Of a stretch of 64,000 nucleotides of DNA, positions 1-64,000 are shown in pieces. Location: positions 32,001-96,000 of the IMG/VR virus record IMGVR_UViG_2974673715_000001, one strand, 5' to 3'. Each line of letters begins with the position of its first letter. The stretch's first letter is position 1. The notes beneath the pieces were generated by a model that ran no database searches, had not been told where the DNA came from, and worked only from the letters and a program-made list of their open reading frames with translations. The position numbers were made by a program, and so were the translations under genes. This stretch comes from a virus (Duplodnaviria; Caudoviricetes).

Positions 1-1
1 T

Positions 2-682
2 TACTTAGAGGTTTATACTGGTAGTGCATGGAATAATGTCATTGGTCCTGATGCTGCTGCAACTTCTAATTTAGGAACTCAATCAAACCCTGCTATTAGT
101 GGTATGGCACTCAAGGCAGAGGGATTACCTTCTGGTCTTTATTGGATTAAACCTAATGGAAGTGTAAATAATTATAAAATGTATGTTGATAATGATCGTA
201 ATGGTGGTGGTTGGGTTTTAGTTGCACATGTTAGGACATCAACCTGTCAAGATCACATGACTAATAGTGCTGTTCGTATTAGTAATAGTTTAGGTCCTAG
301 ATTTGGTAACACAAGCACAACTAAAGTTGAAGACTCATGGATGAACGCTATGAGAACTGCATCAACATACTCTGGTAGCACTCGATGGTGGTTGGAAGCA
401 CATGATTTTGGTAACCCTGCTAAGAATATGTTTGTTGATAGTGCTGCTACTGCAGATTTATCATCAAGTGCTAGTAATCAGAACGCAAGAACACGAGTCT
501 CTACTACCTATGAAGGTAGTATCTCTGACAGAGGACCTAACACAGGAACTAGAGGTTTAGGTGATCATCATACTTCTGGTGGTACTTATTTTGCTTATGG
601 TAGACACCCAGAACAAGGTAACAACTGCGGATTTCGTGCAGATAGTTTGGGTGCATCAAACGGATACTTATGGTTAAAATAA
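2..682 (+). CDS. Tail-fibre-associated protein with C-terminal fibrinogen-like domain (5' partial)
   Basis: Frame is open from position 2 (YLEVYTGSAW...). Contains the SGLYWIKP...MYVDNDRNGGGWVLVA motif typical of fibrinogen-like YCDxxxxGGGW domains. Paralogue of the next gene. Confidence 0.7.
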   Translation, partial: YLEVYTGSAWNNVIGPDAAATSNLGTQSNPAISGMALKAEGLPSGLYWIKPNGSVNNYKMYVDNDRNGGGWVLVAHVRTSTCQDHMTNSAVRISNSLGPRFGNTSTTKVEDSWMNAMRTASTYSGSTRWWLEAHDFGNPAKNMFVDSAATADLSSSASNQNARTRVSTTYEGSISDRGPNTGTRGLGDHHTSGGTYFAYGRHPEQGNNCGFRADSLGASNGYLWLK

Positions 683-683
683 A

Positions 684-1538
684 ATGAGCATTTTAAACGT
701 CGGCGAATTAAATGGATCTACGGAGAACAACCGAGAGATTAGAATGGAGACCAGTAACAACCTTGTTATCACTGGAACTCTTACTCAAAATCGTTTAAGT
801 AGATTTACATTTCCTATTGGAACGACTGCAGAAAGACCAAGTAGTCCAGCTGCAGGTCATGTAAGGTATAACACAACTTTAGGGTATGCTGAGGTTTACA
901 ATGGTAGTGCATGGTATAGAGCAAGTTCGGGTGTTCTCGGAACTGTAGGAACTGAGGGAAGTCCCGCAACAAATTCTCAACAACTCGCAGGACTACCTTC
1001 TGGTTTATATTGGTTCCAACCAAGTGGTCAAACAAAATATCAAATGTATGTTGATAACAGTAGATTTGGTGGAGGTTGGGTCTTGATGGCAAGTGTTAGA
1101 ACATCTACATGTCAAGATCATATGGATCAAGGTGCTGTTCGTATTAGTGGTACGACTGGTCCTAGACTAGATAATACATCAACATCTAAGATGGCAGACG
1201 CATGGATCAATGCTTTTGTATCTGGTTCTAACTATACTGGTTCTACTAGATATTGGATGGAAGCAACTGGATTCAATAAAAATGTGTTTATTGATTCTAA
1301 TGCTACTGTAGATTTACTCAGTTCTGCTAGTAATCAGAACGCAAGAACAAGAATATCTAACTCCTATGAAGGAAGTTTAGATGATAGAGGTCCTAACACA
1401 GGAACTAGAGGTTTTGGAGATCACCATACCTCTGGCGGAACGTACTTCGCTTATGGTAGACACCCTGAATCAGGTAACAACTGCGGATTTAGAGAAGACT
1501 CTCTAGGTGCATCTAATGGTTACCTATGGGTAAAATGA
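684..1538 (+). CDS. Tail-fibre-associated protein with fibrinogen-like domain
   Basis: Fibre motif PIGTTAERPSSPAAGHVRYNTTLGYAEVYNGSAW, then SGLYWFQP...MYVDNSRFGGGWVL. Confidence 0.7.
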   Translation: MSILNVGELNGSTENNREIRMETSNNLVITGTLTQNRLSRFTFPIGTTAERPSSPAAGHVRYNTTLGYAEVYNGSAWYRASSGVLGTVGTEGSPATNSQQLAGLPSGLYWFQPSGQTKYQMYVDNSRFGGGWVLMASVRTSTCQDHMDQGAVRISGTTGPRLDNTSTSKMADAWINAFVSGSNYTGSTRYWMEATGFNKNVFIDSNATVDLLSSASNQNARTRISNSYEGSLDDRGPNTGTRGFGDHHTSGGTYFAYGRHPESGNNCGFREDSLGASNGYLWVK

Positions 1539-1544
1539 TAAATA
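1537..1544 (+). promoter_or_regulatory. T4-type late promoter (GATAAATA)
   Basis: Near match to TATAAATA, 23 nt upstream of the ATG at 1568. Confidence 0.55.
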
Positions 1545-1567
1545 GAAACATACAGAATTTTTAAGAC

Positions 1568-2731
1568 ATGTCTGAAATTAAAGTAGATAAAGTTAAAGGT
1601 AGACAGGCACCCGCAAGTGGTCCTGAAGTCACCTTTGATTCGTCTGGAAACATATCTTTTGCAGGTAATATTTCATCTACTGGTGATGTCACTGCTGATG
1701 ATGTTACAGTCAACTCCTTACTTCTTATTCCCAGATATGCAACGAGTGCTTTACCTGGTAGTGCAACTACAGGAAGTATTGCATGGGATACAGATGATGA
1801 AGTAATTAAAGTTTGGGACGGAACGGAATGGAGAAATGTTGGAAAGGGAGCAGGAATATCAGGTAGTGGTGGATCAGTTTCAACTGCAGGTGGATATACT
1901 ATCCATACATTTACAAGTGGTGGAGCATTAACTATTGATGGAGAAGGAACTGTTGATGTTCTTTTAGTTGGTGGTGGTGCAGGTGGTGGAACTCGTAATG
2001 CTGGTCCTAACTCAGGAGGAACTGACGGAGGTTCTGGTGGAGGAGCAGGTGGTTGGGTTCAAGTAGCAGGTATGCCTCTTACATCTGGAAGTTATCCTGT
2101 TAGTGTTGGTGGCGGTGGTAATGGTTATCAGTCTGGACAAAATCCTGGTCAAAATGGTTCGCCCTCTACATTCAATGGTCTTGTAGCATATGGTGGAGGA
2201 TACGGTGCCTCAGGTCCTGGTAATAGACCTGGTGGTCCTGGCGGATCTGGCGGAGGAGCAGGAGGAGGTGGAGGTTCACCTGGTCAAGGTGGTTCTGCAC
2301 AACAACCTCGTGCACCTGGTCAGTCTGGTTCTAATGGACATGGAAATCCTGGTGGTCCTAATCCTAACCAAGCATGTTACTCTGGTTCTGGTGGAGGAGG
2401 AGCAGGTGGATCTGGTTCGACTGGTGGAAATGGTCGTCAGGCACCTGGTGGAAATGGAAGATCAAGTGTATATTCTGGAAGTAATACAACCTACGCAGGT
2501 GGCGGAGGAGGTGGCGGTGGTCATCCAGGTTCCTGTCGTGGAGGTAACGGAGGTTCTGGTGGCGGTGGTCACGGTGGTGTTGCTCCTAACCGTCCGAATA
2601 ATGGTTATGGTGGTGCAGGTTCACCTGGTCAAGGTGGCGGTGGCGGAGGAGGTGCAGGAAACCCTTGGCCAAATGGGTCAGGTGGTAATGGTGGTAGTGG
2701 TGTTGTTATTGTTAGATACCAGACACCCTAA
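1568..2731 (+). CDS. Glycine-rich tail-fibre/virion protein
   Basis: Fibre-like N-terminus (GSIAWDTDDEVIKVWDG), GGYTIHTFTS...VLLVGGGAGGG, and C-terminal GGNGGSGVVIVRY. Confidence 0.75.
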   Translation: MSEIKVDKVKGRQAPASGPEVTFDSSGNISFAGNISSTGDVTADDVTVNSLLLIPRYATSALPGSATTGSIAWDTDDEVIKVWDGTEWRNVGKGAGISGSGGSVSTAGGYTIHTFTSGGALTIDGEGTVDVLLVGGGAGGGTRNAGPNSGGTDGGSGGGAGGWVQVAGMPLTSGSYPVSVGGGGNGYQSGQNPGQNGSPSTFNGLVAYGGGYGASGPGNRPGGPGGSGGGAGGGGGSPGQGGSAQQPRAPGQSGSNGHGNPGGPNPNQACYSGSGGGGAGGSGSTGGNGRQAPGGNGRSSVYSGSNTTYAGGGGGGGGHPGSCRGGNGGSGGGGHGGVAPNRPNNGYGGAGSPGQGGGGGGGAGNPWPNGSGGNGGSGVVIVRYQTP

Positions 2732-4318
2732 TTCTGCAAAGTATATCGCATCAATCTTAGATCGCTTCATAGTTTCAATAGCATCAACAGGAGTTTCAAC
2801 AATACATTCACCCGCAAGGTTAAAAGATGTATTGAACAAGATAGGAACTCCTGTTTTTTCATGGAAACATTTAATTAGTTGATAGTAATGATAATTTTGA
2901 TTGGCAGTCACCGTCTGAACTCTACAAGTGTAGTCAACATGAGTGACACCAGGTATATCATCTGATGTTACATTTACCGCATACATCATATAAGGACTCT
3001 CATCTAATCCTCTCATATCAAAGTAATCATTAGCATATTCTTTCATAACTGTTGCAGCGAAAGGTCTAAACTCCTCACGTCTCTTTACTCGATTGACTAT
3101 TTCTTTTGCTGCACCGTTACGAGGATCAAACAAGATGGATCTATTTCCTAATGCTCTAGGTCCTGCTTCGGATCTACCTTGATAGATTGCAATTATTTTT
3201 CCGTCAGCGATCATATCTGCTACTTCAAATGGTGTTGTAGGTCTAGTGCTTTCCATATACAACCGAGTAAAGTTATCTTGGACAGGTCCGAGATATAAAC
3301 TATTCAATGGTCGTTTTGTTTTATCACCAGTAAGTTCATGGTGAATAAGTTTTGCTGCTCCAATAGACGTACCTGCATCACTTGATACAGGTTCAATGTA
3401 TAAGTTTACATCACTAGGTAACACACTCAAATAGTAATAGTTTGCAACGCAATTCAGAAAAAATCCCCCAGATAAACAAACGTTCTTACACCCTGTTTGT
3501 TCAATTTGATTGAGAATATATTGTGCAACGTGTTCTTGTGTTTGTTTTTGTAAGGTGAAAGCAAAATCTGCTTTTGAATTAAAATCACCAAGCAAAAAAT
3601 TTAATCCTGTATCATGTAAATCTTTACCGATATAAAATAATTGATTGTCAATTAATCCATTATCATATATTGATATAGGTAGTTCCTCTCCATAAGATGC
3701 TAAACCCATAACTTTACCTGCATCTAGTTCATGAAACCCAAATGCCATTGATGTCTTTTGAAATGCCATACCCTCACCAAGATTGTTAGAGATATGAGTC
3801 ACACCAAATTTATGATTAGATTCAAAGGGAACAGCAACGTGTCTATCTACAACGGTAAAATCAGCAGGATATGTTGCCCAAAAGGTCGTAGATAATTCTC
3901 TACCATAAGTGCCTGATTGAAACATATCTCCTACTAGAGGTACGTCAGATCCCATTCCGTCTTTTACAATACAGATTGCTTCATCAAATCCTGAGTTGTA
4001 AAAAGCGTGTGCTGCATGAAGTTTATGATGTGATAGTGATAGGTCATGAACCTCAGTGTCATACTTATTTTCTTTCGTCTTTACATATAAACTATATGGG
4101 TCATCATCAATAAAACAGTCAGCAGGTGTCAATTTGCCTACACCTGCAATACAAATATTATCAAGGTTTAAGGTGTCAAGGTCAGTCAAACATTGAAATG
4201 GAAAGGCATCATACTTTCTATTAGATAATCTTTCATTCTCAAGGTGGTAGACAATTTCGCCATTTTGTAGTAAAGTAGTAGAGGAATTATGAACTCTACT
4301 GATACCTAAATTTCTCAT
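2678..4318 (-). CDS. Carbamoyltransferase, CmcH/NodU/TobZ family
   Basis: Motifs HHKLHAAHAF, GKVMGLASYG, SGGFFLNCVAN, DAGTSIGAA, GRSEAGPRALGNRS, RPFA, NTSFN. Start 4318 preferred over 4342 because the -10 box lies at 4345-4350. Confidence 0.92.
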   Translation of the reverse strand: MRNLGISRVHNSSTTLLQNGEIVYHLENERLSNRKYDAFPFQCLTDLDTLNLDNICIAGVGKLTPADCFIDDDPYSLYVKTKENKYDTEVHDLSLSHHKLHAAHAFYNSGFDEAICIVKDGMGSDVPLVGDMFQSGTYGRELSTTFWATYPADFTVVDRHVAVPFESNHKFGVTHISNNLGEGMAFQKTSMAFGFHELDAGKVMGLASYGEELPISIYDNGLIDNQLFYIGKDLHDTGLNFLLGDFNSKADFAFTLQKQTQEHVAQYILNQIEQTGCKNVCLSGGFFLNCVANYYYLSVLPSDVNLYIEPVSSDAGTSIGAAKLIHHELTGDKTKRPLNSLYLGPVQDNFTRLYMESTRPTTPFEVADMIADGKIIAIYQGRSEAGPRALGNRSILFDPRNGAAKEIVNRVKRREEFRPFAATVMKEYANDYFDMRGLDESPYMMYAVNVTSDDIPGVTHVDYTCRVQTVTANQNYHYYQLIKCFHEKTGVPILFNTSFNLAGECIVETPVDAIETMKRSKIDAIYFAELGCLVSNNNNTTTTITT

Positions 4319-4344
4319 AGGATTTCTTGATTCCTGATACATAT

Positions 4345-4353
4345 ATTATAACA
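4345..4353 (-). promoter_or_regulatory. Extended -10 promoter (TGnTATAAT) for the carbamoyltransferase
   Basis: Minus strand reads TGTTATAAT. Confidence 0.55.
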
Positions 4354-4366
4354 TGATTTTTAAATT

Positions 4367-4924
4367 ATGACATTTAATACAATGTGGTATGAGACCGATA
4401 TTCCAGAGGAATTTGTAAGTCTCATAGAGAGAGAATGCACACCGTATGATGATATAGTTAAGGTAGCGAGTGTAAGAGAAGGAGAGATATTTGCTACAAG
4501 AGATAGTCAAACATCTTGGATTCCTGCAGATAATTGGGTCGGAGGATTCTGTATGTCTTATGTATTGAAGTCAAACAGAGATAACTTTATGTATGATATA
4601 GAGGGTATTGATGGCAATGAAATTCAATATACAGTATATGAGCAAGGTCAGTTTTATAATTGGCATCAAGATGCAGATCATACTGCTGCAGACGAAAATG
4701 GTAAGTTGAGAAAACTGTCATTTATTTTACAACTCTCGTCTCCTGATGACTATCAAGGTGGTAATATTGAAATGAAAAACACTGATGATGATGTATATCT
4801 AGTGCCTAGACGTAGAGGTACATTTATTGTGTTTGATAGTAGAACTGCTCATAGAGTCACAGAGGTTACTGGTGGTATTCGTAAGACTCTGGTAGGGTGG
4901 GTAATTGGACCGAGGTGGCGATGA
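4367..4924 (+). CDS. 2OG-Fe(II) oxygenase (PKHD/P4H-like)
   Basis: WHQD...RKLS...YQGG...HRVTEVTGGIRKTLVGW (HxD...H...R). Confidence 0.9.
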   Translation: MTFNTMWYETDIPEEFVSLIERECTPYDDIVKVASVREGEIFATRDSQTSWIPADNWVGGFCMSYVLKSNRDNFMYDIEGIDGNEIQYTVYEQGQFYNWHQDADHTAADENGKLRKLSFILQLSSPDDYQGGNIEMKNTDDDVYLVPRRRGTFIVFDSRTAHRVTEVTGGIRKTLVGWVIGPRWR

Positions 4925-5487
4925 TTCATTACAAAGATTGGAGTCTTATTCAACTGAAGCATTTGGCGATTGCTCCCCTATTAGTTGAAGAACCCCCTCT
5001 TGAACGAGGAAAATTTGGATATGATAAAAATGGCAGAATGGAAAATTTGTCTGAAGAAGGACAAGTTCCAAATAGTCTTGCAAGATATAATCACCCTAAG
5101 TATAAAAAATTATACAAAGGTGTTCAATCAAAAATTGAAACTATCTTAGGGGAAAAGTTATATCCAACATATTACTTTGATAGATTTTATTTCAAGGGTC
5201 AAGAATTAAAGAAACATCATGATAGACCTGCATGTGAAATCAGTGTATCAATGAATATCAGCACTAACGCAACTACACCATGGCCAATATATTTTGAACT
5301 TCCTAACGGAGATGTTAAGGAGCTTTACACAAATCATGGTGATGCTGTATTATATAAGGGTATGGAGTTAGAACATTGGCGAGAACCATTAAAAGGTACG
5401 CCAAAAGTTTACTATCACCAAATTTTCATGCACTTTGTAAGGGCAGACGGATATCACGTCGAATATGCTTATGACACCAAGTGCTAA
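4921..5487 (+). CDS. 2OG-Fe(II) oxygenase
   Basis: HHDRPACEISVS...GDAVLYKG...HWREP...QIFMHFV. ATG at 4921 overlaps the previous stop. Confidence 0.8.
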   Translation: MIHYKDWSLIQLKHLAIAPLLVEEPPLERGKFGYDKNGRMENLSEEGQVPNSLARYNHPKYKKLYKGVQSKIETILGEKLYPTYYFDRFYFKGQELKKHHDRPACEISVSMNISTNATTPWPIYFELPNGDVKELYTNHGDAVLYKGMELEHWREPLKGTPKVYYHQIFMHFVRADGYHVEYAYDTKC

Positions 5488-5490
5488 ATA
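5484..5490 (+). promoter_or_regulatory. Late promoter (CTAAATA)
   Basis: Late-promoter variant 30 nt upstream of the ATG at 5521. Confidence 0.5.
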
Positions 5491-5520
5491 ACTAAAGCAC
5501 AACCTAACTGATTAAGAGGA

Positions 5521-5901
5521 ATGGCACATTACGCTAAGATAAATGATGATAATGTTGTCGAGAGAGTAGAAAAACTTGACGACTTTTATGAATGGACGGA
5601 CACAGGTGAACTCGATGAACAACGTGCGATCACCACTCTGAGAAAGTTTTTTGGAGCAACAACTAATTGGGTGAAGACCTCATACAATGCCAACATTCGT
5701 GGTATGTTTGCAGGTGTTGGAGATATATATCGTCCAGATTTAGATAAGTTTGTATCTGCAAAACCTGCAGGTATGGACTCATGGGTTTTAAATGAGGAAA
5801 CCCTACAGTGGGAACCCCCTATACCAATGCCCCCTGCTAACGAAGATCGTACGTGGGAGTGGAATGAAACAACTAAAACATGGGACGAAGAAAAACAATG
5901 A
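5521..5901 (+). CDS. Conserved phage protein, tail-fibre assembly-like
   Basis: MAHYAKI...WVKTSYN...SWVLNEETLQWEPPIPMP...WNETTKTW, a pattern usually found beside Gly-rich fibre genes. Confidence 0.6.
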   Translation: MAHYAKINDDNVVERVEKLDDFYEWTDTGELDEQRAITTLRKFFGATTNWVKTSYNANIRGMFAGVGDIYRPDLDKFVSAKPAGMDSWVLNEETLQWEPPIPMPPANEDRTWEWNETTKTWDEEKQ

Positions 5902-6242
5902 AAAAACTTTATGAATTGGTCTCTTTTGATGTAGCAATTAATTTATTGAGACCTCGTGCTAAATGGACTCTAGATCATGGCAAGTTTAATTGGAAAGACC
6001 CTAGACCTTGCCCAACTATGGAAGAAGTTGAAGATTGTCTAAACAAAATAAAAGAATTTGAAGAGAGTCTTCCTTATATTCTGTTAACAGAACAACAAGA
6101 AGCAGAAGCAGATACATGTCAAGATCCCGAATTTATCGCTTGGAATTATAAGCACGATCTTGAAGAGAGAGGTGTACATGTAGGAGGAGGAAATGAGCAA
6201 GGAGAAGGGATAGGTGGTAAAGGTGGTGTAGCTCCAGAGTAA
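5898..6242 (+). CDS. Hypothetical protein, XkdW-like
   Basis: AINLLRPRAKW...WKDPRPCPTMEEV. ATG at 5898 is coupled to the upstream stop. Confidence 0.5.
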   Translation: MKKLYELVSFDVAINLLRPRAKWTLDHGKFNWKDPRPCPTMEEVEDCLNKIKEFEESLPYILLTEQQEAEADTCQDPEFIAWNYKHDLEERGVHVGGGNEQGEGIGGKGGVAPE

Positions 6243-6245
6243 TTT

Positions 6246-6773
6246 ATGAGTGATTATTTTTATCATTACAGATTGAATGACATACAAAAATTCAAATCTG
6301 ATGTTGACAATGCAGTTAATGATTGTGGGTTAGATTGCCTCAACCCTCATATGTTTGATATATCTACCAGTTTACAAGGTAGGCAGTATCATTTGATGGA
6401 AGAGAGAACACTTCCATATCTTAAAGGCATCATAGATCAAGTTAAAGAAATGATTGTAGATGCTGTAGATGCAAAAAATCTCAAGTTAGCATCTGCATGG
6501 ACAGTATATGGGGAAGAAGGAACATATCATACAATGCATCAACACAACACTAACAATGATATTTGTAGTGTGATATACTTAGATGTAGAGGAAGAAATTT
6601 TCCCTGCAAAAAATGGATCTTTTTATTATTTCTTGGACGGAGTAAAACTATTTCCGCCAGGTGTAGGAGACGTTTTGATATTTCCTGCAACTCTTTGGCA
6701 TGGTGCATACCCTCAGAAAACTAAAATGAGACATGTATTAAATCTTGATTTTACACATGAAACAAATTTTTAG
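6246..6773 (+). CDS. 2OG-Fe(II) oxygenase (TIGR02466-like)
   Basis: AW...HTMHQH...SVIYL...GDVLIFPATLWHGAYP...R. Confidence 0.8.
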   Translation: MSDYFYHYRLNDIQKFKSDVDNAVNDCGLDCLNPHMFDISTSLQGRQYHLMEERTLPYLKGIIDQVKEMIVDAVDAKNLKLASAWTVYGEEGTYHTMHQHNTNNDICSVIYLDVEEEIFPAKNGSFYYFLDGVKLFPPGVGDVLIFPATLWHGAYPQKTKMRHVLNLDFTHETNF

Positions 6774-7314
6774 TAATCAATTCTATTATCAATATAGAAT
6801 GCCTGACTTTGATATTCTTAAAGAAAGGTTAGATACAGTTGAAAAATTTGATGATTCAGATTTCACATGGGGAGACCTATGTAAGATTGAACGTGACTCA
6901 TACAATGTAAATGATTTCTTCGATATTCTAGTCAAACCTCTTGGTTTAATGTCTGGTGATCTTAATGTTAAATTCAATGCTAAATTTTTAAATCCTTGGT
7001 TGAACAGATATAATCGTGGTGGATTTCAAGAGATACATTATCATGATGATTGTGACATTGCAGGTGTGGTATTTTTAAATGATGGTGAAGATTTCTCAAA
7101 ATTTTATTTCTGGGACGCTCACCATACATCATTTACTAAACCTTGGATTAAGATACTCACTCAGATGAAGTTGTCTAACATATATTATCCAGAGGTGAAA
7201 GCGGGTGATGTTTTGTTATTTCCCTCACATATGTTACATGGTGTTTCCCCTCATAATTCTGATACGATTAGAAAGACATTTTCTTTTAATGTGGTAGTGA
7301 CAAATGTTGAATGA
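6757..7314 (+). CDS. 2OG-Fe(II) oxygenase (TIGR02466-like)
   Basis: WLNRY...QEIHYH...GDVLLFPSHMLHGVSP...RKTFSFN. Confidence 0.85.
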   Translation: MKQIFSNQFYYQYRMPDFDILKERLDTVEKFDDSDFTWGDLCKIERDSYNVNDFFDILVKPLGLMSGDLNVKFNAKFLNPWLNRYNRGGFQEIHYHDDCDIAGVVFLNDGEDFSKFYFWDAHHTSFTKPWIKILTQMKLSNIYYPEVKAGDVLLFPSHMLHGVSPHNSDTIRKTFSFNVVVTNVE

Positions 7315-7870
7315 AGTGTATCTAACTGATAATTTCTTGAGTGATGACATTTGTAATTGGTTCATGTCATTTCATCAAACTATGTTTCCTTTATATGGAT
7401 CAGAGTTTGAGAATAGAAGGATTATTAATTTAACAGAACTAACTCATGTTCTCTATAATAATAATCTACCTTATGATGTAACAGATTATCTAAAGATAGT
7501 CCAAGCAAACTTGACTACAGAGGTTAGGAAGTACGACCCTAAAGCATTTCCTAATTATATTCATTGCACAGAGTGGACAGCACCAATCTATCAACCAATA
7601 CACACAGATTTTGATGAACACGTCTGGACATCTATTCTATACTTGAATGATAACTTCACAGGTGGTAATACTATTATTGAAGGTGAAAAGATACCGCCAA
7701 AAAAAGGTGGTAATACTATTATTGAAGGTGAAAAGATACCGCCAAAAAAAGGAAGTGTTATCACCTTTAAAGGAGAGTTAAAACATGGAGTTGAAGAAGT
7801 CACAGAGGGTAATCGTTATACTATTTCGGTATGGTATAAAAATCACATAGGAGTAAACAAATACAGATGA
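7304..7870 (+). CDS. 2OG-Fe(II) oxygenase (prolyl-hydroxylase-like)
   Basis: HTD...SILYLNDNFTGG...HGVEEVTEGNRYTISVW. Confidence 0.85.
   Translation: MLNEVYLTDNFLSDDICNWFMSFHQTMFPLYGSEFENRRIINLTELTHVLYNNNLPYDVTDYLKIVQANLTTEVRKYDPKAFPNYIHCTEWTAPIYQPIHTDFDEHVWTSILYLNDNFTGGNTIIEGEKIPPKKGGNTIIEGEKIPPKKGSVITFKGELKHGVEEVTEGNRYTISVWYKNHIGVNKYR
7661..7750 (+). repeat. Perfect 45-bp in-frame tandem duplication
   Basis: ggtggtaatactattattgaaggtgaaaagataccgccaaaaaaa twice, encoding GGNTIIEGEKIPPKK twice. Confidence 0.95.
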
Positions 7871-8478
7871 TAATAGATTTATTCCCAACATCAATTTACA
7901 TGGATAGTTTTGAATTATCCCCCGAAGATCATGCAAATTTATCTCAAGTAAAACTTAGTAGAAACAGAGATCAATGTGCATGGGTCAGTTCACATATACA
8001 TTTACTTGATTGGTATCAAAGTATTGAAGTTAAAGTAAGAAAGCACGTTGAACAGTACGTTTATAATGACATTGGTTTGAGTAGAGGATATAATATGCAA
8101 TGTCATGGTGCATGGTTGAACAGAAATGATAAAGGAGATTACACAGAGATACATCATCATTCTAATTCACTTATAAGTGGTGTATATTATTTGTCGGTCA
8201 ATGACCAACAAGGACGTATTCAATTCTATGATGATAAAGATGGATTGTTTGGTAGATATTTCACAGTATTAAATTACACTGAACCTAACAATAGAAATTC
8301 TCATAGAGCAAACGTAGAATGTAAGAATGGAACGATCGTGTTATTTCCCTCACGTCTGAAGCATAGCGTTGCACCCAATCTATTGGAAGAACCTAGATTC
8401 TCACTAGCATTTGATTACACACTAGAAGGTGTATTTGATGCAATGGTGAATAAGGTGAACTATGTGCCAGTTAAATGA
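7867..8478 (+). CDS. 2OG-Fe(II) oxygenase (TIGR02466-like)
   Basis: LFPT...WLN...HHHSNSLISGVYYL...LFPSRLKHSV...RFSLAF. Confidence 0.88.
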   Translation: MIIDLFPTSIYMDSFELSPEDHANLSQVKLSRNRDQCAWVSSHIHLLDWYQSIEVKVRKHVEQYVYNDIGLSRGYNMQCHGAWLNRNDKGDYTEIHHHSNSLISGVYYLSVNDQQGRIQFYDDKDGLFGRYFTVLNYTEPNNRNSHRANVECKNGTIVLFPSRLKHSVAPNLLEEPRFSLAFDYTLEGVFDAMVNKVNYVPVK

Positions 8479-8520
8479 ACTGTCCACAGACTCGCCATTT
8501 CAAAAAAATTGTGTTATACT
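8463..8520 (+). promoter_or_regulatory. Palindrome-promoter module 1 (longer variant)
   Basis: tgtgccagt-taaatga-actgtccaca; TGnTATACT with -10 at 8515-8520. Confidence 0.7.
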
Positions 8521-8543
8521 AATAGGGTAACGCAAACAGAACA

Positions 8544-8714
8544 ATGCCACATTTCACTCTCATCTGCACAGACGAAGATGAGACCCTCACAAAAAAAGAG
8601 TTTGATGCCGACATTCTTGATGATGTTGTCGATAAAACTGCCGACTTCCTACATGGAGTAGGTTATTGTTTCGAGGATCTTTCAACGCAAGTGTATCCAA
8701 CTCAGAAAACCTGA
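8544..8714 (+). CDS. Small acidic hypothetical protein (56 aa, not in ORF track)
   Basis: MPHFTLICTDEDETLTKKEFDADILDDVV..., first ATG after module 1. Confidence 0.7.
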   Translation: MPHFTLICTDEDETLTKKEFDADILDDVVDKTADFLHGVGYCFEDLSTQVYPTQKT

Positions 8715-8752
8715 TACATACTACAAGTAGTTTACTATTTTACACACTCAAA

Positions 8753-8914
8753 ATGGGTAAGACATTTCGGCGAGGTGGTAGCGAACAAGGTTACTATTCT
8801 TATGGTAAATCAATCCGAGACAAGCGACAAACAAAAATGGTAATTAAGAAAATCGAACATGAAAACAAAAGGGAATTAAAAAATGAAAGATCAAAACGCA
8901 ATACGTCTGAATGA
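8753..8914 (+). CDS. Small basic hypothetical protein
   Basis: MGKTFRRGG...; ATG at 8753 within the tracked ORF 8666-8914. Confidence 0.6.
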   Translation: MGKTFRRGGSEQGYYSYGKSIRDKRQTKMVIKKIEHENKRELKNERSKRNTSE

Positions 8915-9161
8915 AAGTTCTGATGTAAAATATCAGAGAGCATTAGACCTTTTTACCGAGTCAGTTATGAAACCAGACCCCGATTTGCGTGGGTGTGCCT
9001 ATAATCAGGATTGTTTCAATGAACTGATGGAGATAAGGGAACACGTTTTGAAATATCTTTCAACGTTGAAATCAACACAAAACTTTGAAAACCCAGATGA
9101 ATCCGATACAATAGAACAAGAGAAGTTGGAACACACTTCCCCTTTATCTAAATGGAGATAA
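8883..9161 (+). CDS. Hypothetical protein
   Basis: ORF in a tightly packed operon. Confidence 0.7.
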   Translation: MKDQNAIRLNESSDVKYQRALDLFTESVMKPDPDLRGCAYNQDCFNELMEIREHVLKYLSTLKSTQNFENPDESDTIEQEKLEHTSPLSKWR

Positions 9162-9353
9162 ATGTATCTTAAATCTGCTATATTAACTAAAATGCAAAAA
9201 GAACTATTGAAAGATGCTCTATTGGCATACGTTTCAAATTTACAGAAACGATACTATGGGGATAAAATCATTGATGAATCTCTTTATCTAAGTAAGATGA
9301 AAGAAATTCAGAATATTGTTGATGAACTACATTTACAGGAGTTATACACATAA
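9162..9353 (+). CDS. Hypothetical protein
   Basis: Abuts both neighbours. Confidence 0.65.
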   Translation: MYLKSAILTKMQKELLKDALLAYVSNLQKRYYGDKIIDESLYLSKMKEIQNIVDELHLQELYT

Positions 9354-9526
9354 TGTTTCGTAAAGAAATTAAACTATTGAAGCACGCTATCAAGAAAGGT
9401 CAGGAAGACCCATTTCTATACAGCGAAGAGGAGTTTCATAAACTCAAGAAGAAACTTAGGCAACTCAGGGAGTGGAAGAGATCGACTATTATAGCACAGA
9501 AGGGTGGATTTGGATACGAAGTGTGA
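9353..9526 (+). CDS. Hypothetical protein (57 aa, not in ORF track)
   Basis: MFRKEIKLLKHAIKK...GGFGYEV; TAATG coupling; stop lies inside palindrome 2. Confidence 0.7.
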   Translation: MFRKEIKLLKHAIKKGQEDPFLYSEEEFHKLKKKLRQLREWKRSTIIAQKGGFGYEV

Positions 9527-9580
9527 CAGTTAAGTTAGTGTCACAACCCTATTGACATTACTTGTAATATCGTTTATATT
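9522..9580 (+). promoter_or_regulatory. Palindrome-promoter module 2 (with canonical -35)
   Basis: tgtgacagt-taagtt-agtgtcaca; TTGACA 9552-9557, 17-nt spacer, TATATT 9575-9580. Confidence 0.85.
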
Positions 9581-9586
9581 AAGAAT

Positions 9587-9679
9587 GTCGAAACAAACCA
9601 ACGTAAAACTTTCAAGGTAACGGATACCCAGAGGAATACGTTTTTAAGTCGAACTTAAGTAGTTGAGTTTTGTTTCGAC
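9587..9679 (+). ncRNA. Candidate structured RNA or leader (93 nt)
   Basis: Starts at the predicted TSS. Perfect 11-bp closing stem GTCGAAACAAA/TTTGTTTCGAC, inner stem AACGTA/TACGTT, hairpins GGTA-ACGGA-TACC and TTAAGT-CGA-ACTTAA. Confidence 0.6.
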
Positions 9680-9698
9680 CCACCTATTATTTTTTGAC

Positions 9699-10304
9699 AT
9701 GGAAGTCCAAGCACATGGTAACAAATTTGAAGACATTGTAACTCGTGAGAGAACTGGTCTATCAAAGAAAGAATATGATGCTCTAAAGAAGAATGGTTAT
9801 ACCTCATCATTTGATTTATCAAAAGGTCTTAAGGTAGAGTATGATGCTAGTATTAAAACTACTGGCAACAATACTATTTGCTGTTCTGATATTCTCAGAA
9901 TGATGAGACATAATGATTATAGACTAATTGTTGGGTGCTACGATCAAGTAGGAGATCAAAAAATATTTCACACACAATATGAGTTTTTTATTCAACCAAA
10001 AGACTACCTAACTTTATGGGGAGACATGGATTTTCAAAGAGTAGAATTCTTTGTAAACTATGTTAAGAGTATTCCACAGGGAGCAAAAGCAAGAGACGAT
10101 TCTAAATTAGTTAGAGATAATTTGCAAGAAAGTGTATCATGCGATAAAGCATTATATACTATCAATCCAAAGGTAGATAGTAAGAAACAAAGAAGAGTTC
10201 AATGCTCATTAAAACTTGACGAACTAATTGCAAGTGGTGTAGAATATGAAAAGAAAGATATATCTTTAATCCTAGAATCTAAAAAACGTACGTTTAATAA
10301 ATGA
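9699..10304 (+). CDS. Putative restriction-endonuclease-like (PD-(D/E)xK) protein
   Basis: HGNKFE...SSFDL...ASIKTT resembles an E...D...SxK nuclease core; overlaps the MTase start (ATGA-like coupling). Confidence 0.5.
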   Translation: MEVQAHGNKFEDIVTRERTGLSKKEYDALKKNGYTSSFDLSKGLKVEYDASIKTTGNNTICCSDILRMMRHNDYRLIVGCYDQVGDQKIFHTQYEFFIQPKDYLTLWGDMDFQRVEFFVNYVKSIPQGAKARDDSKLVRDNLQESVSCDKALYTINPKVDSKKQRRVQCSLKLDELIASGVEYEKKDISLILESKKRTFNK

Positions 10305-10801
10305 GAGCATTTTGCCCACCAAAAAATACACCTGAGAAAGATATAGTGATGACCCCAGAGTATCTTGCTAAGGAGATCATTAATCATTTCAATCCTACTG
10401 GTAGAATTCTTGACCCTAGTAGAGGAGAAGGTGCATTTTATGATAATTATGATACGGATAATAAAGATTGGTGTGAACTAGGAGAGGGAAGAGATTTCTT
10501 ACAATATCAAAAGAAAGTTGATTGGATTATTACTAATCCGCCTTGGTCTATGATGCAACAATTTTTAGTGCATGGCATGGAAGTGGCGGACAATATTGTA
10601 TATTTAACAACGATCAATCATTATACTACTAAACGTAGAATAAGAGATATGAGAGAATATAACTTTGCAATTAAAGAGATATATAATGTTCCCACACCTA
10701 CAAAACCTTGGCCACAACTAGGGTTTCAACTAGCTGCTGTTCATACACAGAGAGATTATAAAGGAAATATTAAGTTTTCTTATTCCCCTGATCTTTCCTG
10801 A
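10301..10801 (+). CDS. Small amino (probably N6-adenine) DNA methyltransferase
   Basis: Motif I ILDPSRGEGAF, followed by motif IV IITNPPW. Confidence 0.85.
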   Translation: MRAFCPPKNTPEKDIVMTPEYLAKEIINHFNPTGRILDPSRGEGAFYDNYDTDNKDWCELGEGRDFLQYQKKVDWIITNPPWSMMQQFLVHGMEVADNIVYLTTINHYTTKRRIRDMREYNFAIKEIYNVPTPTKPWPQLGFQLAAVHTQRDYKGNIKFSYSPDLS

Positions 10802-10807
10802 TATAAT
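10799..10807 (+). promoter_or_regulatory. Extended -10 promoter TGATATAAT
   Basis: TGn-TATAAT about 70 nt upstream of the ATG at 10879. Confidence 0.5.
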
Positions 10808-10878
10808 ATGACTACATACTTGTGTCAATCCTACGATTGATATTTACCGCCTAATTAGGGCATTACAGATTAACTATT

Positions 10879-12009
10879 ATGAATAGAAACCAGAGACGTA
10901 AGCAACGTGTAGATGTTGCTGATTTATTTTATCTTGAGAAAATTATTTCAATAGATGAGTGGCATGACGAGTGGGAAGTTTGCCCAATACAAAGAGACCA
11001 CGAAGAGAGAGCAAGAAAACCTAAGCACAGAAATAAGTTTTCTACACTAGAATCATCACACTTAGAAGTAGATGGTGCAGTATTAACAAAAGATTGTTAC
11101 GACCCAGAGACGAAAAAGACATACAAAGCAGGAACTAGATTTAAAACTAACGGACATACTAGAGACGCACACTGGTGGTCAGATGATACTGACGATTGGC
11201 AACCCTCACACGTTCGTGTAAAGTATAAAGAACACGAAACAATTAAATCCATATACAAAGAATACTTAATGCACGACAACCCAGATGACGCAGAAATTGC
11301 ATCTGATAGGGTAGATGGTGCGTATCGTGCTGTATTTGGAGAGAGGAATATTGTAATTAAAGATGGTAAGTTGCGTAAAGTTGAACCATTACAACACGCA
11401 GCTTTACTATGTTTTTCTAACAAGTATAACGTCAAGATGAAAACAAATACTGTTAACATCAAGATGTGGGTTAGTGATATTGAAGACGCTGTTTTATGGG
11501 TTCGTAAAGTATATCTTGATTCTGAATTTAATAGTTGGAAGCAAACAACTCTACCACACTATAACCCATTTACTTGGGCATATCTTGTTTCTTATATGAA
11601 GTATAAGGAAGTTCCAGAAGCACTAGAAAAACTAAAGGAATTGATATTCAGAGTATCTAATTATGAAGTGGTAGTTGACCCCTCAAATGGACGTGAAGAT
11701 AGATTTAGTCCTCTAAATGTATTATTGAGAGAGTGGCAACAACTCAAAGCAGGTACGTCAAGGTATGTTCAGACCTCAGCAATGAACGGAAGTTATCCCT
11801 CTAACAATATGAAATCATTTACACTATTGTGTATTGATAAATTTATTGAAGGTAAGTATCTTAGTAAAGATGGTAGCATGAGAGGTGTTAACTGGAAAGC
11901 ATACTTAGAAGAGTGGGAACTTGCTTGGAAAGTAGCACATGGTATGACAGCACCTCACGTTGAGTATGCGACATTACCAATAGAGATGTTCCCCGAAGAC
12001 GAAGACTAG
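10879..12009 (+). CDS. Hypothetical protein, possible ParB/DGQHR-like N-terminal domain
   Basis: CPIQRD...NGHTR resembles the QR...DGQHR signature; weak. Confidence 0.45.
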   Translation: MNRNQRRKQRVDVADLFYLEKIISIDEWHDEWEVCPIQRDHEERARKPKHRNKFSTLESSHLEVDGAVLTKDCYDPETKKTYKAGTRFKTNGHTRDAHWWSDDTDDWQPSHVRVKYKEHETIKSIYKEYLMHDNPDDAEIASDRVDGAYRAVFGERNIVIKDGKLRKVEPLQHAALLCFSNKYNVKMKTNTVNIKMWVSDIEDAVLWVRKVYLDSEFNSWKQTTLPHYNPFTWAYLVSYMKYKEVPEALEKLKELIFRVSNYEVVVDPSNGREDRFSPLNVLLREWQQLKAGTSRYVQTSAMNGSYPSNNMKSFTLLCIDKFIEGKYLSKDGSMRGVNWKAYLEEWELAWKVAHGMTAPHVEYATLPIEMFPEDED

Positions 12010-12064
12010 ACCAGTTAGGATAGTGTCACAACCCCTCGACAGAGGGGTTTTTTTATGCTATACT
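12007..12064 (+). promoter_or_regulatory. Palindrome-promoter module 3
   Basis: tagaccagt-taggat-agtgtcaca; TGCTATACT with -10 at 12059-12064. Confidence 0.75.
12031..12054 (+). terminator. Rho-independent terminator
   Basis: ACCCCTC-GACA-GAGGGGT followed by a T-run. Confidence 0.85.
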
Positions 12065-12084
12065 GATTGTATTGAAAGGTTATT

Positions 12085-13341
12085 ATGCAACTACGTCCAC
12101 ACCAAACAAGAGCATTCAACTCTATGCAAGAGAGTAACAAGGGTCAAATCATTGTTCCTACTGGTGGTGGTAAAACATACATCATGATTGCTGATACTCT
12201 TAAGAGATTCAAGTTACCAGTTGCACAGACTACAGTTGTAGTTGCACCTCGTATCTTACTTGCTAATCAATTGTGTGCAGAGTTCCTAGAGCATAATCTA
12301 GATGGATATTATAATCAAGGTGTTGATGTTGCTCATGTTCACTCAGGAGAGACTCATCACTTCAGCACAACAAATCAATTTGAATTAAATACTTGGGTCA
12401 ACAACAGCAAAAAGCACATTTTGATATTTACCACATATCATTCACTTCAAAAGGTCGTCAATGCAGTTGATGTAGAAGTTGATACTATTTACTTTGATGA
12501 AGCACATAATGGTTGTGGTAAGCACTTCCATATTGCTCTATCTCAAATAGTCCAGTATGCAAAGAGGAGTTATTTCTTTACAGCAACACCTCGCATGGGT
12601 CGTGGTGTATCACTTGACAGAGGTATGAACAACACCGCAGTATATGGTGGTGTATTGGAGAATGTTCCCGCACAGGAACTTATCAAGTCAGGTGCTATTG
12701 TTCCCCCTAAGATTGTTCCCTTTGAGACTCGTAACTCAACCCCTCGTGACAAGTATAATGCTCATGAGATTGATGCTGATAACCTCAGAGATATTATCGA
12801 TACATTTGATGATAGTCAGAACAACAAGATTCTAGTTGCAGCACCTAGTTCAAGAGTCTTGGGTAATATGCTCGGACATACTACTATTCTTGAGTATTTC
12901 AAGGACAATGGATATGACGTTATGCACATCACATCAAAGTTTGGTGCTATCATCAATGGCACAAAAGTTGGTAGAGAAGAGTTTTTTGACACACTCACAA
13001 AGTGGGGTCAGGACGATAGCAAAAGATTTGTTATTTTCCACTATTCAATACTATCTGAAGGTATCAATGTTCCAGGTTTGACTCATACAGTTTTGTTGAG
13101 AAACCTACCTATCATTGAAATGGCACAGACTATTGGTCGTGTCATTCGAGTTCATTCTGATGATCGTAAATCAGTTGCTGATGGTCTCATTCCTGCAGGT
13201 GCATTTCACTTATACAAAAAACAATTTGGACAAGTAAGTGTTCCTACTGGACAAAAACGTGGAGACGCAATTGGTAAAAGATTGCAGAATGTAGTCAATC
13301 AAATTTTTGTTGATGGTGTTCCCCCTATCGCTTATTGCTAA
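12085..13341 (+). CDS. SF2 DEAH helicase (ResIII-like)
   Basis: LRPHQ Q-motif, PTGGGKT, YFDEAH, FTATP, LSEGINV, QTIGRVIR. Confidence 0.9.
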   Translation: MQLRPHQTRAFNSMQESNKGQIIVPTGGGKTYIMIADTLKRFKLPVAQTTVVVAPRILLANQLCAEFLEHNLDGYYNQGVDVAHVHSGETHHFSTTNQFELNTWVNNSKKHILIFTTYHSLQKVVNAVDVEVDTIYFDEAHNGCGKHFHIALSQIVQYAKRSYFFTATPRMGRGVSLDRGMNNTAVYGGVLENVPAQELIKSGAIVPPKIVPFETRNSTPRDKYNAHEIDADNLRDIIDTFDDSQNNKILVAAPSSRVLGNMLGHTTILEYFKDNGYDVMHITSKFGAIINGTKVGREEFFDTLTKWGQDDSKRFVIFHYSILSEGINVPGLTHTVLLRNLPIIEMAQTIGRVIRVHSDDRKSVADGLIPAGAFHLYKKQFGQVSVPTGQKRGDAIGKRLQNVVNQIFVDGVPPIAYC

Positions 13342-14294
13342 TGAAATTAAGACCACAAAAAGATACAATTTTATATGGGGATTGTAGGAATACAATTCCC
13401 ACTATACATGAGAGAGTCCAGATGTGTGTAACTTCCCCCCCTTATTATGGACTAAGGGATTATGGTGGAGAGTCGTCACAAATAGGACAAGAACAAACAC
13501 CCGAAGAATATATTGAAGAACTTGTAAAAGTATTCAGAGAAGTTAAGAATGTTTTGGCAGATGATGGAACTTTATGGTTAAACATAGGGGATAGTTATTA
13601 TAACTATAGACCTGGAAAAGGTCAATCATATCCTAAACAAACAGTATCTAAAACTAAACAAGATTTACCTGATAAATGTAACAAACGAGGTAACAAATTA
13701 GAAGGATTAAAAGAGAAAGACCTTATTGGTATTCCTTGGTTGTTAGCGTTTGCATTACGCAAAGATGGGTGGTATTTAAGACAGGATATTATTTGGCATA
13801 AACCTAATCCAATGCCAGAAAGTGTAAAAGATAGATGCACAAAAGCACATGAATATATTTTCTTATTCTCTAAGAACAAGAAATATTATTATGACAATGA
13901 AGCAATTAAAGAACCTGCAAAAGATTGGGGAACTAGAGATAGAACTAAAGGAAAGTATCATAATAAAGGAACTGGATTAAGTCCTCATACTGGACTCAAT
14001 AAGAGTTATCCTACAAAGAATAAAAGATCAGTATGGTCAGTAACTAATAAACCATATAAGGGAACTCACTTTGCAGTATTTCCCCCTGACTTAATTGAAC
14101 CTTGTATCCTAGCAGGGAGTAAGAAAGGAGATTTAATTCTTGACCCATTTATGGGTAGTGGCACAACAGCAATGGTATCTAAACAATTAGATAGGCATTA
14201 TATTGGTTGTGAATTGCATGAAGAATATAAATCGCTGATAGATTCAAGATTACCAAACACAGCACTTACTGACTTGATGGAATGTGACAGTTAA
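13341..14294 (+). CDS. DNA methyltransferase, beta class (N4-C/N6-A)
   Basis: TSPPY motif IV precedes DPFMGSGTT motif I; TAATG-coupled to the helicase. Confidence 0.92.
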   Translation: MKLRPQKDTILYGDCRNTIPTIHERVQMCVTSPPYYGLRDYGGESSQIGQEQTPEEYIEELVKVFREVKNVLADDGTLWLNIGDSYYNYRPGKGQSYPKQTVSKTKQDLPDKCNKRGNKLEGLKEKDLIGIPWLLAFALRKDGWYLRQDIIWHKPNPMPESVKDRCTKAHEYIFLFSKNKKYYYDNEAIKEPAKDWGTRDRTKGKYHNKGTGLSPHTGLNKSYPTKNKRSVWSVTNKPYKGTHFAVFPPDLIEPCILAGSKKGDLILDPFMGSGTTAMVSKQLDRHYIGCELHEEYKSLIDSRLPNTALTDLMECDS

Positions 14295-14341
14295 CGTACT
14301 GCACACTATCAGTTGCATATGACCCTATAGTCACTTATAGT
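14283..14341 (+). promoter_or_regulatory. Palindrome-promoter module 4
   Basis: tgtgacagt-taacgt-actgcacac; TATAGT 14336-14341. Confidence 0.75.
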
Positions 14342-14365
14342 ATATTCATACAACAGATTTTTATT

Positions 14366-14776
14366 ATGTCAACAAATGCAAGAATCGCACTCAAACTTTC
14401 CGATAAAACTTTTGTTTCAGTTTATCATCATTGGGACGGTTATCCTGAGTGGTTGGGTGTAGTCCTAACTGAACAGTATAACAAACTAGAGTCTGTTATT
14501 GAACTTCTCTCAGGTGGAGACATGAGTTCATGTTGGTCAGATAATGAGTATGATTTCGAGAAAAAGGAATTTGTAAAACGTGACCCTAAACCTACTTACT
14601 ACTCAGAGAGAGGAGAGTCAGCACCCCCTAGAATCGCACACTCAATTACAGAGTTCCTAGATCATTGTGACCAGTGTGGTGGAGAATTCGGTTATGTCTA
14701 TGATAAGGGAGAGTGGTTCGCTTATGAGACTACAGACCGCACTCTAGTTGACATTCCACAGGAGATAGAAGAATGA
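14366..14776 (+). CDS. Conserved phage hypothetical protein
   Basis: MSTNARI...SVYHHWDGYPEWLG...LLSGGDMS. Confidence 0.75.
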   Translation: MSTNARIALKLSDKTFVSVYHHWDGYPEWLGVVLTEQYNKLESVIELLSGGDMSSCWSDNEYDFEKKEFVKRDPKPTYYSERGESAPPRIAHSITEFLDHCDQCGGEFGYVYDKGEWFAYETTDRTLVDIPQEIEE

Positions 14777-14982
14777 AGTTTATAGTAAAAGACATTGAAC
14801 TCTATTTAAGTGAAGTTGGAGACGGAGACCCCGATTTACAATTCACAGATCAAGAAGAGTATGTAATGCACCAAAGATGTCTAGGTAGATGGACAGCAAG
14901 AAATGAAAAACATTTAAAAGAAAGGATTTTTGATTTCATAGGTTATCATGTAGAGTTTATTGACTACGAGGTAAAAGCATGA
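14773..14982 (+). CDS. Hypothetical protein
   Basis: GGAG RBS and ATGA overlap. Confidence 0.7.
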   Translation: MKFIVKDIELYLSEVGDGDPDLQFTDQEEYVMHQRCLGRWTARNEKHLKERIFDFIGYHVEFIDYEVKA

Positions 14983-15140
14983 AAACCTACCCACTTCCGA
15001 AGGTGCTACAGAGACATGGTATTGAAATCATGTTGATGAATGAACAGCAAAGAAAAATCTGGATAGAGGACGTTAAAAAGATACACCCAGATTTTCCGTT
15101 TGACAGCATGGTGTATGACACTCACACTAGTGGCACATAG
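14979..15140 (+). CDS. Hypothetical protein (53 aa, not in track)
   Basis: MKTYPLPKVLQRHG...; GAGG RBS; reads through palindrome 5. Confidence 0.6.
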   Translation: MKTYPLPKVLQRHGIEIMLMNEQQRKIWIEDVKKIHPDFPFDSMVYDTHTSGT

Positions 15141-15172
15141 TTCCCCCATTCCCCTCTATCATACCCTATACT
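15114..15172 (+). promoter_or_regulatory. Palindrome-promoter module 5
   Basis: tatgacact-cacact-agtggcaca; CCCATT; TATACT 15167-15172. Confidence 0.8.
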
Positions 15173-15192
15173 AAGAATAGTTAAAGAAACAA

Positions 15193-15333
15193 ATGCAAAC
15201 CATTCCATTCTACGACTTCCCAAAATCCCCTATTCTCATTCTAGGGTTTTTTGGAATTGTAGTCGCACTCGTCACACTTTACGTTGTTAATGTAAAGTAT
15301 TTCAATAGTCCATTCAACGAGGATAACAACTAA
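15193..15333 (+). CDS. Small single-pass membrane protein (46 aa, not in track)
   Basis: MQTIPFYDFPKSPILILGFFGIVVALVTLYVVNVKYFNSPFNEDNN. Confidence 0.7.
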   Translation: MQTIPFYDFPKSPILILGFFGIVVALVTLYVVNVKYFNSPFNEDNN

Positions 15334-15512
15334 TGCTAGATTTTTTATCAGATGTCTTAGAGGATTTTTGCTCTAAGAATAATCTACCACTCATGAGTGC
15401 AGATGACCTATTATATGCACCTGCATGGTCAGAAATCAATCTTTCTCAACCTCAAAAAAATTGGTTAACCAATTATATTGAAGTGTGGGATATTATCCAA
15501 GAAAATTCTTAA
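15333..15512 (+). CDS. Hypothetical protein (59 aa, not in track)
   Basis: MLDFLSDVLEDFCSKNNLPLMSADDLL...; TAATG coupling. Confidence 0.7.
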   Translation: MLDFLSDVLEDFCSKNNLPLMSADDLLYAPAWSEINLSQPQKNWLTNYIEVWDIIQENS

Positions 15513-15525
15513 GGAGAACTTTATC

Positions 15526-15735
15526 ATGACAACTCAAGAACGTGACAATGCAATTACTCAAATGTCTAAGCACTTGTTTAGTGTGATGCAGACCAGAGTC
15601 AAAGAGGACAGGCATCTAGATGCCCTATCAATTTGCGAGGAGTGGGTAGTAAATGGCAAAGACCCTCAGGACGAGGATACAGAGTTCATTTTTATTCCTA
15701 ACACAACTTTTGGCGATTGGACATGGGAGGTGTGA
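15526..15735 (+). CDS. Hypothetical protein
   Basis: AAGGAG RBS before the ATG at 15526. Confidence 0.7.
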   Translation: MTTQERDNAITQMSKHLFSVMQTRVKEDRHLDALSICEEWVVNGKDPQDEDTEFIFIPNTTFGDWTWEV

Positions 15736-15789
15736 CAGTACGTTTAGTGTCACATAGTTTCCCTATTCATATCCATTACTCACTATAAT
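15731..15789 (+). promoter_or_regulatory. Palindrome-promoter module 6
   Basis: tgtgacagt-acgttt-agtgtcaca; CCCTATT; TATAAT 15784-15789. Confidence 0.85.
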
Positions 15790-15795
15790 AAAGAC

Positions 15796-15957
15796 ATGAA
15801 CAAAACAACACCAAGAGAAAAAACCATTATCAAACTTATGGAAATGGTTATTGACACACTTAAGTATTGTGATGATCTTGATGACCCTGCATTTGCAATG
15901 TATGATGTCATGAGAGACGCAGTTGAAAAAGAAGTTCGCTATCCTATGGAGTTTTAA
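15796..15957 (+). CDS. Hypothetical protein (53 aa, not in track)
   Basis: MNKTTPREKTIIKLMEMVIDTL... Confidence 0.6.
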   Translation: MNKTTPREKTIIKLMEMVIDTLKYCDDLDDPAFAMYDVMRDAVEKEVRYPMEF

Positions 15958-15960
15958 CTA

Positions 15961-16254
15961 ATGAATCAAAACGACAAGAACAAACTTGAAAAATTTGGTA
16001 TGACTCAAAATGAGTTGAATGAACTAAGATACCATTATGTTGACAGATATGTTGAAAATATGTCAACTAAGGATTTAGTCCAGTATGTCTTTGATGATTT
16101 GCTCAATTATGTTCATAATCAACCAGATGCAGAATTTGTTGATGAAGCACAAAACTATTGGGAAGATCACTATGATGATGTTGTTACTGACATCAAAGAG
16201 TATGCTAACAGCGATTTCAAAAAACCTTTAGAGGAGAGAAGAAACAATGACTAG
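15961..16254 (+). CDS. Acidic hypothetical protein
   Basis: ORF with GGAG RBS. Confidence 0.7.
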   Translation: MNQNDKNKLEKFGMTQNELNELRYHYVDRYVENMSTKDLVQYVFDDLLNYVHNQPDAEFVDEAQNYWEDHYDDVVTDIKEYANSDFKKPLEERRNND

Positions 16255-16378
16255 ATCAGAACTAGAAAACAAGATTATCAATTTCGTTTTAGAGAATAAT
16301 CTTGATGCTTCATTTGTGCAACAAACAGAGGGATTAACTTATGTTCGCTTCACAGTAGAAGAGGATTTTGAAGAATGA
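16247..16378 (+). CDS. Hypothetical protein (43 aa, not in track)
   Basis: MTRSELENKIINFV...; GAGGAG RBS. Confidence 0.6.
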   Translation: MTRSELENKIINFVLENNLDASFVQQTEGLTYVRFTVEEDFEE

Positions 16379-16593
16379 TAAAAATTGAATTAACAAAAGG
16401 ACAATTTCAAGAAATCTATGATGCAGTTAGGGATTTACCTGACGAGATCAGAGAAGACTTAAAACTTGATGGGGAAGAACCTGATACAGCACATTTAGAT
16501 TTGTTTAGTGCAGTTGATGAACTTGCAAGAATTGATAAGAGACTCAACAAACAATTTAAGCAAGTAAAACTCAATTCGCCAGATTGGGAGTGA
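16375..16593 (+). CDS. Hypothetical protein
   Basis: ATGA overlap; stop in palindrome 7. Confidence 0.7.
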   Translation: MIKIELTKGQFQEIYDAVRDLPDEIREDLKLDGEEPDTAHLDLFSAVDELARIDKRLNKQFKQVKLNSPDWE

Positions 16594-16647
16594 CAGTTAA
16601 TTATGTGTCACACACTACCACGCATAGGTTACAAAATACCCTATAAT
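16589..16647 (+). promoter_or_regulatory. Palindrome-promoter module 7
   Basis: agtgacagt-taatta-tgtgtcaca; TATAAT 16642-16647. Confidence 0.8.
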
Positions 16648-16673
16648 AAGAATAAGCAAACAAAGAACAAAAA

Positions 16674-16835
16674 ATGATTCCAGAAACATTGCCAGTTCAC
16701 ATGAGTGGAGATCAACTCTACAATATGGTAAAACTCTATGATCTACTCAGAGATATGAGTTTTGAACTCACACCCGAACAGATCGAAGTGTTCGAGAATA
16801 TTCAAGATGCAGAAGTCAACGGAGGATTTTTCTAA
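16674..16835 (+). CDS. Hypothetical protein (53 aa, not in track)
   Basis: MIPETLPVHMSGDQLYNMVKLYDLL... Confidence 0.65.
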   Translation: MIPETLPVHMSGDQLYNMVKLYDLLRDMSFELTPEQIEVFENIQDAEVNGGFF

Positions 16836-17020
16836 TGAAATCATTTACATCAAAAGTTACGATCGTTTTTGATATTAATAATCATGAAGCGAACTCTAAA
16901 GAAGAGTATATCCAAAAGTTAAAAGATCAGTATGAAGAATGTTATGGCATTTACCTACACGATCATGAGATCACAATGATCGAAGAGGAAGAACCAATTA
17001 ATCTTTATCAGGGAGCATAA
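16835..17020 (+). CDS. Hypothetical protein
   Basis: GGAGG RBS; TAATG coupling. Confidence 0.7.
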   Translation: MKSFTSKVTIVFDINNHEANSKEEYIQKLKDQYEECYGIYLHDHEITMIEEEEPINLYQGA

Positions 17021-17202
17021 TGGAAAGTTACTTAAACCTATTTGAGCATATCCCAGAGGACGAGCATTCACATATTTCTAACAAGATATGGGAAGCACTT
17101 GATCGGGCAGGGATTGAACTAAGTCAAGATGCAGAATTATCAATCCGCATTTATGATGATAACTATGAAGGAGAATATGATGGGGAAGAGTATGACAGTT
17201 AA
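17020..17202 (+). CDS. Highly acidic hypothetical protein
   Basis: TAATG coupling; D/E-rich. Confidence 0.7.
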   Translation: MESYLNLFEHIPEDEHSHISNKIWEALDRAGIELSQDAELSIRIYDDNYEGEYDGEEYDS

Positions 17203-17249
17203 ACAAGTGTCACGTACGTTTACCATTCCACTCTATTATCCTTTATAAT
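17191..17249 (+). promoter_or_regulatory. Palindrome-promoter module 8
   Basis: tatgacagt-taaaca-agtgtcacg; CCATT; TATAAT 17244-17249. Confidence 0.8.
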
Positions 17250-17273
17250 AATAGTAATTAAACATTTTTTATT

Positions 17274-17444
17274 ATGATACAGTATTTTATTGAAATCCCA
17301 AATACACCGATCAGAGAACCAGTGAGCGGTTTTTGCTATGACATTCTATATGATATGGCACAACAGTATGGTCATGCAGAATTAGTATGGTATGCTAATA
17401 ATGGCACTAGAATGATACAGGGCATTTATACAGATAAAGATTAA
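17274..17444 (+). CDS. Hypothetical protein (56 aa, not in track)
   Basis: MIQYFIEIPNTPIREPVSGFCYDILYDMAQQYGHAELV... Confidence 0.7.
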   Translation: MIQYFIEIPNTPIREPVSGFCYDILYDMAQQYGHAELVWYANNGTRMIQGIYTDKD

Positions 17445-17471
17445 TTAATTCATTCAAAGGAGATTTTTAAA

Positions 17472-17717
17472 ATGGGTGCTAAATGTGACGTGTGTGCTAA
17501 TTTTGATGAGACTTATAGGCAAGAAATGGAATTCCCTAAAGATTCCGATCATTGCATTCAAGATTATCAACCCGATCTTTATTACTATTGGGATAGTCCA
17601 ATAGAAGAGGATTATAATTGGAGAGACGAATTTCCTCATGCTGATTGTATGTGCGAGATATGTTTTGATATAGCAAACTCAGAAAAGAAAATCAAATGGA
17701 ATTGTGCCAGTTGTTAA
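17472..17717 (+). CDS. Cys-rich (possible Zn-binding) hypothetical protein
   Basis: CDVC...CMCEIC; AAGGAG RBS. Confidence 0.7.
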   Translation: MGAKCDVCANFDETYRQEMEFPKDSDHCIQDYQPDLYYYWDSPIEEDYNWRDEFPHADCMCEICFDIANSEKKIKWNCASC

Positions 17718-17761
17718 AGTGTCACATAGTTTCCCTATTCCTATACATTTACCTTTATAAT
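17703..17761 (+). promoter_or_regulatory. Palindrome-promoter module 9
   Basis: tgtgccagt-tgttaa-agtgtcaca; CCCTATT; TATAAT 17756-17761. Confidence 0.85.
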
Positions 17762-17783
17762 ATTAGTATATTCAACAAACATC

Positions 17784-18014
17784 ATGCACAACTTCAAAGA
17801 ATTTCTAGACTATTGTGAATCATTCTACAACCCATCACACCCAGATGTTTTATATCCTATTGATGGGTTAACTCGTGAAGAGTTAGCACTTGCTACACTC
17901 ACATACCTAGACTTATGTGCATCATCTGATGGTCAAGTAAACTGGGGAGACGGAGATAGTTTAGATCGTGAGAGAGTCAGAGATTTTGTTTACGCAAGGA
18001 GGTCAGTAGCATGA
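17784..18014 (+). CDS. Conserved phage hypothetical protein
   Basis: FLDYCESFY...LYPI...WGDGDSLDRERVRD. Confidence 0.75.
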   Translation: MHNFKEFLDYCESFYNPSHPDVLYPIDGLTREELALATLTYLDLCASSDGQVNWGDGDSLDRERVRDFVYARRSVA

Positions 18015-18184
18015 GGAAATTTATAATTCTAGAGAGATTTGTAGGTTATAATGATATAACGATCGAAGCGAATACCGAAGAGGAAGCGATCGAACTTTAT
18101 AATCGTGGACATTTTCCCGATAGTGCGGTAGATCAAGATGATATGTTTTACGATTTTGAATTTAGAGATATACGTCCAGAATGA
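18011..18184 (+). CDS. Hypothetical protein (57 aa, not in track)
   Basis: MRKFIILERFVGYNDITIEANTEEEAIELY...; AAGGAGG RBS. Confidence 0.7.
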   Translation: MRKFIILERFVGYNDITIEANTEEEAIELYNRGHFPDSAVDQDDMFYDFEFRDIRPE

Positions 18185-18360
18185 TGGAAGAATTAACAGA
18201 AAAACAAAAGTTGCTCATTCACTTGAATGAAGTTAAAAACATATTGAACAATTGCACATCACTTGATGATGAGTTAATTGGAATATACCAGAATTTTAAC
18301 GCTATCACATACGAGGACATTTTTAAACCATTAATGGACAGTTCAAATACTGTCACATAA
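18181..18360 (+). CDS. Hypothetical protein (59 aa, not in track)
   Basis: MMEELTEKQKLLIHL...; reads through palindrome 10. Confidence 0.6.
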   Translation: MMEELTEKQKLLIHLNEVKNILNNCTSLDDELIGIYQNFNAITYEDIFKPLMDSSNTVT

Positions 18361-18391
18361 TTTGACCATTCACACTATTATGGACTATAAT
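18334..18391 (+). promoter_or_regulatory. Palindrome-promoter module 10
   Basis: atggacagt-tcaaat-actgtcaca; CCATT; TATAAT 18386-18391. Confidence 0.8.
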
Positions 18392-18414
18392 AGTAGTATA
18401 AACAAAGAGGATTT

Positions 18415-18573
18415 ATGAACAACACTTATCAATTCACTGATGCACAGATGAGAGTCATCAATGTAATGCTCACATATTTTGACGAGTTGGGAATCAATCC
18501 AAAATACAAAACCGATTTTGAAAGTCTTTATGACTATATTCAAACAGGCGGAGAACTATTTTTAGGAGAGTAA
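18415..18573 (+). CDS. Hypothetical protein (52 aa, not in track)
   Basis: MNNTYQFTDAQMRVINVML...; GAGG RBS. Confidence 0.65.
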   Translation: MNNTYQFTDAQMRVINVMLTYFDELGINPKYKTDFESLYDYIQTGGELFLGE

Positions 18574-18574
18574 A

Positions 18575-18757
18575 ATGTCAGTATCACATCACGAGAGCAT
18601 TCTCGAAACTTGCTATGATGAAGCATGGATAGACTACGCAAAAGAGCATGGTCTAACATACGATCAACTTACAACACTTGAGCAAAATTCTGACTACGGT
18701 ATTCTACCAGAGATCGAAGCAGAAGCAAGAAAAAGATTTGAGGACTTGTGCCAGTAG
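18575..18757 (+). CDS. Conserved phage hypothetical protein
   Basis: MSVSHHESILETCYDEAW...ARKRFEDLCQ; AGGAG RBS. Confidence 0.75.
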   Translation: MSVSHHESILETCYDEAWIDYAKEHGLTYDQLTTLEQNSDYGILPEIEAEARKRFEDLCQ

Positions 18758-18805
18758 GAATACTGTCACATAGTTCCCCCATTCAACCCACCTATCCTTT
18801 ATAAT
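18747..18805 (+). promoter_or_regulatory. Palindrome-promoter module 11
   Basis: tgtgccagt-aggaat-actgtcaca; CCCATT; TATAAT 18800-18805. Confidence 0.85.
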
Positions 18806-18827
18806 AAGAGTAACAACAAACAAATCT

Positions 18828-19016
18828 ATGAGAATGACTAAAAAGCAAGCAGTTCAGCAATTTAGATGGGATTGGTCAGACTTCCTAAAATCTAACCCTA
18901 GTTGGAGGGGAGACAAAATTGCAAAGAGGTGTGCTTTTAATGATTTTGTTGATGCTCTCAACAAAGATGGTCTAGTTACAGATTATCAAGCATATAACTG
19001 GTCAAACCCATTCTAA
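18828..19016 (+). CDS. Conserved phage hypothetical protein
   Basis: MTKKQAVQQFR...FNDFVDALNKDGLVT...WSNPF. Confidence 0.75.
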   Translation: MRMTKKQAVQQFRWDWSDFLKSNPSWRGDKIAKRCAFNDFVDALNKDGLVTDYQAYNWSNPF

Positions 19017-19030
19017 GGAGATTTTTAAAA

Positions 19031-19288
19031 ATGACAACTATCGAACTTTTAGAAGAGTCACTCAAGCAGTTAAAGATTATTCAACTTGAAAATCTGAAGA
19101 GAGAACCGAACCACCCCAGAAACAAATTTGACTATACTGTTGTAGTTCCCGATACTGATCTAGGTTATCATGAACACTATACAATGGATTTAGAAGTTGC
19201 CAAAAAAAGTGCAATCGAGTGGGCAAGAGACTACGGTCGGGCATCTGTAGAAGATCGTAACCTAAAAACAGTATTCGCAGTGCGGTAG
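19031..19288 (+). CDS. Hypothetical protein
   Basis: AAGGAG RBS. Confidence 0.7.
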   Translation: MTTIELLEESLKQLKIIQLENLKREPNHPRNKFDYTVVVPDTDLGYHEHYTMDLEVAKKSAIEWARDYGRASVEDRNLKTVFAVR

Positions 19289-19347
19289 TGTGACAGTACG
19301 ATTAGTGGCACATGGTAACCCCATTGTCACTAGTTTACCTTTATAAT
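19289..19347 (+). promoter_or_regulatory. Palindrome-promoter module 12
   Basis: tgtgacagt-acgatt-agtggcaca; CCCATT; TATAAT 19342-19347. Confidence 0.85.
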
Positions 19348-19377
19348 AATAGTATAAGAAACAAACTTCTAAAAAAC

Positions 19378-19659
19378 ATGACAATCTCAGAATACAAAAA
19401 ACTTCTAAAAAACGACACTCTTATGATCGGTCTTGATGTATCTGAAGAGAAAACAAACAGAGTCATCAACAGAATTCTCGAAGTTGACAACTTTCAAAAT
19501 GTTGCTTGCTATTGTGCAGACTTCTCAGAATTTGTAGAAGAGTTGGCAGAGTGGGGTGTTGATGGGTGTGCTAAGGTCGATTTTGATGACCCTGATCTAG
19601 ACATTGCTAAACTAGACAGATTTATCAAATCTGAAAACGGATACATTAGGGGAGAGTAA
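19378..19659 (+). CDS. Hypothetical protein
   Basis: First ATG after module 12; the track start at 19312 lies upstream of the -10 box. Confidence 0.7.
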   Translation: MTISEYKKLLKNDTLMIGLDVSEEKTNRVINRILEVDNFQNVACYCADFSEFVEELAEWGVDGCAKVDFDDPDLDIAKLDRFIKSENGYIRGE

Positions 19660-19814
19660 TGGAACTAACCCCTAAACAACTTGAGTATGTCCTCGAATGT
19701 CTCAATTTTCATTATGCAGAGAATGAGCATATTAAAAAGGACATTATCGAACTTAACGCTAGTATATGCAGACTAGTAGCAAACCAATTACAGGAGATTT
19801 ACAAAAATGACTAG
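19659..19814 (+). CDS. Hypothetical protein (51 aa, not in track)
   Basis: MELTPKQLEYVLECLNFHY...; GGAG RBS; TAATG coupling. Confidence 0.65.
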   Translation: MELTPKQLEYVLECLNFHYAENEHIKKDIIELNASICRLVANQLQEIYKND

Positions 19815-20034
19815 AGCAGAATACGAGTTAGTTTTTCAAGCATTTAAAAACTATCGTCTTTATATGACAGATGAGCAAGAGGTCTTAAGCGAGAAAATTC
19901 TAGACGATCTTTTTTATCCCGAATTCGATAAACTTAAGGGAATCGAAGAGACCGCAGGAGATTTACCAGTTTTAGAAATTCCCGAAGATCTCGAAGAGAC
20001 CCCATCAGAAATTAAATCACTTAATTTTCGATAA
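19807..20034 (+). CDS. Acidic hypothetical protein
   Basis: AGGAG RBS. Confidence 0.7.
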   Translation: MTRAEYELVFQAFKNYRLYMTDEQEVLSEKILDDLFYPEFDKLKGIEETAGDLPVLEIPEDLEETPSEIKSLNFR

Positions 20035-20046
20035 GTCAACGTACCT

Positions 20047-20105
20047 TGTGACACTTTGATTAGTGGCACAGGGTTTCCCCATTTGTGGATCGCCCGCCCT
20101 ATAAT
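20047..20105 (+). promoter_or_regulatory. Palindrome-promoter module 13
   Basis: tgtgacact-ttgatt-agtggcaca; CCCATT; TATAAT 20100-20105. Confidence 0.85.
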
Positions 20106-20137
20106 TATAGTATAACAAACAAAGAAACCTTTTTATT

Positions 20138-20449
20138 ATGAGAAAAGTCGAAGCAACAATGAACTCAATGATTCGCAACGGTGTAGCATGGTCAGATGGT
20201 AATACTTGCACTACTTACGATAATGATGGAAATTGCCTAGTTTACCTACATGGCAATCATATCGCAACTGTAGGCGATTCATTCATGGCAATCTTTGACG
20301 GTGGTTATCAATCAAACACCACTAAGAGCAGACTCAACGCATTGCTACAAGAATTCAGACCACACACAAAAGTGTTCGCTAAAAACTTTCAATGGTTCAT
20401 TAAAGCACATAATTCAGTAGTTCCATTTATCTCAGGGAGTCTAGTATAA
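20138..20449 (+). CDS. Conserved phage hypothetical protein
   Basis: MRKVE...VYLHGNHIA...DGGYQSNTTKSRLNALL. Confidence 0.75.
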   Translation: MRKVEATMNSMIRNGVAWSDGNTCTTYDNDGNCLVYLHGNHIATVGDSFMAIFDGGYQSNTTKSRLNALLQEFRPHTKVFAKNFQWFIKAHNSVVPFISGSLV

Positions 20450-20700
20450 TGACAGTATTGAATGAGTATGAAAAAATGTTCAATACCGTCTTATCTCTAC
20501 ACTTTGGGAGAACATTCTGGATAGATGACGAAAATAACCTATGTTCAGCACCAACTTATAAAGATGGTTCTACACATTGGGAACAATGGGATTATGTTAG
20601 TGAGTGGACAGACTTAGAAGGTATCAACCTCGATAAATTACTTGATGTTCATAAAACTTGCCTAGAATATAAAAACTATGGTGCGGAGGATTTTACCTAG
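20449..20700 (+). CDS. Hypothetical protein
   Basis: TAATG coupling. Confidence 0.7.
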   Translation: MTVLNEYEKMFNTVLSLHFGRTFWIDDENNLCSAPTYKDGSTHWEQWDYVSEWTDLEGINLDKLLDVHKTCLEYKNYGAEDFT

Positions 20701-20921
20701 TGCATCATGTTCTTTATGAGTGGTCGGAATTAGTTGAAATTGATAAGCACGTTACCCAATTAGAAAAGGGAATCGAAGCAATCAATCAAGCGATTAAATC
20801 ATGTAACCTAACAGAGAACAAAGATTATACAGAACCACTATATAGAGTTAGATCGGAATTGAATAAACAACTCAATGACATTCTAGCACAATTCCCAGAT
20901 TATTCAAAACAATGCAAATAG
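20700..20921 (+). CDS. Hypothetical coiled-coil protein
   Basis: GGAGG RBS; GTG start overlaps the previous stop. Confidence 0.6.
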   Translation: MHHVLYEWSELVEIDKHVTQLEKGIEAINQAIKSCNLTENKDYTEPLYRVRSELNKQLNDILAQFPDYSKQCK

Positions 20922-21154
20922 GGGATATAATCACATTTAAAGGAGTGAAGGGTTTTATCACTTTTAAATGTAAGGATTATATTACCTATTGCATTCACCA
21001 GTATAAAAAAACAGATGAAGAAAGAAAACACGCCCGAAGAGAATACACACAGGTCAATGTTCTCATCTACCGACATGAGTGGGGTATCATTAAAACAACA
21101 GTTGAAGTATGTAAGGATAACGACAAGAGAATTGACGTTAATGTTATGGGATAG
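20912..21154 (+). CDS. Hypothetical protein
   Basis: MQIGDIITFKGVKGFITF...; overlaps the previous gene. Confidence 0.65.
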   Translation: MQIGDIITFKGVKGFITFKCKDYITYCIHQYKKTDEERKHARREYTQVNVLIYRHEWGIIKTTVEVCKDNDKRIDVNVMG

Positions 21155-21221
21155 TTATCGGAATTATTGGATAAAACAGCGAAGAGACAGAAATGCGGAA
21201 AATAAATAAATATTGAAATAA

Positions 21222-21328
21222 ATCTAAGTGTGTGTTTTATCTCTCGGTAAACCTCTCAGAGTAATGCACCCTTAGCACGCATCTCAACAGTTGTCAAGTC
21301 ATTCGAGGATATGCACACATTTCCAGAT
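21222..21328 (+). ncRNA. Candidate structured RNA (about 107 nt)
   Basis: Non-coding. 21229-21246 pairs with 21304-21319; inner stem GAG..ATGC/GCAT.CTC; ATAAATA at 21202-21208 upstream. Confidence 0.4.
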
Positions 21329-21333
21329 AGGGC

Positions 21334-21363
21334 TTGACATTATTGGGAGTTATGCCTTATAAT
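21334..21363 (+). promoter_or_regulatory. Sigma70-type promoter
   Basis: TTGACA-N18-TATAAT. Confidence 0.85.
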
Positions 21364-21393
21364 AACACTGTAAGGGTTTAAGAAAACAACTGT

Positions 21394-21621
21394 ATGCTTT
21401 CAACTAAGTCTAAAATGATCTACTCACTCTATAACGAAGAGCATGAATTACTAGGACAGTTCTCTAGTATATACGCAATGCAGATTTATGTTCATGATCT
21501 CAGAGTTGAGAGAGACGAATGGAGGGTACGGAAGAACCAGGATATAAGCGTATTTGATTATATCAAATCAATCGGTTATACTTGGGATTGTGTCCCTAGT
21601 TCTCAGGTAGGAGAGAGTTGA
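21394..21621 (+). CDS. Hypothetical protein
   Basis: ORF directly after the promoter; start could be 21415. Confidence 0.65.
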   Translation: MLSTKSKMIYSLYNEEHELLGQFSSIYAMQIYVHDLRVERDEWRVRKNQDISVFDYIKSIGYTWDCVPSSQVGES

Positions 21622-21646
21622 CAATGTAATTACCCTATGCTATAAT
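21618..21646 (+). promoter_or_regulatory. Perfect consensus sigma70 promoter with extended -10
   Basis: TTGACA-N17-TATAAT, with TG at the extended position. Confidence 0.9.
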
Positions 21647-21834
21647 ATGAGTAAATCGGAGGTTATCCAAATGTAACACTGAGAACAGTTACTGATTATT
21701 AAGAAGGCAGTCTTATAAGCCCCCTTAATGTTAAAATCGGCCACTACCCTAACCTACAAAGGTTCCCCAGAGCACTTGATATATTATTCATAATTTCATT
21801 TACATTAGTATTAAAAAAATTTTGGAGAATAAAA

Positions 21835-22071
21835 ATGCCCCTAGAGGACGATCTAAAAACAAACAAAGAATTTAGTGGTAGACAAGAGCGAAGAGTATGG
21901 GCGATTGAACAACTAATCAGACTGGAAGGGTGTTTAGATAACAGAATGTATGAATGTGCAGATCATGCTGCTTCTATCTACAATGTAAAGAATAAGGATT
22001 CACTATATACACTATGGACGGATTGGAAAAGGAATCATCCCACTACATATCCACCTAATAACAGACTATAG
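21835..22071 (+). CDS. Hypothetical protein
   Basis: GGAG RBS. Confidence 0.7.
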   Translation: MPLEDDLKTNKEFSGRQERRVWAIEQLIRLEGCLDNRMYECADHAASIYNVKNKDSLYTLWTDWKRNHPTTYPPNNRL

Positions 22072-22081
22072 ATGAAGAATT

Positions 22082-22249
22082 ATGTCCCACAGATTTACAC
22101 AAATACTAGAGGAAGATGACTACGGAGACTTACTACTCACTATCCCCTATGAATTGTGTCAAGAGATGGGTTGGAACGGAGGAACTGAACTACAGTATGA
22201 ACTCAATGATGATGGAACAGGTTTTATTTTAAAGAAAGTGAATGACTGA
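22082..22249 (+). CDS. AbrB/MazE/SpoVT-like small DNA-binding protein (55 aa, not in track)
   Basis: GDLLLTIPYELCQEMGWNGGTELQYELNDDGTGFILKK matches the swapped-hairpin pattern. Confidence 0.7.
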   Translation: MSHRFTQILEEDDYGDLLLTIPYELCQEMGWNGGTELQYELNDDGTGFILKKVND

Positions 22250-22466
22250 AAAAGATCAAGAAGAAATTTCTACAGCATTAAATGCTATTAATGAATGTTT
22301 ACTTGCTCTCAATACACGATTAGAGGCATTAGAGAAGCATGTTTCCGAACTACCAACCCCAGACAAAACATATTACAAACCAGAAGGTGAAGAAGACTAC
22401 CTAAATATCAAAGGTAACTATGACCTGATATATAAACGTCTTAAGAAACTAGAACATGGGATGTAA
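22242..22466 (+). CDS. Hypothetical coiled-coil protein
   Basis: ORF overlapping both neighbours. Confidence 0.7.
   Translation: MTEKDQEEISTALNAINECLLALNTRLEALEKHVSELPTPDKTYYKPEGEEDYLNIKGNYDLIYKRLKKLEHGM
22401..22407 (+). promoter_or_regulatory. Possible late promoter (CTAAATA)
   Basis: About 50 nt upstream of the first structural gene. Confidence 0.4.
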
Positions 22467-25095
22467 AATCACTGCTAGAGGACAGAACCCTATCTGTAAC
22501 TCTAATTCCCTTAACGATAATCACTGTTATGCGTACGATCCTGAGGCAACAGGGCAAGTATCGATCACTTACAGTGAATATCCTACTGCAACGATTCGAG
22601 ATAATACCCAATATTACATACCTGCAAGAGAACATAACTTCGTCATGTATAATGCTTCCGAAGTATGTCGTAACACTGGTCAATCATATTTTCAAACAGC
22701 AGGTGCATGTGGTAAGATATTTAAGGATCATAATTGTGTCAATAATAAAACTTGTCGATTAACCTTTGATTATACTCCTTCAGAACTTTCTTTTGACTTT
22801 GCTTACTCAGATGTATGGTTCTCATACTTATATGATACGTCTGTTAAAGCGGGTCATGTAGGAACTCCTGCGTATTATATTGAAGATGAGATCAAAACTA
22901 CGAGTGGAGGGTCTGGTTCTGGGTATGGTGGTGATAATCAAACCACTTCATCTAATTGTTTCCCTTGCACGAGTCAATTTACTTGCACCGCAGCGACCAC
23001 AGACATTAAGTATACCGCTCCCACAGATTATACGGGCGACCCCGACTGCCCTCACCCCACTCTATTCGGGTTTGGAACCACATCTAACAAGATCGCTTTC
23101 AAGTATGATGCGCTATCCACACAGATACCAAATGGGGCGGTGGACTTTGAGGTGGCAGAAATGGGTTCATCTACCTTTACTGATATATGGAATGAGAACC
23201 AACTACAAGGTACGCCATTCCTTTCCACTGCAAATAATAACTGGGTAGTTGATGGTGAAGCAGGTTTCGAGGATTTTGAGATATATGACCTAAATGGAGC
23301 ACAGATGACCTCTGGTTCTCCTAACTATAACAATAATGCAACTACAGGACTTAGGTTAAAGTTTCGTATTGAACCTAATCTTCTTGATAATGGCACCATT
23401 AACGGAACTAATTGGGAACTAGCGGAGGTTATGAGCAATGGATCAGGATATTCAGTAGGTGATACATTCGAGATATCCTATGCACATACTCATACTAACG
23501 GAAGCACAACTACATTTCAATTACAAGTTAGGGTAAAAACTGTAGGACAAATCAATTCAATAGGTAGTTCATCAGGTTTTGACCTACTGAGAGCGAATGA
23601 TACTGTCAATGGACATACCATTACCCGCGTTTTCCACACAGATCAAGAAAATTTCGAGTATCATGTCGCATACTTAGACGGAAACGGTAATAATTTTGCA
23701 AAAGATACTCAATATACATCAAATAGGGCGCACCAAATCACCACAATAGCAGGAAAAGGCATTCCCGACCGCGCAATCTTGATTGGAAAGTATGAATTTA
23801 TCGATAAATCTATGCAATTTGTCACCGCAGACGTAGATTTGGACGCACCAGACATTTATAACTCCATAAAACAACCAGATATAACACTTACAATCACAAA
23901 TGGGCGCGTAACAGGCACTACAATTGTCGATGGAGGGACTGGTTGGAACCAATTGAAGGAAGAACCTGACCTTGTTGTCACTGCACCACTCATTGAGAGT
24001 GGAAAAAACGCGGAATTGAAGGGTACGTTCTCTAATGGAGTGCTCACAGCGGTAGAAATTACAAATGCAGGTAGCGGATATGACGCAGATAATGCTCCAA
24101 AGGCATGGATTCGCAATATTTACAAGGAAGTTACCTCAACTCAAGAGAATTTTCCCGATGATGACTATACTCCCAACACTTCTAAGCAACAAGTTATCCA
24201 AATTTTGAATAATTTACCTAAAGCGGGGGTAGTTCCAGTCGATGTAGACTCATTTGCGACTGATCAACCCGAAACTTACCAAAGTTTGATTCAATTAGGT
24301 CTTACTGATAGTGAAATTAGAGCAGTTCTTACTGAAAATGAGGTAAAACGTTTACAAATTGACCCTTCTACGTCTCCAAAAGTGACACAAACCGAATTTG
24401 CGTCTCTAGATGCGATTTTTGACATTGAAGAAAGGCAAACTTTTACTGAAAAAACAACTCATATCAATATTAAGTCAGATCCTGACCGTAGAAGAGTTCA
24501 AAAACTAGGACAAAGAGGGTATTCCGCTAGTTCTTTGGATACTCTTCGTGATGCTACACAAAATGATCAGTATAGTTTGAACTTTTTGAACGATTCTGAA
24601 CTTCCCGACAAGGTAAAAACGTTTTTGAAAGATGATAAAGAGCAAAGACTTGCAAATAGAGATGCGGTTCTTGATGAAATGACACAAAAAGTGATTCCTG
24701 AGTATACAAACTATAAAGAAAACTTAGTTGAGACTGTTCAAGGTCCGTTAGTCAATCTTCCTGAGGCATCCACGGGGACTAAATATATGATGACACAGTT
24801 TCGTGCGGATCCTACGTCAAAAGTGAACTTAAATGTTACACTTTCTATGACACCAGTAAATTCGGGTAATTCACATTTTACTTGTAACCCTCCTACACCT
24901 TCAACAGGTGGAACAGTTACAGGCGGAAATGGTGAAACTATTGTAACTTCTTATCAAATGTCTAGTTTACTCGGACCTGGTTGTCAAGCGTGGAGTTGTA
25001 GCGGAACATTATCTGTTTACCATGAACTTGGTCGAGCAGGTGATAATGCTGCCCGCGCAGGTGCAGCGTACGGAAATCCTTTCACAATAACCTAA
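22456..25095 (+). CDS. Virion structural protein (baseplate hub/spike-associated)
   Basis: 879 aa; Cys-rich termini; ITNAGSGY-type repeats shared with baseplate proteins; coupled to the PAAR gene. Confidence 0.65.
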   Translation: MGCKITARGQNPICNSNSLNDNHCYAYDPEATGQVSITYSEYPTATIRDNTQYYIPAREHNFVMYNASEVCRNTGQSYFQTAGACGKIFKDHNCVNNKTCRLTFDYTPSELSFDFAYSDVWFSYLYDTSVKAGHVGTPAYYIEDEIKTTSGGSGSGYGGDNQTTSSNCFPCTSQFTCTAATTDIKYTAPTDYTGDPDCPHPTLFGFGTTSNKIAFKYDALSTQIPNGAVDFEVAEMGSSTFTDIWNENQLQGTPFLSTANNNWVVDGEAGFEDFEIYDLNGAQMTSGSPNYNNNATTGLRLKFRIEPNLLDNGTINGTNWELAEVMSNGSGYSVGDTFEISYAHTHTNGSTTTFQLQVRVKTVGQINSIGSSSGFDLLRANDTVNGHTITRVFHTDQENFEYHVAYLDGNGNNFAKDTQYTSNRAHQITTIAGKGIPDRAILIGKYEFIDKSMQFVTADVDLDAPDIYNSIKQPDITLTITNGRVTGTTIVDGGTGWNQLKEEPDLVVTAPLIESGKNAELKGTFSNGVLTAVEITNAGSGYDADNAPKAWIRNIYKEVTSTQENFPDDDYTPNTSKQQVIQILNNLPKAGVVPVDVDSFATDQPETYQSLIQLGLTDSEIRAVLTENEVKRLQIDPSTSPKVTQTEFASLDAIFDIEERQTFTEKTTHINIKSDPDRRRVQKLGQRGYSASSLDTLRDATQNDQYSLNFLNDSELPDKVKTFLKDDKEQRLANRDAVLDEMTQKVIPEYTNYKENLVETVQGPLVNLPEASTGTKYMMTQFRADPTSKVNLNVTLSMTPVNSGNSHFTCNPPTPSTGGTVTGGNGETIVTSYQMSSLLGPGCQAWSCSGTLSVYHELGRAGDNAARAGAAYGNPFTIT

Positions 25096-25676
25096 TGGCA
25101 TTCATTCCAACAGCATCAGGAGCACTTGGTTGTGCATTATTCATGGGAACATGTACTGGACACGGAGCGGGAACAGGATCATCACATCATCCTGGTCTTG
25201 GTGGAGGAGTATTAAAAGGTTCTCCTTGTCCACACGCACCTCTTGATCCAAGAGTTTCTCCCAGACCAGTAGATGCGATGGATGCTACAACCATATGGCC
25301 TCCGCATCCGCAATTACCTTTTGCTGCATTAGTGCGGAATGTGATTGTTAATGGTATAATGCCTATTATCGATTTCGATCTTCTCATTACTCACCCTACT
25401 CCAACCTCTCATACTCATACAGTTGTTAAACCGCTTCCAAATGGTGTATGTGTTCATACTACATCTTCTCCTGCGTGGCACTGTACGGTAGGAACTGCGG
25501 GTGGTAGAGAAGCAGCACCAGGTCATGCTAGAAAATTACTCGCTACTAGTAAGACCGTATTCATCAATGGTCGTCGAGCAGGAAGGTTTGGTGATCCTCT
25601 AGGTGATGGTACCGTAGCGTTTCCGTGTAACTCGCGTGTTGCGGGTTGCAGTCCAAATGTATTCATAGGAGCTTAA
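25095..25676 (+). CDS. gp5.4: PAAR-like spike tip protein
   Basis: CTGHG...RNVIVNG...SKTVFINGRRAGRFGDPL...CSPNVFIG; upstream of gp25. Confidence 0.75.
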   Translation: MAFIPTASGALGCALFMGTCTGHGAGTGSSHHPGLGGGVLKGSPCPHAPLDPRVSPRPVDAMDATTIWPPHPQLPFAALVRNVIVNGIMPIIDFDLLITHPTPTSHTHTVVKPLPNGVCVHTTSSPAWHCTVGTAGGREAAPGHARKLLATSKTVFINGRRAGRFGDPLGDGTVAFPCNSRVAGCSPNVFIGA

Positions 25677-25678
25677 TT

Positions 25679-25816
25679 ATGGCAATGAGATTTCACTTGG
25701 GTAACACCATTGAGACAACCCCAAAGAAAACAAGACAAGGTAGAGGACAGCATACTAAGTATAGTGCTACCTCTCGTAACAAAGCAAAAAAGAGGTATCG
25801 TGGCCAAGGCAAATAG
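25679..25816 (+). CDS. Small very basic protein (45 aa, not in track)
   Basis: MAMRFHLGNTIETTPKKTRQGRGQHTKYSATSRNKAKKRYRGQGK. Confidence 0.75.
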   Translation: MAMRFHLGNTIETTPKKTRQGRGQHTKYSATSRNKAKKRYRGQGK

Positions 25817-25964
25817 AATTGTAGACGGTAAACGTAATGCAAACATTCCTGTAGACATGTCAGATCATTTTTATGATCATGGAAATGAATATTGTCGTTA
25901 TTTAATTACTGATCCACGTTCTGATAGATCAATTAGGAAAAAATCTGAAAAAGACGCTAAATAA
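25800..25964 (+). CDS. Small hypothetical protein (GTG start)
   Basis: GAGG RBS before GTG at 25800; ...PVDMSDHFYDHGNEYCRYLITDPRS. Confidence 0.6.
   Translation: MAKANRIVDGKRNANIPVDMSDHFYDHGNEYCRYLITDPRSDRSIRKKSEKDAK
25957..25963 (+). promoter_or_regulatory. Late promoter (CTAAATA)
   Basis: 22 nt upstream of gp25. Confidence 0.6.
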
Positions 25965-25985
25965 TACTGGCACTTCTCGTATTAG

Positions 25986-26405
25986 ATGGCGTTAAAGAAA
26001 ATATCAGGTAAAGATCAAAAGAGATCTCGTTCATTTACGGATCTCTCACTTGGTATGGTGAAAAATGCGAATACACAGGATGTTGCTGTCGTGAAAAATG
26101 ACAATGCAATCAAACAGGCGATCAAAAATCTAATTATGACCACGCCTGGTGAAAAACCATTTCAACCTCTAGTAGGATCTAATATATCAAAATTATTATT
26201 TGAACCTCTAGATGATTTTACAAGTGATGCTATCAAACAAGAGATCATAAATACGATTAATCGGTTTGAACCTCGCGTACGTTTGACAGGAGTTAGAGTA
26301 CAACCTCGTTATGATAGAAATACATTCAATGTAACGATTGTGTTTAAAATAGTTGGAATCCCAATCAACGAAACTATCGAGTTCGTATTACAGAGACCTG
26401 AATAA
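25986..26405 (+). CDS. gp25: Baseplate wedge subunit gp25
   Basis: AIKQAIKNLIMTTPGEKPFQPLVGS...LLFEP...INRFEPRV. Confidence 0.93.
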   Translation: MALKKISGKDQKRSRSFTDLSLGMVKNANTQDVAVVKNDNAIKQAIKNLIMTTPGEKPFQPLVGSNISKLLFEPLDDFTSDAIKQEIINTINRFEPRVRLTGVRVQPRYDRNTFNVTIVFKIVGIPINETIEFVLQRPE

Positions 26406-28432
26406 TGCAACCAAATAACCTCACAGCATTAGACTTTGAAGATATCAAAGCATCAATCAAATCCTATCTAAGAAGTCGGAACGAATTTACGGATTATGAC
26501 TTTGAAGGATCTTCTTTATCGTATCTTATCGACACATTAGCGTATAATTCATATTATACTGCATTTAATGCTAATATGGCGATGAACGAGGCATTTTTGC
26601 CTTCTGCTACTATTAGAGATAATGTTGTTAACGTTGCAAAACTTTTAAATTACGTTCCACGTTCAATTACTTCATCTAGAGCATGCTTAAAACTAGATGT
26701 ACAAACAACACAGACTGCAGGAGCATATCCTAGCAGCATAACATTAAAAAAAGGTGCTATTGCATCTGGTGGAAATTATATTTTTAACATTTTAGAAGAT
26801 ATTACAACTACTGTCAGTCCTAGCACAGGTATTGGCACTTTTGACAATGTAATGATCATGGAAGGTAGTATAGTTACCTTCCAATACATTGTTAATACCT
26901 TTGCAACTCAGGTTTATAAAGTCCCTTCCGAAGATGCAGACATTTCTACTCTTAGTGTAAGAGTAAAACCTAACGAATCATCTACAACATCAGACTTATA
27001 CAGTTTGACTGATACAATCACTGATTTGACTGCAACTACTCGTGCATACTTCCTCAGTGAAGGTGAAGATATGCGTTATGAGGTAAAATTTGGTGATGAT
27101 ACTGCAGGTAGAGCATTAAAAGATGGAGAAGTCGTACTTTTAGAGTATTTGGTTACTTCTGGAACAGAAGCAAATGAAATTACAACATTTTCGTTCATAG
27201 GACAGATTACAGACAATATTGGAGGTGCCTATAGTGGCACATCAGTCACTTTGAGCATGAAAGAGAAGTCACAACTCGGTGCTGCAGCAGAAACTTTAGA
27301 ATCTATTAAATATAATGCACCAAGATACTACTCTGCACAATACAGAGCAGTAACAGCACAAGATTATGCATTAATTGCTAAAAAAGTGTATTCTAACGCT
27401 GATTCTGTTGTTGCATATGGTGGGGACTCTTTAAATCCCCCAATTTACGGAAAAGTCTTTATTGCAATTCAAACCAAAACTGGTTCTTTACTTAATGACG
27501 CAACTAAAAAGTCAATTTCTGCAGATTTAAGAAAATATGCTATGGCATCAATTGATCCTGTAGTTATTGACCCAGAACAGATGTATTTGTATTTGAAAGT
27601 CTTTGCACAATACGATCCTGGCACTGCATCTAATACTTCCGATATCAAAACTAATATTCAGAACGGAATTAACGATTGGGCAACACAAACTCAGATTAAT
27701 AACTTTAATTCTACATTCAGAGCACAAGCATTTGAAAAAGCGGTGACTTTATCCGATAATAGTTTGAGTGATGTGTCTTTACAACTTTCTATCTTAAAAT
27801 ACATCTATCCAAACACAAATCAGACTAATACTTACTGTATTGCTACTGGTGCGGATCTATATGATAGTGCTCCAAGCAATTCCGATGGAACTACTTGTAA
27901 AAAAGAACCTATATTGCTTTCAGGACCTTTTAGAACAGCAGATAGACCAGGAATTGATCAACAGTTTGAAGATGATGGTTTTGGCAACTTAAGAACATTT
28001 TATAACACTGGTAATAAGAAAGTATATACAAATAATGCTGCAGGAACTGTAAATTATGCTACAGGTCAAATTTGTTTTGGTCCTGTTAATATAATTGGTT
28101 CAGGTGTCAATACACCTCCAACTGGATCTATAACAATTACAGATTCAACAACTGGTGCAGGTTCCGTAACAAATGCAGATCTACTTCCTACAGGTCTTCA
28201 GATTCCTGTTCTGTTTATTCCTGCAAACGTTGCATCTATTCCTGCTGCAACACCAGGAACTATTATCAATATTATAAACCCAGAGGTTACAGTTGTCCCA
28301 GTAGGTACGATTCCGCCTCCAACAATACCTCTAAATAGTTTGACGCCATCAGTGTTTAATACGGTTCCCACAACTATTACTGTTGCTGATATCTCAAACG
28401 CAGGTGATCTAACATCCTCTTCTTGCTTCTAG
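26405..28432 (+). CDS. gp6: Baseplate wedge subunit gp6
   Basis: LDFEDIKASIKSYL...DYDFEGSSLSYLIDTLAYN...FGDD...RAVTAQDY. Confidence 0.93.
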   Translation: MQPNNLTALDFEDIKASIKSYLRSRNEFTDYDFEGSSLSYLIDTLAYNSYYTAFNANMAMNEAFLPSATIRDNVVNVAKLLNYVPRSITSSRACLKLDVQTTQTAGAYPSSITLKKGAIASGGNYIFNILEDITTTVSPSTGIGTFDNVMIMEGSIVTFQYIVNTFATQVYKVPSEDADISTLSVRVKPNESSTTSDLYSLTDTITDLTATTRAYFLSEGEDMRYEVKFGDDTAGRALKDGEVVLLEYLVTSGTEANEITTFSFIGQITDNIGGAYSGTSVTLSMKEKSQLGAAAETLESIKYNAPRYYSAQYRAVTAQDYALIAKKVYSNADSVVAYGGDSLNPPIYGKVFIAIQTKTGSLLNDATKKSISADLRKYAMASIDPVVIDPEQMYLYLKVFAQYDPGTASNTSDIKTNIQNGINDWATQTQINNFNSTFRAQAFEKAVTLSDNSLSDVSLQLSILKYIYPNTNQTNTYCIATGADLYDSAPSNSDGTTCKKEPILLSGPFRTADRPGIDQQFEDDGFGNLRTFYNTGNKKVYTNNAAGTVNYATGQICFGPVNIIGSGVNTPPTGSITITDSTTGAGSVTNADLLPTGLQIPVLFIPANVASIPAATPGTIINIINPEVTVVPVGTIPPPTIPLNSLTPSVFNTVPTTITVADISNAGDLTSSSCF

Positions 28433-28438
28433 GTGTAG

Positions 28439-31400
28439 ATGAACATTAATAAGGTCTCTCAGTCAGTTGTTTCACAGACTCCAGATTTTATTGGAAACGA
28501 TTATCCATTATTCAATAAATTTATTGAATATTACTATCGTTCTCAAGAAAAAACTGGTTTAGGGCAGAATATTGTCAATGAGTTTTTACAATATCTTGAT
28601 ATTGATAAACTTAACATCGATATTCTTGATGGTGCTACAAAGTTGGTTGAATCGACAACTACAACTGCTGATGAGATAGTAGTTGAAAGTATTGACAGTT
28701 TTTTAACTAAAGATGGTTCTGTTTTAATTGGTAATGAAGTAGTTTACTATGAATCTACTACAGCATCACCAAACATTGCTCTCAGTCCTGGTATTTCTTA
28801 CGAGCAAGTAAAATTAAAGTGGACAACTCTTGCAAGTCTTCTAGATTCCTTTGATGGTACTACAGTTAGGTTTAATTTAACATCTCAGGATAGTCCAGTA
28901 GCAGCACCTTCTGCACAACACTTAATTGTTTCTCTTTACGGAAAAATATTAACACCTGGTATTGATTACACAGTTGATGGCACTGCTATTGTCTTTACTA
29001 CTGCTCCTAGGACAAGAATTCCTGCAGATGACTCAACTTCAACTTATATTACATATCAAAGTGGTTTTGTTGAGAATACAATTGTTGAAATAGATAATTT
29101 ATCTGGTTCTTTCGGTGAAGGTAAGAGACAGTTTACCATGACAAGAAATGGTTCTCCTTATGAACCTGTTGTAGGTGAATATGTCTTAGCAATTTACGAT
29201 CAACGTCTATTAGTTCCCAAAGTAGACTTCTTTATTGATAAAGATCAGTTCATTTTTCTTACAGCACCTCTCAATGGAAGATTTCTCTCACTATACTCAA
29301 TTGAAGCACCTATTCCTTCATTTGGATCTGGTGCTCTGGGGTACTCTCGTGTTGACGATAATGGAACTTTAACTAGCGTTTCTGTAAAAGAAAATGGTAG
29401 TAATTATCGTTTTGAATACCCTCCTAAAGTCACTATCAACTCTGCTGCAGGTAGCGGTGCTTCTGTAACTGCACTTGTAAATGGTATTAAGACTTTATCA
29501 CTTTTAGAAGGTGGTAAAGGATACAGCGATACTAACCCTCCTGTAGTTCAAGTTCAATCACCAACAAAACCTGGTTCTGTAGCAGCAACTCTTAAAGCAA
29601 CTGTAACTAACGGTAGTGTTTCTGGGATAGAAGTTATTAGTTCTGGTAGTGGATATACATTTACACCTAGAATCACTTTCAAGCAACCTGGCGGTGCTAT
29701 ACTAGGCACCTGTCCTATTGTAGGGGGTCAGGTATCAGGAACTATTCCTATTACTGATGGTGGTTTTGGATATACTACAGTCCCCACAATTTATATTGAT
29801 GAACCAACGGGAACTAATCCTATTAGAGCAACTCTAACTCCTGTATTGACTGATGGCGTAATAACTTCTATTACAATTACTAATGCAGGTCAAGGATACA
29901 TCACTACTCCTAGAATATCTGTAGTTGATCCAGTTGGTGCACAGGTCTTGTCTACAACTGTGGATTCAAATGGGCGTCTTGTAGGAATTGAATTATTAGA
30001 TGGTGGTAGCGGATATGATGACGTACCTTCTGTTTATGTCGTAGATAATAGAGTAGATGCGACAGGAGCATATGCGGGCGGAACTGGTGCTACTGCAACT
30101 GCTGCTATATTCAACGGTAGAATTACTGATATTAATATTACTGCTTTTGGTTCTGGTTATAGTGCTGCAAATCCTCCTGAGATTGTAATCCAAGCACCTC
30201 CTCAGGCAAAAGCATCTGCAACAGTTGGTCTTAATGAAGTTACTGGATTTAAAGTAAATCAGTCAGGTAAAGGATATTCAAAATCAAAACTAGTTGGTTG
30301 TGCAAGAGCAGCAAGTGGTATTACTTCTTATACTGAAGATGGTAACGCTGTATTTACAAATAACACTACAGCAGCAGCACATGCGATTAATTCTGATGTA
30401 AAATGTCTAGATGCTTTATTTGTAAAACGTTTACTAGACAAATACACTGAACAGTTTTTACCTGATGTTCCAGAACTAGATTATAAAAAAATTGATGTTA
30501 GAACAGCAATCAAGACAATTAAAGATTTCTATACTGCAAAAGGAACATCTTTCAGTATTAGTTACCTCTTTAAACTGCTATATGGTGAACAGGTAAGTAT
30601 TACTTATCCAAAAGATCAAATTATCAAACCCTCTGCAGCAACATGGTCTATTGACACTATTTTGCGTGCAACTTTGGTAAGTGGAGATCCTACCAATATT
30701 AGAGACGGTTTATTAACTCAAGATGCTGATATTGCTGATGTTAACGTGGCAGCAGCGAGTGCTTTGATTGAAAACTATATTTCTATTAAAACTTCTGACG
30801 TAGAAATTTTTGAACTTGTTCTTTCTGAAGAAACTATCACAGGTTCTTTTACAGTTCCTTATAAAACAAAACTTGCTGAACCTTTAGGCACTGAAGACAG
30901 TATTATCACTGTTGACTCTACAATTGGTTGGCCAGAGAGAAACGGTGAGTTTTTAATCGGAAATAGTGAAGTTGTAAGATATAAAGAAAAATCACTCAAC
31001 CAGTTTATTGAGTGTACACGTTCTGTTAATAATATTGTTGAAGATTGGGATTCTGCTACCGAGGTTGCTTCTAACTTCTCAGTTTTCGTTAACAAAGGCA
31101 CTCCTCAGGAAGTTGTCATGAAAATTGTTGGTATCGTTGATGCTCAACAAACAACTCTTACTGATACTGGTTCATATTACTTACCTGGTGATAAATTAAC
31201 AGTTTCTAAGTTGGGTGGAACAGGAACTAATGCTGAACTTACAACTTGGTTGTATAACGTTAAAAAATTAATTAATATCAGTAGTATTACGTTTGGTGGT
31301 GTTAATAATCAGTCCGCAACTGTAACTTGTGCTAATAATCATGGTCTCTTAGTTGGAGATCAGGTTACAATCTATGGTGCTAACCCAATCATCTATAATG

Positions 31401-34400
31401 GAACTTTCTTAGTTACATCTAGAGATAGTAATACAGTATTCCAATATCAATTACCACAACCTGCTACAGTCGTACCTCAAGGTAATATTCTTGTATCTGT
31501 TGACCTCAATAAAGGTAAGTCTGATGATACAGCTGTTTTAAATTCTATCGGACCTTACACAACTAATATTCAAAACTCTTTCTTCAATAATAACTACGTT
31601 TACGTTGCTTCTACAGGTATACCCAACTATAAGATCGGTCCGTTTCCTGGTTCTGCTCTTTTGCCAGGTAACCAACGTAAATTGAACCGTTTCCCATTAG
31701 CGGTAACTACAATTTCTACAAAAAATAATATTTCACCTGGTCCTATTGGAACATGGGTAAATGGTGTTTCTATATGGTCTTATAAGTCTACAATCAAGAA
31801 AACTTTTGGTGCTGTTACTGATATCACTATTTCTAACGCAGGTTCTGGATATGATGCTGCTTCTCCTCCAAATATCACAATTTCTGGTGGTGGAGGAACT
31901 GGTGCCACATCTAGTGTAACTGTTAATGGATCTGTTAATGAAATTACTGTAACTGCAGGTGGATCTGGATATACTTCTTCTCCTCTAGTTTCTATCGCAG
32001 GTGGTGGTGGATCAGGTGCTTCTGCAACTGCAATCATCACTAAAGGTGTTGTATCTAGAGTTTTGATTAACGATGGTGGAACAGGATATACATCTCAACC
32101 TACTATTACTATTGTTGGTGGTGGAGGAACTGGTGCTACTGGAACTGCATCTGTTCGAGGTCCTATTCAAGATGTAACTGTATCCAATGGTGGTGCGTCT
32201 TATACTTCAAATCCTACTGTCACACTAAGTTCTGGTAGTGGTGCTGTTGCTCAAGCAATCGTTCAGAATGGTCGTATTATCTCTATCGCTATTATTTCTG
32301 CAGGTTCTGGATATACTACTGCTCCTACAATTGATATTCAAGGAGAAGGTTTCGGTGCTGTTGCTCGTGCAACGATTGATGTTGATGGTGAAAATGCAGG
32401 TAGAGTTACTGGTATCGAAATTGTCAATAGAGGTATTGGATATATTCAAGGTACGACTTTAATTAATTTAAACTCTGTTGGTTCTGGTGCAACATTTACA
32501 GCAAACGTATTCCAATGGACTTATAACTTACAAGAAACATCTACTCTTGATGCTGCAAAGGGCGGAGTATTTGAAGGATTTAATAATCAATATGGTGGTG
32601 AATATGCTCACTTATCAAACCCACAAAGATTAAGATATCTTCTTGGTGATAATTTATTTGAAAATAATGCAGGATTAGTCAAAGAGCAAGAAACTCAATT
32701 AGCACACTCACCTATTATTGGTTGGGCATTTGATGGTAACCCAATTTATGGTCCATATGGTTACTCAGATCCTACTGATCAGAACTCTGCTATTGCTAAA
32801 TTAAACACATCTTATCAACTTAAAGCAGAACTTGTATATAATGCTGTTACAAACCAAAATCCTGTTAGAACAGCAGGCCCTCTTCTTTCTGAAGAATCTG
32901 CAGGTAGGTTTGTTGAAGATTATCAATATGTTTTTGGTCAGGGTGATTTAGATCAATATAATGGTCGTTTCTGTAAGACACCTGATTATCCTGATGGTAG
33001 ATATTGCTATTTTGTAACTATTGATTCTACTGAAGATGGTAATCCTCTATTCCCATATGTTCTTGGTCCTAGTTTCAACTCTGTTGTAGATACTTGGAAT
33101 TTAAGTGCTGATGCTGTTCAACAAAATATTCCTACTGGTGTTGTTAGATATCGTGATCCATATGAGAACGTTGATATTGACGTTGAGAGGGCACCAAATG
33201 CCTCTACAAACGCTATAACCCTAGAGAATGGTGATATACTACTATTTGAAGTGGAAGACGAAGATAGAAGTGGTATTATTGATCAGGATGAAACTGATGA
33301 TCCAGATCAGGTTTTTGAAGAATCTCCATTACAATTATTTGATTATTTCCCTAAAGTAAAACTTGATTCTAAAGTTGACATTGAAGTTGAGACAATTACT
33401 AAATTTGAAGATGCATCTGTAACAGGATTTACTATTGAAAATGCAGGTGTTAGTTATCAGGTAAATGATAGATTAGTATTTGATAATACTGATACTGATG
33501 GTTCTGGAGTTTCTGCTCGTGTTTCTAGAATCAAAGGTGAATCAGTATTAACTTATGGTTTTGAGAATACTAGTGGTATAAATTATGGTCTTCTTAAAAC
33601 TACAAATCCTCATAATTTAGTTGCAGGTGATACAGTATTTGTTGATTATTCTCCTGTAATGGACAATACTAATAAGTCTTATATCGTACGTCAATATAAA
33701 GGTATTGAGGAGATTCAAATTGATCAAACTGGATCTGGTTACAACACAGATATTCCTCCAACAATTATTATTGATGGTAATGGATCTGACGGTAGTCTTG
33801 AAGCAGTTGTTACTAGTGTAGGTTCTATTGACACTGTTAATATTCTTAATTCTGGTTCTGGATATACTTCCAATCCTAGAGTTATCTTATCTCACCCACA
33901 GGTATTCAAAAAAGCAGATTACTATGTTTCATTGATTGAAAATGAAAATTATGCATCTGTAAATGATGTATATGTGAATGATAATAAGGAAGTCTACATT
34001 TGTGGTAAAACACACGACATATCTGATAATCTTGTTGCTTTTGTTGCAAAACTTTCTGCAACTGGTGTTAAAGAATGGGAAGCAACTTTAGAACTAACTG
34101 GTGGTTTAGATGATGCAGAATTCCAAAAGTTATATGTTGATGGTAAGGATATTTGGGTTGCAGGTAGAAACTATCCTAACTCTTCTCTTTTAAATGCATA
34201 CAATCCAGATATTATCTTAGTTAAGTATGTTGAGGCAGAAAATGGTCTTAGTGCAACACTGAATTTCCAAAGAGCATATGCAGGTATTTCTGGATCTACT
34301 CGTTCAGATGAAATTACTGCACTTAAAAAATTCTCTGATACTAGATTTGTTATTGGTGGATATACAAATACCAACTCTGCTAATCCTTACGATGCTTTTA

Positions 34401-37400
34401 TTGCTCTAGTTGATACTACTGGAACTTTTGCTATTAAGAGAAAACTTACATCAGCAAATAGTTCTGAAAAGATTACTGATATTGTAGTTAATGGAAGTGA
34501 TGTATATTTCTCTATGGAGATTGCATCTAGTGTTTCTGCAACTGCAGTTGATGTTGGTTTTGGTAAAGCAACTATTGGAACTAGTGCAATTACAATTCCT
34601 TATATCAAACAGATTAGTAATACAGTGTATTCTTTCTTGAATACTAGTATTGCAATGGATGAATTTGATGAGGCATATATTACTGCTACAACTAGACTCA
34701 AATCTGATAATACAACTACAACTGGTTTCTGGGTAGGTAAATTTAATACAACTGGCGATGTAATTTACAATAAGAGATATGCTGTTGCAGGTGGATCTAT
34801 TACTGCAGCAAGTAAGTGTGTTATTGATATATTTGGTGATCTTAACGTAGCAGTTAGTAAAATTGCTACAACTGATTCAGTGCGAACTGCAGAGTGTATT
34901 AAAATCGGATATAATGGTATAATTAAGAGTCATACAACTCAACAGTTTAATCTTAATAATATTGAAGGTATTACTGTAAATTCTCTTGCTGTTGATAACT
35001 CTGGAGATGTTCATCTATTTGGTCAAACTTCTTGGAATAGGAATGAATTTATTTTCCCATTCACATCTGGATCTAATGCTGATACAACTGGTCATTATAC
35101 TTTAACATCTACATCAACTAATAACTCTATCACTTATGCTGATAATGTTGCTAAGATTTATGGTTACAACCCTGCAGGATCTAACTCTACCTGGGTAAAT
35201 TCACATCTTAAAATTACTTCTGCTCAGTTAGGAACAAAATTAAATGAGAATTGGACTATTGAATTTGGACTTTATAAAGAAGCAAGTTCTTCTCAAACAT
35301 TATCTCAAACACAACAAACATTAGTTTCTATTGGTGATGCTGAAGACGCTACAGGTGGTCTTTGGTTATACTATGATGTTTCTAGTGGAAAACTAGAATT
35401 AGTAGTTACAAATAATACTACTAAATTAAATTCTGCAGGATCTGCACTTCAGTCTACATTAACTACAATGTTTGCTGATAATACATGGCAATACATTGGA
35501 CTTAAGAAAGAAGGTAATCAGTTTACTGCATATGTAAATGGAATTCAAGCATTTACAGGAAGTGTTTCTAATACAGCATTAAACGGTAAAGATCTTCTCT
35601 TTGGTCAAATTACTGGTAGAGATGGAACTGCAGGAACTATTCGTAAGAATGAGCAAGGTCAATACTTTATTGATCATCTCAGACTTAGAAATAGAGCAAT
35701 CACTCCTAGCGTACCTAGTGATGTTACTGCATTCCCAACTACAGGTGCTTTTGCCTTTGCATATACTTGGGTTGATAGTGGATGGTTTACTACTAACCTT
35801 TCTAAGTATGATTATATTGATTACATTGGTTGGGGTCTTAAGATTGATAAAAATGCTGATGCTGCAAGAATTGGAACTCAAACTGTTCAAACTAATACTC
35901 AAGTTGGATTTGTTAGAACAAGTGTAAGTGCTGTAACAGGTGTAGATCTTACTGTTACTAATACTGGTTTTGCTTTAGGTGATGCAGGATTCCAAAATCT
36001 AGACTTTGATGATTCAGCAACCACTATGAATGCGGGCACTGAGTCACTTACTTATAAGCAGGATATCTGGAGTTCTAGAACTGCAACTGTTCCTTCACCA
36101 GGTTCTAGAAAACTTAAGGTTACTGCTATTGTTAGAGACAGATATTACTTTAAAGTAACTCCAACATCTAAGATTGATAATATTCAAGAACTTACAATTA
36201 ATCAATCATTTAACTTTACTGTAGGAACAAAATTAAAATTAGTAAATGCTACTTCTGGAGCATTTATTAATAGTGGTTACATTATTTCTACTGACAATGT
36301 TAATAATAAAATATTCCTTTCTGTTAATAATAATGGTTGGTCTGATGATTTGAATCAGGGTCAATTAGTTACAGAGCAATTTAGTGAACAGTCTACTTAT
36401 GGCATTGTAGGTCCTATTCCTGCAGATGTTAATGAAATTGAAGGATATAATTTTGCACAAGTAAATAACACAACACCAGGCACATTTGATATTGATCTTG
36501 ACAAGTATAATTTAGATGGAACTTATAATGCTGCAGGTGGACAGAATTTAGATAGTTTTGCAAAATTCAAACCACATAGTGATATTGATTATGCGATTAG
36601 AATTGATGAAGTTTCTCCATCAGGATCTCCGTTTATTGTTGGATCTGTAGTCACAATCACTTCCTCAGATATTAGTTTTAATTCTGCATACTCTACAGCA
36701 CAAATTACCAACCTAACTGGTGTTTTAAAGATCACTGTAATTGCAAACTTAACTAAGATTTTACAAGTTACTGCAGTTACAAATAGTGATCAAGTTTATG
36801 TAATTACAGGAACTAATCATTACCTATCTACTGGATCAATGATTTATGTTGATGGTAATCCTACTCAAACTATTGGTTCTACCACATATGATGAATATGA
36901 TGGATCTTTTGCAGTTTCTCAAATTGTTAGTGCCAGAGAATTTGTATATAAACTTCCTAGTGCTGCATTAACTTCACCTGCTACCACAGCAGCAAATGTT
37001 AGCATCTACGTTAAGTCTCCCGTTCTTAAAATGTATTATGGGCATCAATACTTGTTTGATGTCAGTCATTCCTCAATGAGCGGTGGTAACTTATCTTTCT
37101 CTAAAGATCCTTTAAACAAATTAGAATATTCCTTCAACTCTATTGAACGTGTTGGAACACCTGGTCTTACAGGAGCAGGAAATCCTACTCCTACTGTAAA
37201 ACTTAAAGTTGATGAGGGTATTGTTACAAATATTTCTTATTACTTTGATCCCTCTAGAACTGGTGCTGATTCTCCTGTTTCTGATGGAAGTTATCTTGAT
37301 GTTACTGACTCTCCTTACAAGGGTACGTTCTCAGTTCAGTCTGTTCAAGGTGCTACTATTACTCGTGGTGCTGATATTATTAGATTTCCTCTTCTCAACG

Positions 37401-40400
37401 AACCAGAAGCAGCTGCTGATGTAAACCAAGCATCTTATACTACAAGTTCTGTTAAGGCAGTTGGTTCTATTGGTGCTATTCGTATTGTTAATCCAGGTGG
37501 TTTCTATACAAGATTACCTGTTGTTACTGGAATTCAATCTACTAGACAAATTGAAAGAGTTGCTATTAACGCACCAGGCACAGAATATGCTGTAGGAACT
37601 TATACTGGTGTTCCTATTGGTGGTGATGGTGAAGGTGGATTTGTAGAAATTACTGTTGCTGACGGAACTGATGCTAACGGAGTAACTATTCCTGGTCAAA
37701 TTCAATCAGTTGTTGTTACATCACCTGGTAAAAATTATACTACAGCAACTATTGATGTTGAGGCAATTACTGGTATTCTTGGATCTGGTTTAACTGGTTC
37801 TGGTGCAGAACTAGAAGTTGTTATTCCTGCTTCTGGAACTGGTGCATCTATTTTCACTCAAGGTGATAAAGTTGGTAAGATTAAGAAACTTAAGAACAAT
37901 AACTTTGGTTATGATTATCCTCATGACTATACACTACGTCCTGAGATTACATTCCCAATAAATGCTCAGTTAACATCTACCAGTATCCTAGACAGTATTA
38001 CAGTTACCGATCCAGGTTCTGGATATTCACAGGCACCTGCAGTGGTAATTACTGGTGGTGGCGGAACAGGTGCTGTTGCTGAAGCAACAATTAAGAATGG
38101 TCGTTTAGATTTAATTATTGTTAAAGATCCAGGCGCAGGTTATTCTTCTACTCCTGCAGTTGCTCTTAGATCTTCTTTCAACTATGTTGTAAACCTTGAC
38201 TTAGGTCTTTTACAGTTTGCATTCCCTCATGGTATTGCTAACGGTTCTGCGGTTACACTTAATGTTGTTGATACTGGTGAAGGTGCAGACTTCCCGCTTG
38301 CTGCAGGTGCAATCGGTCGTTTGAATGGAACTACAACTTATTACGCAATTACTGGTTCTGCAAACTCTCTTGAACCAGATCAATTAAAACTTGCTATTAC
38401 TGCATCAAACGCAAACTTAGGTGATGCTATTTCATATGTCAATGCAGGATCAGGTCGTCAACAATTACTCACAGAATCTTTTGGTGGTGCTGCTACAGCA
38501 AACGTTATTACATCTACCTTCTTAGAAGGAGAACTTGTTTATCAAGGTGATTCTTTAGAAAACTCAACTGCTCAAGGTTATGTTTCTACAAATAATGGTT
38601 GGCAGATAGGACCTAGAGTTCTTAAGATTGTAGATTATACTGGTGACTTTATTGAAGGACAAAGAGTAACTGGTGTTATATCCAAATCTTCGGGTACGAT
38701 CAGTGACTTGAATATTGCTAAAGGTGTTCTTGAGATTGGTTCTCTTACTAAGACTACAGGTCAGTTTATTGATGATGTTGGTAAACCTTCTGAAATTATC
38801 GAAAAGATTCAAGACTCTTACTATTATCAAGATTTCTCTTATGCTATTAAGTCTGCTGTTTCTATCGGTGAGTGGAAAGACATTCTTATCAAAAACGTTC
38901 ACCCTGCATCATTCAAAGTATTTGGTGAATTAAATCTTTCTGATTACGGATTTGTTCCTAACAAAGAGACTGATTTCCAACTTACTAAATCTGTTGAACT
39001 TGCTAGAGATGCGATTGTTCCTAATATTCAAAGTTTTGCTTTAGTAGAACCAGTTTATTCAGAATTCAATAATACAGAAATACTTTTCCGTCAGAAGAGA
39101 CTTACATCTTCAGAAAATATTCTGACTTCTGTTGTTCAACGTATTGATGATATTTCTACTTTATTTGATGGTGAAAGGATTGCATTCCCACTAACAGTTG
39201 GTGGAACTAATATTGTTGCTAATGCTAATCAATTGATGATTGTTTTAAATGGTGTTGTTCAGAATCCTGGCACATCTTTCAATCTTCAAGGTGATTCGAT
39301 TGTATTCAACGAACCACCACAACCTCCTGCAAGTATCAAATACGTTAACGTTACTATTCAAAATATTCCTACTAAGAAAATTTCATTTGATAATATCGGT
39401 GGTATTTTCCCAAATCCTGGTAATGAAATGGTTGGAACAGCATCAGGAAATCGTCTGACTGTTACCAGTGTTGTAGGTAATGATGTATTTGGTTTCTTCA
39501 CTCAAGGAACTACATTTACTCCTAGTGAACTTGTTACAGTTGGTGCAACAGGATTTGCTTCTAATGTTGCTGCAAGTAATGGTGTAACTGATGTTCAAAA
39601 TATCGGTCTATTTACTTTTGGTGAGAAAGTTACTGACTTCCAAGGTGATACTGCTAGAGTTGAATCAATCAACCTACAGAAAGGTCAAGAAACACCTTTA
39701 GCACAATTAAGATATACTATCGGTCCTTCTACTACCTCATTTGAAGTAGTTGCATATAAGACTGATAATAGTGTTGCTGATGCACCTGTTGCTGACGGAA
39801 CATTTACTACTGGTCAAAACTATCAGTTTGGTTCTGAAATTTTCTTACTTAATAGTATTACACAGGGTTCTCAATCTACAACTTTTGGAGTTACAAGAGC
39901 ACAGTCTGGAACCACTGCTGTATCACAGCAAGAAGATAATCCTGTTTATGGAACTCAAATTTCTGTCAATAATCAACTAACTTTAAGTAAAACAACTGGA
40001 ACATATCAATCTACACCTGGTCTTTACGACATTCAATTAAATGAAGTTATTATTGGTGCTCAATCTGGTGTAGTTGCTCGTGTTACTGCAACTTCTACAT
40101 ATCAAGATCCTGTAACTCAAGAATTTATTAGTCAGGTTAATATTTCCGAAGGTTCTTCTTTCTTTGGTCTATTATTCAACAGGATTACATCTCAGACTTA
40201 TCCAAACGTTGTTCTTGATGATATTTCTAAATCTCAGGTAAGAATTGTTGATTTTACAGATAATCAAACAGATTACAATACTAAATTCCCTTCTAATGAA
40301 GAAATTAACAATTATGTTATTCCTTACGATAATGCTTCGGGCACTCTACAAAATGAGACTATCCGTAACTACAAATTAGAGTATGGTAATAATGATGGTG

Positions 40401-43400
40401 AATTTGCTACTGGTGAAGGTGCTGTAGTTCGTAAATTAACTTATAGAGATACAGTTGGAACTGGTTTATTCGTTCCTGGTCAAATTATCAGAACTCGTGA
40501 TACGAAGGCAGAAGTTATTGGTGCAAACCAAGCAAGAAAAACTGTATACGTTGGTAAGGTTGGTAGATCTCTTAGAAACGGTGGAGATTATCATACATTC
40601 ACATTTAATAATGCATATCTCAATGCAACCAATCAGAAGTTTGGTGATGCTTGTTTAGGTCTTTCACCTGGAACTGAAGCACATACTTTTGTAAGTGGTG
40701 TTGCTGATTCAATCACTGCAGGTGGCGGTGCAACAGGTACGTTTACTGCTGCAACAGGAACTACCTATAATGGATTGACAGGTGATCTAGTAATTGAAAT
40801 TGGAAATCACTCTTTAACAACAAGTAACACAGTTCTTATCGCTGATAACAGTATTGGATTTACTTGTGCACAAGATGGTAATACCTCTACTAAAACATAT
40901 CCTCGTAGCACTGACCCTGCATCAGGATCTGCTCGTAATATAACTGCAGTTACATCAACTACGATAACAGTTAACGTAGGTGCAGTTCCAATTGATGAAA
41001 GTTTTGCAGTCGCGGCTTCTGATGAATTTGGGTTTGGCACTGCAGCGTTTACAATCGAGTGTTGGATTAGACCAATTACTGTTGGTGCAGGAACAAGATC
41101 TATCTTTGATTTCAGAACTGCTGCAACTGAAGTTGCTCCTTACTTATATCTTGATGGTGCAAATCTAGAGTATTATGTTAATGGTTCCATAGTAATTCAA
41201 GGAACAGCAAACATAGTTGCAAATCAATGGACACACGTTGCTATTAGTAAATCAGGTTCTGTAACTAGAATGTTTGTTAATGGTGTTCAAGACGGTAGTA
41301 ATTACAGCGATAGCAATAACTACGGAACAAATAAACCAATTAGAATTGGTGATGATACTGCAGGTAATAATCACTTCATTGGATATATTGATGAGTTTAG
41401 AGTTTCTACAACTGGACGTTATACTGCAGCATTTACTGCACCTACAGGTATCTTCCAAGGTGATTCAAACACTGTATTACTCATTCATTTTGATGGTGTT
41501 GAAGGACAACAGCATACAGATGATTGGTCTGGAACTGTATCATTTACTAAGGATGAATATTTCAATAATGATGCAATTCTAGAAACTTCTAGAAAGACTG
41601 GTGCACCTGCAGGATTTGCGGGTAGATCCCACAGATACTATAACGCTGCAGATAATATCGAAGGTAACATCGACTTTATCAAGAAAGAAGTTGTATATCA
41701 AATGAGACAGAGATATCCAGAACTTGTTATTCTAGGAACTCGTTTCACTCCAACTAATGCAACATATGATGCTGTAACTGGTCTATTGTCAATGACAGTG
41801 ACTGGAAACACATTTACTAATGGTGGACAATTTACACCTCAGTCTGCATCATACAATCCTTCGACTGGTATATTGACTATCACTAAGATTAATCACGGTG
41901 TAACAAATGGTAAGAGAATCAATATTAAAGTTGGTGGTATCACATTTACATGTGCAGAAGATAGTAACGCTACAAATCATCCATATCCTCGTTCTACAGA
42001 TCCTGTTGCAGGTAAGTGGTTGACAGTTTCTAATGCGACTGCAGATACATTTACAGTTGATGTTGGAACCTCATCTAATACTACAACTCATGCTTTCGTA
42101 AGTGCCTTAACTAATGCAATTACTGTTGAGAAAGATAGACTTAAGATTTTAGATAATTCTTTGACGTTCACTTGTGCGATGGATGGTAATACTGCTAATA
42201 AAACTTATCCTCGTCCAACAGATCCTGCATCTAAAGATGTTGCTCTTCCAATCGTATCTTCCAGTTCTACCAATTTAACAGTTAATGTAGGACCTTCTCC
42301 TTTAGTTAATTTCCAACCAACTAACGCAACGTACGATCCTGCAACTGGTGCATTCGTCATGACGATTGCTAATCATACAATCAATGTTGGAACACAAATT
42401 AGATTAACTGCAAATTCATTTACATTTACTTGCACACAAGATGGTAACAGTGCACAGAAAACTTATCCTCGTGCAACTGCGGGCGATGGTCAACCTGATC
42501 CTGCATATAATACTGCTCTAGATGTAACTGCAGTCGGAACAACTACACAAGATATTAGTAGTGCAGCGTATGTTCCTACAACAGGTATTTTAACAGTCAA
42601 TACAAGTGGTAACCATGGATTATCTACTGGCAATAGAATTCAAATTGCTGATAATTCATTAACATTCACATGTGCTTATGATAGTAATGCTACAAACCAC
42701 ACATATCCAAGACAGACTGATCCTATCAGAGGTGAGTGGGTTGAAGTAACCGTTGTTGATGCTGATACATTTACTATTGATATTGGAACATCTAGTGATA
42801 CTTCTACACATTCATTTGTTTCTGCGACTGCAGGTGCACTAATTAAACAAACTGGAACTGTAACTATTAACGTTGGTGTTTCTGCTCAGGCAGATCAATA
42901 TGCTCATACTTTTGTATCTGCTGCAACAAACGCAGTTGTTACAGGTGGTAATTACTTACATACATTTGTTTCTGCTACAAATAATGCAGTCATTATTGAC
43001 GAAGGAATTAATTGTGAAGATGATATTCGTGATACATTGAATGCGATCATTCAAGATCTTCGTAATGGTTCTAACAATCATGTTTGGGATGCTGCATCTT
43101 ACTATGTTAATAGAACTGTTAACCCAGTTCAGATTGCACAGATTGAACCTGCTGTTAAAGAAACATTATTTGCTTATGAAAAAGTTGATGATATGCTTCA
43201 GTATGTCATTACTAATGCTCTTTGGCCAGTTCAAGGTGATCATGGTTTAACTCAATTTACTGACGTTTCAATTACTGATTCTTCTTACACTACATTGAAT
43301 CAGTTTACACCTACTAATGCAACTTATAATCCTGCTACTGGTGATATGGTATTGACTATTGGATCTCATTCAATGACCACATCATCAATAGTTAATATTG

Positions 43401-46400
43401 CAGTCGGTGGTATCACATTTACTTGTGACAAAGATGGCAATGATCGTCCTACTGCATATCCAAGAAAGACTGATCCTGCTGCTAAGGCAGTTCTAGCTGT
43501 CACTGCTGTTGGTGGTGGTAACACAACTATTACAGTTAACGTAGGTAAATCATCTGCAAGAGATCAATATACTCATACATTTGTATCTGCAGTAGCTAAT
43601 TCTGTCACTGAATTAAATTATACCACTGGTGACTGTGCTGATGTCTATTCAACTGTTGGTAACTTAATTAACATCATTACAGATACAATTACAAATGCTT
43701 CTGCATCATCACCTGTTGATCATTTGGCAAGTGTTACTAAAGTTGAACCTGCATATGAGTTCGTTGGTGGAACAGTTGATGGATATCTAGAAACAACTTT
43801 AGCAGTTGATTATCATAATGCAGGAACTGATTTATCATATACAAATCAGATTGGTCCTGATACGCAATATCGTTTCAGAGATGCTGCAAACTTAATCAGA
43901 CTTAATCGCACAGCAATCGTTGATAAAGCAGCGTACGATATGTTACAACGTTATCCTACGTTGGCACAAACAATGCCTAGAAACCAAGGTGGTGCAAGCA
44001 CTGACGGAACTATTCGTTGTAAGACTGACTTAGGTAATTTCTTAGATGCTATCGCAAATGATTTACAAGAAGGTGGTAATCTTGAAACTATAACAGGAAC
44101 TGGATTCTATCTCTTCCAAAATGGAGGACTACGTTATATTCGTCTTCAAGTATTCCAGTCAGTATATGCTCATGGAAGACTTGCTGAGTATATGAAACAA
44201 GCAGTTTTAGGAACCTTAACTGATGCCAATACTAACAGTATTGTTGTTGGAGACTGGGGAGTTACTGGTGCAGGTGTTTCTGGTTACTTTAATGCTGTTA
44301 CTGCTAGAATTGATGAACTCATTGCAACTATTAATAATATTATTGCTCCAACAGGTTCAGACTTTGAAATTGCTGCTGATAGATTATTCTTTAACAAGCA
44401 ATTTATAAAGGAAGAAATTAACGGTCTTGTTCTACAGTATCTTTCATATGTCTTAAACGGTGTCACCTATAATGCAGGTGCTTGGAATGATGAATTAGAT
44501 GTTGAAGATTTAATTGTTGCTCTTATTTCTGATTTACAGGCTGGTGGAACAGATAGCACAATTCAAGAAGCAAGCACTTATCTAACTGCTGCTCTTAATA
44601 TTCAAACTATTGACAATGTTCTCCCTGCAGCATTATATGCTATTGAACAAGTTGGAATCCTTGGTGAGTATGCGATTGAAAATGGATTATTTGCTCAAGC
44701 AGAAGCTGGAAGTGCAAACAGTTCTACTCAATATGCAGCGCAATATACTGATGAATCAGCATATAGAGATTCTATTTCAACTTCAGCAATCAATGATGTT
44801 GTATATGCATGGCGAGACTTAATTGAGATTGTTAAGGATATATTCTCACCTGGCGGAAAAGAAGCAAGATCTGCTGCTAAACAATTAGAGTATAATGAAA
44901 ATTATTACACTAATGAATTAAATAACGCAGTTACCAATCAATTTGGATCTGGTGCATGGTCTACTGATCAAGAAAACTTTATAGAAGGTATTGTTGGAGA
45001 CATTGTTCATGATCTTATTACAACTGATACTTACGATAAATCCACAGCATATACAATTACATTAAGTGCAAGTTCGGGTACGTTTGGTGTTGGAGAACTT
45101 GTTACTTCCAGTAATGGTGGTGAAGCAACTGTTCTTGAATACGACGATGTAAATAAAATCCTTTATGTCGGTGCATTTGGTGGAAGTGCATGGGTGGCAA
45201 CTAATACATTATCTGCTCCTAGCGGTGCTACAGGAACCATTGCATCTGGTGGCGTAAGTTCTGCATACAATTGGTATAATAATCCAACTAACGTTAAGAT
45301 TATTGATAGAGCAAGAAACCTTACATCTAATATTGAAGGTCTTGTTTCTACTACAAATATTTTCCCTGATCCCGAAAATCTTAATGCTACAGGTTGGACT
45401 GCATCAGAAACAACAACTTCAGTAGATGTTACTGCTGCTCCTGACGAAACTCAAACTGCTGATAAGTTAATTGCTTCAACAAATAATACTGAGCACTACA
45501 AGTATAAGAATTTCACTCTAAATTCCTTTGAGACTTTTGATAGTGATACTACTAAATTTGACTCTACTACTGAAACATTCGATACTGGTTCTGCAGGTGA
45601 TGCAACTACTCAAACATTTACATATTCAATCTTTGTTAAGGCAGCTGAGTATACTAAGACTCGTATATACCTAGCACTTGATGACTCTCTTGCAACACGT
45701 CAAAGAGCATTCTTTGATCTTGATTTATCAAATGGAACTAAGGGTTCTATCTTTACACCTGATGTTGCTATAACTGTAGATGCCTTTGGAGTAATTCCTC
45801 ATGGTAATGGATGGTATCGTGCTTATATTACAGCAACATTTGGATTTGGATTCTCTCAACTTCGCACACAAGTTTATACTAGAGGTTCTAACGGAGCACT
45901 AGTCCATGCAGGTAATGGATCTGATGGATTATTTGTTTGGGGTCATAAACTCAATAGTGGTGCCCTTGATCCTTATACTGCAGCATCTGGTACATTATTC
46001 TATTCAAACACTGATTATAATATCAAGACATTTGCTTTGGATAATCTTGAAGACTTTATGGGTAAGGCACTTGACAATACTTTAACATCTCCTTCACCTC
46101 TTGCATCTTTCTACAAGTTCTATGATGCTTCTCTTGCATCAGATTACAATAAATCTACTATTCAAAGATTTATTCGTTATCATCTAAATGTTATTAGAAA
46201 TCAGTTAGCACAGTCAACTTATTATACAACTATTACTAACAACAATGCGATCACTGTTCCTACAATCAAATATGGTAATCCTGAGGTTCCAATTGGACTT
46301 AGTGGTGGTGTTAAACCTGCTGATTACTTCTATGGTTTACTTAGTGACGCATCAGCCGAAGTTGAAACTGTTACAGAGAATACTGGTGAAGTAGTTCAAG

Positions 46401-48250
46401 TTTATAAGAGATTTAGAATTGACGGTAACATAACTGATGGTCCTTTCACAATGGGCGAGACTGTTGCTAAACAAGGTTCAAGTGGTGTTACAGGTGTTGT
46501 ATACGGTTTCTACGAAGATGCAAACTATAAGTATCTTGATGTTCGGGTAACCGCAGGAGTTTGGGCAGTTACTGACAATATTGTAGGTGCAGCAAACTCT
46601 ACTACTGCTCAAATTAGTGCTATTGAAGACCGTCTTCACATTATCGATCTTCAAGGATTATTTGAGAATAACATCCCATTTAAAGGATATACATCTGGAC
46701 AGACAGCACAACCAACAGGATTCTATCAAAATAATGCAGCGGTGACAGACAACACTGGAGGTACGCTAACAGTTGATACTGCAAGTCTAACTGGAACATT
46801 TGAAACCACTGCAGTGGTATATCCTCAGACCTCTAGGAAGTTTATTGATGTCAAGAAGATTGATGGTTTAGATGTTAAGGTTGGTGATTTAGTCGCTTCC
46901 ACAGGTAATATTCGTCTTGGTATTAATATTCTTAATAACTTGAATGTATTTACCGAAGGTAATAGACTGTATTCAATTGTTGCAGGTCAGCAGCAAACCA
47001 ATTATGTAGTTATTTCTGAGATAGATCTTGCTAATAATTACCTATACGTCATTCCTGTTGGCGGATTTACACCTTCAATTGGTGATGTTCTTGGTGATTA
47101 TGGAACAGGAACTGCATTACCTGTGGGACAAATTCAAGTTACAACTGTTGTTACAAATACAGGTCAGGGTGCTGCTAGAGTTCAAGATATTGAAAATATT
47201 GGTTTGAATAAGAGATTATATCTCTCTTCTGTTGTTGGTTCATTTACTGACAATGATGGTATTAAAGGTCCTGATAATTATGCTTCAGCGATTCTTAATG
47301 TTGAAGATGTTAAAGCTCGTGTCAAACGTTCCTTCAGAGGATTCGATGGAACACAAACATCATTCAAACTTACTACAGATAATGGAACTCAATATCTACC
47401 TGACCCTGCAGGACACATGCTCATCTTTGTTAATGGTATCCTACAACCACCTGGTGCAACTAATGCATACACAGCGTTCTCTGATACTATTCAGTTCACT
47501 GAAGCACCTGATTTGGGAGCATCCTTTACAGGATTCTACGTTGGTAAACTAAGACAACTTGATGATATTAGTTTCGAGTTTGATTCATTAAGTCAATCAT
47601 TCAACTTGAAACGTAATGATGTGTTCTATTCATTGACTCTAACTGATGGTGTTCAGTCAAGCACAATTAGACCTGAAAACAATATCATTGTTTCACTGAA
47701 TGGTGTGATTCAGGAACCTGGTATTGGTTTTGAGATTGTTGGTTCTAGAATCATCTTTACTGAAGTTCCTAGATTTGGTTCTACATTCGTTGCATTCTCT
47801 TATGTTGGTTCTGAGGCAGACGTTGATGCTGCTGAGGTTGTTCCTCCAATTGAACCAGGTGACTTTATTGACATTCAAGGTGAGACTGCAGATAGAGAAG
47901 TTGCTGTTATTGAATCATCAAACTCTCTAATTACATTTGATTATCTTGGATCTGTATTCGGACAGAAAGCTGTCGGAACTGCAGCTCTAACAACTGGATT
48001 TATTAAGAATGTTCAGGTAACTGGTGGTGGTTCAGGATACACTTCCAGACCTACTGTTCGTGTTGATTCTATCTCAGGTTTTGAGGGTAATATCCGTGCA
48101 CTAGTTGGTGTTGCGGGTGTTGAACTCAGTGCAACTGGTTCTGGATATCAAAATCCATCAGTTGCAGTTGAGACCACTGTCCCTGATGATTATGTCGCAC
48201 CTAATCTTGCAGATTATGGTGAAGAACTAATTGATCCAGAGATCCTATAA
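28439..48250 (+). CDS. gp7: Giant baseplate wedge initiator gp7-like protein (6603 aa)
   Basis: Lies between gp6 and gp9/gp8. PLFNKFIEYYY, IKDFYTAKGT..LFKLLYG, QDSYYYQDFSYAIKS..HPA motifs; YHYH-like and LamG domains; many GSGY repeats. Confidence 0.85.
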   Translation: MNINKVSQSVVSQTPDFIGNDYPLFNKFIEYYYRSQEKTGLGQNIVNEFLQYLDIDKLNIDILDGATKLVESTTTTADEIVVESIDSFLTKDGSVLIGNEVVYYESTTASPNIALSPGISYEQVKLKWTTLASLLDSFDGTTVRFNLTSQDSPVAAPSAQHLIVSLYGKILTPGIDYTVDGTAIVFTTAPRTRIPADDSTSTYITYQSGFVENTIVEIDNLSGSFGEGKRQFTMTRNGSPYEPVVGEYVLAIYDQRLLVPKVDFFIDKDQFIFLTAPLNGRFLSLYSIEAPIPSFGSGALGYSRVDDNGTLTSVSVKENGSNYRFEYPPKVTINSAAGSGASVTALVNGIKTLSLLEGGKGYSDTNPPVVQVQSPTKPGSVAATLKATVTNGSVSGIEVISSGSGYTFTPRITFKQPGGAILGTCPIVGGQVSGTIPITDGGFGYTTVPTIYIDEPTGTNPIRATLTPVLTDGVITSITITNAGQGYITTPRISVVDPVGAQVLSTTVDSNGRLVGIELLDGGSGYDDVPSVYVVDNRVDATGAYAGGTGATATAAIFNGRITDINITAFGSGYSAANPPEIVIQAPPQAKASATVGLNEVTGFKVNQSGKGYSKSKLVGCARAASGITSYTEDGNAVFTNNTTAAAHAINSDVKCLDALFVKRLLDKYTEQFLPDVPELDYKKIDVRTAIKTIKDFYTAKGTSFSISYLFKLLYGEQVSITYPKDQIIKPSAATWSIDTILRATLVSGDPTNIRDGLLTQDADIADVNVAAASALIENYISIKTSDVEIFELVLSEETITGSFTVPYKTKLAEPLGTEDSIITVDSTIGWPERNGEFLIGNSEVVRYKEKSLNQFIECTRSVNNIVEDWDSATEVASNFSVFVNKGTPQEVVMKIVGIVDAQQTTLTDTGSYYLPGDKLTVSKLGGTGTNAELTTWLYNVKKLINISSITFGGVNNQSATVTCANNHGLLVGDQVTIYGANPIIYNGTFLVTSRDSNTVFQYQLPQPATVVPQGNILVSVDLNKGKSDDTAVLNSIGPYTTNIQNSFFNNNYVYVASTGIPNYKIGPFPGSALLPGNQRKLNRFPLAVTTISTKNNISPGPIGTWVNGVSIWSYKSTIKKTFGAVTDITISNAGSGYDAASPPNITISGGGGTGATSSVTVNGSVNEITVTAGGSGYTSSPLVSIAGGGGSGASATAIITKGVVSRVLINDGGTGYTSQPTITIVGGGGTGATGTASVRGPIQDVTVSNGGASYTSNPTVTLSSGSGAVAQAIVQNGRIISIAIISAGSGYTTAPTIDIQGEGFGAVARATIDVDGENAGRVTGIEIVNRGIGYIQGTTLINLNSVGSGATFTANVFQWTYNLQETSTLDAAKGGVFEGFNNQYGGEYAHLSNPQRLRYLLGDNLFENNAGLVKEQETQLAHSPIIGWAFDGNPIYGPYGYSDPTDQNSAIAKLNTSYQLKAELVYNAVTNQNPVRTAGPLLSEESAGRFVEDYQYVFGQGDLDQYNGRFCKTPDYPDGRYCYFVTIDSTEDGNPLFPYVLGPSFNSVVDTWNLSADAVQQNIPTGVVRYRDPYENVDIDVERAPNASTNAITLENGDILLFEVEDEDRSGIIDQDETDDPDQVFEESPLQLFDYFPKVKLDSKVDIEVETITKFEDASVTGFTIENAGVSYQVNDRLVFDNTDTDGSGVSARVSRIKGESVLTYGFENTSGINYGLLKTTNPHNLVAGDTVFVDYSPVMDNTNKSYIVRQYKGIEEIQIDQTGSGYNTDIPPTIIIDGNGSDGSLEAVVTSVGSIDTVNILNSGSGYTSNPRVILSHPQVFKKADYYVSLIENENYASVNDVYVNDNKEVYICGKTHDISDNLVAFVAKLSATGVKEWEATLELTGGLDDAEFQKLYVDGKDIWVAGRNYPNSSLLNAYNPDIILVKYVEAENGLSATLNFQRAYAGISGSTRSDEITALKKFSDTRFVIGGYTNTNSANPYDAFIALVDTTGTFAIKRKLTSANSSEKITDIVVNGSDVYFSMEIASSVSATAVDVGFGKATIGTSAITIPYIKQISNTVYSFLNTSIAMDEFDEAYITATTRLKSDNTTTTGFWVGKFNTTGDVIYNKRYAVAGGSITAASKCVIDIFGDLNVAVSKIATTDSVRTAECIKIGYNGIIKSHTTQQFNLNNIEGITVNSLAVDNSGDVHLFGQTSWNRNEFIFPFTSGSNADTTGHYTLTSTSTNNSITYADNVAKIYGYNPAGSNSTWVNSHLKITSAQLGTKLNENWTIEFGLYKEASSSQTLSQTQQTLVSIGDAEDATGGLWLYYDVSSGKLELVVTNNTTKLNSAGSALQSTLTTMFADNTWQYIGLKKEGNQFTAYVNGIQAFTGSVSNTALNGKDLLFGQITGRDGTAGTIRKNEQGQYFIDHLRLRNRAITPSVPSDVTAFPTTGAFAFAYTWVDSGWFTTNLSKYDYIDYIGWGLKIDKNADAARIGTQTVQTNTQVGFVRTSVSAVTGVDLTVTNTGFALGDAGFQNLDFDDSATTMNAGTESLTYKQDIWSSRTATVPSPGSRKLKVTAIVRDRYYFKVTPTSKIDNIQELTINQSFNFTVGTKLKLVNATSGAFINSGYIISTDNVNNKIFLSVNNNGWSDDLNQGQLVTEQFSEQSTYGIVGPIPADVNEIEGYNFAQVNNTTPGTFDIDLDKYNLDGTYNAAGGQNLDSFAKFKPHSDIDYAIRIDEVSPSGSPFIVGSVVTITSSDISFNSAYSTAQITNLTGVLKITVIANLTKILQVTAVTNSDQVYVITGTNHYLSTGSMIYVDGNPTQTIGSTTYDEYDGSFAVSQIVSAREFVYKLPSAALTSPATTAANVSIYVKSPVLKMYYGHQYLFDVSHSSMSGGNLSFSKDPLNKLEYSFNSIERVGTPGLTGAGNPTPTVKLKVDEGIVTNISYYFDPSRTGADSPVSDGSYLDVTDSPYKGTFSVQSVQGATITRGADIIRFPLLNEPEAAADVNQASYTTSSVKAVGSIGAIRIVNPGGFYTRLPVVTGIQSTRQIERVAINAPGTEYAVGTYTGVPIGGDGEGGFVEITVADGTDANGVTIPGQIQSVVVTSPGKNYTTATIDVEAITGILGSGLTGSGAELEVVIPASGTGASIFTQGDKVGKIKKLKNNNFGYDYPHDYTLRPEITFPINAQLTSTSILDSITVTDPGSGYSQAPAVVITGGGGTGAVAEATIKNGRLDLIIVKDPGAGYSSTPAVALRSSFNYVVNLDLGLLQFAFPHGIANGSAVTLNVVDTGEGADFPLAAGAIGRLNGTTTYYAITGSANSLEPDQLKLAITASNANLGDAISYVNAGSGRQQLLTESFGGAATANVITSTFLEGELVYQGDSLENSTAQGYVSTNNGWQIGPRVLKIVDYTGDFIEGQRVTGVISKSSGTISDLNIAKGVLEIGSLTKTTGQFIDDVGKPSEIIEKIQDSYYYQDFSYAIKSAVSIGEWKDILIKNVHPASFKVFGELNLSDYGFVPNKETDFQLTKSVELARDAIVPNIQSFALVEPVYSEFNNTEILFRQKRLTSSENILTSVVQRIDDISTLFDGERIAFPLTVGGTNIVANANQLMIVLNGVVQNPGTSFNLQGDSIVFNEPPQPPASIKYVNVTIQNIPTKKISFDNIGGIFPNPGNEMVGTASGNRLTVTSVVGNDVFGFFTQGTTFTPSELVTVGATGFASNVAASNGVTDVQNIGLFTFGEKVTDFQGDTARVESINLQKGQETPLAQLRYTIGPSTTSFEVVAYKTDNSVADAPVADGTFTTGQNYQFGSEIFLLNSITQGSQSTTFGVTRAQSGTTAVSQQEDNPVYGTQISVNNQLTLSKTTGTYQSTPGLYDIQLNEVIIGAQSGVVARVTATSTYQDPVTQEFISQVNISEGSSFFGLLFNRITSQTYPNVVLDDISKSQVRIVDFTDNQTDYNTKFPSNEEINNYVIPYDNASGTLQNETIRNYKLEYGNNDGEFATGEGAVVRKLTYRDTVGTGLFVPGQIIRTRDTKAEVIGANQARKTVYVGKVGRSLRNGGDYHTFTFNNAYLNATNQKFGDACLGLSPGTEAHTFVSGVADSITAGGGATGTFTAATGTTYNGLTGDLVIEIGNHSLTTSNTVLIADNSIGFTCAQDGNTSTKTYPRSTDPASGSARNITAVTSTTITVNVGAVPIDESFAVAASDEFGFGTAAFTIECWIRPITVGAGTRSIFDFRTAATEVAPYLYLDGANLEYYVNGSIVIQGTANIVANQWTHVAISKSGSVTRMFVNGVQDGSNYSDSNNYGTNKPIRIGDDTAGNNHFIGYIDEFRVSTTGRYTAAFTAPTGIFQGDSNTVLLIHFDGVEGQQHTDDWSGTVSFTKDEYFNNDAILETSRKTGAPAGFAGRSHRYYNAADNIEGNIDFIKKEVVYQMRQRYPELVILGTRFTPTNATYDAVTGLLSMTVTGNTFTNGGQFTPQSASYNPSTGILTITKINHGVTNGKRINIKVGGITFTCAEDSNATNHPYPRSTDPVAGKWLTVSNATADTFTVDVGTSSNTTTHAFVSALTNAITVEKDRLKILDNSLTFTCAMDGNTANKTYPRPTDPASKDVALPIVSSSSTNLTVNVGPSPLVNFQPTNATYDPATGAFVMTIANHTINVGTQIRLTANSFTFTCTQDGNSAQKTYPRATAGDGQPDPAYNTALDVTAVGTTTQDISSAAYVPTTGILTVNTSGNHGLSTGNRIQIADNSLTFTCAYDSNATNHTYPRQTDPIRGEWVEVTVVDADTFTIDIGTSSDTSTHSFVSATAGALIKQTGTVTINVGVSAQADQYAHTFVSAATNAVVTGGNYLHTFVSATNNAVIIDEGINCEDDIRDTLNAIIQDLRNGSNNHVWDAASYYVNRTVNPVQIAQIEPAVKETLFAYEKVDDMLQYVITNALWPVQGDHGLTQFTDVSITDSSYTTLNQFTPTNATYNPATGDMVLTIGSHSMTTSSIVNIAVGGITFTCDKDGNDRPTAYPRKTDPAAKAVLAVTAVGGGNTTITVNVGKSSARDQYTHTFVSAVANSVTELNYTTGDCADVYSTVGNLINIITDTITNASASSPVDHLASVTKVEPAYEFVGGTVDGYLETTLAVDYHNAGTDLSYTNQIGPDTQYRFRDAANLIRLNRTAIVDKAAYDMLQRYPTLAQTMPRNQGGASTDGTIRCKTDLGNFLDAIANDLQEGGNLETITGTGFYLFQNGGLRYIRLQVFQSVYAHGRLAEYMKQAVLGTLTDANTNSIVVGDWGVTGAGVSGYFNAVTARIDELIATINNIIAPTGSDFEIAADRLFFNKQFIKEEINGLVLQYLSYVLNGVTYNAGAWNDELDVEDLIVALISDLQAGGTDSTIQEASTYLTAALNIQTIDNVLPAALYAIEQVGILGEYAIENGLFAQAEAGSANSSTQYAAQYTDESAYRDSISTSAINDVVYAWRDLIEIVKDIFSPGGKEARSAAKQLEYNENYYTNELNNAVTNQFGSGAWSTDQENFIEGIVGDIVHDLITTDTYDKSTAYTITLSASSGTFGVGELVTSSNGGEATVLEYDDVNKILYVGAFGGSAWVATNTLSAPSGATGTIASGGVSSAYNWYNNPTNVKIIDRARNLTSNIEGLVSTTNIFPDPENLNATGWTASETTTSVDVTAAPDETQTADKLIASTNNTEHYKYKNFTLNSFETFDSDTTKFDSTTETFDTGSAGDATTQTFTYSIFVKAAEYTKTRIYLALDDSLATRQRAFFDLDLSNGTKGSIFTPDVAITVDAFGVIPHGNGWYRAYITATFGFGFSQLRTQVYTRGSNGALVHAGNGSDGLFVWGHKLNSGALDPYTAASGTLFYSNTDYNIKTFALDNLEDFMGKALDNTLTSPSPLASFYKFYDASLASDYNKSTIQRFIRYHLNVIRNQLAQSTYYTTITNNNAITVPTIKYGNPEVPIGLSGGVKPADYFYGLLSDASAEVETVTENTGEVVQVYKRFRIDGNITDGPFTMGETVAKQGSSGVTGVVYGFYEDANYKYLDVRVTAGVWAVTDNIVGAANSTTAQISAIEDRLHIIDLQGLFENNIPFKGYTSGQTAQPTGFYQNNAAVTDNTGGTLTVDTASLTGTFETTAVVYPQTSRKFIDVKKIDGLDVKVGDLVASTGNIRLGINILNNLNVFTEGNRLYSIVAGQQQTNYVVISEIDLANNYLYVIPVGGFTPSIGDVLGDYGTGTALPVGQIQVTTVVTNTGQGAARVQDIENIGLNKRLYLSSVVGSFTDNDGIKGPDNYASAILNVEDVKARVKRSFRGFDGTQTSFKLTTDNGTQYLPDPAGHMLIFVNGILQPPGATNAYTAFSDTIQFTEAPDLGASFTGFYVGKLRQLDDISFEFDSLSQSFNLKRNDVFYSLTLTDGVQSSTIRPENNIIVSLNGVIQEPGIGFEIVGSRIIFTEVPRFGSTFVAFSYVGSEADVDAAEVVPPIEPGDFIDIQGETADREVAVIESSNSLITFDYLGSVFGQKAVGTAALTTGFIKNVQVTGGGSGYTSRPTVRVDSISGFEGNIRALVGVAGVELSATGSGYQNPSVAVETTVPDDYVAPNLADYGEELIDPEIL
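40676..43620 (+). repeat. Six copies of a ~90-aa beta domain inside gp7 (partly nested)
   Basis: Recurring FTPTNATYDPATG...FTC.xDGN...YPRxTDP...VNVG...HTFVSA. Confidence 0.8.
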
Positions 48251-48253
48251 ATA
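48246..48253 (+). promoter_or_regulatory. T4 late promoter TATAAATA
   Basis: Exact consensus, 20 nt before the ATG at 48274. Confidence 0.85.
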
Positions 48254-48273
48254 ACTAAAAATCGTAGCGAGTA

Positions 48274-49506
48274 ATGGCTAAACAAGCACTAGGTCTAGGT
48301 TCAGCAGCAAATGATAACTCAGGTGATACCCTGAGAGCTGGTGGTGACAAGATCAATGACAACTTTACTGAAATATACGGTGCCATTGGTAATGGAACTA
48401 CACTGACTGTTAGTGTTACAAACCCTGCTGTTGGTCAGGTTCTTAGATATAACGGAAGTACGTTTTTGCCTTCTGACTATACTCAACTTACTTCAGCATT
48501 AGATGTAAATGGTAACAATATTGTATCCTCTTCTAACGGTAATATCGTTATTGATCCTAACGGAACTGGCAACGTAACTATTTCTAATGGAAGTGTCACA
48601 AACACTTTTAATGGAACTACTGGAATAGTAGACTTTCCTACAAAAATTCAGTATAAGAATGAGTTTACAACTCTTGGTGCTGCTCCTGCTGCAGCAACAT
48701 ATACTGGTTATTTCTTTACTGTAGATGGTGATGATAATCCATATGTGAACATTAATATAACAGCAGGTGGAGCGGGCGATGTAAGAGCAAAGGTTGTAAC
48801 TGAATATTCGAGTATTGGATTACTTTCAGATGTTGATATTACTACTGCAGCACCAACTAATAACCAAGTCTTAAAATGGAATGGAACTAAGTTCGTTCCA
48901 GCTGATGATATTCAGGGAACTTCAGGAGGTGCCACTCAAAACCTCTTCGCTACTATCTTTGGTGACAGTGGTAGCACTACAGCGAATACTACAACAGACT
49001 CTTTAACAATTGCAGGTGGAACTAACATCACTACTGCAGTTGTTGGTGACACTTTAACAGTGAACTTCTCTGGAACGTTGACAAGCACCATATCAGCGTT
49101 AACTGACACTGATATGTCAGGACTTACTCAAGGTGATTCATTATTCTATAATGGAACTAATTGGGTTCCTACTAGATCACCTATCACATGGTGGGAACTT
49201 GGTGCTACTGGTAATGCACAGAACTTTACGTTCAATGGTCCTGGTTTCTCTGCAGCAACAAATGATCCTCAGATCTATGTTCAAAGAGGAGCAACATATG
49301 CTTTTGATAACTCTACTAATGGTGGTGCACATCCATTTAGAATTCAGAGTTCAGCAGGTTTAAGTGGCACTCCATACACCACTGGTCAAAGTGGTAGTGG
49401 AACTGCAGTTCTTTATTGGACTGTTCCTATGGATGCGCCTGGCACACTTTATTATCAATGCACAATCCATTCACAAATGAATGGGACTATCACCGTTGTA
49501 AGTTAA
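48274..49506 (+). CDS. gp9: Baseplate wedge/tail-fibre connector (gp9/gp10 N-terminal domain) with C-terminal cupredoxin-like domain
   Basis: MAKQALGLGSAANDNSGDTLRAGGDKINDNFTEIY; C-terminal HPF...YYQCTIHSQM. Confidence 0.75.
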   Translation: MAKQALGLGSAANDNSGDTLRAGGDKINDNFTEIYGAIGNGTTLTVSVTNPAVGQVLRYNGSTFLPSDYTQLTSALDVNGNNIVSSSNGNIVIDPNGTGNVTISNGSVTNTFNGTTGIVDFPTKIQYKNEFTTLGAAPAAATYTGYFFTVDGDDNPYVNINITAGGAGDVRAKVVTEYSSIGLLSDVDITTAAPTNNQVLKWNGTKFVPADDIQGTSGGATQNLFATIFGDSGSTTANTTTDSLTIAGGTNITTAVVGDTLTVNFSGTLTSTISALTDTDMSGLTQGDSLFYNGTNWVPTRSPITWWELGATGNAQNFTFNGPGFSAATNDPQIYVQRGATYAFDNSTNGGAHPFRIQSSAGLSGTPYTTGQSGSGTAVLYWTVPMDAPGTLYYQCTIHSQMNGTITVVS

Positions 49507-49509
49507 TAA

Positions 49510-52500
49510 ATGACAAGAACTGTTCCTGGAACTGGTGCTGTAATCGAACCAATATTTGATGAAATATTTGGTGTTCGTGCAGTCAAAGTATTAAATGGAG
49601 GATCTGGATACGTTCCTAATGATCCCCCACGTCTTACTGTGACTGGTTGCGGAACTCCTGATGAAGCAGCGTTATTATATCCAATCATTGATGCTGATTC
49701 TGGAAGAATCACTCATGTAAGAGTTTTGAATAGAGGAAAGGGATATGATCCTCTAAGATTGCAAATTATTCCTGAGCAGGAAACACCAAACGTCGTTACT
49801 TCATTTGATGTCAATAGAGTATGGCAAAGTCATCCTAACTCTCCTACAACAGGTACGTTTACATCTGATAGACTTAGATTAGTTAGTGATAATCACCCTA
49901 AACCAACTCAGCATTTCTTAACTGAGAGACAACCAGGCGGTTCTACAGATGTCGTTGATAGAAGTTTTGATCATACGATAATCTACCGTGGTGGAAAGGA
50001 TGTTCCTTATGTTGGTCAAAGAGATTTTCAGAAAAATAAAGCACTTGGCATCATGGCAAATGGTGTCTTACTTCATACTCCAGAATGGGGAACAGCAGCA
50101 GGAACTCCTACAAACTTCTCTGCTGATACTGTAAAATACGATTATGTAAAAAATACTAATACTTATGATGCTGTAAATGATAGTGGTGTTTATTATTATC
50201 AATCAAGTAAAATTGTAAATGAGTTTGCTCTTGATAATGGTGTATTTGATTGGGGTGATATACAACTCTACACTTGGAATATTAAAGTAGAAACAGGAAA
50301 CCTTGTTGTTGGTGTATCTAACTTAGATGAAACACTTGGTTCTATTGAAGTTGGTAGAATTGTAGATGAAGTCTCAGGAACTGGTAGAGGTGAAATTGCT
50401 AAGATTGTTAGAGATAATCAGAATAATGTTACTAGAGTTTATATTAGAGCATTAACAGGTGATGCTTTCCAAGACAATGATCTTTTGTTAGGTTCTAATG
50501 GATTTGAATTTAGAATCAGTGGTGATCCAATATCAATCAATCCTTATTATATTGATTTTGGAACTGATGCAGCAAAGTTCGGTCCTTTCACACCTGGTCA
50601 ATTTTATATCGCTCCCGAAAATATTCAAGTAAGAGCAAATTATTTAATTAAATTTAATCAGTCTGACGCATCTAATCAGGCAGGTACAGGACATCCTATC
50701 AGATTTAGCGCAACTCCTGATGGTACGTTGAATAACGGAACATTATACTACAATAGCACTGGTGTATCTCAAGCACCTGCTACAGATTATGAATCAATTT
50801 ATGCTCCATTATTCTTGATGAATAGTGATGAACAAACAAGGATTTATTTCCATTGTGCTTATCACAGATATATGGGAGGATATGCAGGTGATGAAGGTTA
50901 CATGACCCTCAATACATCTGCAGAAACATACACTCCTACTAACAATTATTATGCTAGGGACTTTTATCAAAGTAATAGCAGTGATCCCAACACTATAGAT
51001 AAGTCTAGATATATTGATGGACACTCAAAAATTCTTGGTGTTTCTTTTGATGGTTATCCAATTTACGGACCTTGGGGATATAATTCTAGTGGTGCAGTAG
51101 CAAGAGAAACCTCTTCTTATAGACTTAGAACCACTGCTGAATTAGCGGGTGCTCGTCCTCAGGTAAATACAGTATCAACGGTAACATACGCTGTTACCAT
51201 TTCTAATGGGCAGTTCCTTTTTGGAGGTTCTCGTCCAAACTTTTTAGAATTAGATCGCGGTAAAACTTACATTTTCAATCAAAATGACGCATCTAATGAC
51301 AGTCAACATTTACTAATCTCAACTACGGACGATGGATGGCATGGGCAAAATCCTGTTATCATTGGGAATACTGCAAATTTGTATTCTGGCAATGGAATTA
51401 AATATTATATTGACGGGAGCGAAGTAACCTATCAATCATATTTGTCAGGTTTTAACTTGGCAACATCTCGTGAGGTACGATTTACAGTTCCTGTGAATGC
51501 ACCTACTGCGTTATATTTGTTTGCATATACAACTGCAGGTCATGGAATTAGAACTGTTCAAGAAGGATATGTTCTAGGAGATTTGGTAGAAGATTATATT
51601 TACGATTCTTCTGTAGGAACTCTTGATGAATTTAACGGTAAATTTGCTGTAACACCAGAGTATCCTAACGGAACCTATGCATACTTCATGAGTGAAGATA
51701 GTAGTGGTAATCCTGCATATCCATATGCTGTCGGTCCTAAGTTTTACGGAACACCATTATTTGAAGGAGATATTACACCTGCACAACCAACTGTATTCCC
51801 AACAGATGCAGAAGGTGATGTAGTTCTTGCTGATGATGGTAGTGTTTCTTATATCAAGATGACGAAGAAAGGTGATAATTTCTTCGGACCTGCAAAAGCA
51901 AAAATTCTTGGTGGGGAAGGAACTGGTGCTGTTGGAACTCCTACTGTTCAAACTGTTACTGGTTTAGCACTACTTGATGGTGGTAGAAGTTATGCTACTC
52001 CTCCAACACTTATTTTTGAAGGTGGTGGTGGACAAGGTGCACAAGGTGCTGCTGAAATTGATACTCTAGGAAAAGTTACATCTATTGCAATTACAAATCC
52101 AGGTGAGTTCTATCAAGAACCTCCATTTATTTTAATCACAGGTGGTGGCGGTATTGGTGCCAAGGCAGAAGCAACTATCGATCAAGGTGTTATAACAGCA
52201 ATTAATATCACAGATCCTGGTAATGGATATACTTCAATTCCAAACGTTATCTTTACAAAATTAGTAACACTTAAGAGAAAATCTAGAGCACGTCAGGCAT
52301 TTAACTCATCAAACATTTATTTGACTGGTCTTGTTAAAAATGTTACGTCGAATGATACAGAAATATATGTTGATTCTACAGATGCATTTCCTGGTTCTGG
52401 TCAAATCATTCTTAATTATGAAACAATCACTTATACCTCTAAATCAGCAGGTAAGTTTGGTGGTCTGACAAGAGGTGTAAACTTTAATTATGATCAACGG

Positions 52501-53652
52501 GTTATTCTTGACGCAGGTCAAAATGATTCAAATGGTGTTTCAACTTATAAGTTTAAGGTTGGTGATAGAGTTATTCGTAAAGTTGAAAATGCTAATAACA
52601 AAGTTGCAAAAGTATATGACTGGAATCCTGTTACCAGAGAACTTCTAGTTACTTTTGAAGTTGATGAATTAGCATTTATTGACGGTGGTATTCCTTCTAC
52701 TGAAGATGCTATCGTACAGTTTGATGCAGGAGTTGCTTCTAGTGCACCTTCTGGATTCCAACCTCATACTGTTCTTACAACTACTGGATCTAATATTTTC
52801 TTATTGACAGATCCTCCTTCTCTTTTGGCAGACAGATCTTTCCAAGATATTCTACCAACAGCAGCAGGTGATGGAATTGCTGACCTAGATAATACTGGCA
52901 CTGATTATGCTAATCAAATTAGTCTTGATGGTGGTATCTATAATTCTTTATATGGTATCGAAGAAACTCAAGGTGGAACAAATACAACACTATTCCAAGT
53001 TGGTGATAATGTAAAAGATGGAACTATTCCATTCAAGTATGCAACAATTCTGACTGCAGGTGCTTTGAGTGATGGTGTTGAACACACTGCACTTCTAACT
53101 ATTAAACTTGATGCAGCAAATGGTAATGGTATAAATTATAGCGTTAATGAAGTTGTTACAGGAGCAACTTCTGGAGTGATTGGAACTGTTGTTTCTTATG
53201 ATCCAACAACGACAACAGTAGTTGTAGGTAGCATTGTCCCATTTAATACTGGTAATATCAATGTTGGTATTGGTGGATATCTTTATGAGTTCTCTGATAG
53301 TGGAACTGTAGTTGATGTTATTATTCAAAATCCTGGCACAAACTATACTGCTGCACCAACAGTAACGTTTGAAAATATTGGTGACATTCAAGCGACTGGA
53401 ACTGCTGTTCTCACAGCTGCAGGAGACCAAGTTGCTTCTATTACTATCAATAATGGTGGATATGGTATTCAACAATCTGTTGATAACACATATAACCTAC
53501 ACCCCACAGTAACATTCACTAATGCAACTGGTGATACCACTGGTGCGGGTGCAGTTGCACAAGCAATTCTAGGAGGTGAGGACCTCGTAGGGAACGGTGG
53601 TGCACGATATAGAATCAAGAGTATTGAATATCAAGCAACTGTTCGCTCGTAA
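49510..53652 (+). CDS. Virion structural protein with YHYH-like and cupredoxin-like domains
   Basis: ALGIMANGV...GHSKILGVSFDGYPIYGPWG...LDEFNG...YPNGTYAYF; G.GY repeats. Confidence 0.75.
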   Translation: MTRTVPGTGAVIEPIFDEIFGVRAVKVLNGGSGYVPNDPPRLTVTGCGTPDEAALLYPIIDADSGRITHVRVLNRGKGYDPLRLQIIPEQETPNVVTSFDVNRVWQSHPNSPTTGTFTSDRLRLVSDNHPKPTQHFLTERQPGGSTDVVDRSFDHTIIYRGGKDVPYVGQRDFQKNKALGIMANGVLLHTPEWGTAAGTPTNFSADTVKYDYVKNTNTYDAVNDSGVYYYQSSKIVNEFALDNGVFDWGDIQLYTWNIKVETGNLVVGVSNLDETLGSIEVGRIVDEVSGTGRGEIAKIVRDNQNNVTRVYIRALTGDAFQDNDLLLGSNGFEFRISGDPISINPYYIDFGTDAAKFGPFTPGQFYIAPENIQVRANYLIKFNQSDASNQAGTGHPIRFSATPDGTLNNGTLYYNSTGVSQAPATDYESIYAPLFLMNSDEQTRIYFHCAYHRYMGGYAGDEGYMTLNTSAETYTPTNNYYARDFYQSNSSDPNTIDKSRYIDGHSKILGVSFDGYPIYGPWGYNSSGAVARETSSYRLRTTAELAGARPQVNTVSTVTYAVTISNGQFLFGGSRPNFLELDRGKTYIFNQNDASNDSQHLLISTTDDGWHGQNPVIIGNTANLYSGNGIKYYIDGSEVTYQSYLSGFNLATSREVRFTVPVNAPTALYLFAYTTAGHGIRTVQEGYVLGDLVEDYIYDSSVGTLDEFNGKFAVTPEYPNGTYAYFMSEDSSGNPAYPYAVGPKFYGTPLFEGDITPAQPTVFPTDAEGDVVLADDGSVSYIKMTKKGDNFFGPAKAKILGGEGTGAVGTPTVQTVTGLALLDGGRSYATPPTLIFEGGGGQGAQGAAEIDTLGKVTSIAITNPGEFYQEPPFILITGGGGIGAKAEATIDQGVITAINITDPGNGYTSIPNVIFTKLVTLKRKSRARQAFNSSNIYLTGLVKNVTSNDTEIYVDSTDAFPGSGQIILNYETITYTSKSAGKFGGLTRGVNFNYDQRVILDAGQNDSNGVSTYKFKVGDRVIRKVENANNKVAKVYDWNPVTRELLVTFEVDELAFIDGGIPSTEDAIVQFDAGVASSAPSGFQPHTVLTTTGSNIFLLTDPPSLLADRSFQDILPTAAGDGIADLDNTGTDYANQISLDGGIYNSLYGIEETQGGTNTTLFQVGDNVKDGTIPFKYATILTAGALSDGVEHTALLTIKLDAANGNGINYSVNEVVTGATSGVIGTVVSYDPTTTTVVVGSIVPFNTGNINVGIGGYLYEFSDSGTVVDVIIQNPGTNYTAAPTVTFENIGDIQATGTAVLTAAGDQVASITINNGGYGIQQSVDNTYNLHPTVTFTNATGDTTGAGAVAQAILGGEDLVGNGGARYRIKSIEYQATVRS

Positions 53653-53656
53653 CCCT

Positions 53657-53664
53657 CATAAATA
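53657..53664 (+). promoter_or_regulatory. Late promoter (CATAAATA)
   Basis: Upstream of gp8. Confidence 0.75.
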
Positions 53665-53689
53665 AACAGGAGGACAATAGTATCCCAAA

Positions 53690-55222
53690 ATGGCAGCCCT
53701 ATTAACTGATCAATTTAGAATATTTTCTGCAAAGAAATTTATAAAAGCACTGGAAGGTCCTGACGCAACTCAGAGTGACGATGCAGCGGGAACTTCCCGT
53801 GATCGTTTGTATCTTTTCATTGGTAGACCCCAGACTTGGGATAATGAAAACTCGCCCCCACAGGCAGTAGACTCATTCTCAGAATTTTCTGGATCGTACG
53901 ATGACATGATATCGATGAAGAGAGTCCTCGCTTCTGACACGATTCAGGTCGTTCGTAGAATTGACTGGGTTTCCCCAGAACAAACTACAGGTGGACTAGG
54001 TTTTACCTATGACATGTATAGACATGACTATTCTCCTACCAAAACTGCTGCTTCAGGTGCTACCAAATTATATGACTCAGACTTTTATGTTGTGAATTCG
54101 CAATATCAATGTTATAAAGTCATCTATAATGGAACTTCTCCTTCAGACCCAAATGGAAAACCTTCTACAGTTGAACCTACAGGTACTTCTACTTCAATTA
54201 TCACTACTGGTGATGGTTATCGTTGGAAATACATGTATACCATCCCCGTAGCATCGGTTCTTAAATTTTTCTCAAATGACTACATGCCTGTCTTCACCAA
54301 TACATCGGTAAAGACAAATGCAGTTGCAGGTGAAATTGATACAGTTGTTATCAACTCTGCAGGTTCTGGTTACAACAACGGAACTTATGATAATGTTGCA
54401 ATTAATGGTGATGGAACTGGTGGTCGTGTTTCTATCGTTGTAGACGGTGGTAAGATTATTTCTGCTACTGTTACTTCTGGTGGAACAGGATATACATTTG
54501 GTAAAATAAGTGTTGACAACATCACTGGTATTGGAACAGGAACTGGTGCCATAGTTGATGTTATCATTCCTCCTCCAGGCGGACATGGATCAGACGCAGT
54601 TGTTGAACTGGGTGCTTTCCGTGTAATGATCAACGCCAAACTATCATATGATGAAGGTGCAGGTGACTTCCCAATCGATAACGATTATCGTCGTATTGGT
54701 CTTGTTACTAATCCTTTAAAATTTGGAACTTCTGAATTGATTTCTGATTTGACGGTTTCTGCTACAAAGGCAGCAATCTTCTCCCCTACATTCCAAGGCA
54801 ACTATGTGCCTGATGAAATTATTACTCAAACACGAGTTGTTGGTGGAACCAACGTTACTGCTCGTGGTCGTGTTATTTCTTGGAATGCCACAACTAAAGT
54901 TTTGAAATATTATCAGAACGCTATTGATGGTATCTTCCCCGAAGTTACAGGGACACAAAATGAGTTTGACGGATCTAACGTCATCAATGGTGCAACTTCT
55001 GGTGCAGCTGGTCAACCAGATGTTAATTTCCCTGCTGTTCCCAACTCTTCTTCTAGAACAATCAACAACACAGAATATGATTTGGGTATGAAGTTTAACA
55101 ATGGTTATTCCAAACCAGAGTTAGCGTCAAATAGCGGTCAGGTAGTTTATATAGATAATAGACGAGCAATCAGTCGTGCTAACGACCAAGTAGAAGACAT
55201 CAAAATCGTAATCGAATTCTAA
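53690..55222 (+). CDS. gp8: Baseplate wedge subunit gp8
   Basis: LYLFIGRPQTW, YDMYRHDYS, DGYRWKYMYTI, YIDNRRAISRANDQVEDIKIVIEF. Confidence 0.92.
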   Translation: MAALLTDQFRIFSAKKFIKALEGPDATQSDDAAGTSRDRLYLFIGRPQTWDNENSPPQAVDSFSEFSGSYDDMISMKRVLASDTIQVVRRIDWVSPEQTTGGLGFTYDMYRHDYSPTKTAASGATKLYDSDFYVVNSQYQCYKVIYNGTSPSDPNGKPSTVEPTGTSTSIITTGDGYRWKYMYTIPVASVLKFFSNDYMPVFTNTSVKTNAVAGEIDTVVINSAGSGYNNGTYDNVAINGDGTGGRVSIVVDGGKIISATVTSGGTGYTFGKISVDNITGIGTGTGAIVDVIIPPPGGHGSDAVVELGAFRVMINAKLSYDEGAGDFPIDNDYRRIGLVTNPLKFGTSELISDLTVSATKAAIFSPTFQGNYVPDEIITQTRVVGGTNVTARGRVISWNATTKVLKYYQNAIDGIFPEVTGTQNEFDGSNVINGATSGAAGQPDVNFPAVPNSSSRTINNTEYDLGMKFNNGYSKPELASNSGQVVYIDNRRAISRANDQVEDIKIVIEF

Positions 55223-58200
55223 TGGCACAAAATACCAACCTAAACGTCACACCATATTACGACGACTTTGATACGAGTAAAAACTTCTATCGAGTTTTGT
55301 TTCGTCCTGGTTTCCCTATTCAAGCGAGGGAACTTACAACGATGCAAAGCATCATGCAAAACCAAGTGGAGAATGTTGGTGCTCACTTGTTTAAAGATGG
55401 TGCGATGGTTATTCCAGGTCAAGTTGGTTATGACCTGACTGTTGATTGCATCATGCTCCAAGAATCTTTCTTAGGTGCTGATGTTGAACTTTATAGAACT
55501 CAATTAAATGATAAGATCATCACTGGTCTTACTACAGGTGTAAAGGCAAAAGTTCTTTACAGTATTTCTTCTACAGAATCAGATAAAGGTTATATCACTC
55601 TATATGTAAAGTATATTGAGTCTGGTGGAGCTAACAGCACTCAAGCAACTTTCGCAAATAATGAACAATTAATTACAGATACTGAAATCACTTTCGGAAC
55701 CACTTTGATTGAAGTTGGTTCTCCTTTCGCACAATTACTTCCTACTGGTGCTCTTCAAACAGGTTCTGTTGCTTATGTGCAATCTGGTGTATATTTCATC
55801 AGAGGATTCTTTGTTGATGTCCCATATCAATACATTCTTTTAGATCAATATGGAAGCAACCCCTCCTATCGTATCGGACTTGATATTCAAGAATCAATCG
55901 TTACCCCAGAAGATGACCTTAGCCTCAACGATAATGCTGCAGGAACATCTAACTATGCTGCTCCTGGTTCTCATAGATTTAGAATCACCACAAACTTAAT
56001 TAAGAAACTTCTTACTGATGATGCCGATAAAAACTTTATCGAACTTCTTCGTATCAATGCATCAAAGGTAGAAAAACTTCTTGATAGAACTGCGTATGAT
56101 GAATTAGAGAAGAGTATTGCACTTAGAACTTTTGAGGAGTCTGGAGATTACGTTGTTAAAGACTTTGAGGTCACTGTTAGAGAAAACCTTGATGATGGTT
56201 TTAATAATGGTGTATATGCTGCGGGTGCTACAACTTCATCTGGTGCAGTTGCTGCAGAATCAAAATACTCTGTTGAATTTGGTGCAGGTGTAGCGTACGT
56301 TAGAGGATATAGAATTAAGAGATTAGCACCAACCTACGTTGACTTAGACAAACCTCGTGAAGTTAAGGCAGCACAGAACACGATTGTTCCATTTGAAATG
56401 GGCAACTTTACAACTGTAAAAAATGTTTATGGATTCCCTAATGTTGCAGGTTCTACAATCACTAATGCATATCAAACTGTAGAATTAAGAGATGCATTTA
56501 CAACTACACCAGGTGATGCAAATGGTGTTGTTATTGGTTTTGCTCGTGTTTCCTCTATGGAGCATGTTGGTGATCCTGATAATACTTTTGGAAATGCTGA
56601 TGATCAATATAAGTTGAATATCTTCGATGTTCAAATGTTCACAGTTTTAGAACTAGCAACTGCTCAAACTATTGCAGCAGGTTCACTAGTTATTGGTGCA
56701 ACCTCAGGTTCTAGAGCATATCTAGTCAATGCTATTTCTAGTGATGATACTCTCATTGTATATCAAGTAGAAGGTAGTTTTGTAGAAGGTGAGATGGTCA
56801 CCGTTGATGGAGAAGCAGTTGATACTATCTCTGCATTACATAGTTACACATATTCTGATACTCGTCAGTATGTCTCCAGAGATGAAAGCACAAATGCTGT
56901 TGAATTTACTGCAGATGCAATCTTAGAAGATGTTTTACCTGTTGAGGGTGAAACCTTTACATACAGCACTACTGCAGGTAATGTTTTAACTACAGATACT
57001 GTCAGTGCTGCTGATGGGTCTAGAACTGCAGGAACTTATACCATAGGTGCATCTGACTACACTACTGATGCAAATGGAACAGGAGCAACATTCTCTATCG
57101 TAATTGACGGTTCTGGTGCTGCAACAGTTACTATTCTTAAGGGTGGTTTTGGGTACGTTGTAGATGAAACATTTACTATAGCAGATGCCAAACTTGGAGG
57201 AGGCGGTGGTGCTGCACTCACATTTGATGTTGCTACAGTTGGTCCTTCTATTGAGGGTTTACAATCAAACTTTGCTTTAGATCTAAGACCTGGTGATCAA
57301 GTATATTTTAGTTCTACAGAATTTGTTACTGTTGACACTGTAACTCAAACTGCAATCGCTACTACTAATACATCAAACATCTTTAATTATGGAAGACAAC
57401 TTGTAAATGTAACAGCTGGTTCTGCTGCTCCTTCTGCAGACACTTATAACGCTGCAGTCAGATTAAGAACTAAATTGAATGGCATCAATAATGCTGATCT
57501 TCTTAGCGATATGCCTAAGAAATACGTTAAGAGTATTTCTGATGAATCTATGATTGTTAGAAGAACATTTGATGCTCAGACTGTTGCTTCTAACTCTATC
57601 TCTATTACTTTACCTGAGAACGAACAGTTCCAAGCAATCAGTGATGAGAACTATACATTTACAGTTCTTGCAGGATCTAACTCTACTCACCCAGTTGGTG
57701 ATCAGATCACTATCAATACTACTAACTCTAGTGCTGTTGGATATACCACATTCTCAACTTCTGAAAGAACAACTTTACAGATTGCTAACTTAACAAATAT
57801 TACTTCTATTAAAGTAACAGCGACTATTTCTAAGAACGTTACTACTAGAAAAACAAAATCTGGTAATCAGATGTTTGTTCTTAAAGTTAATAAAACAACT
57901 CAAAATCTTGATAAGCAAAATTATAATTTAACATATTCAAATCTATACGGAACAAGAATTCAAGATAGAGACATCTCTCTTGGTTTAGTTGACTGCTATC
58001 GTCTCCATGCTGTATATGAATCTCTAGATGATAATGATCCTGTTATCCCATCTGTAACTTTAGTCGAACCTACTTTCTTTGCTACAGGAACTATCGTAAC
58101 TGGTAGAACTTCAAAAGCAAGGGCAAAAGTTGTTGCTTTCTCTTCAGGAACCCTGAAACTTAATGTTGTTTATCTATCTGGTATATTCCAACCAGGTGAA

Positions 58201-61200
58201 ATTCTTGATGGTTTTGACAGTAATAATACTGCAATCAATGCAATTATTAATGATAGTGCAGGATCTGTTATTGTTGGTTCAAAAGTTGTAACTGATAGTT
58301 ACTTCATGGAATCAAATCAAACAGGTTTTATGTATGATATTTCTAAAATTGTTCGTAAGAAAGGTATCGTTGCTCCTGTTAGAAAATTAAAAATTATTAT
58401 TGACTACTACAGTCATTCTGCAACTGGAGATTATTTTGGTGGTCAATCTTATCTCGATACATCATACAGCGATATTCCCTTCTTTAAGGTTAAATTCCTT
58501 GCTGATTACCTAGACTTTAGACCAGGTGCAAAGAACTTGTTTAGTGGAACAGGTACGGTAGCATCTCCTGCATTTGTAAATTGTTCTACATTTGACTTTA
58601 AGTCAAGAGTGTTTAATGTATCTGGAACACCTAATGCTACAGTCTTTGATATTCCAAAATTAAATAGTAATTTCCGTTGTGATTTTGATTGGTATCTACC
58701 TAGAGTTGACAAATGTTTTGTCACTCCTGATGGTGAGTTCCAAATTATTAAAGGTAAATCTTCTGAAAGACCAAAAGAACCTGATTCTCTAAAAGATGGT
58801 ATGCTTATAGCAACCATATCACATAAACCATATGGTTTTGATCCACTTGCAGATGTAGTAATTAAACGTTCTGATAATAAACGTTATACCATGCGTGATA
58901 TCGGTGGTTTAGAACGTAGATTAGATCAGGTTGAATATTATACATCACTCAACATGCTTGAGACTGATACAATCAATACTCAAATTCTTGATGCTAGTGG
59001 TAAGAATCGTTTGAAAAATGGATTTATTGTTGATGATTTTGGTGATCATAGTAAGTCTGATGTTGGACATGAAGATTTTTCTGCATCGCTTGACTTTAGA
59101 CAAGGGTATGCTCGTCCCTCTCATTACACAACTAACGTTCCTTTAGTAATTAATACAACTTTATCAACTAATATTCAACAAACTGGTCCTCTAATTACGT
59201 TACCATATACTGAAGAGGCGATTGTTAATCAACCATATGCTTCTCGTGTTGAGAATATTAACCCATTTAACGTCTTTACCTATATCGGTCGTATTACTTT
59301 AACACCTGGTTCTGATGATTGGTTGGATACTAATAGACTTCCTGCATCAGTTCAACAGATTGAAGGTGATTTCTTACAAGTTTCTTCTGAATTAAATGTT
59401 GATCAGAATGGTTTTGCTCCAATTGAATGGGGAGCATGGGAAACTACATGGACAGGTGAAGAAGTCATATCATCTGAGGTAACTAGAAACTCTCATTGGT
59501 TAGAAGAAGATATCGGTAGATCACCTAGACCTGATGTTTGGGATGGTCGTGGTATGCGTCGTGTTAATCAGACTGATACAATCGAAGTTACTGAAGATCA
59601 AGTAAGATCTGGTGTTAGAACTCAAGTTATTCCTAGAATTGATCGTCAATCTATGGGTGATGCTATTCTTTCTAGCACATCTATTCCTTGGATTCGTTCT
59701 AGAAACGTTGAAGTTGATGTTGCACGTCTAAAACCAAGAACACGTTTCTATTCATTCTTTGATGGAAAGGCAACTATTGATTATCAGATTCCTAAGATTA
59801 TTGAAATTATTAAAGATCCTACAGTTGATAGTAGAACAAACTCTACTCCCTTTGTTATTGGTGAAACCGTAACAGGTGAGATTAGTGGTTGTAAGTTTAA
59901 GGTTGCTGCTCCTGATGATTTTTATAAGTTCAATCCTTATGATGATACAACACTTCCTACTTCATATGCATCTACAACTGCATTCTTGAACATTGATACT
60001 ACTGAACTTTCTAAGCAAGCAATCGGTGACTTCTATGGAAATATGCAGGTTCAAGAAGTATTAGTTGGAACTTCTGGTGCTCGTGCTGTTGTTAAAGATC
60101 GTCGTCTAATTTCCGATCGTTTTGGTAAATTAAAAGCATCATTCTTTATTCCTAATCCTGGTGTAGATACAAACCCAAGATGGGCAACAGGAACTAGAAC
60201 TTTAAGACTTTCTACATCTGATGTTGATTCACGTCTTTCTGGTGCAGTTGCATCTTCTGCTCAAACTTCATATGAAGCAAGAGGTACGTTAAACACAGTT
60301 CAAGAAAATATCTTGGCAATTCGTAACGCAGAAATAGTTAATGATACTGTAACTCAAGAACAAACAATTCAGACAACTAGAACTGAGAGTAGACAGATTG
60401 GTTGGTATGACCCTCTCGCACAATCATTCATTGTTGATGAAGTCGGTGGTCGTTTCCTTACTTCAGTTGATGTTTACTTCTTTAAAAAGGATACAAACAT
60501 TCCAGTTTCTATGCAAATCAGAACAATGGAAAATGGTTATCCTACAACAACCATTCTACCTTTCTCTGATGTTACTCTAGAACCTGATCAGGTTCAGTTA
60601 TCAGAATCTGCTGCAGTTGCAACTAGATTCACATTTGATGCCCCTGTATACATTCCTCAATCCCAAGAACATTGTTTTGTTCTCCTTTCTGACTCTAACT
60701 CATATCAGATTTGGATTTCTAGAATGGGTGAGATTGATATCTCTGGTGACAGAACAATTTCCGAACAACCTTATGCAGGTGTTCTATTCAAATCTCAGAA
60801 CGCTACTACATGGACTGCAGATCAATATGAAGATCTTAAGTTTATTATCAACGCTGCATCATTCAGTAATACTGGACAAACTAAACTTGTATTGAATAAT
60901 GCTGAACTCGGTAGAGGAAATGGTGGTAAGTTAAATCTTCGTTCTGATGCTATTCAAACATTCCAACCAGAATTAGTTCTTACACTTAATTCCACAACAT
61001 TACCTTACACAGTTGGTTCTCGTATCTATCAAAAGACTACTTTAGCAGAGGGTACGATTACTGCAAGAACTGTAACAGCAGGTGGTGTTCAATTAACTAT
61101 TAATGATATTAGTGGTAACTGGGCAGCAGGATCTAATACTGGTGGAGTAATTGCTAACCGTGTTGTTTCTTCTAAGACATTAGCAACTATGGTTGTTAGT

Positions 61201-62688
61201 GGTGCTTCTGGTGACTTTACAGTCGGTGAAACAATTACAGGTAACTCCTCTACTGCTCCTACTGCAGAAGTTGTAAGTTGGACTACTGGAACAAATACAC
61301 TGACACTTAAATATGTGTCTTCTGCGTTTACTCCATCATCAGAAACTATTACTGGTGGAACTTCAACTAAAACTGCAACAGTCAGCAGTATTACTTACTC
61401 TGGAGACGCTGTTGAGTCTGCTGCAATCCAACCTTCCTTCCCAACAGGAACACCAACCTATTCTACAAATCAAAGAAAGATTCGTGTTTATCATAGTAAT
61501 CACTGTATGCACAGTGCATCTAACAATGTGATTATTGAAGGTGCTAAATCTGAGGTTTCTGATACTGCTTTGACTGCATCTATATCTGCTACAGATACTA
61601 GTATTGCTGTAGGAGACGCTACTGCATTCCACAAGATTATTAACGGTGCTGCTATTGGAACAAGTAACGTTGGTTACATTAAGATTAATGATGAAATTAT
61701 TTCTTATAGTGCAATCTCTAGTGATAACAAAACTATTACTGCTCATGAACGTGGTCTTGGAGGAACAACCGCAGCATCACATGCAGATGAGTCTGTAGTT
61801 GAGTGTTATAACTTAGATGGTATTCCTCTAATCGAAATTAATAAAACTCATGCAGGAATTGGAGATGTTACTTTAGATTACTATGAAATTTCCACATCAT
61901 CTATTGCTAGATTAGGAATTCTTGGTGGTGGAGCAGGTATCATAGCATCACAAAATATTCAATACAGCACTCTTGTTCCTCAGATTCAGAAGATGTTGCT
62001 TCCTAAGACTGACATTACTGCTAGAATTAACACAATTAGTGGTACGTCTATCAATGATGGATCTACTTTATCTCAAGCATCATTCTCAAATGATGGAGTA
62101 TTCTCTGATATTATTTTAAGTCAGGATAATGATTTGATTACACCACAATTAGTTTGTTCTGCAATCAATGAATCTTCTGAACTTAGCGGTGCTAAGTCAT
62201 TCAGAATGGATCTTACAATGACTACTGATAAGACTACAATTTCTCCTGTTATTGATACAGATAGAATGTCTATCACTTTGGTATCTAACCGTATCAATAG
62301 TCCTTCAGATCCTAATACTGCAAAACTATCAGTTGGTGATGGACATGATGCAGTTTATATTACTAAGACTGCAACTCTAACTAATCCTTCTGGTTCTATC
62401 AAAGTTTATTTTGCGGGATATCGCCCACCCAACAGTGAGATTAAGGTGCTATATAGAGTGCGTCCTGTTGGATCTTCTGTTCCTATAGAACAACTGGGAT
62501 TTGACTTCTTCCCAGCTGCAGGTTCTAAAGTTCCTGCAACTACAGAAAGAGAAATATATTCATCATATGAATATGAAGTATCTGGTTTGAGTTTTGATCA
62601 ATATCAAATCAAAGTAGTGTTTGTTTCTCCTAATCAGGCATTAGTGCCGATTATCAAAGATCTAAGAGCAATCGCTCTTGCTGTATAA
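55222..62688 (+). CDS. vrlC: VrlC-like virion structural protein (DUF4815)
   Basis: NLNVTPYYDDFD...VLFRPGFPIQARELTTMQS; RLKNGFIVDDF; YDPLAQSF; FKSQNATTW. Confidence 0.85.
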   Translation: MAQNTNLNVTPYYDDFDTSKNFYRVLFRPGFPIQARELTTMQSIMQNQVENVGAHLFKDGAMVIPGQVGYDLTVDCIMLQESFLGADVELYRTQLNDKIITGLTTGVKAKVLYSISSTESDKGYITLYVKYIESGGANSTQATFANNEQLITDTEITFGTTLIEVGSPFAQLLPTGALQTGSVAYVQSGVYFIRGFFVDVPYQYILLDQYGSNPSYRIGLDIQESIVTPEDDLSLNDNAAGTSNYAAPGSHRFRITTNLIKKLLTDDADKNFIELLRINASKVEKLLDRTAYDELEKSIALRTFEESGDYVVKDFEVTVRENLDDGFNNGVYAAGATTSSGAVAAESKYSVEFGAGVAYVRGYRIKRLAPTYVDLDKPREVKAAQNTIVPFEMGNFTTVKNVYGFPNVAGSTITNAYQTVELRDAFTTTPGDANGVVIGFARVSSMEHVGDPDNTFGNADDQYKLNIFDVQMFTVLELATAQTIAAGSLVIGATSGSRAYLVNAISSDDTLIVYQVEGSFVEGEMVTVDGEAVDTISALHSYTYSDTRQYVSRDESTNAVEFTADAILEDVLPVEGETFTYSTTAGNVLTTDTVSAADGSRTAGTYTIGASDYTTDANGTGATFSIVIDGSGAATVTILKGGFGYVVDETFTIADAKLGGGGGAALTFDVATVGPSIEGLQSNFALDLRPGDQVYFSSTEFVTVDTVTQTAIATTNTSNIFNYGRQLVNVTAGSAAPSADTYNAAVRLRTKLNGINNADLLSDMPKKYVKSISDESMIVRRTFDAQTVASNSISITLPENEQFQAISDENYTFTVLAGSNSTHPVGDQITINTTNSSAVGYTTFSTSERTTLQIANLTNITSIKVTATISKNVTTRKTKSGNQMFVLKVNKTTQNLDKQNYNLTYSNLYGTRIQDRDISLGLVDCYRLHAVYESLDDNDPVIPSVTLVEPTFFATGTIVTGRTSKARAKVVAFSSGTLKLNVVYLSGIFQPGEILDGFDSNNTAINAIINDSAGSVIVGSKVVTDSYFMESNQTGFMYDISKIVRKKGIVAPVRKLKIIIDYYSHSATGDYFGGQSYLDTSYSDIPFFKVKFLADYLDFRPGAKNLFSGTGTVASPAFVNCSTFDFKSRVFNVSGTPNATVFDIPKLNSNFRCDFDWYLPRVDKCFVTPDGEFQIIKGKSSERPKEPDSLKDGMLIATISHKPYGFDPLADVVIKRSDNKRYTMRDIGGLERRLDQVEYYTSLNMLETDTINTQILDASGKNRLKNGFIVDDFGDHSKSDVGHEDFSASLDFRQGYARPSHYTTNVPLVINTTLSTNIQQTGPLITLPYTEEAIVNQPYASRVENINPFNVFTYIGRITLTPGSDDWLDTNRLPASVQQIEGDFLQVSSELNVDQNGFAPIEWGAWETTWTGEEVISSEVTRNSHWLEEDIGRSPRPDVWDGRGMRRVNQTDTIEVTEDQVRSGVRTQVIPRIDRQSMGDAILSSTSIPWIRSRNVEVDVARLKPRTRFYSFFDGKATIDYQIPKIIEIIKDPTVDSRTNSTPFVIGETVTGEISGCKFKVAAPDDFYKFNPYDDTTLPTSYASTTAFLNIDTTELSKQAIGDFYGNMQVQEVLVGTSGARAVVKDRRLISDRFGKLKASFFIPNPGVDTNPRWATGTRTLRLSTSDVDSRLSGAVASSAQTSYEARGTLNTVQENILAIRNAEIVNDTVTQEQTIQTTRTESRQIGWYDPLAQSFIVDEVGGRFLTSVDVYFFKKDTNIPVSMQIRTMENGYPTTTILPFSDVTLEPDQVQLSESAAVATRFTFDAPVYIPQSQEHCFVLLSDSNSYQIWISRMGEIDISGDRTISEQPYAGVLFKSQNATTWTADQYEDLKFIINAASFSNTGQTKLVLNNAELGRGNGGKLNLRSDAIQTFQPELVLTLNSTTLPYTVGSRIYQKTTLAEGTITARTVTAGGVQLTINDISGNWAAGSNTGGVIANRVVSSKTLATMVVSGASGDFTVGETITGNSSTAPTAEVVSWTTGTNTLTLKYVSSAFTPSSETITGGTSTKTATVSSITYSGDAVESAAIQPSFPTGTPTYSTNQRKIRVYHSNHCMHSASNNVIIEGAKSEVSDTALTASISATDTSIAVGDATAFHKIINGAAIGTSNVGYIKINDEIISYSAISSDNKTITAHERGLGGTTAASHADESVVECYNLDGIPLIEINKTHAGIGDVTLDYYEISTSSIARLGILGGGAGIIASQNIQYSTLVPQIQKMLLPKTDITARINTISGTSINDGSTLSQASFSNDGVFSDIILSQDNDLITPQLVCSAINESSELSGAKSFRMDLTMTTDKTTISPVIDTDRMSITLVSNRINSPSDPNTAKLSVGDGHDAVYITKTATLTNPSGSIKVYFAGYRPPNSEIKVLYRVRPVGSSVPIEQLGFDFFPAAGSKVPATTEREIYSSYEYEVSGLSFDQYQIKVVFVSPNQALVPIIKDLRAIALAV

Positions 62689-62915
62689 TGAAAATTCCTG
62701 TAAAAGACAATGCGAATTGGTTTAGGGACTCCTATGCGGGTTCCGTCCAGTGTGCTGATAAATCTCTGTATGAGAAATATATGGCAGCACATAAAGCAGA
62801 ACAAGTCAAGAAAAGGGAATTTACTACTTTACAAAATGAAGTTTCTGAGTTAAAATCAGATATGAGTGAAATTAAATCACTCTTACTAACGTTAGTCCAA
62901 AACAAAACATCATAA
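62688..62915 (+). CDS. Small coiled-coil protein
   Basis: TAATG coupling; LQNEVSELKSDMSEIKSLL. Confidence 0.75.
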   Translation: MKIPVKDNANWFRDSYAGSVQCADKSLYEKYMAAHKAEQVKKREFTTLQNEVSELKSDMSEIKSLLLTLVQNKTS

Positions 62916-63130
62916 TGACTGTTGAAAAAGTATCACAAGAAGAGATGCATTCTCAATTTAAAGAGAGGTATCAAAAGTTGATTGAAGAAAATCAACAATT
63001 GTCTGCCAAAATTAAAGAAAATGAGGTGACTGCACTTAAACTATTAGGTGCTATTGAAACACTAGAATATTTTACAAAAGAAGAGGAAGAGACCGCTTCT
63101 ACTCCTCCTGATCCAGTTCCATCAGAATAA
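62915..63130 (+). CDS. Small coiled-coil protein
   Basis: TAATG coupling; ALKLLGAIETLE. Confidence 0.75.
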   Translation: MTVEKVSQEEMHSQFKERYQKLIEENQQLSAKIKENEVTALKLLGAIETLEYFTKEEEETASTPPDPVPSE

Positions 63131-63135
63131 TTTGA

Positions 63136-63161
63136 AGGGGGCACAGTCCCCCTCTTTTTTT
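63136..63161 (+). terminator. Rho-independent terminator
   Basis: AGGGGG-CACAGT-CCCCCT followed by C and a T-run. Confidence 0.8.
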
Positions 63162-63163
63162 AG

Positions 63164-63171
63164 CATAAATA
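63164..63171 (+). promoter_or_regulatory. Late promoter (CATAAATA)
   Basis: Between the terminator and the fibre gene. Confidence 0.7.
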
Positions 63172-63208
63172 ATAAATGAAGCATAATCTAATCGAGTTGT
63201 CGTAACAA

Positions 63209-64000
63209 ATGGCAAATAGAATTCAATTAAGAAGAGGTGGCGCACAGGAATGGGCGAACTCTAACCCGACTCTTGCACAAGGTGAATTGGGTATCGAACT
63301 TGACACGGGTCGTTTTAAGATCGGTGATGGTGTATCTGCATGGAACACCTTAAGGTACGAACGTCCTGTAGAGTCTACATCTAATACTGCAAATACTTTA
63401 GTCCAAAGGGATGCTGATGGTAACTTCTCTGCAGGTACCATTACTTCTACTGTTATTGGTAACTCGTCTACTGCGTCTAGACTTGCTTCATCTAGACAAA
63501 TCCAACTCTCTAATGAGGTTACTGCTTCTGGTGTATTTGATGGTTCTCAAAACTTAAATCTATCTGCTGAATTAGCACTTGTTTCTACTTTACCACATTA
63601 CGATGGTACATCATCTCCCTCAGCAACTTACAATAAGGTAACTGTTGATGCTAAAGGTAGAGTAACAAACGCACAAGATTTTACTGCTTCTAACAATGGT
63701 ACTCTTGCTGATTATGGTCTTGATGGAACCAATGAAGGAACATCTGCACAACCATATGATTTAGACTTAGTTGCTTTAGCAGGTTTGACCACTACTGGTA
63801 TGATCTCTAGAACTGCTTCTAATACTGTAGCAACTAGAGCAATTACTGGAACTGCCACAAGAATCTCTGTAAGTGAGGGTGCAGGTATTTCTGGTAACCC
63901 AACTATTGATATGATTACCACTGCTGTTACAGCAGGTAACTATAATACGGAATCCCTGACATCTGTATCTGGTGCAGGTGGAAATGGCGAACCCTTTGGT
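63209..64000 (+). CDS. Tail fibre protein (3' partial)
   Basis: MANRIQLRRGGAQEWANSNPTLAQGELGIELDTGRFKIGDG (Mtd-N-like), then YNKVTVDAKGRVT; open to the window end. Confidence 0.85.
   Translation, partial: MANRIQLRRGGAQEWANSNPTLAQGELGIELDTGRFKIGDGVSAWNTLRYERPVESTSNTANTLVQRDADGNFSAGTITSTVIGNSSTASRLASSRQIQLSNEVTASGVFDGSQNLNLSAELALVSTLPHYDGTSSPSATYNKVTVDAKGRVTNAQDFTASNNGTLADYGLDGTNEGTSAQPYDLDLVALAGLTTTGMISRTASNTVATRAITGTATRISVSEGAGISGNPTIDMITTAVTAGNYNTESLTSVSGAGGNGEPFG

Follow-up and report, generated by a model that had tools for sequence, protein, structure and literature searches.

A dense array of palindrome-linked, predicted early-type promoters in a T4-like cyanophage and its likeness to host Yfr2 promoters

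INTRODUCTION

T4-like cyanophages reportedly carry an early-gene regulatory element, which Doron et al. are said to have described in 2016 (ISME J 10:1437) for Syn9 and P-TIM40, and we know of no named factor that reads the early promoters of these phages. Among cellular regulators, activators of the CRP/FNR type have the consensus site TGTGA-N6-TCACA. According to one article, the MotA/AsiA system of T4 is absent from T4-like cyanophages, and the T4 virion protein Alt modifies the host polymerase (PMC5780444). PeSLs consist of consensus sigma-70 -35 and -10 elements with an AT-rich tract upstream of them and, in addition, a G/C-tract terminator stem-loop (Arbiol et al. 2010, PMC2839356; Comeau et al. 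2014, PMC4122927).

In marine picocyanobacteria, the yfr2 promoters contain CGRE1, an element responsive to PMM1637 (Lambrecht et al. 2018, PMC6191309). According to that report, CGRE1 is 21-22 nt long, starts at -55 to -57 and is flanked by GTTG or GTTA and the inverted repeat of that word, the two being 13-14 nt apart. It also states that PMM1637 was recovered by pull-down on the yfr2 promoter, shifted the yfr2 and yfr4 promoters (with an R50A mutant as the comparison) and increased the output of a reporter in E. coli. The half-site word discussed below occurs in a primer that its supplement lists for the yfr4 promoter. Here, we describe an array of palindromes in a cyanophage genome and compare it with these systems.

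RESULTS

Thirteen units of fixed geometry in 11.7 kb

The window, that is, the whole stretch of 64,000 nt that was analysed, comes from a T4-like cyanomyovirus and contains 13 units in 11.7 kb, all on the + strand; the phage genome carries three further units beyond it. A preliminary description of this DNA had listed 13 palindromes, and a 24-mer of the form TGTGMCAST-N6-ASTGKCACA was found at 13 of 13 positions. When up to two mismatches were allowed, this pattern occurred nine times in the window, compared to a mean of 0.03 in 100 shuffles, none of which reached nine. Four weaker copies (8463, 12007, 14283, and 18334) lay outside the nine strict matches. Despite a degenerate left arm, the copies at 12007 and 18334 scored 25.3 and 24.9 bits with the weight matrix, and the copy at 14283 (16.3 bits) scored no better than one genomic non-promoter site (16.6 bits). 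The 12 central spacers of six bases all differ, as had been claimed.

Unit 1 (8463-8520) has a variant palindrome, with one additional spacer base and a right arm ending in GTCCAC, and a -10-like box at 8515-8520. Unit 2 (9522-9580) joins an exact palindrome (9522-9545) to a -10-like box at 9575-9580, and the canonical TTGACA previously noted at its -35 position is indeed present. In unit 3 (12007-12064), the palindrome (12007-12030) has a degenerate left arm, a terminator-like hairpin (12030-12049) occupies the place of the -35 element, and the -10-like box lies at 12059-12064. Unit 4 (14283-14341), with its -10-like box at 14336-14341, has the weakest palindrome, and unit 5 (15114-15172) has a palindrome with one mismatch (15114-15137), CCCATT at -35 and a -10-like box at 15167-15172. 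Unit 6 (15731-15789) is again exact (15731-15754; -10 box 15784-15789), and two mismatches each are found in unit 7 (16589-16647; palindrome 16589-16612; -10 box 16642-16647) and unit 8 (17191-17249; palindrome 17191-17214; -10 box 17244-17249). Unit 9 (17703-17761) has an exact palindrome (17703-17726) and a -10 box at 17756-17761. Unit 10 (18334-18391) has a palindrome with a degenerate left arm (18334-18357), TTGACC at -35 and a -10 box at 18386-18391. The palindromes of the last three units are exact: unit 11 (18747-18805; palindrome 18747-18770; -35 CCCATT; -10 box 18800-18805), unit 12 (19289-19347; palindrome 19289-19312; -10 box 19342-19347), and unit 13 (20047-20105; palindrome 20047-20070; -10 box 20100-20105).

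The -10 box had been placed 28-29 nt past the palindrome in copies 2-13, which holds, and copy 1 follows the same rule. Counted from the start of the palindrome, a -10-like hexamer was present at offset 52-53 in all 13 window copies and in two other copies of the genome (15/15). A matrix for the promoter part matched the whole genome 18 times, always on the + strand and in 16 cases with a palindrome upstream, 15 of the 18 matches being its own training set. A good -10 box was found in all units, whereas TTGACA or a near match stood at -35 in only two to three of the 13. The -35 position had been described as usually CC(C/T)ATT; since this hexamer occurs in only six of 13 copies, 'usually' was generous, although a CCATT/CTATT core is found in 10 of 13. 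These results support the description of the units as cassettes that share a single promoter type and a fixed geometry.

Each unit is followed by two to five + strand ORFs, most of them 43-115 aa long, in line with the one to five mostly tiny ORFs noted before. Unit 1 precedes five small ORFs (8544-9526), unit 4 three ORFs (136, 69, and 53 aa), and unit 13 a Kyano_Gp96-family gene (20138-20449) followed by three small ORFs. Longer ORFs are the exception and follow unit 2 (213, 166, and 376 aa, the second methyltransferase-like, phrog_799) and unit 3 (a helicase of 418 aa at 12085-13341 and an N6/N4 DNA methylase of 319 aa at 13335-14294). In a Pfam scan of 47 ORFs, 33 had no match at E <= 0.01, and just eight exceeded the curated cut-off.

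The same unit is widespread among T4-like cyanophages

An exact-pattern scan of viral contigs returned at least 182 loci with 209 sites. Among the 209 sites listed, -10-like hexamers lay 28, 29, and 30 nt past the site in 13, 89, and 46 cases, respectively, compared to at most eight at each other offset from 15 to 44. The box was on one side of 125 sites, on both sides of 17 and on neither side of 67. The stretch between site and -10 box, including the -35 region, was not conserved across this family. With up to two mismatches, five palindromes were found in Syn9, six in P-TIM40, and six in S-SSM5, against none for the reversed control pattern; in all three phages they cluster in a syntenic region. 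The best-scoring -10 boxes lay at offset 52-53 in P-TIM40, in S-SSM5 and at two to three of the Syn9 sites. The occurrence of the unit in these three phages and at the viral loci points to the usual early-type promoter of these phages. An earlier caution that the motif class may not be new was thus well placed, as motif and spacing are the same in Syn9, P-TIM40, and S-SSM5. We see no material difference from the element reported by Doron et al.; the phage studied here adds one more carrier, in which the units are densely arrayed. As a sequence feature taken alone, the array is ordinary within T4-like cyanophages.

Host Yfr2 promoters carry the same half-site words

In two cyanobacterial loci, the exact palindrome lies 40 nt upstream of an Rfam Cyano-1 RNA, a family that we take to be Yfr2. 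A near-full site precedes all five non-marine cyanobacterial Cyano-1 genes, starting 62-65 nt ahead of the RNA model; among the -10-like hexamers there, one lying 29-31 nt past the site ranked in the top two in 5/5 and best in three. When the phage-derived matrix was applied to 40 Cyano-1 upstream windows, 24 exceeded the 99.99th background percentile (8.9 bits), compared to about 0.26 expected, and 23 of these 24 sites begin at -57 to -65. Of the 23 marine Yfr2 promoters whose site passed 8.9 bits, only 13 had their top -10-like hexamer 27-32 nt downstream of it. Non-marine cyanobacteria have the complete site before these genes, marine ones a degenerate form. Moreover, 32 of 41 marine host genomes had no full palindrome with up to two mismatches, and in most of the others the reversed control did at least as well; in two assemblies (G001 and G013), the palindromes cluster on what look to be phage contigs that had been binned with the host. 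The same palindrome is also frequent in Acidobacteriota, in unrelated contexts, so the palindrome word alone does not name its reader.

CGRE1 and the phage site have identical half-site words at roughly the same position upstream of the -10 box, and PMM1637 acts positively, as is proposed for the reader of the phage site. The two differ in arrangement. In the marine host copies of CGRE1 that we saw, the half-sites are everted and abut tail to tail, whereas the phage site is 24 nt long with half-sites head to head around a free centre of 4-6 nt; the full phage-type form also precedes the non-marine Cyano-1 genes, unlike the everted marine CGRE1. It is not obvious that one dimer geometry would fit both. 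If transcription starts 6-7 nt past the -10 box, the phage site would begin near -65, and the host sites begin 57-65 nt before the Cyano-1 model; the published start of CGRE1 and the start derived here are some 5-10 nt apart. As far as we searched, the literature using the term CGRE1 does not draw a connection to phages. By its likeness to the Yfr2 promoters, the host PlmA-type GntR regulator PMM1637 is the best candidate reader, albeit an unproven one.

CRP/FNR-type sites share the outer words TGTGA/TCACA with the phage palindrome and likewise lie upstream of promoters poor in -35 contacts. In every copy of the palindrome, 14 bp and not 6 separate the outer pentamers, and a CRP/FNR-type spacing was rejected. 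The centre near -53 suits neither a class I nor a class II activator, and no Crp-type HTH was found in the phage.

The palindrome most probably serves as a protein-binding DNA site

A palindrome with nine-base arms and a 6-nt loop could fold, and might act as RNA, namely as a 3' hairpin of the upstream cassette transcript serving as stabiliser, processing site or attenuator. In 11 of 13 units, the stop codon of the upstream ORF lies inside the palindrome or within 3 nt of it, so that the palindrome would be transcribed by read-through, and PeSLs are promoters joined with stem-loops. However, the arms do not vary as those of a stem. In 101 unique oriented sites, positions 5/20 were complementary in 56 and showed no covariation (p = 0.79), and positions 8/17 even avoided complementarity (26/101; odds ratio 0.10, p = 6e-7), so compensatory changes are absent at both pairs. 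Conservation extends to the palindrome sequence beyond mere pairing, no T-run follows the palindrome, its distance to the -10 box is constant, and host promoters carry the same site upstream. The interval 7000-23000 holds ten terminator-like sites, compared to 7.4 in shuffles, and the sole one within the array units is the separate hairpin of unit 3. A role as RNA is therefore highly improbable. The lack of stem-type covariation makes a protein-binding site in DNA the most likely role of the palindrome, which supports the factor binding suggested earlier, and the non-conserved -35 region across the family agrees with promoters that rely on a factor bound at about -65 to -42.

Units coincide with recombination junctions

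Blocks of homology to S-SSM5 start or stop at 9527, 15754 (the end of the unit 6 palindrome, where homology stops), 16613, 19288 (the start of a match to an S-SSM5 unit at 46236), and 20047 (from which homology runs at unit 13). In metatranscriptome contigs from two studies, points of divergence or joining lie at 16590-16594 in unit 7, at 17699-17701 beside unit 9, at 18361, and at 19281. Relatives' contigs drop or reorder cassettes, with joints from 15151 to 18792, from 18361 to 19341, and from 17699/17701 back to 16592/16594. The units could be mainly PeSL-like recombination junctions, in which the palindrome would be a homology patch or recombinase target with no role in transcription. Five palindromes are break points of the S-SSM5 blocks, the cassette-skipping and reordering joints of natural relatives adjoin units, and positions 8/17 lend the site an intrinsic polarity as in recombinase core sites. 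The contig joints are weak evidence, since their short sides are 20-32 nt and were placed at 90% likeness. In addition, the 28-30 nt to a -10 box at no fewer than 142 of the 209 viral sites is a promoter constraint rather than one of recombination, and single host sRNA genes, which are not cassettes, use the same site. We consider an exclusive junction role quite unlikely; as a junction function is compatible with promoter activity, the two are not exclusive.

The comparison with PeSLs holds in part. Both are repeated promoter units of about 80-100 bp that flank ORFans, lie in a variable region and coincide with recombination junctions. The cyanophage units differ in a mostly non-consensus -35 and in having a sequence-specific, G/C-containing palindrome instead of an AT-rich upstream element, and a terminator-like hairpin is present in only one of 13 units (12 lack it), whereas a stem-loop defines PeSLs.

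A phage-encoded reader is doubtful

The palindrome might instead be read by a phage protein, either an activator injected with the virion, for which T4 Alt offers a precedent (PMC5780444), or an early or middle product acting as a later shut-off, with no host regulator involved. The array region holds dozens of ORFans without a family, and the full symmetric site is typical of phages and not of marine host genomes. On the other hand, GntR, MarR, HTH_Crp_2, and HTH_3 domains had no match at E <= 1 in the phage record, which is estimated to be 100% complete, and -65 to -42 would be an unusual placement for a repressor. The identical site also stands at the identical distance before sRNA genes of phage-free cyanobacterial chromosomes, indicating that a cellular reader of this word exists. 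We regard a phage-encoded reader as doubtful, though an unrecognised small phage protein, for example a virion-carried one, may be compatible with the four family searches.

DISCUSSION

Our preferred reading, to which we assign a probability of roughly 60%, is that the units are early-type promoters read by a symmetric protein, likely host PlmA, and serve secondarily as junctions for cassette exchange. Each unit would consist of a -10 box as used by the host primary sigma factor, an unconserved -35 region and a 24-bp imperfect palindrome at about -65 to -42, fixed 28-29 nt before the -10 box. A two-fold symmetric protein on the palindrome would aid host RNA polymerase at promoters poor in -35 contacts. 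Such promoters must fire before phage proteins exist, which makes a host factor the most likely reader. PlmA (PMM1637 in Prochlorococcus MED4), a cyanobacteria-specific regulator of the GntR family, would be the best candidate because the same half-site words occur at about the same place before the PlmA-stimulated Yfr2 sRNA genes. Transcription starts, early timing, activation and the identity of the binder are what we infer here. As a secondary effect, the units of about 80 bp may act as junctions at which related phages swap gene cassettes.

It is possible, and we propose it tentatively, that T4-like cyanophages start infection by imitating the promoter of the Yfr2 stress sRNA with a stronger, fully symmetric PlmA site. 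Early phage transcription would then be conditional on the cell's physiological state, PlmA tying the phage start to host nitrogen and light status via PII-PipX, and about 16 high-affinity sites per phage genome could pull PlmA off the half-degenerate host yfr2 promoters.

If PlmA is the reader, infection of the ocean's main primary producers would, at its first step, hang on a host nutrient and light sensor, which would offer a mechanistic basis for infection that depends on light and nutrients. Such a reader would also define a simple, portable and strong promoter module, and explain how an 80-bp unit doubles as a seam for swapping small early genes.

Sequence and geometry of the promoter units

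The array of promoter cassettes is real and had been aptly described in the preliminary description. A 24-mer of the form TGTGMCAST-N6-ASTGKCACA was present at all 13 coordinates claimed for it (units 1–13, starting at 8463, 9522, 12007, 14283, 15114, 15731, 16589, 17191, 17703, 18334, 18747, 19289, and 20047), and nine copies matched the strict pattern with at most two mismatches, compared to 0.03 expected from shuffles. A weight matrix derived from 12 of the copies set the units apart from the remaining genome, except for copy 4, which scored 16.3 bits versus 16.6 bits for one unrelated genome site. Outside the window, the palindrome weight matrix detected two extra units, at 129542 and 152242 in genome coordinates, and a promoter-part matrix detected a third, with half a palindrome, at 131997. 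The units at 129542, 131997, and 152242 head a 740-aa peptidase-like gene (phrog_459), cobS (phrog_249), and a DUF6267 gene. A variant right arm ending in GTCCAC was common to unit 1, two of the three extra-window units, and three units of the reference cyanophage S-SSM5.

The TATAAT-like box had been placed at a fixed distance from the palindrome, and a -10-like hexamer was indeed present at offset 52 or 53 from the palindrome start in 15/15 genome units. The -35 position, said to be usually CC(C/T)ATT, had this sequence in 6 of the 13 copies and not in the remaining ones; the canonical TTGACA reported for copy 2 was present, copy 10 had TTGACC, and copy 3 had a terminator-like hairpin at this place. 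This hairpin (12030–12049, plus strand) follows the palindrome of unit 3 and precedes its -10 box; it was the only intrinsic-terminator-like site inside any array unit. The same layout was repeated in the homologous S-SSM5 unit (42126) and in several viral contigs. The array is tightly packed, since the stop codon of the preceding ORF was inside the palindrome or no more than 3 nt from it in 11 of the 13 units.

Phage identity and gene order

The virus record is 176,495 bp long and estimated to be complete, with the window corresponding to its bases 32001–96000. When the region 8400–20200 was compared with phage records by megablast, only T4-like cyanomyoviruses were matched (S-SSM5, P-TIM40, P-TIM68, S-SSM4, and others), with identities of 77–81% confined to a few genes, namely the helicase and DNA methylases. 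The gene order was that of S-SSM5: 2OG-Fe(II) oxygenases, small ORFs, methyltransferase, helicase, methylase, small ORFs, and a baseplate wedge gene. Three tandem 2OG-Fe(II) oxygenase genes (6745–8478, plus strand) were located immediately 5ʹ of the array; S-SSM5 likewise has 2OG-Fe(II) oxygenases before its array region, with an endonuclease gene between two of them. No Pfam match at E ≤ 0.01 was obtained for 33 of the 47 plus-strand ORFs, and just eight had a match above the curated cut-off.

Shortly beyond the array, two perfect sigma-70 consensus promoters (12/12; 21334–21363 and 21618–21646, plus strand) without the palindrome were observed upstream of small ORFs and the baseplate wedge gene (22456–25095), one of them with a TG preceding the -10 box. 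These may represent the 'host-like' promoter class, which drives middle genes in the T4-like cyanophage group.

The palindrome as a probable DNA site

A set of 101 unique sites, each oriented by its promoter, was used for covariation analysis. The variable arm positions 5/20 showed no association (p = 0.79) and were complementary in 56 of the 101 sites, while positions 8/17 avoided complementarity (G/G 45, C/C 30, G/C 19, C/G 7; odds ratio 0.10, p = 6e-7). An RNA stem kept by selection would be expected to give the opposite pattern. Through the non-complementary preference at positions 8/17, the majority of sites combine one half-site of each kind and thereby gain a polarity; the host prototype site showed the same G/G polarity. 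The sequence-specific arms, the free centre, and the constant spacing from the -10 box suggest a DNA site for a protein. A CRP-like reading of the palindrome was ruled out by its spacing. A sigma-54-like reading of the TGGCAC word was also rejected, as there was no -12 element and cyanobacteria are not known to possess sigma-54.

Distribution among viruses

The exact palindrome was found at no fewer than 209 sites in at least 182 loci of the viral-contig collection. Among the matches listed, -10-like hexamers began 28, 29, and 30 nt past the site in 13, 89, and 46 cases, respectively, whereas any other offset from 15 to 44 had eight or fewer. A -10-like box was present on one side in 125, on both sides in 17, and on neither side in 67 of the 209 sites listed. 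The 17 sites with a box at the standard distance both ways may serve two divergent promoters; no such two-sided palindrome was found in the window. The stretch between site and -10 box was unconserved across the viral contigs listed, consisting of a G/C hairpin and a subsequent T-run in several of them, indicating that the -35 region is free to vary.

In the reference cyanophages, sites with at most two mismatches numbered five in Syn9, six in P-TIM40, and six in S-SSM5, compared to none for the reversed control pattern, and strong -10 boxes were located at offset 52–53. Doron et al. 2016 reportedly found that 'a novel regulatory element' controls early-gene transcription in Syn9 and P-TIM40 and is abundant among T4-like cyanophages; the examined papers that cite or relate to that study gave no description of the motif. 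T4-like cyanophages were already known to carry promoters of this class, and the array in the window adds another example.

Cassette junctions and comparison with PeSL

Homology with S-SSM5 ended or began at 9527, 15754, 16613, 19288, and 20047, each located at the edge of a palindrome. At 46236 in S-SSM5, one unit connects the neighbours of units 6 and 12 of the window. These two window units are alike even in their spacers, and the phage in the window therefore has about 3.5 kb of additional cassettes between them. Metatranscriptome contigs from two studies contained near-identical pieces of the array; seven of the records matching part of the stretch were RNA, all in contig form, and the four that were aligned showed no pile-ups of starts or ends. 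Array parts without contig cover do not indicate silence. Relatives in these contigs diverged or joined at 16590–16594, 17699–17701, 18361, and 19281, and one contig skipped from 15151 to 18792. Because these joints have short sides, the support they lend to cassette exchange is weak.

The effect at cassette junctions matches that of the PeSL (promoter-early stem-loop) cassettes of T4-type phages, whereas the units depart from the PeSL definition in three features: the consensus -35, the AT-rich upstream element, and, in 12 of the 13 units, the terminator stem-loop. The available text of the PeSL papers (PMC2839356, PMC4122927) mentions neither cyanophages nor the palindrome, and that of the S-PM2 paper describes PeSL density in S-PM2 as low.

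Palindrome sites in bacterial records

The exact palindrome was present in at least 123 loci of the genome collection, some cyanobacterial and many from Acidobacteriota. Some of these loci evidently represent phage DNA that was binned with the assemblies. Clusters of phage-type units were observed in assemblies labelled Synechococcus, Nonlabens, and Flavobacteriales (contig C1 of genome G001 at ~28–139 kb, including loci L212 and L375; L214; L262–L263; and small contigs of genome G013), and L214 held two 24-mers with the same sequence as P-TIM40 sites. All these clusters, those of G001 and G013 among them, probably stem from cyanophage contigs that entered bacterial records through binning or assembly. 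The 'Synechococcus' locus L212 was rejected as a host site: its contig (~194 kb) carried eight palindrome sites, six of them inside ~7 kb, a clustering that makes a binned phage genome more likely.

Among the matches listed (L203–L280), about 49 Acidobacteriota loci (Terracidiphilus, Pyrinomonadaceae, Bryobacteraceae, and others) had the exact 24-bp palindrome, with neither conserved flanks nor a fixed -10 box. It seems that an unrelated Acidobacteriota regulon uses the same operator word. As the palindrome is frequent there in unrelated contexts, the word alone does not identify its reader.

Sites upstream of host Cyano-1 RNA genes

In two cyanobacterial loci, the Rfam Cyano-1 RNA, which we take to be the Yfr2 family, began 40 nt past the palindrome. 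Cyano-1 genes were present in 5/5 and in 39/41 of the genomes searched, and their 5ʹ AGGA-containing motif agrees with PMC6778093. When 40 Cyano-1 upstream regions were scored with the phage-derived matrix, 24 were above the 99.99th background percentile versus about 0.26 expected, and 23 of these 24 sites started at -57 to -65. In the five non-marine genes, a near-full site started 62–65 nt 5ʹ of the RNA model, and a -10-like hexamer 29–31 nt past it was among the top two candidates in 5/5 and the best in three. In marine picocyanobacteria, the promoter-distal arm was well kept and the proximal arm degenerate, and some genes had an everted extra arm just 5ʹ, giving a CAAC-N13-GTTG form. Of the 23 loci whose site exceeded the 8.9-bit cut-off, 13 had their best -10-like hexamer 27–32 nt past the site; the others were ambiguous. 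The full palindrome, at no more than two mismatches, was absent from 32 of the 41 marine host genomes searched and does not characterise marine host chromosomes. At gathering thresholds, the Rfam models gave no match in the window, indicating that the window holds no phage copy of a Yfr2-type RNA.

CGRE1, PlmA, and the proposed mechanism

According to PMC6191309, CGRE1 is a palindromic element of 21–22 nt common to yfr2 promoters in Prochlorococcus and in marine Synechococcus, beginning 55–57 nt 5ʹ of the start site. A pull-down on it recovered PMM1637, a GntR-family PlmA homologue described there as occurring in all cyanobacteria and nowhere else. PMM1637 shifted the yfr2 and yfr4 promoters, with an R50A mutant as the comparison in these assays, and gave a higher reporter signal in E. 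coli; Yfr2 and Yfr4 increased under high light and under nitrogen starvation (PMC6191309). In the MED4 genome, CGRE1 is reported at no other place (PMC6778093). Among the papers searched, the CGRE1 name occurred in two relevant ones (PMC6191309, PMC6778093), neither of which linked it to phages. Two differences weaken the case for PlmA as the reader of the phage site: the bound form of CGRE1 is everted and 21–22 nt long and the phage site is head-to-head and 24 nt long, and the published start of CGRE1 lies some 5–10 nt from the position deduced for the phage site.

Searches for GntR, MarR, Crp-type, and HTH_3 domains found none in the phage record at E ≤ 1. Sequence comparison supports PlmA in part as a candidate reader: the half-site and position agree, whereas the arrangement found in the marine hosts themselves does not match. 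We propose that the units would act as early promoters dependent on an activator, a host protein that would occupy about -65 to -42, and that PlmA is the leading candidate for this role.
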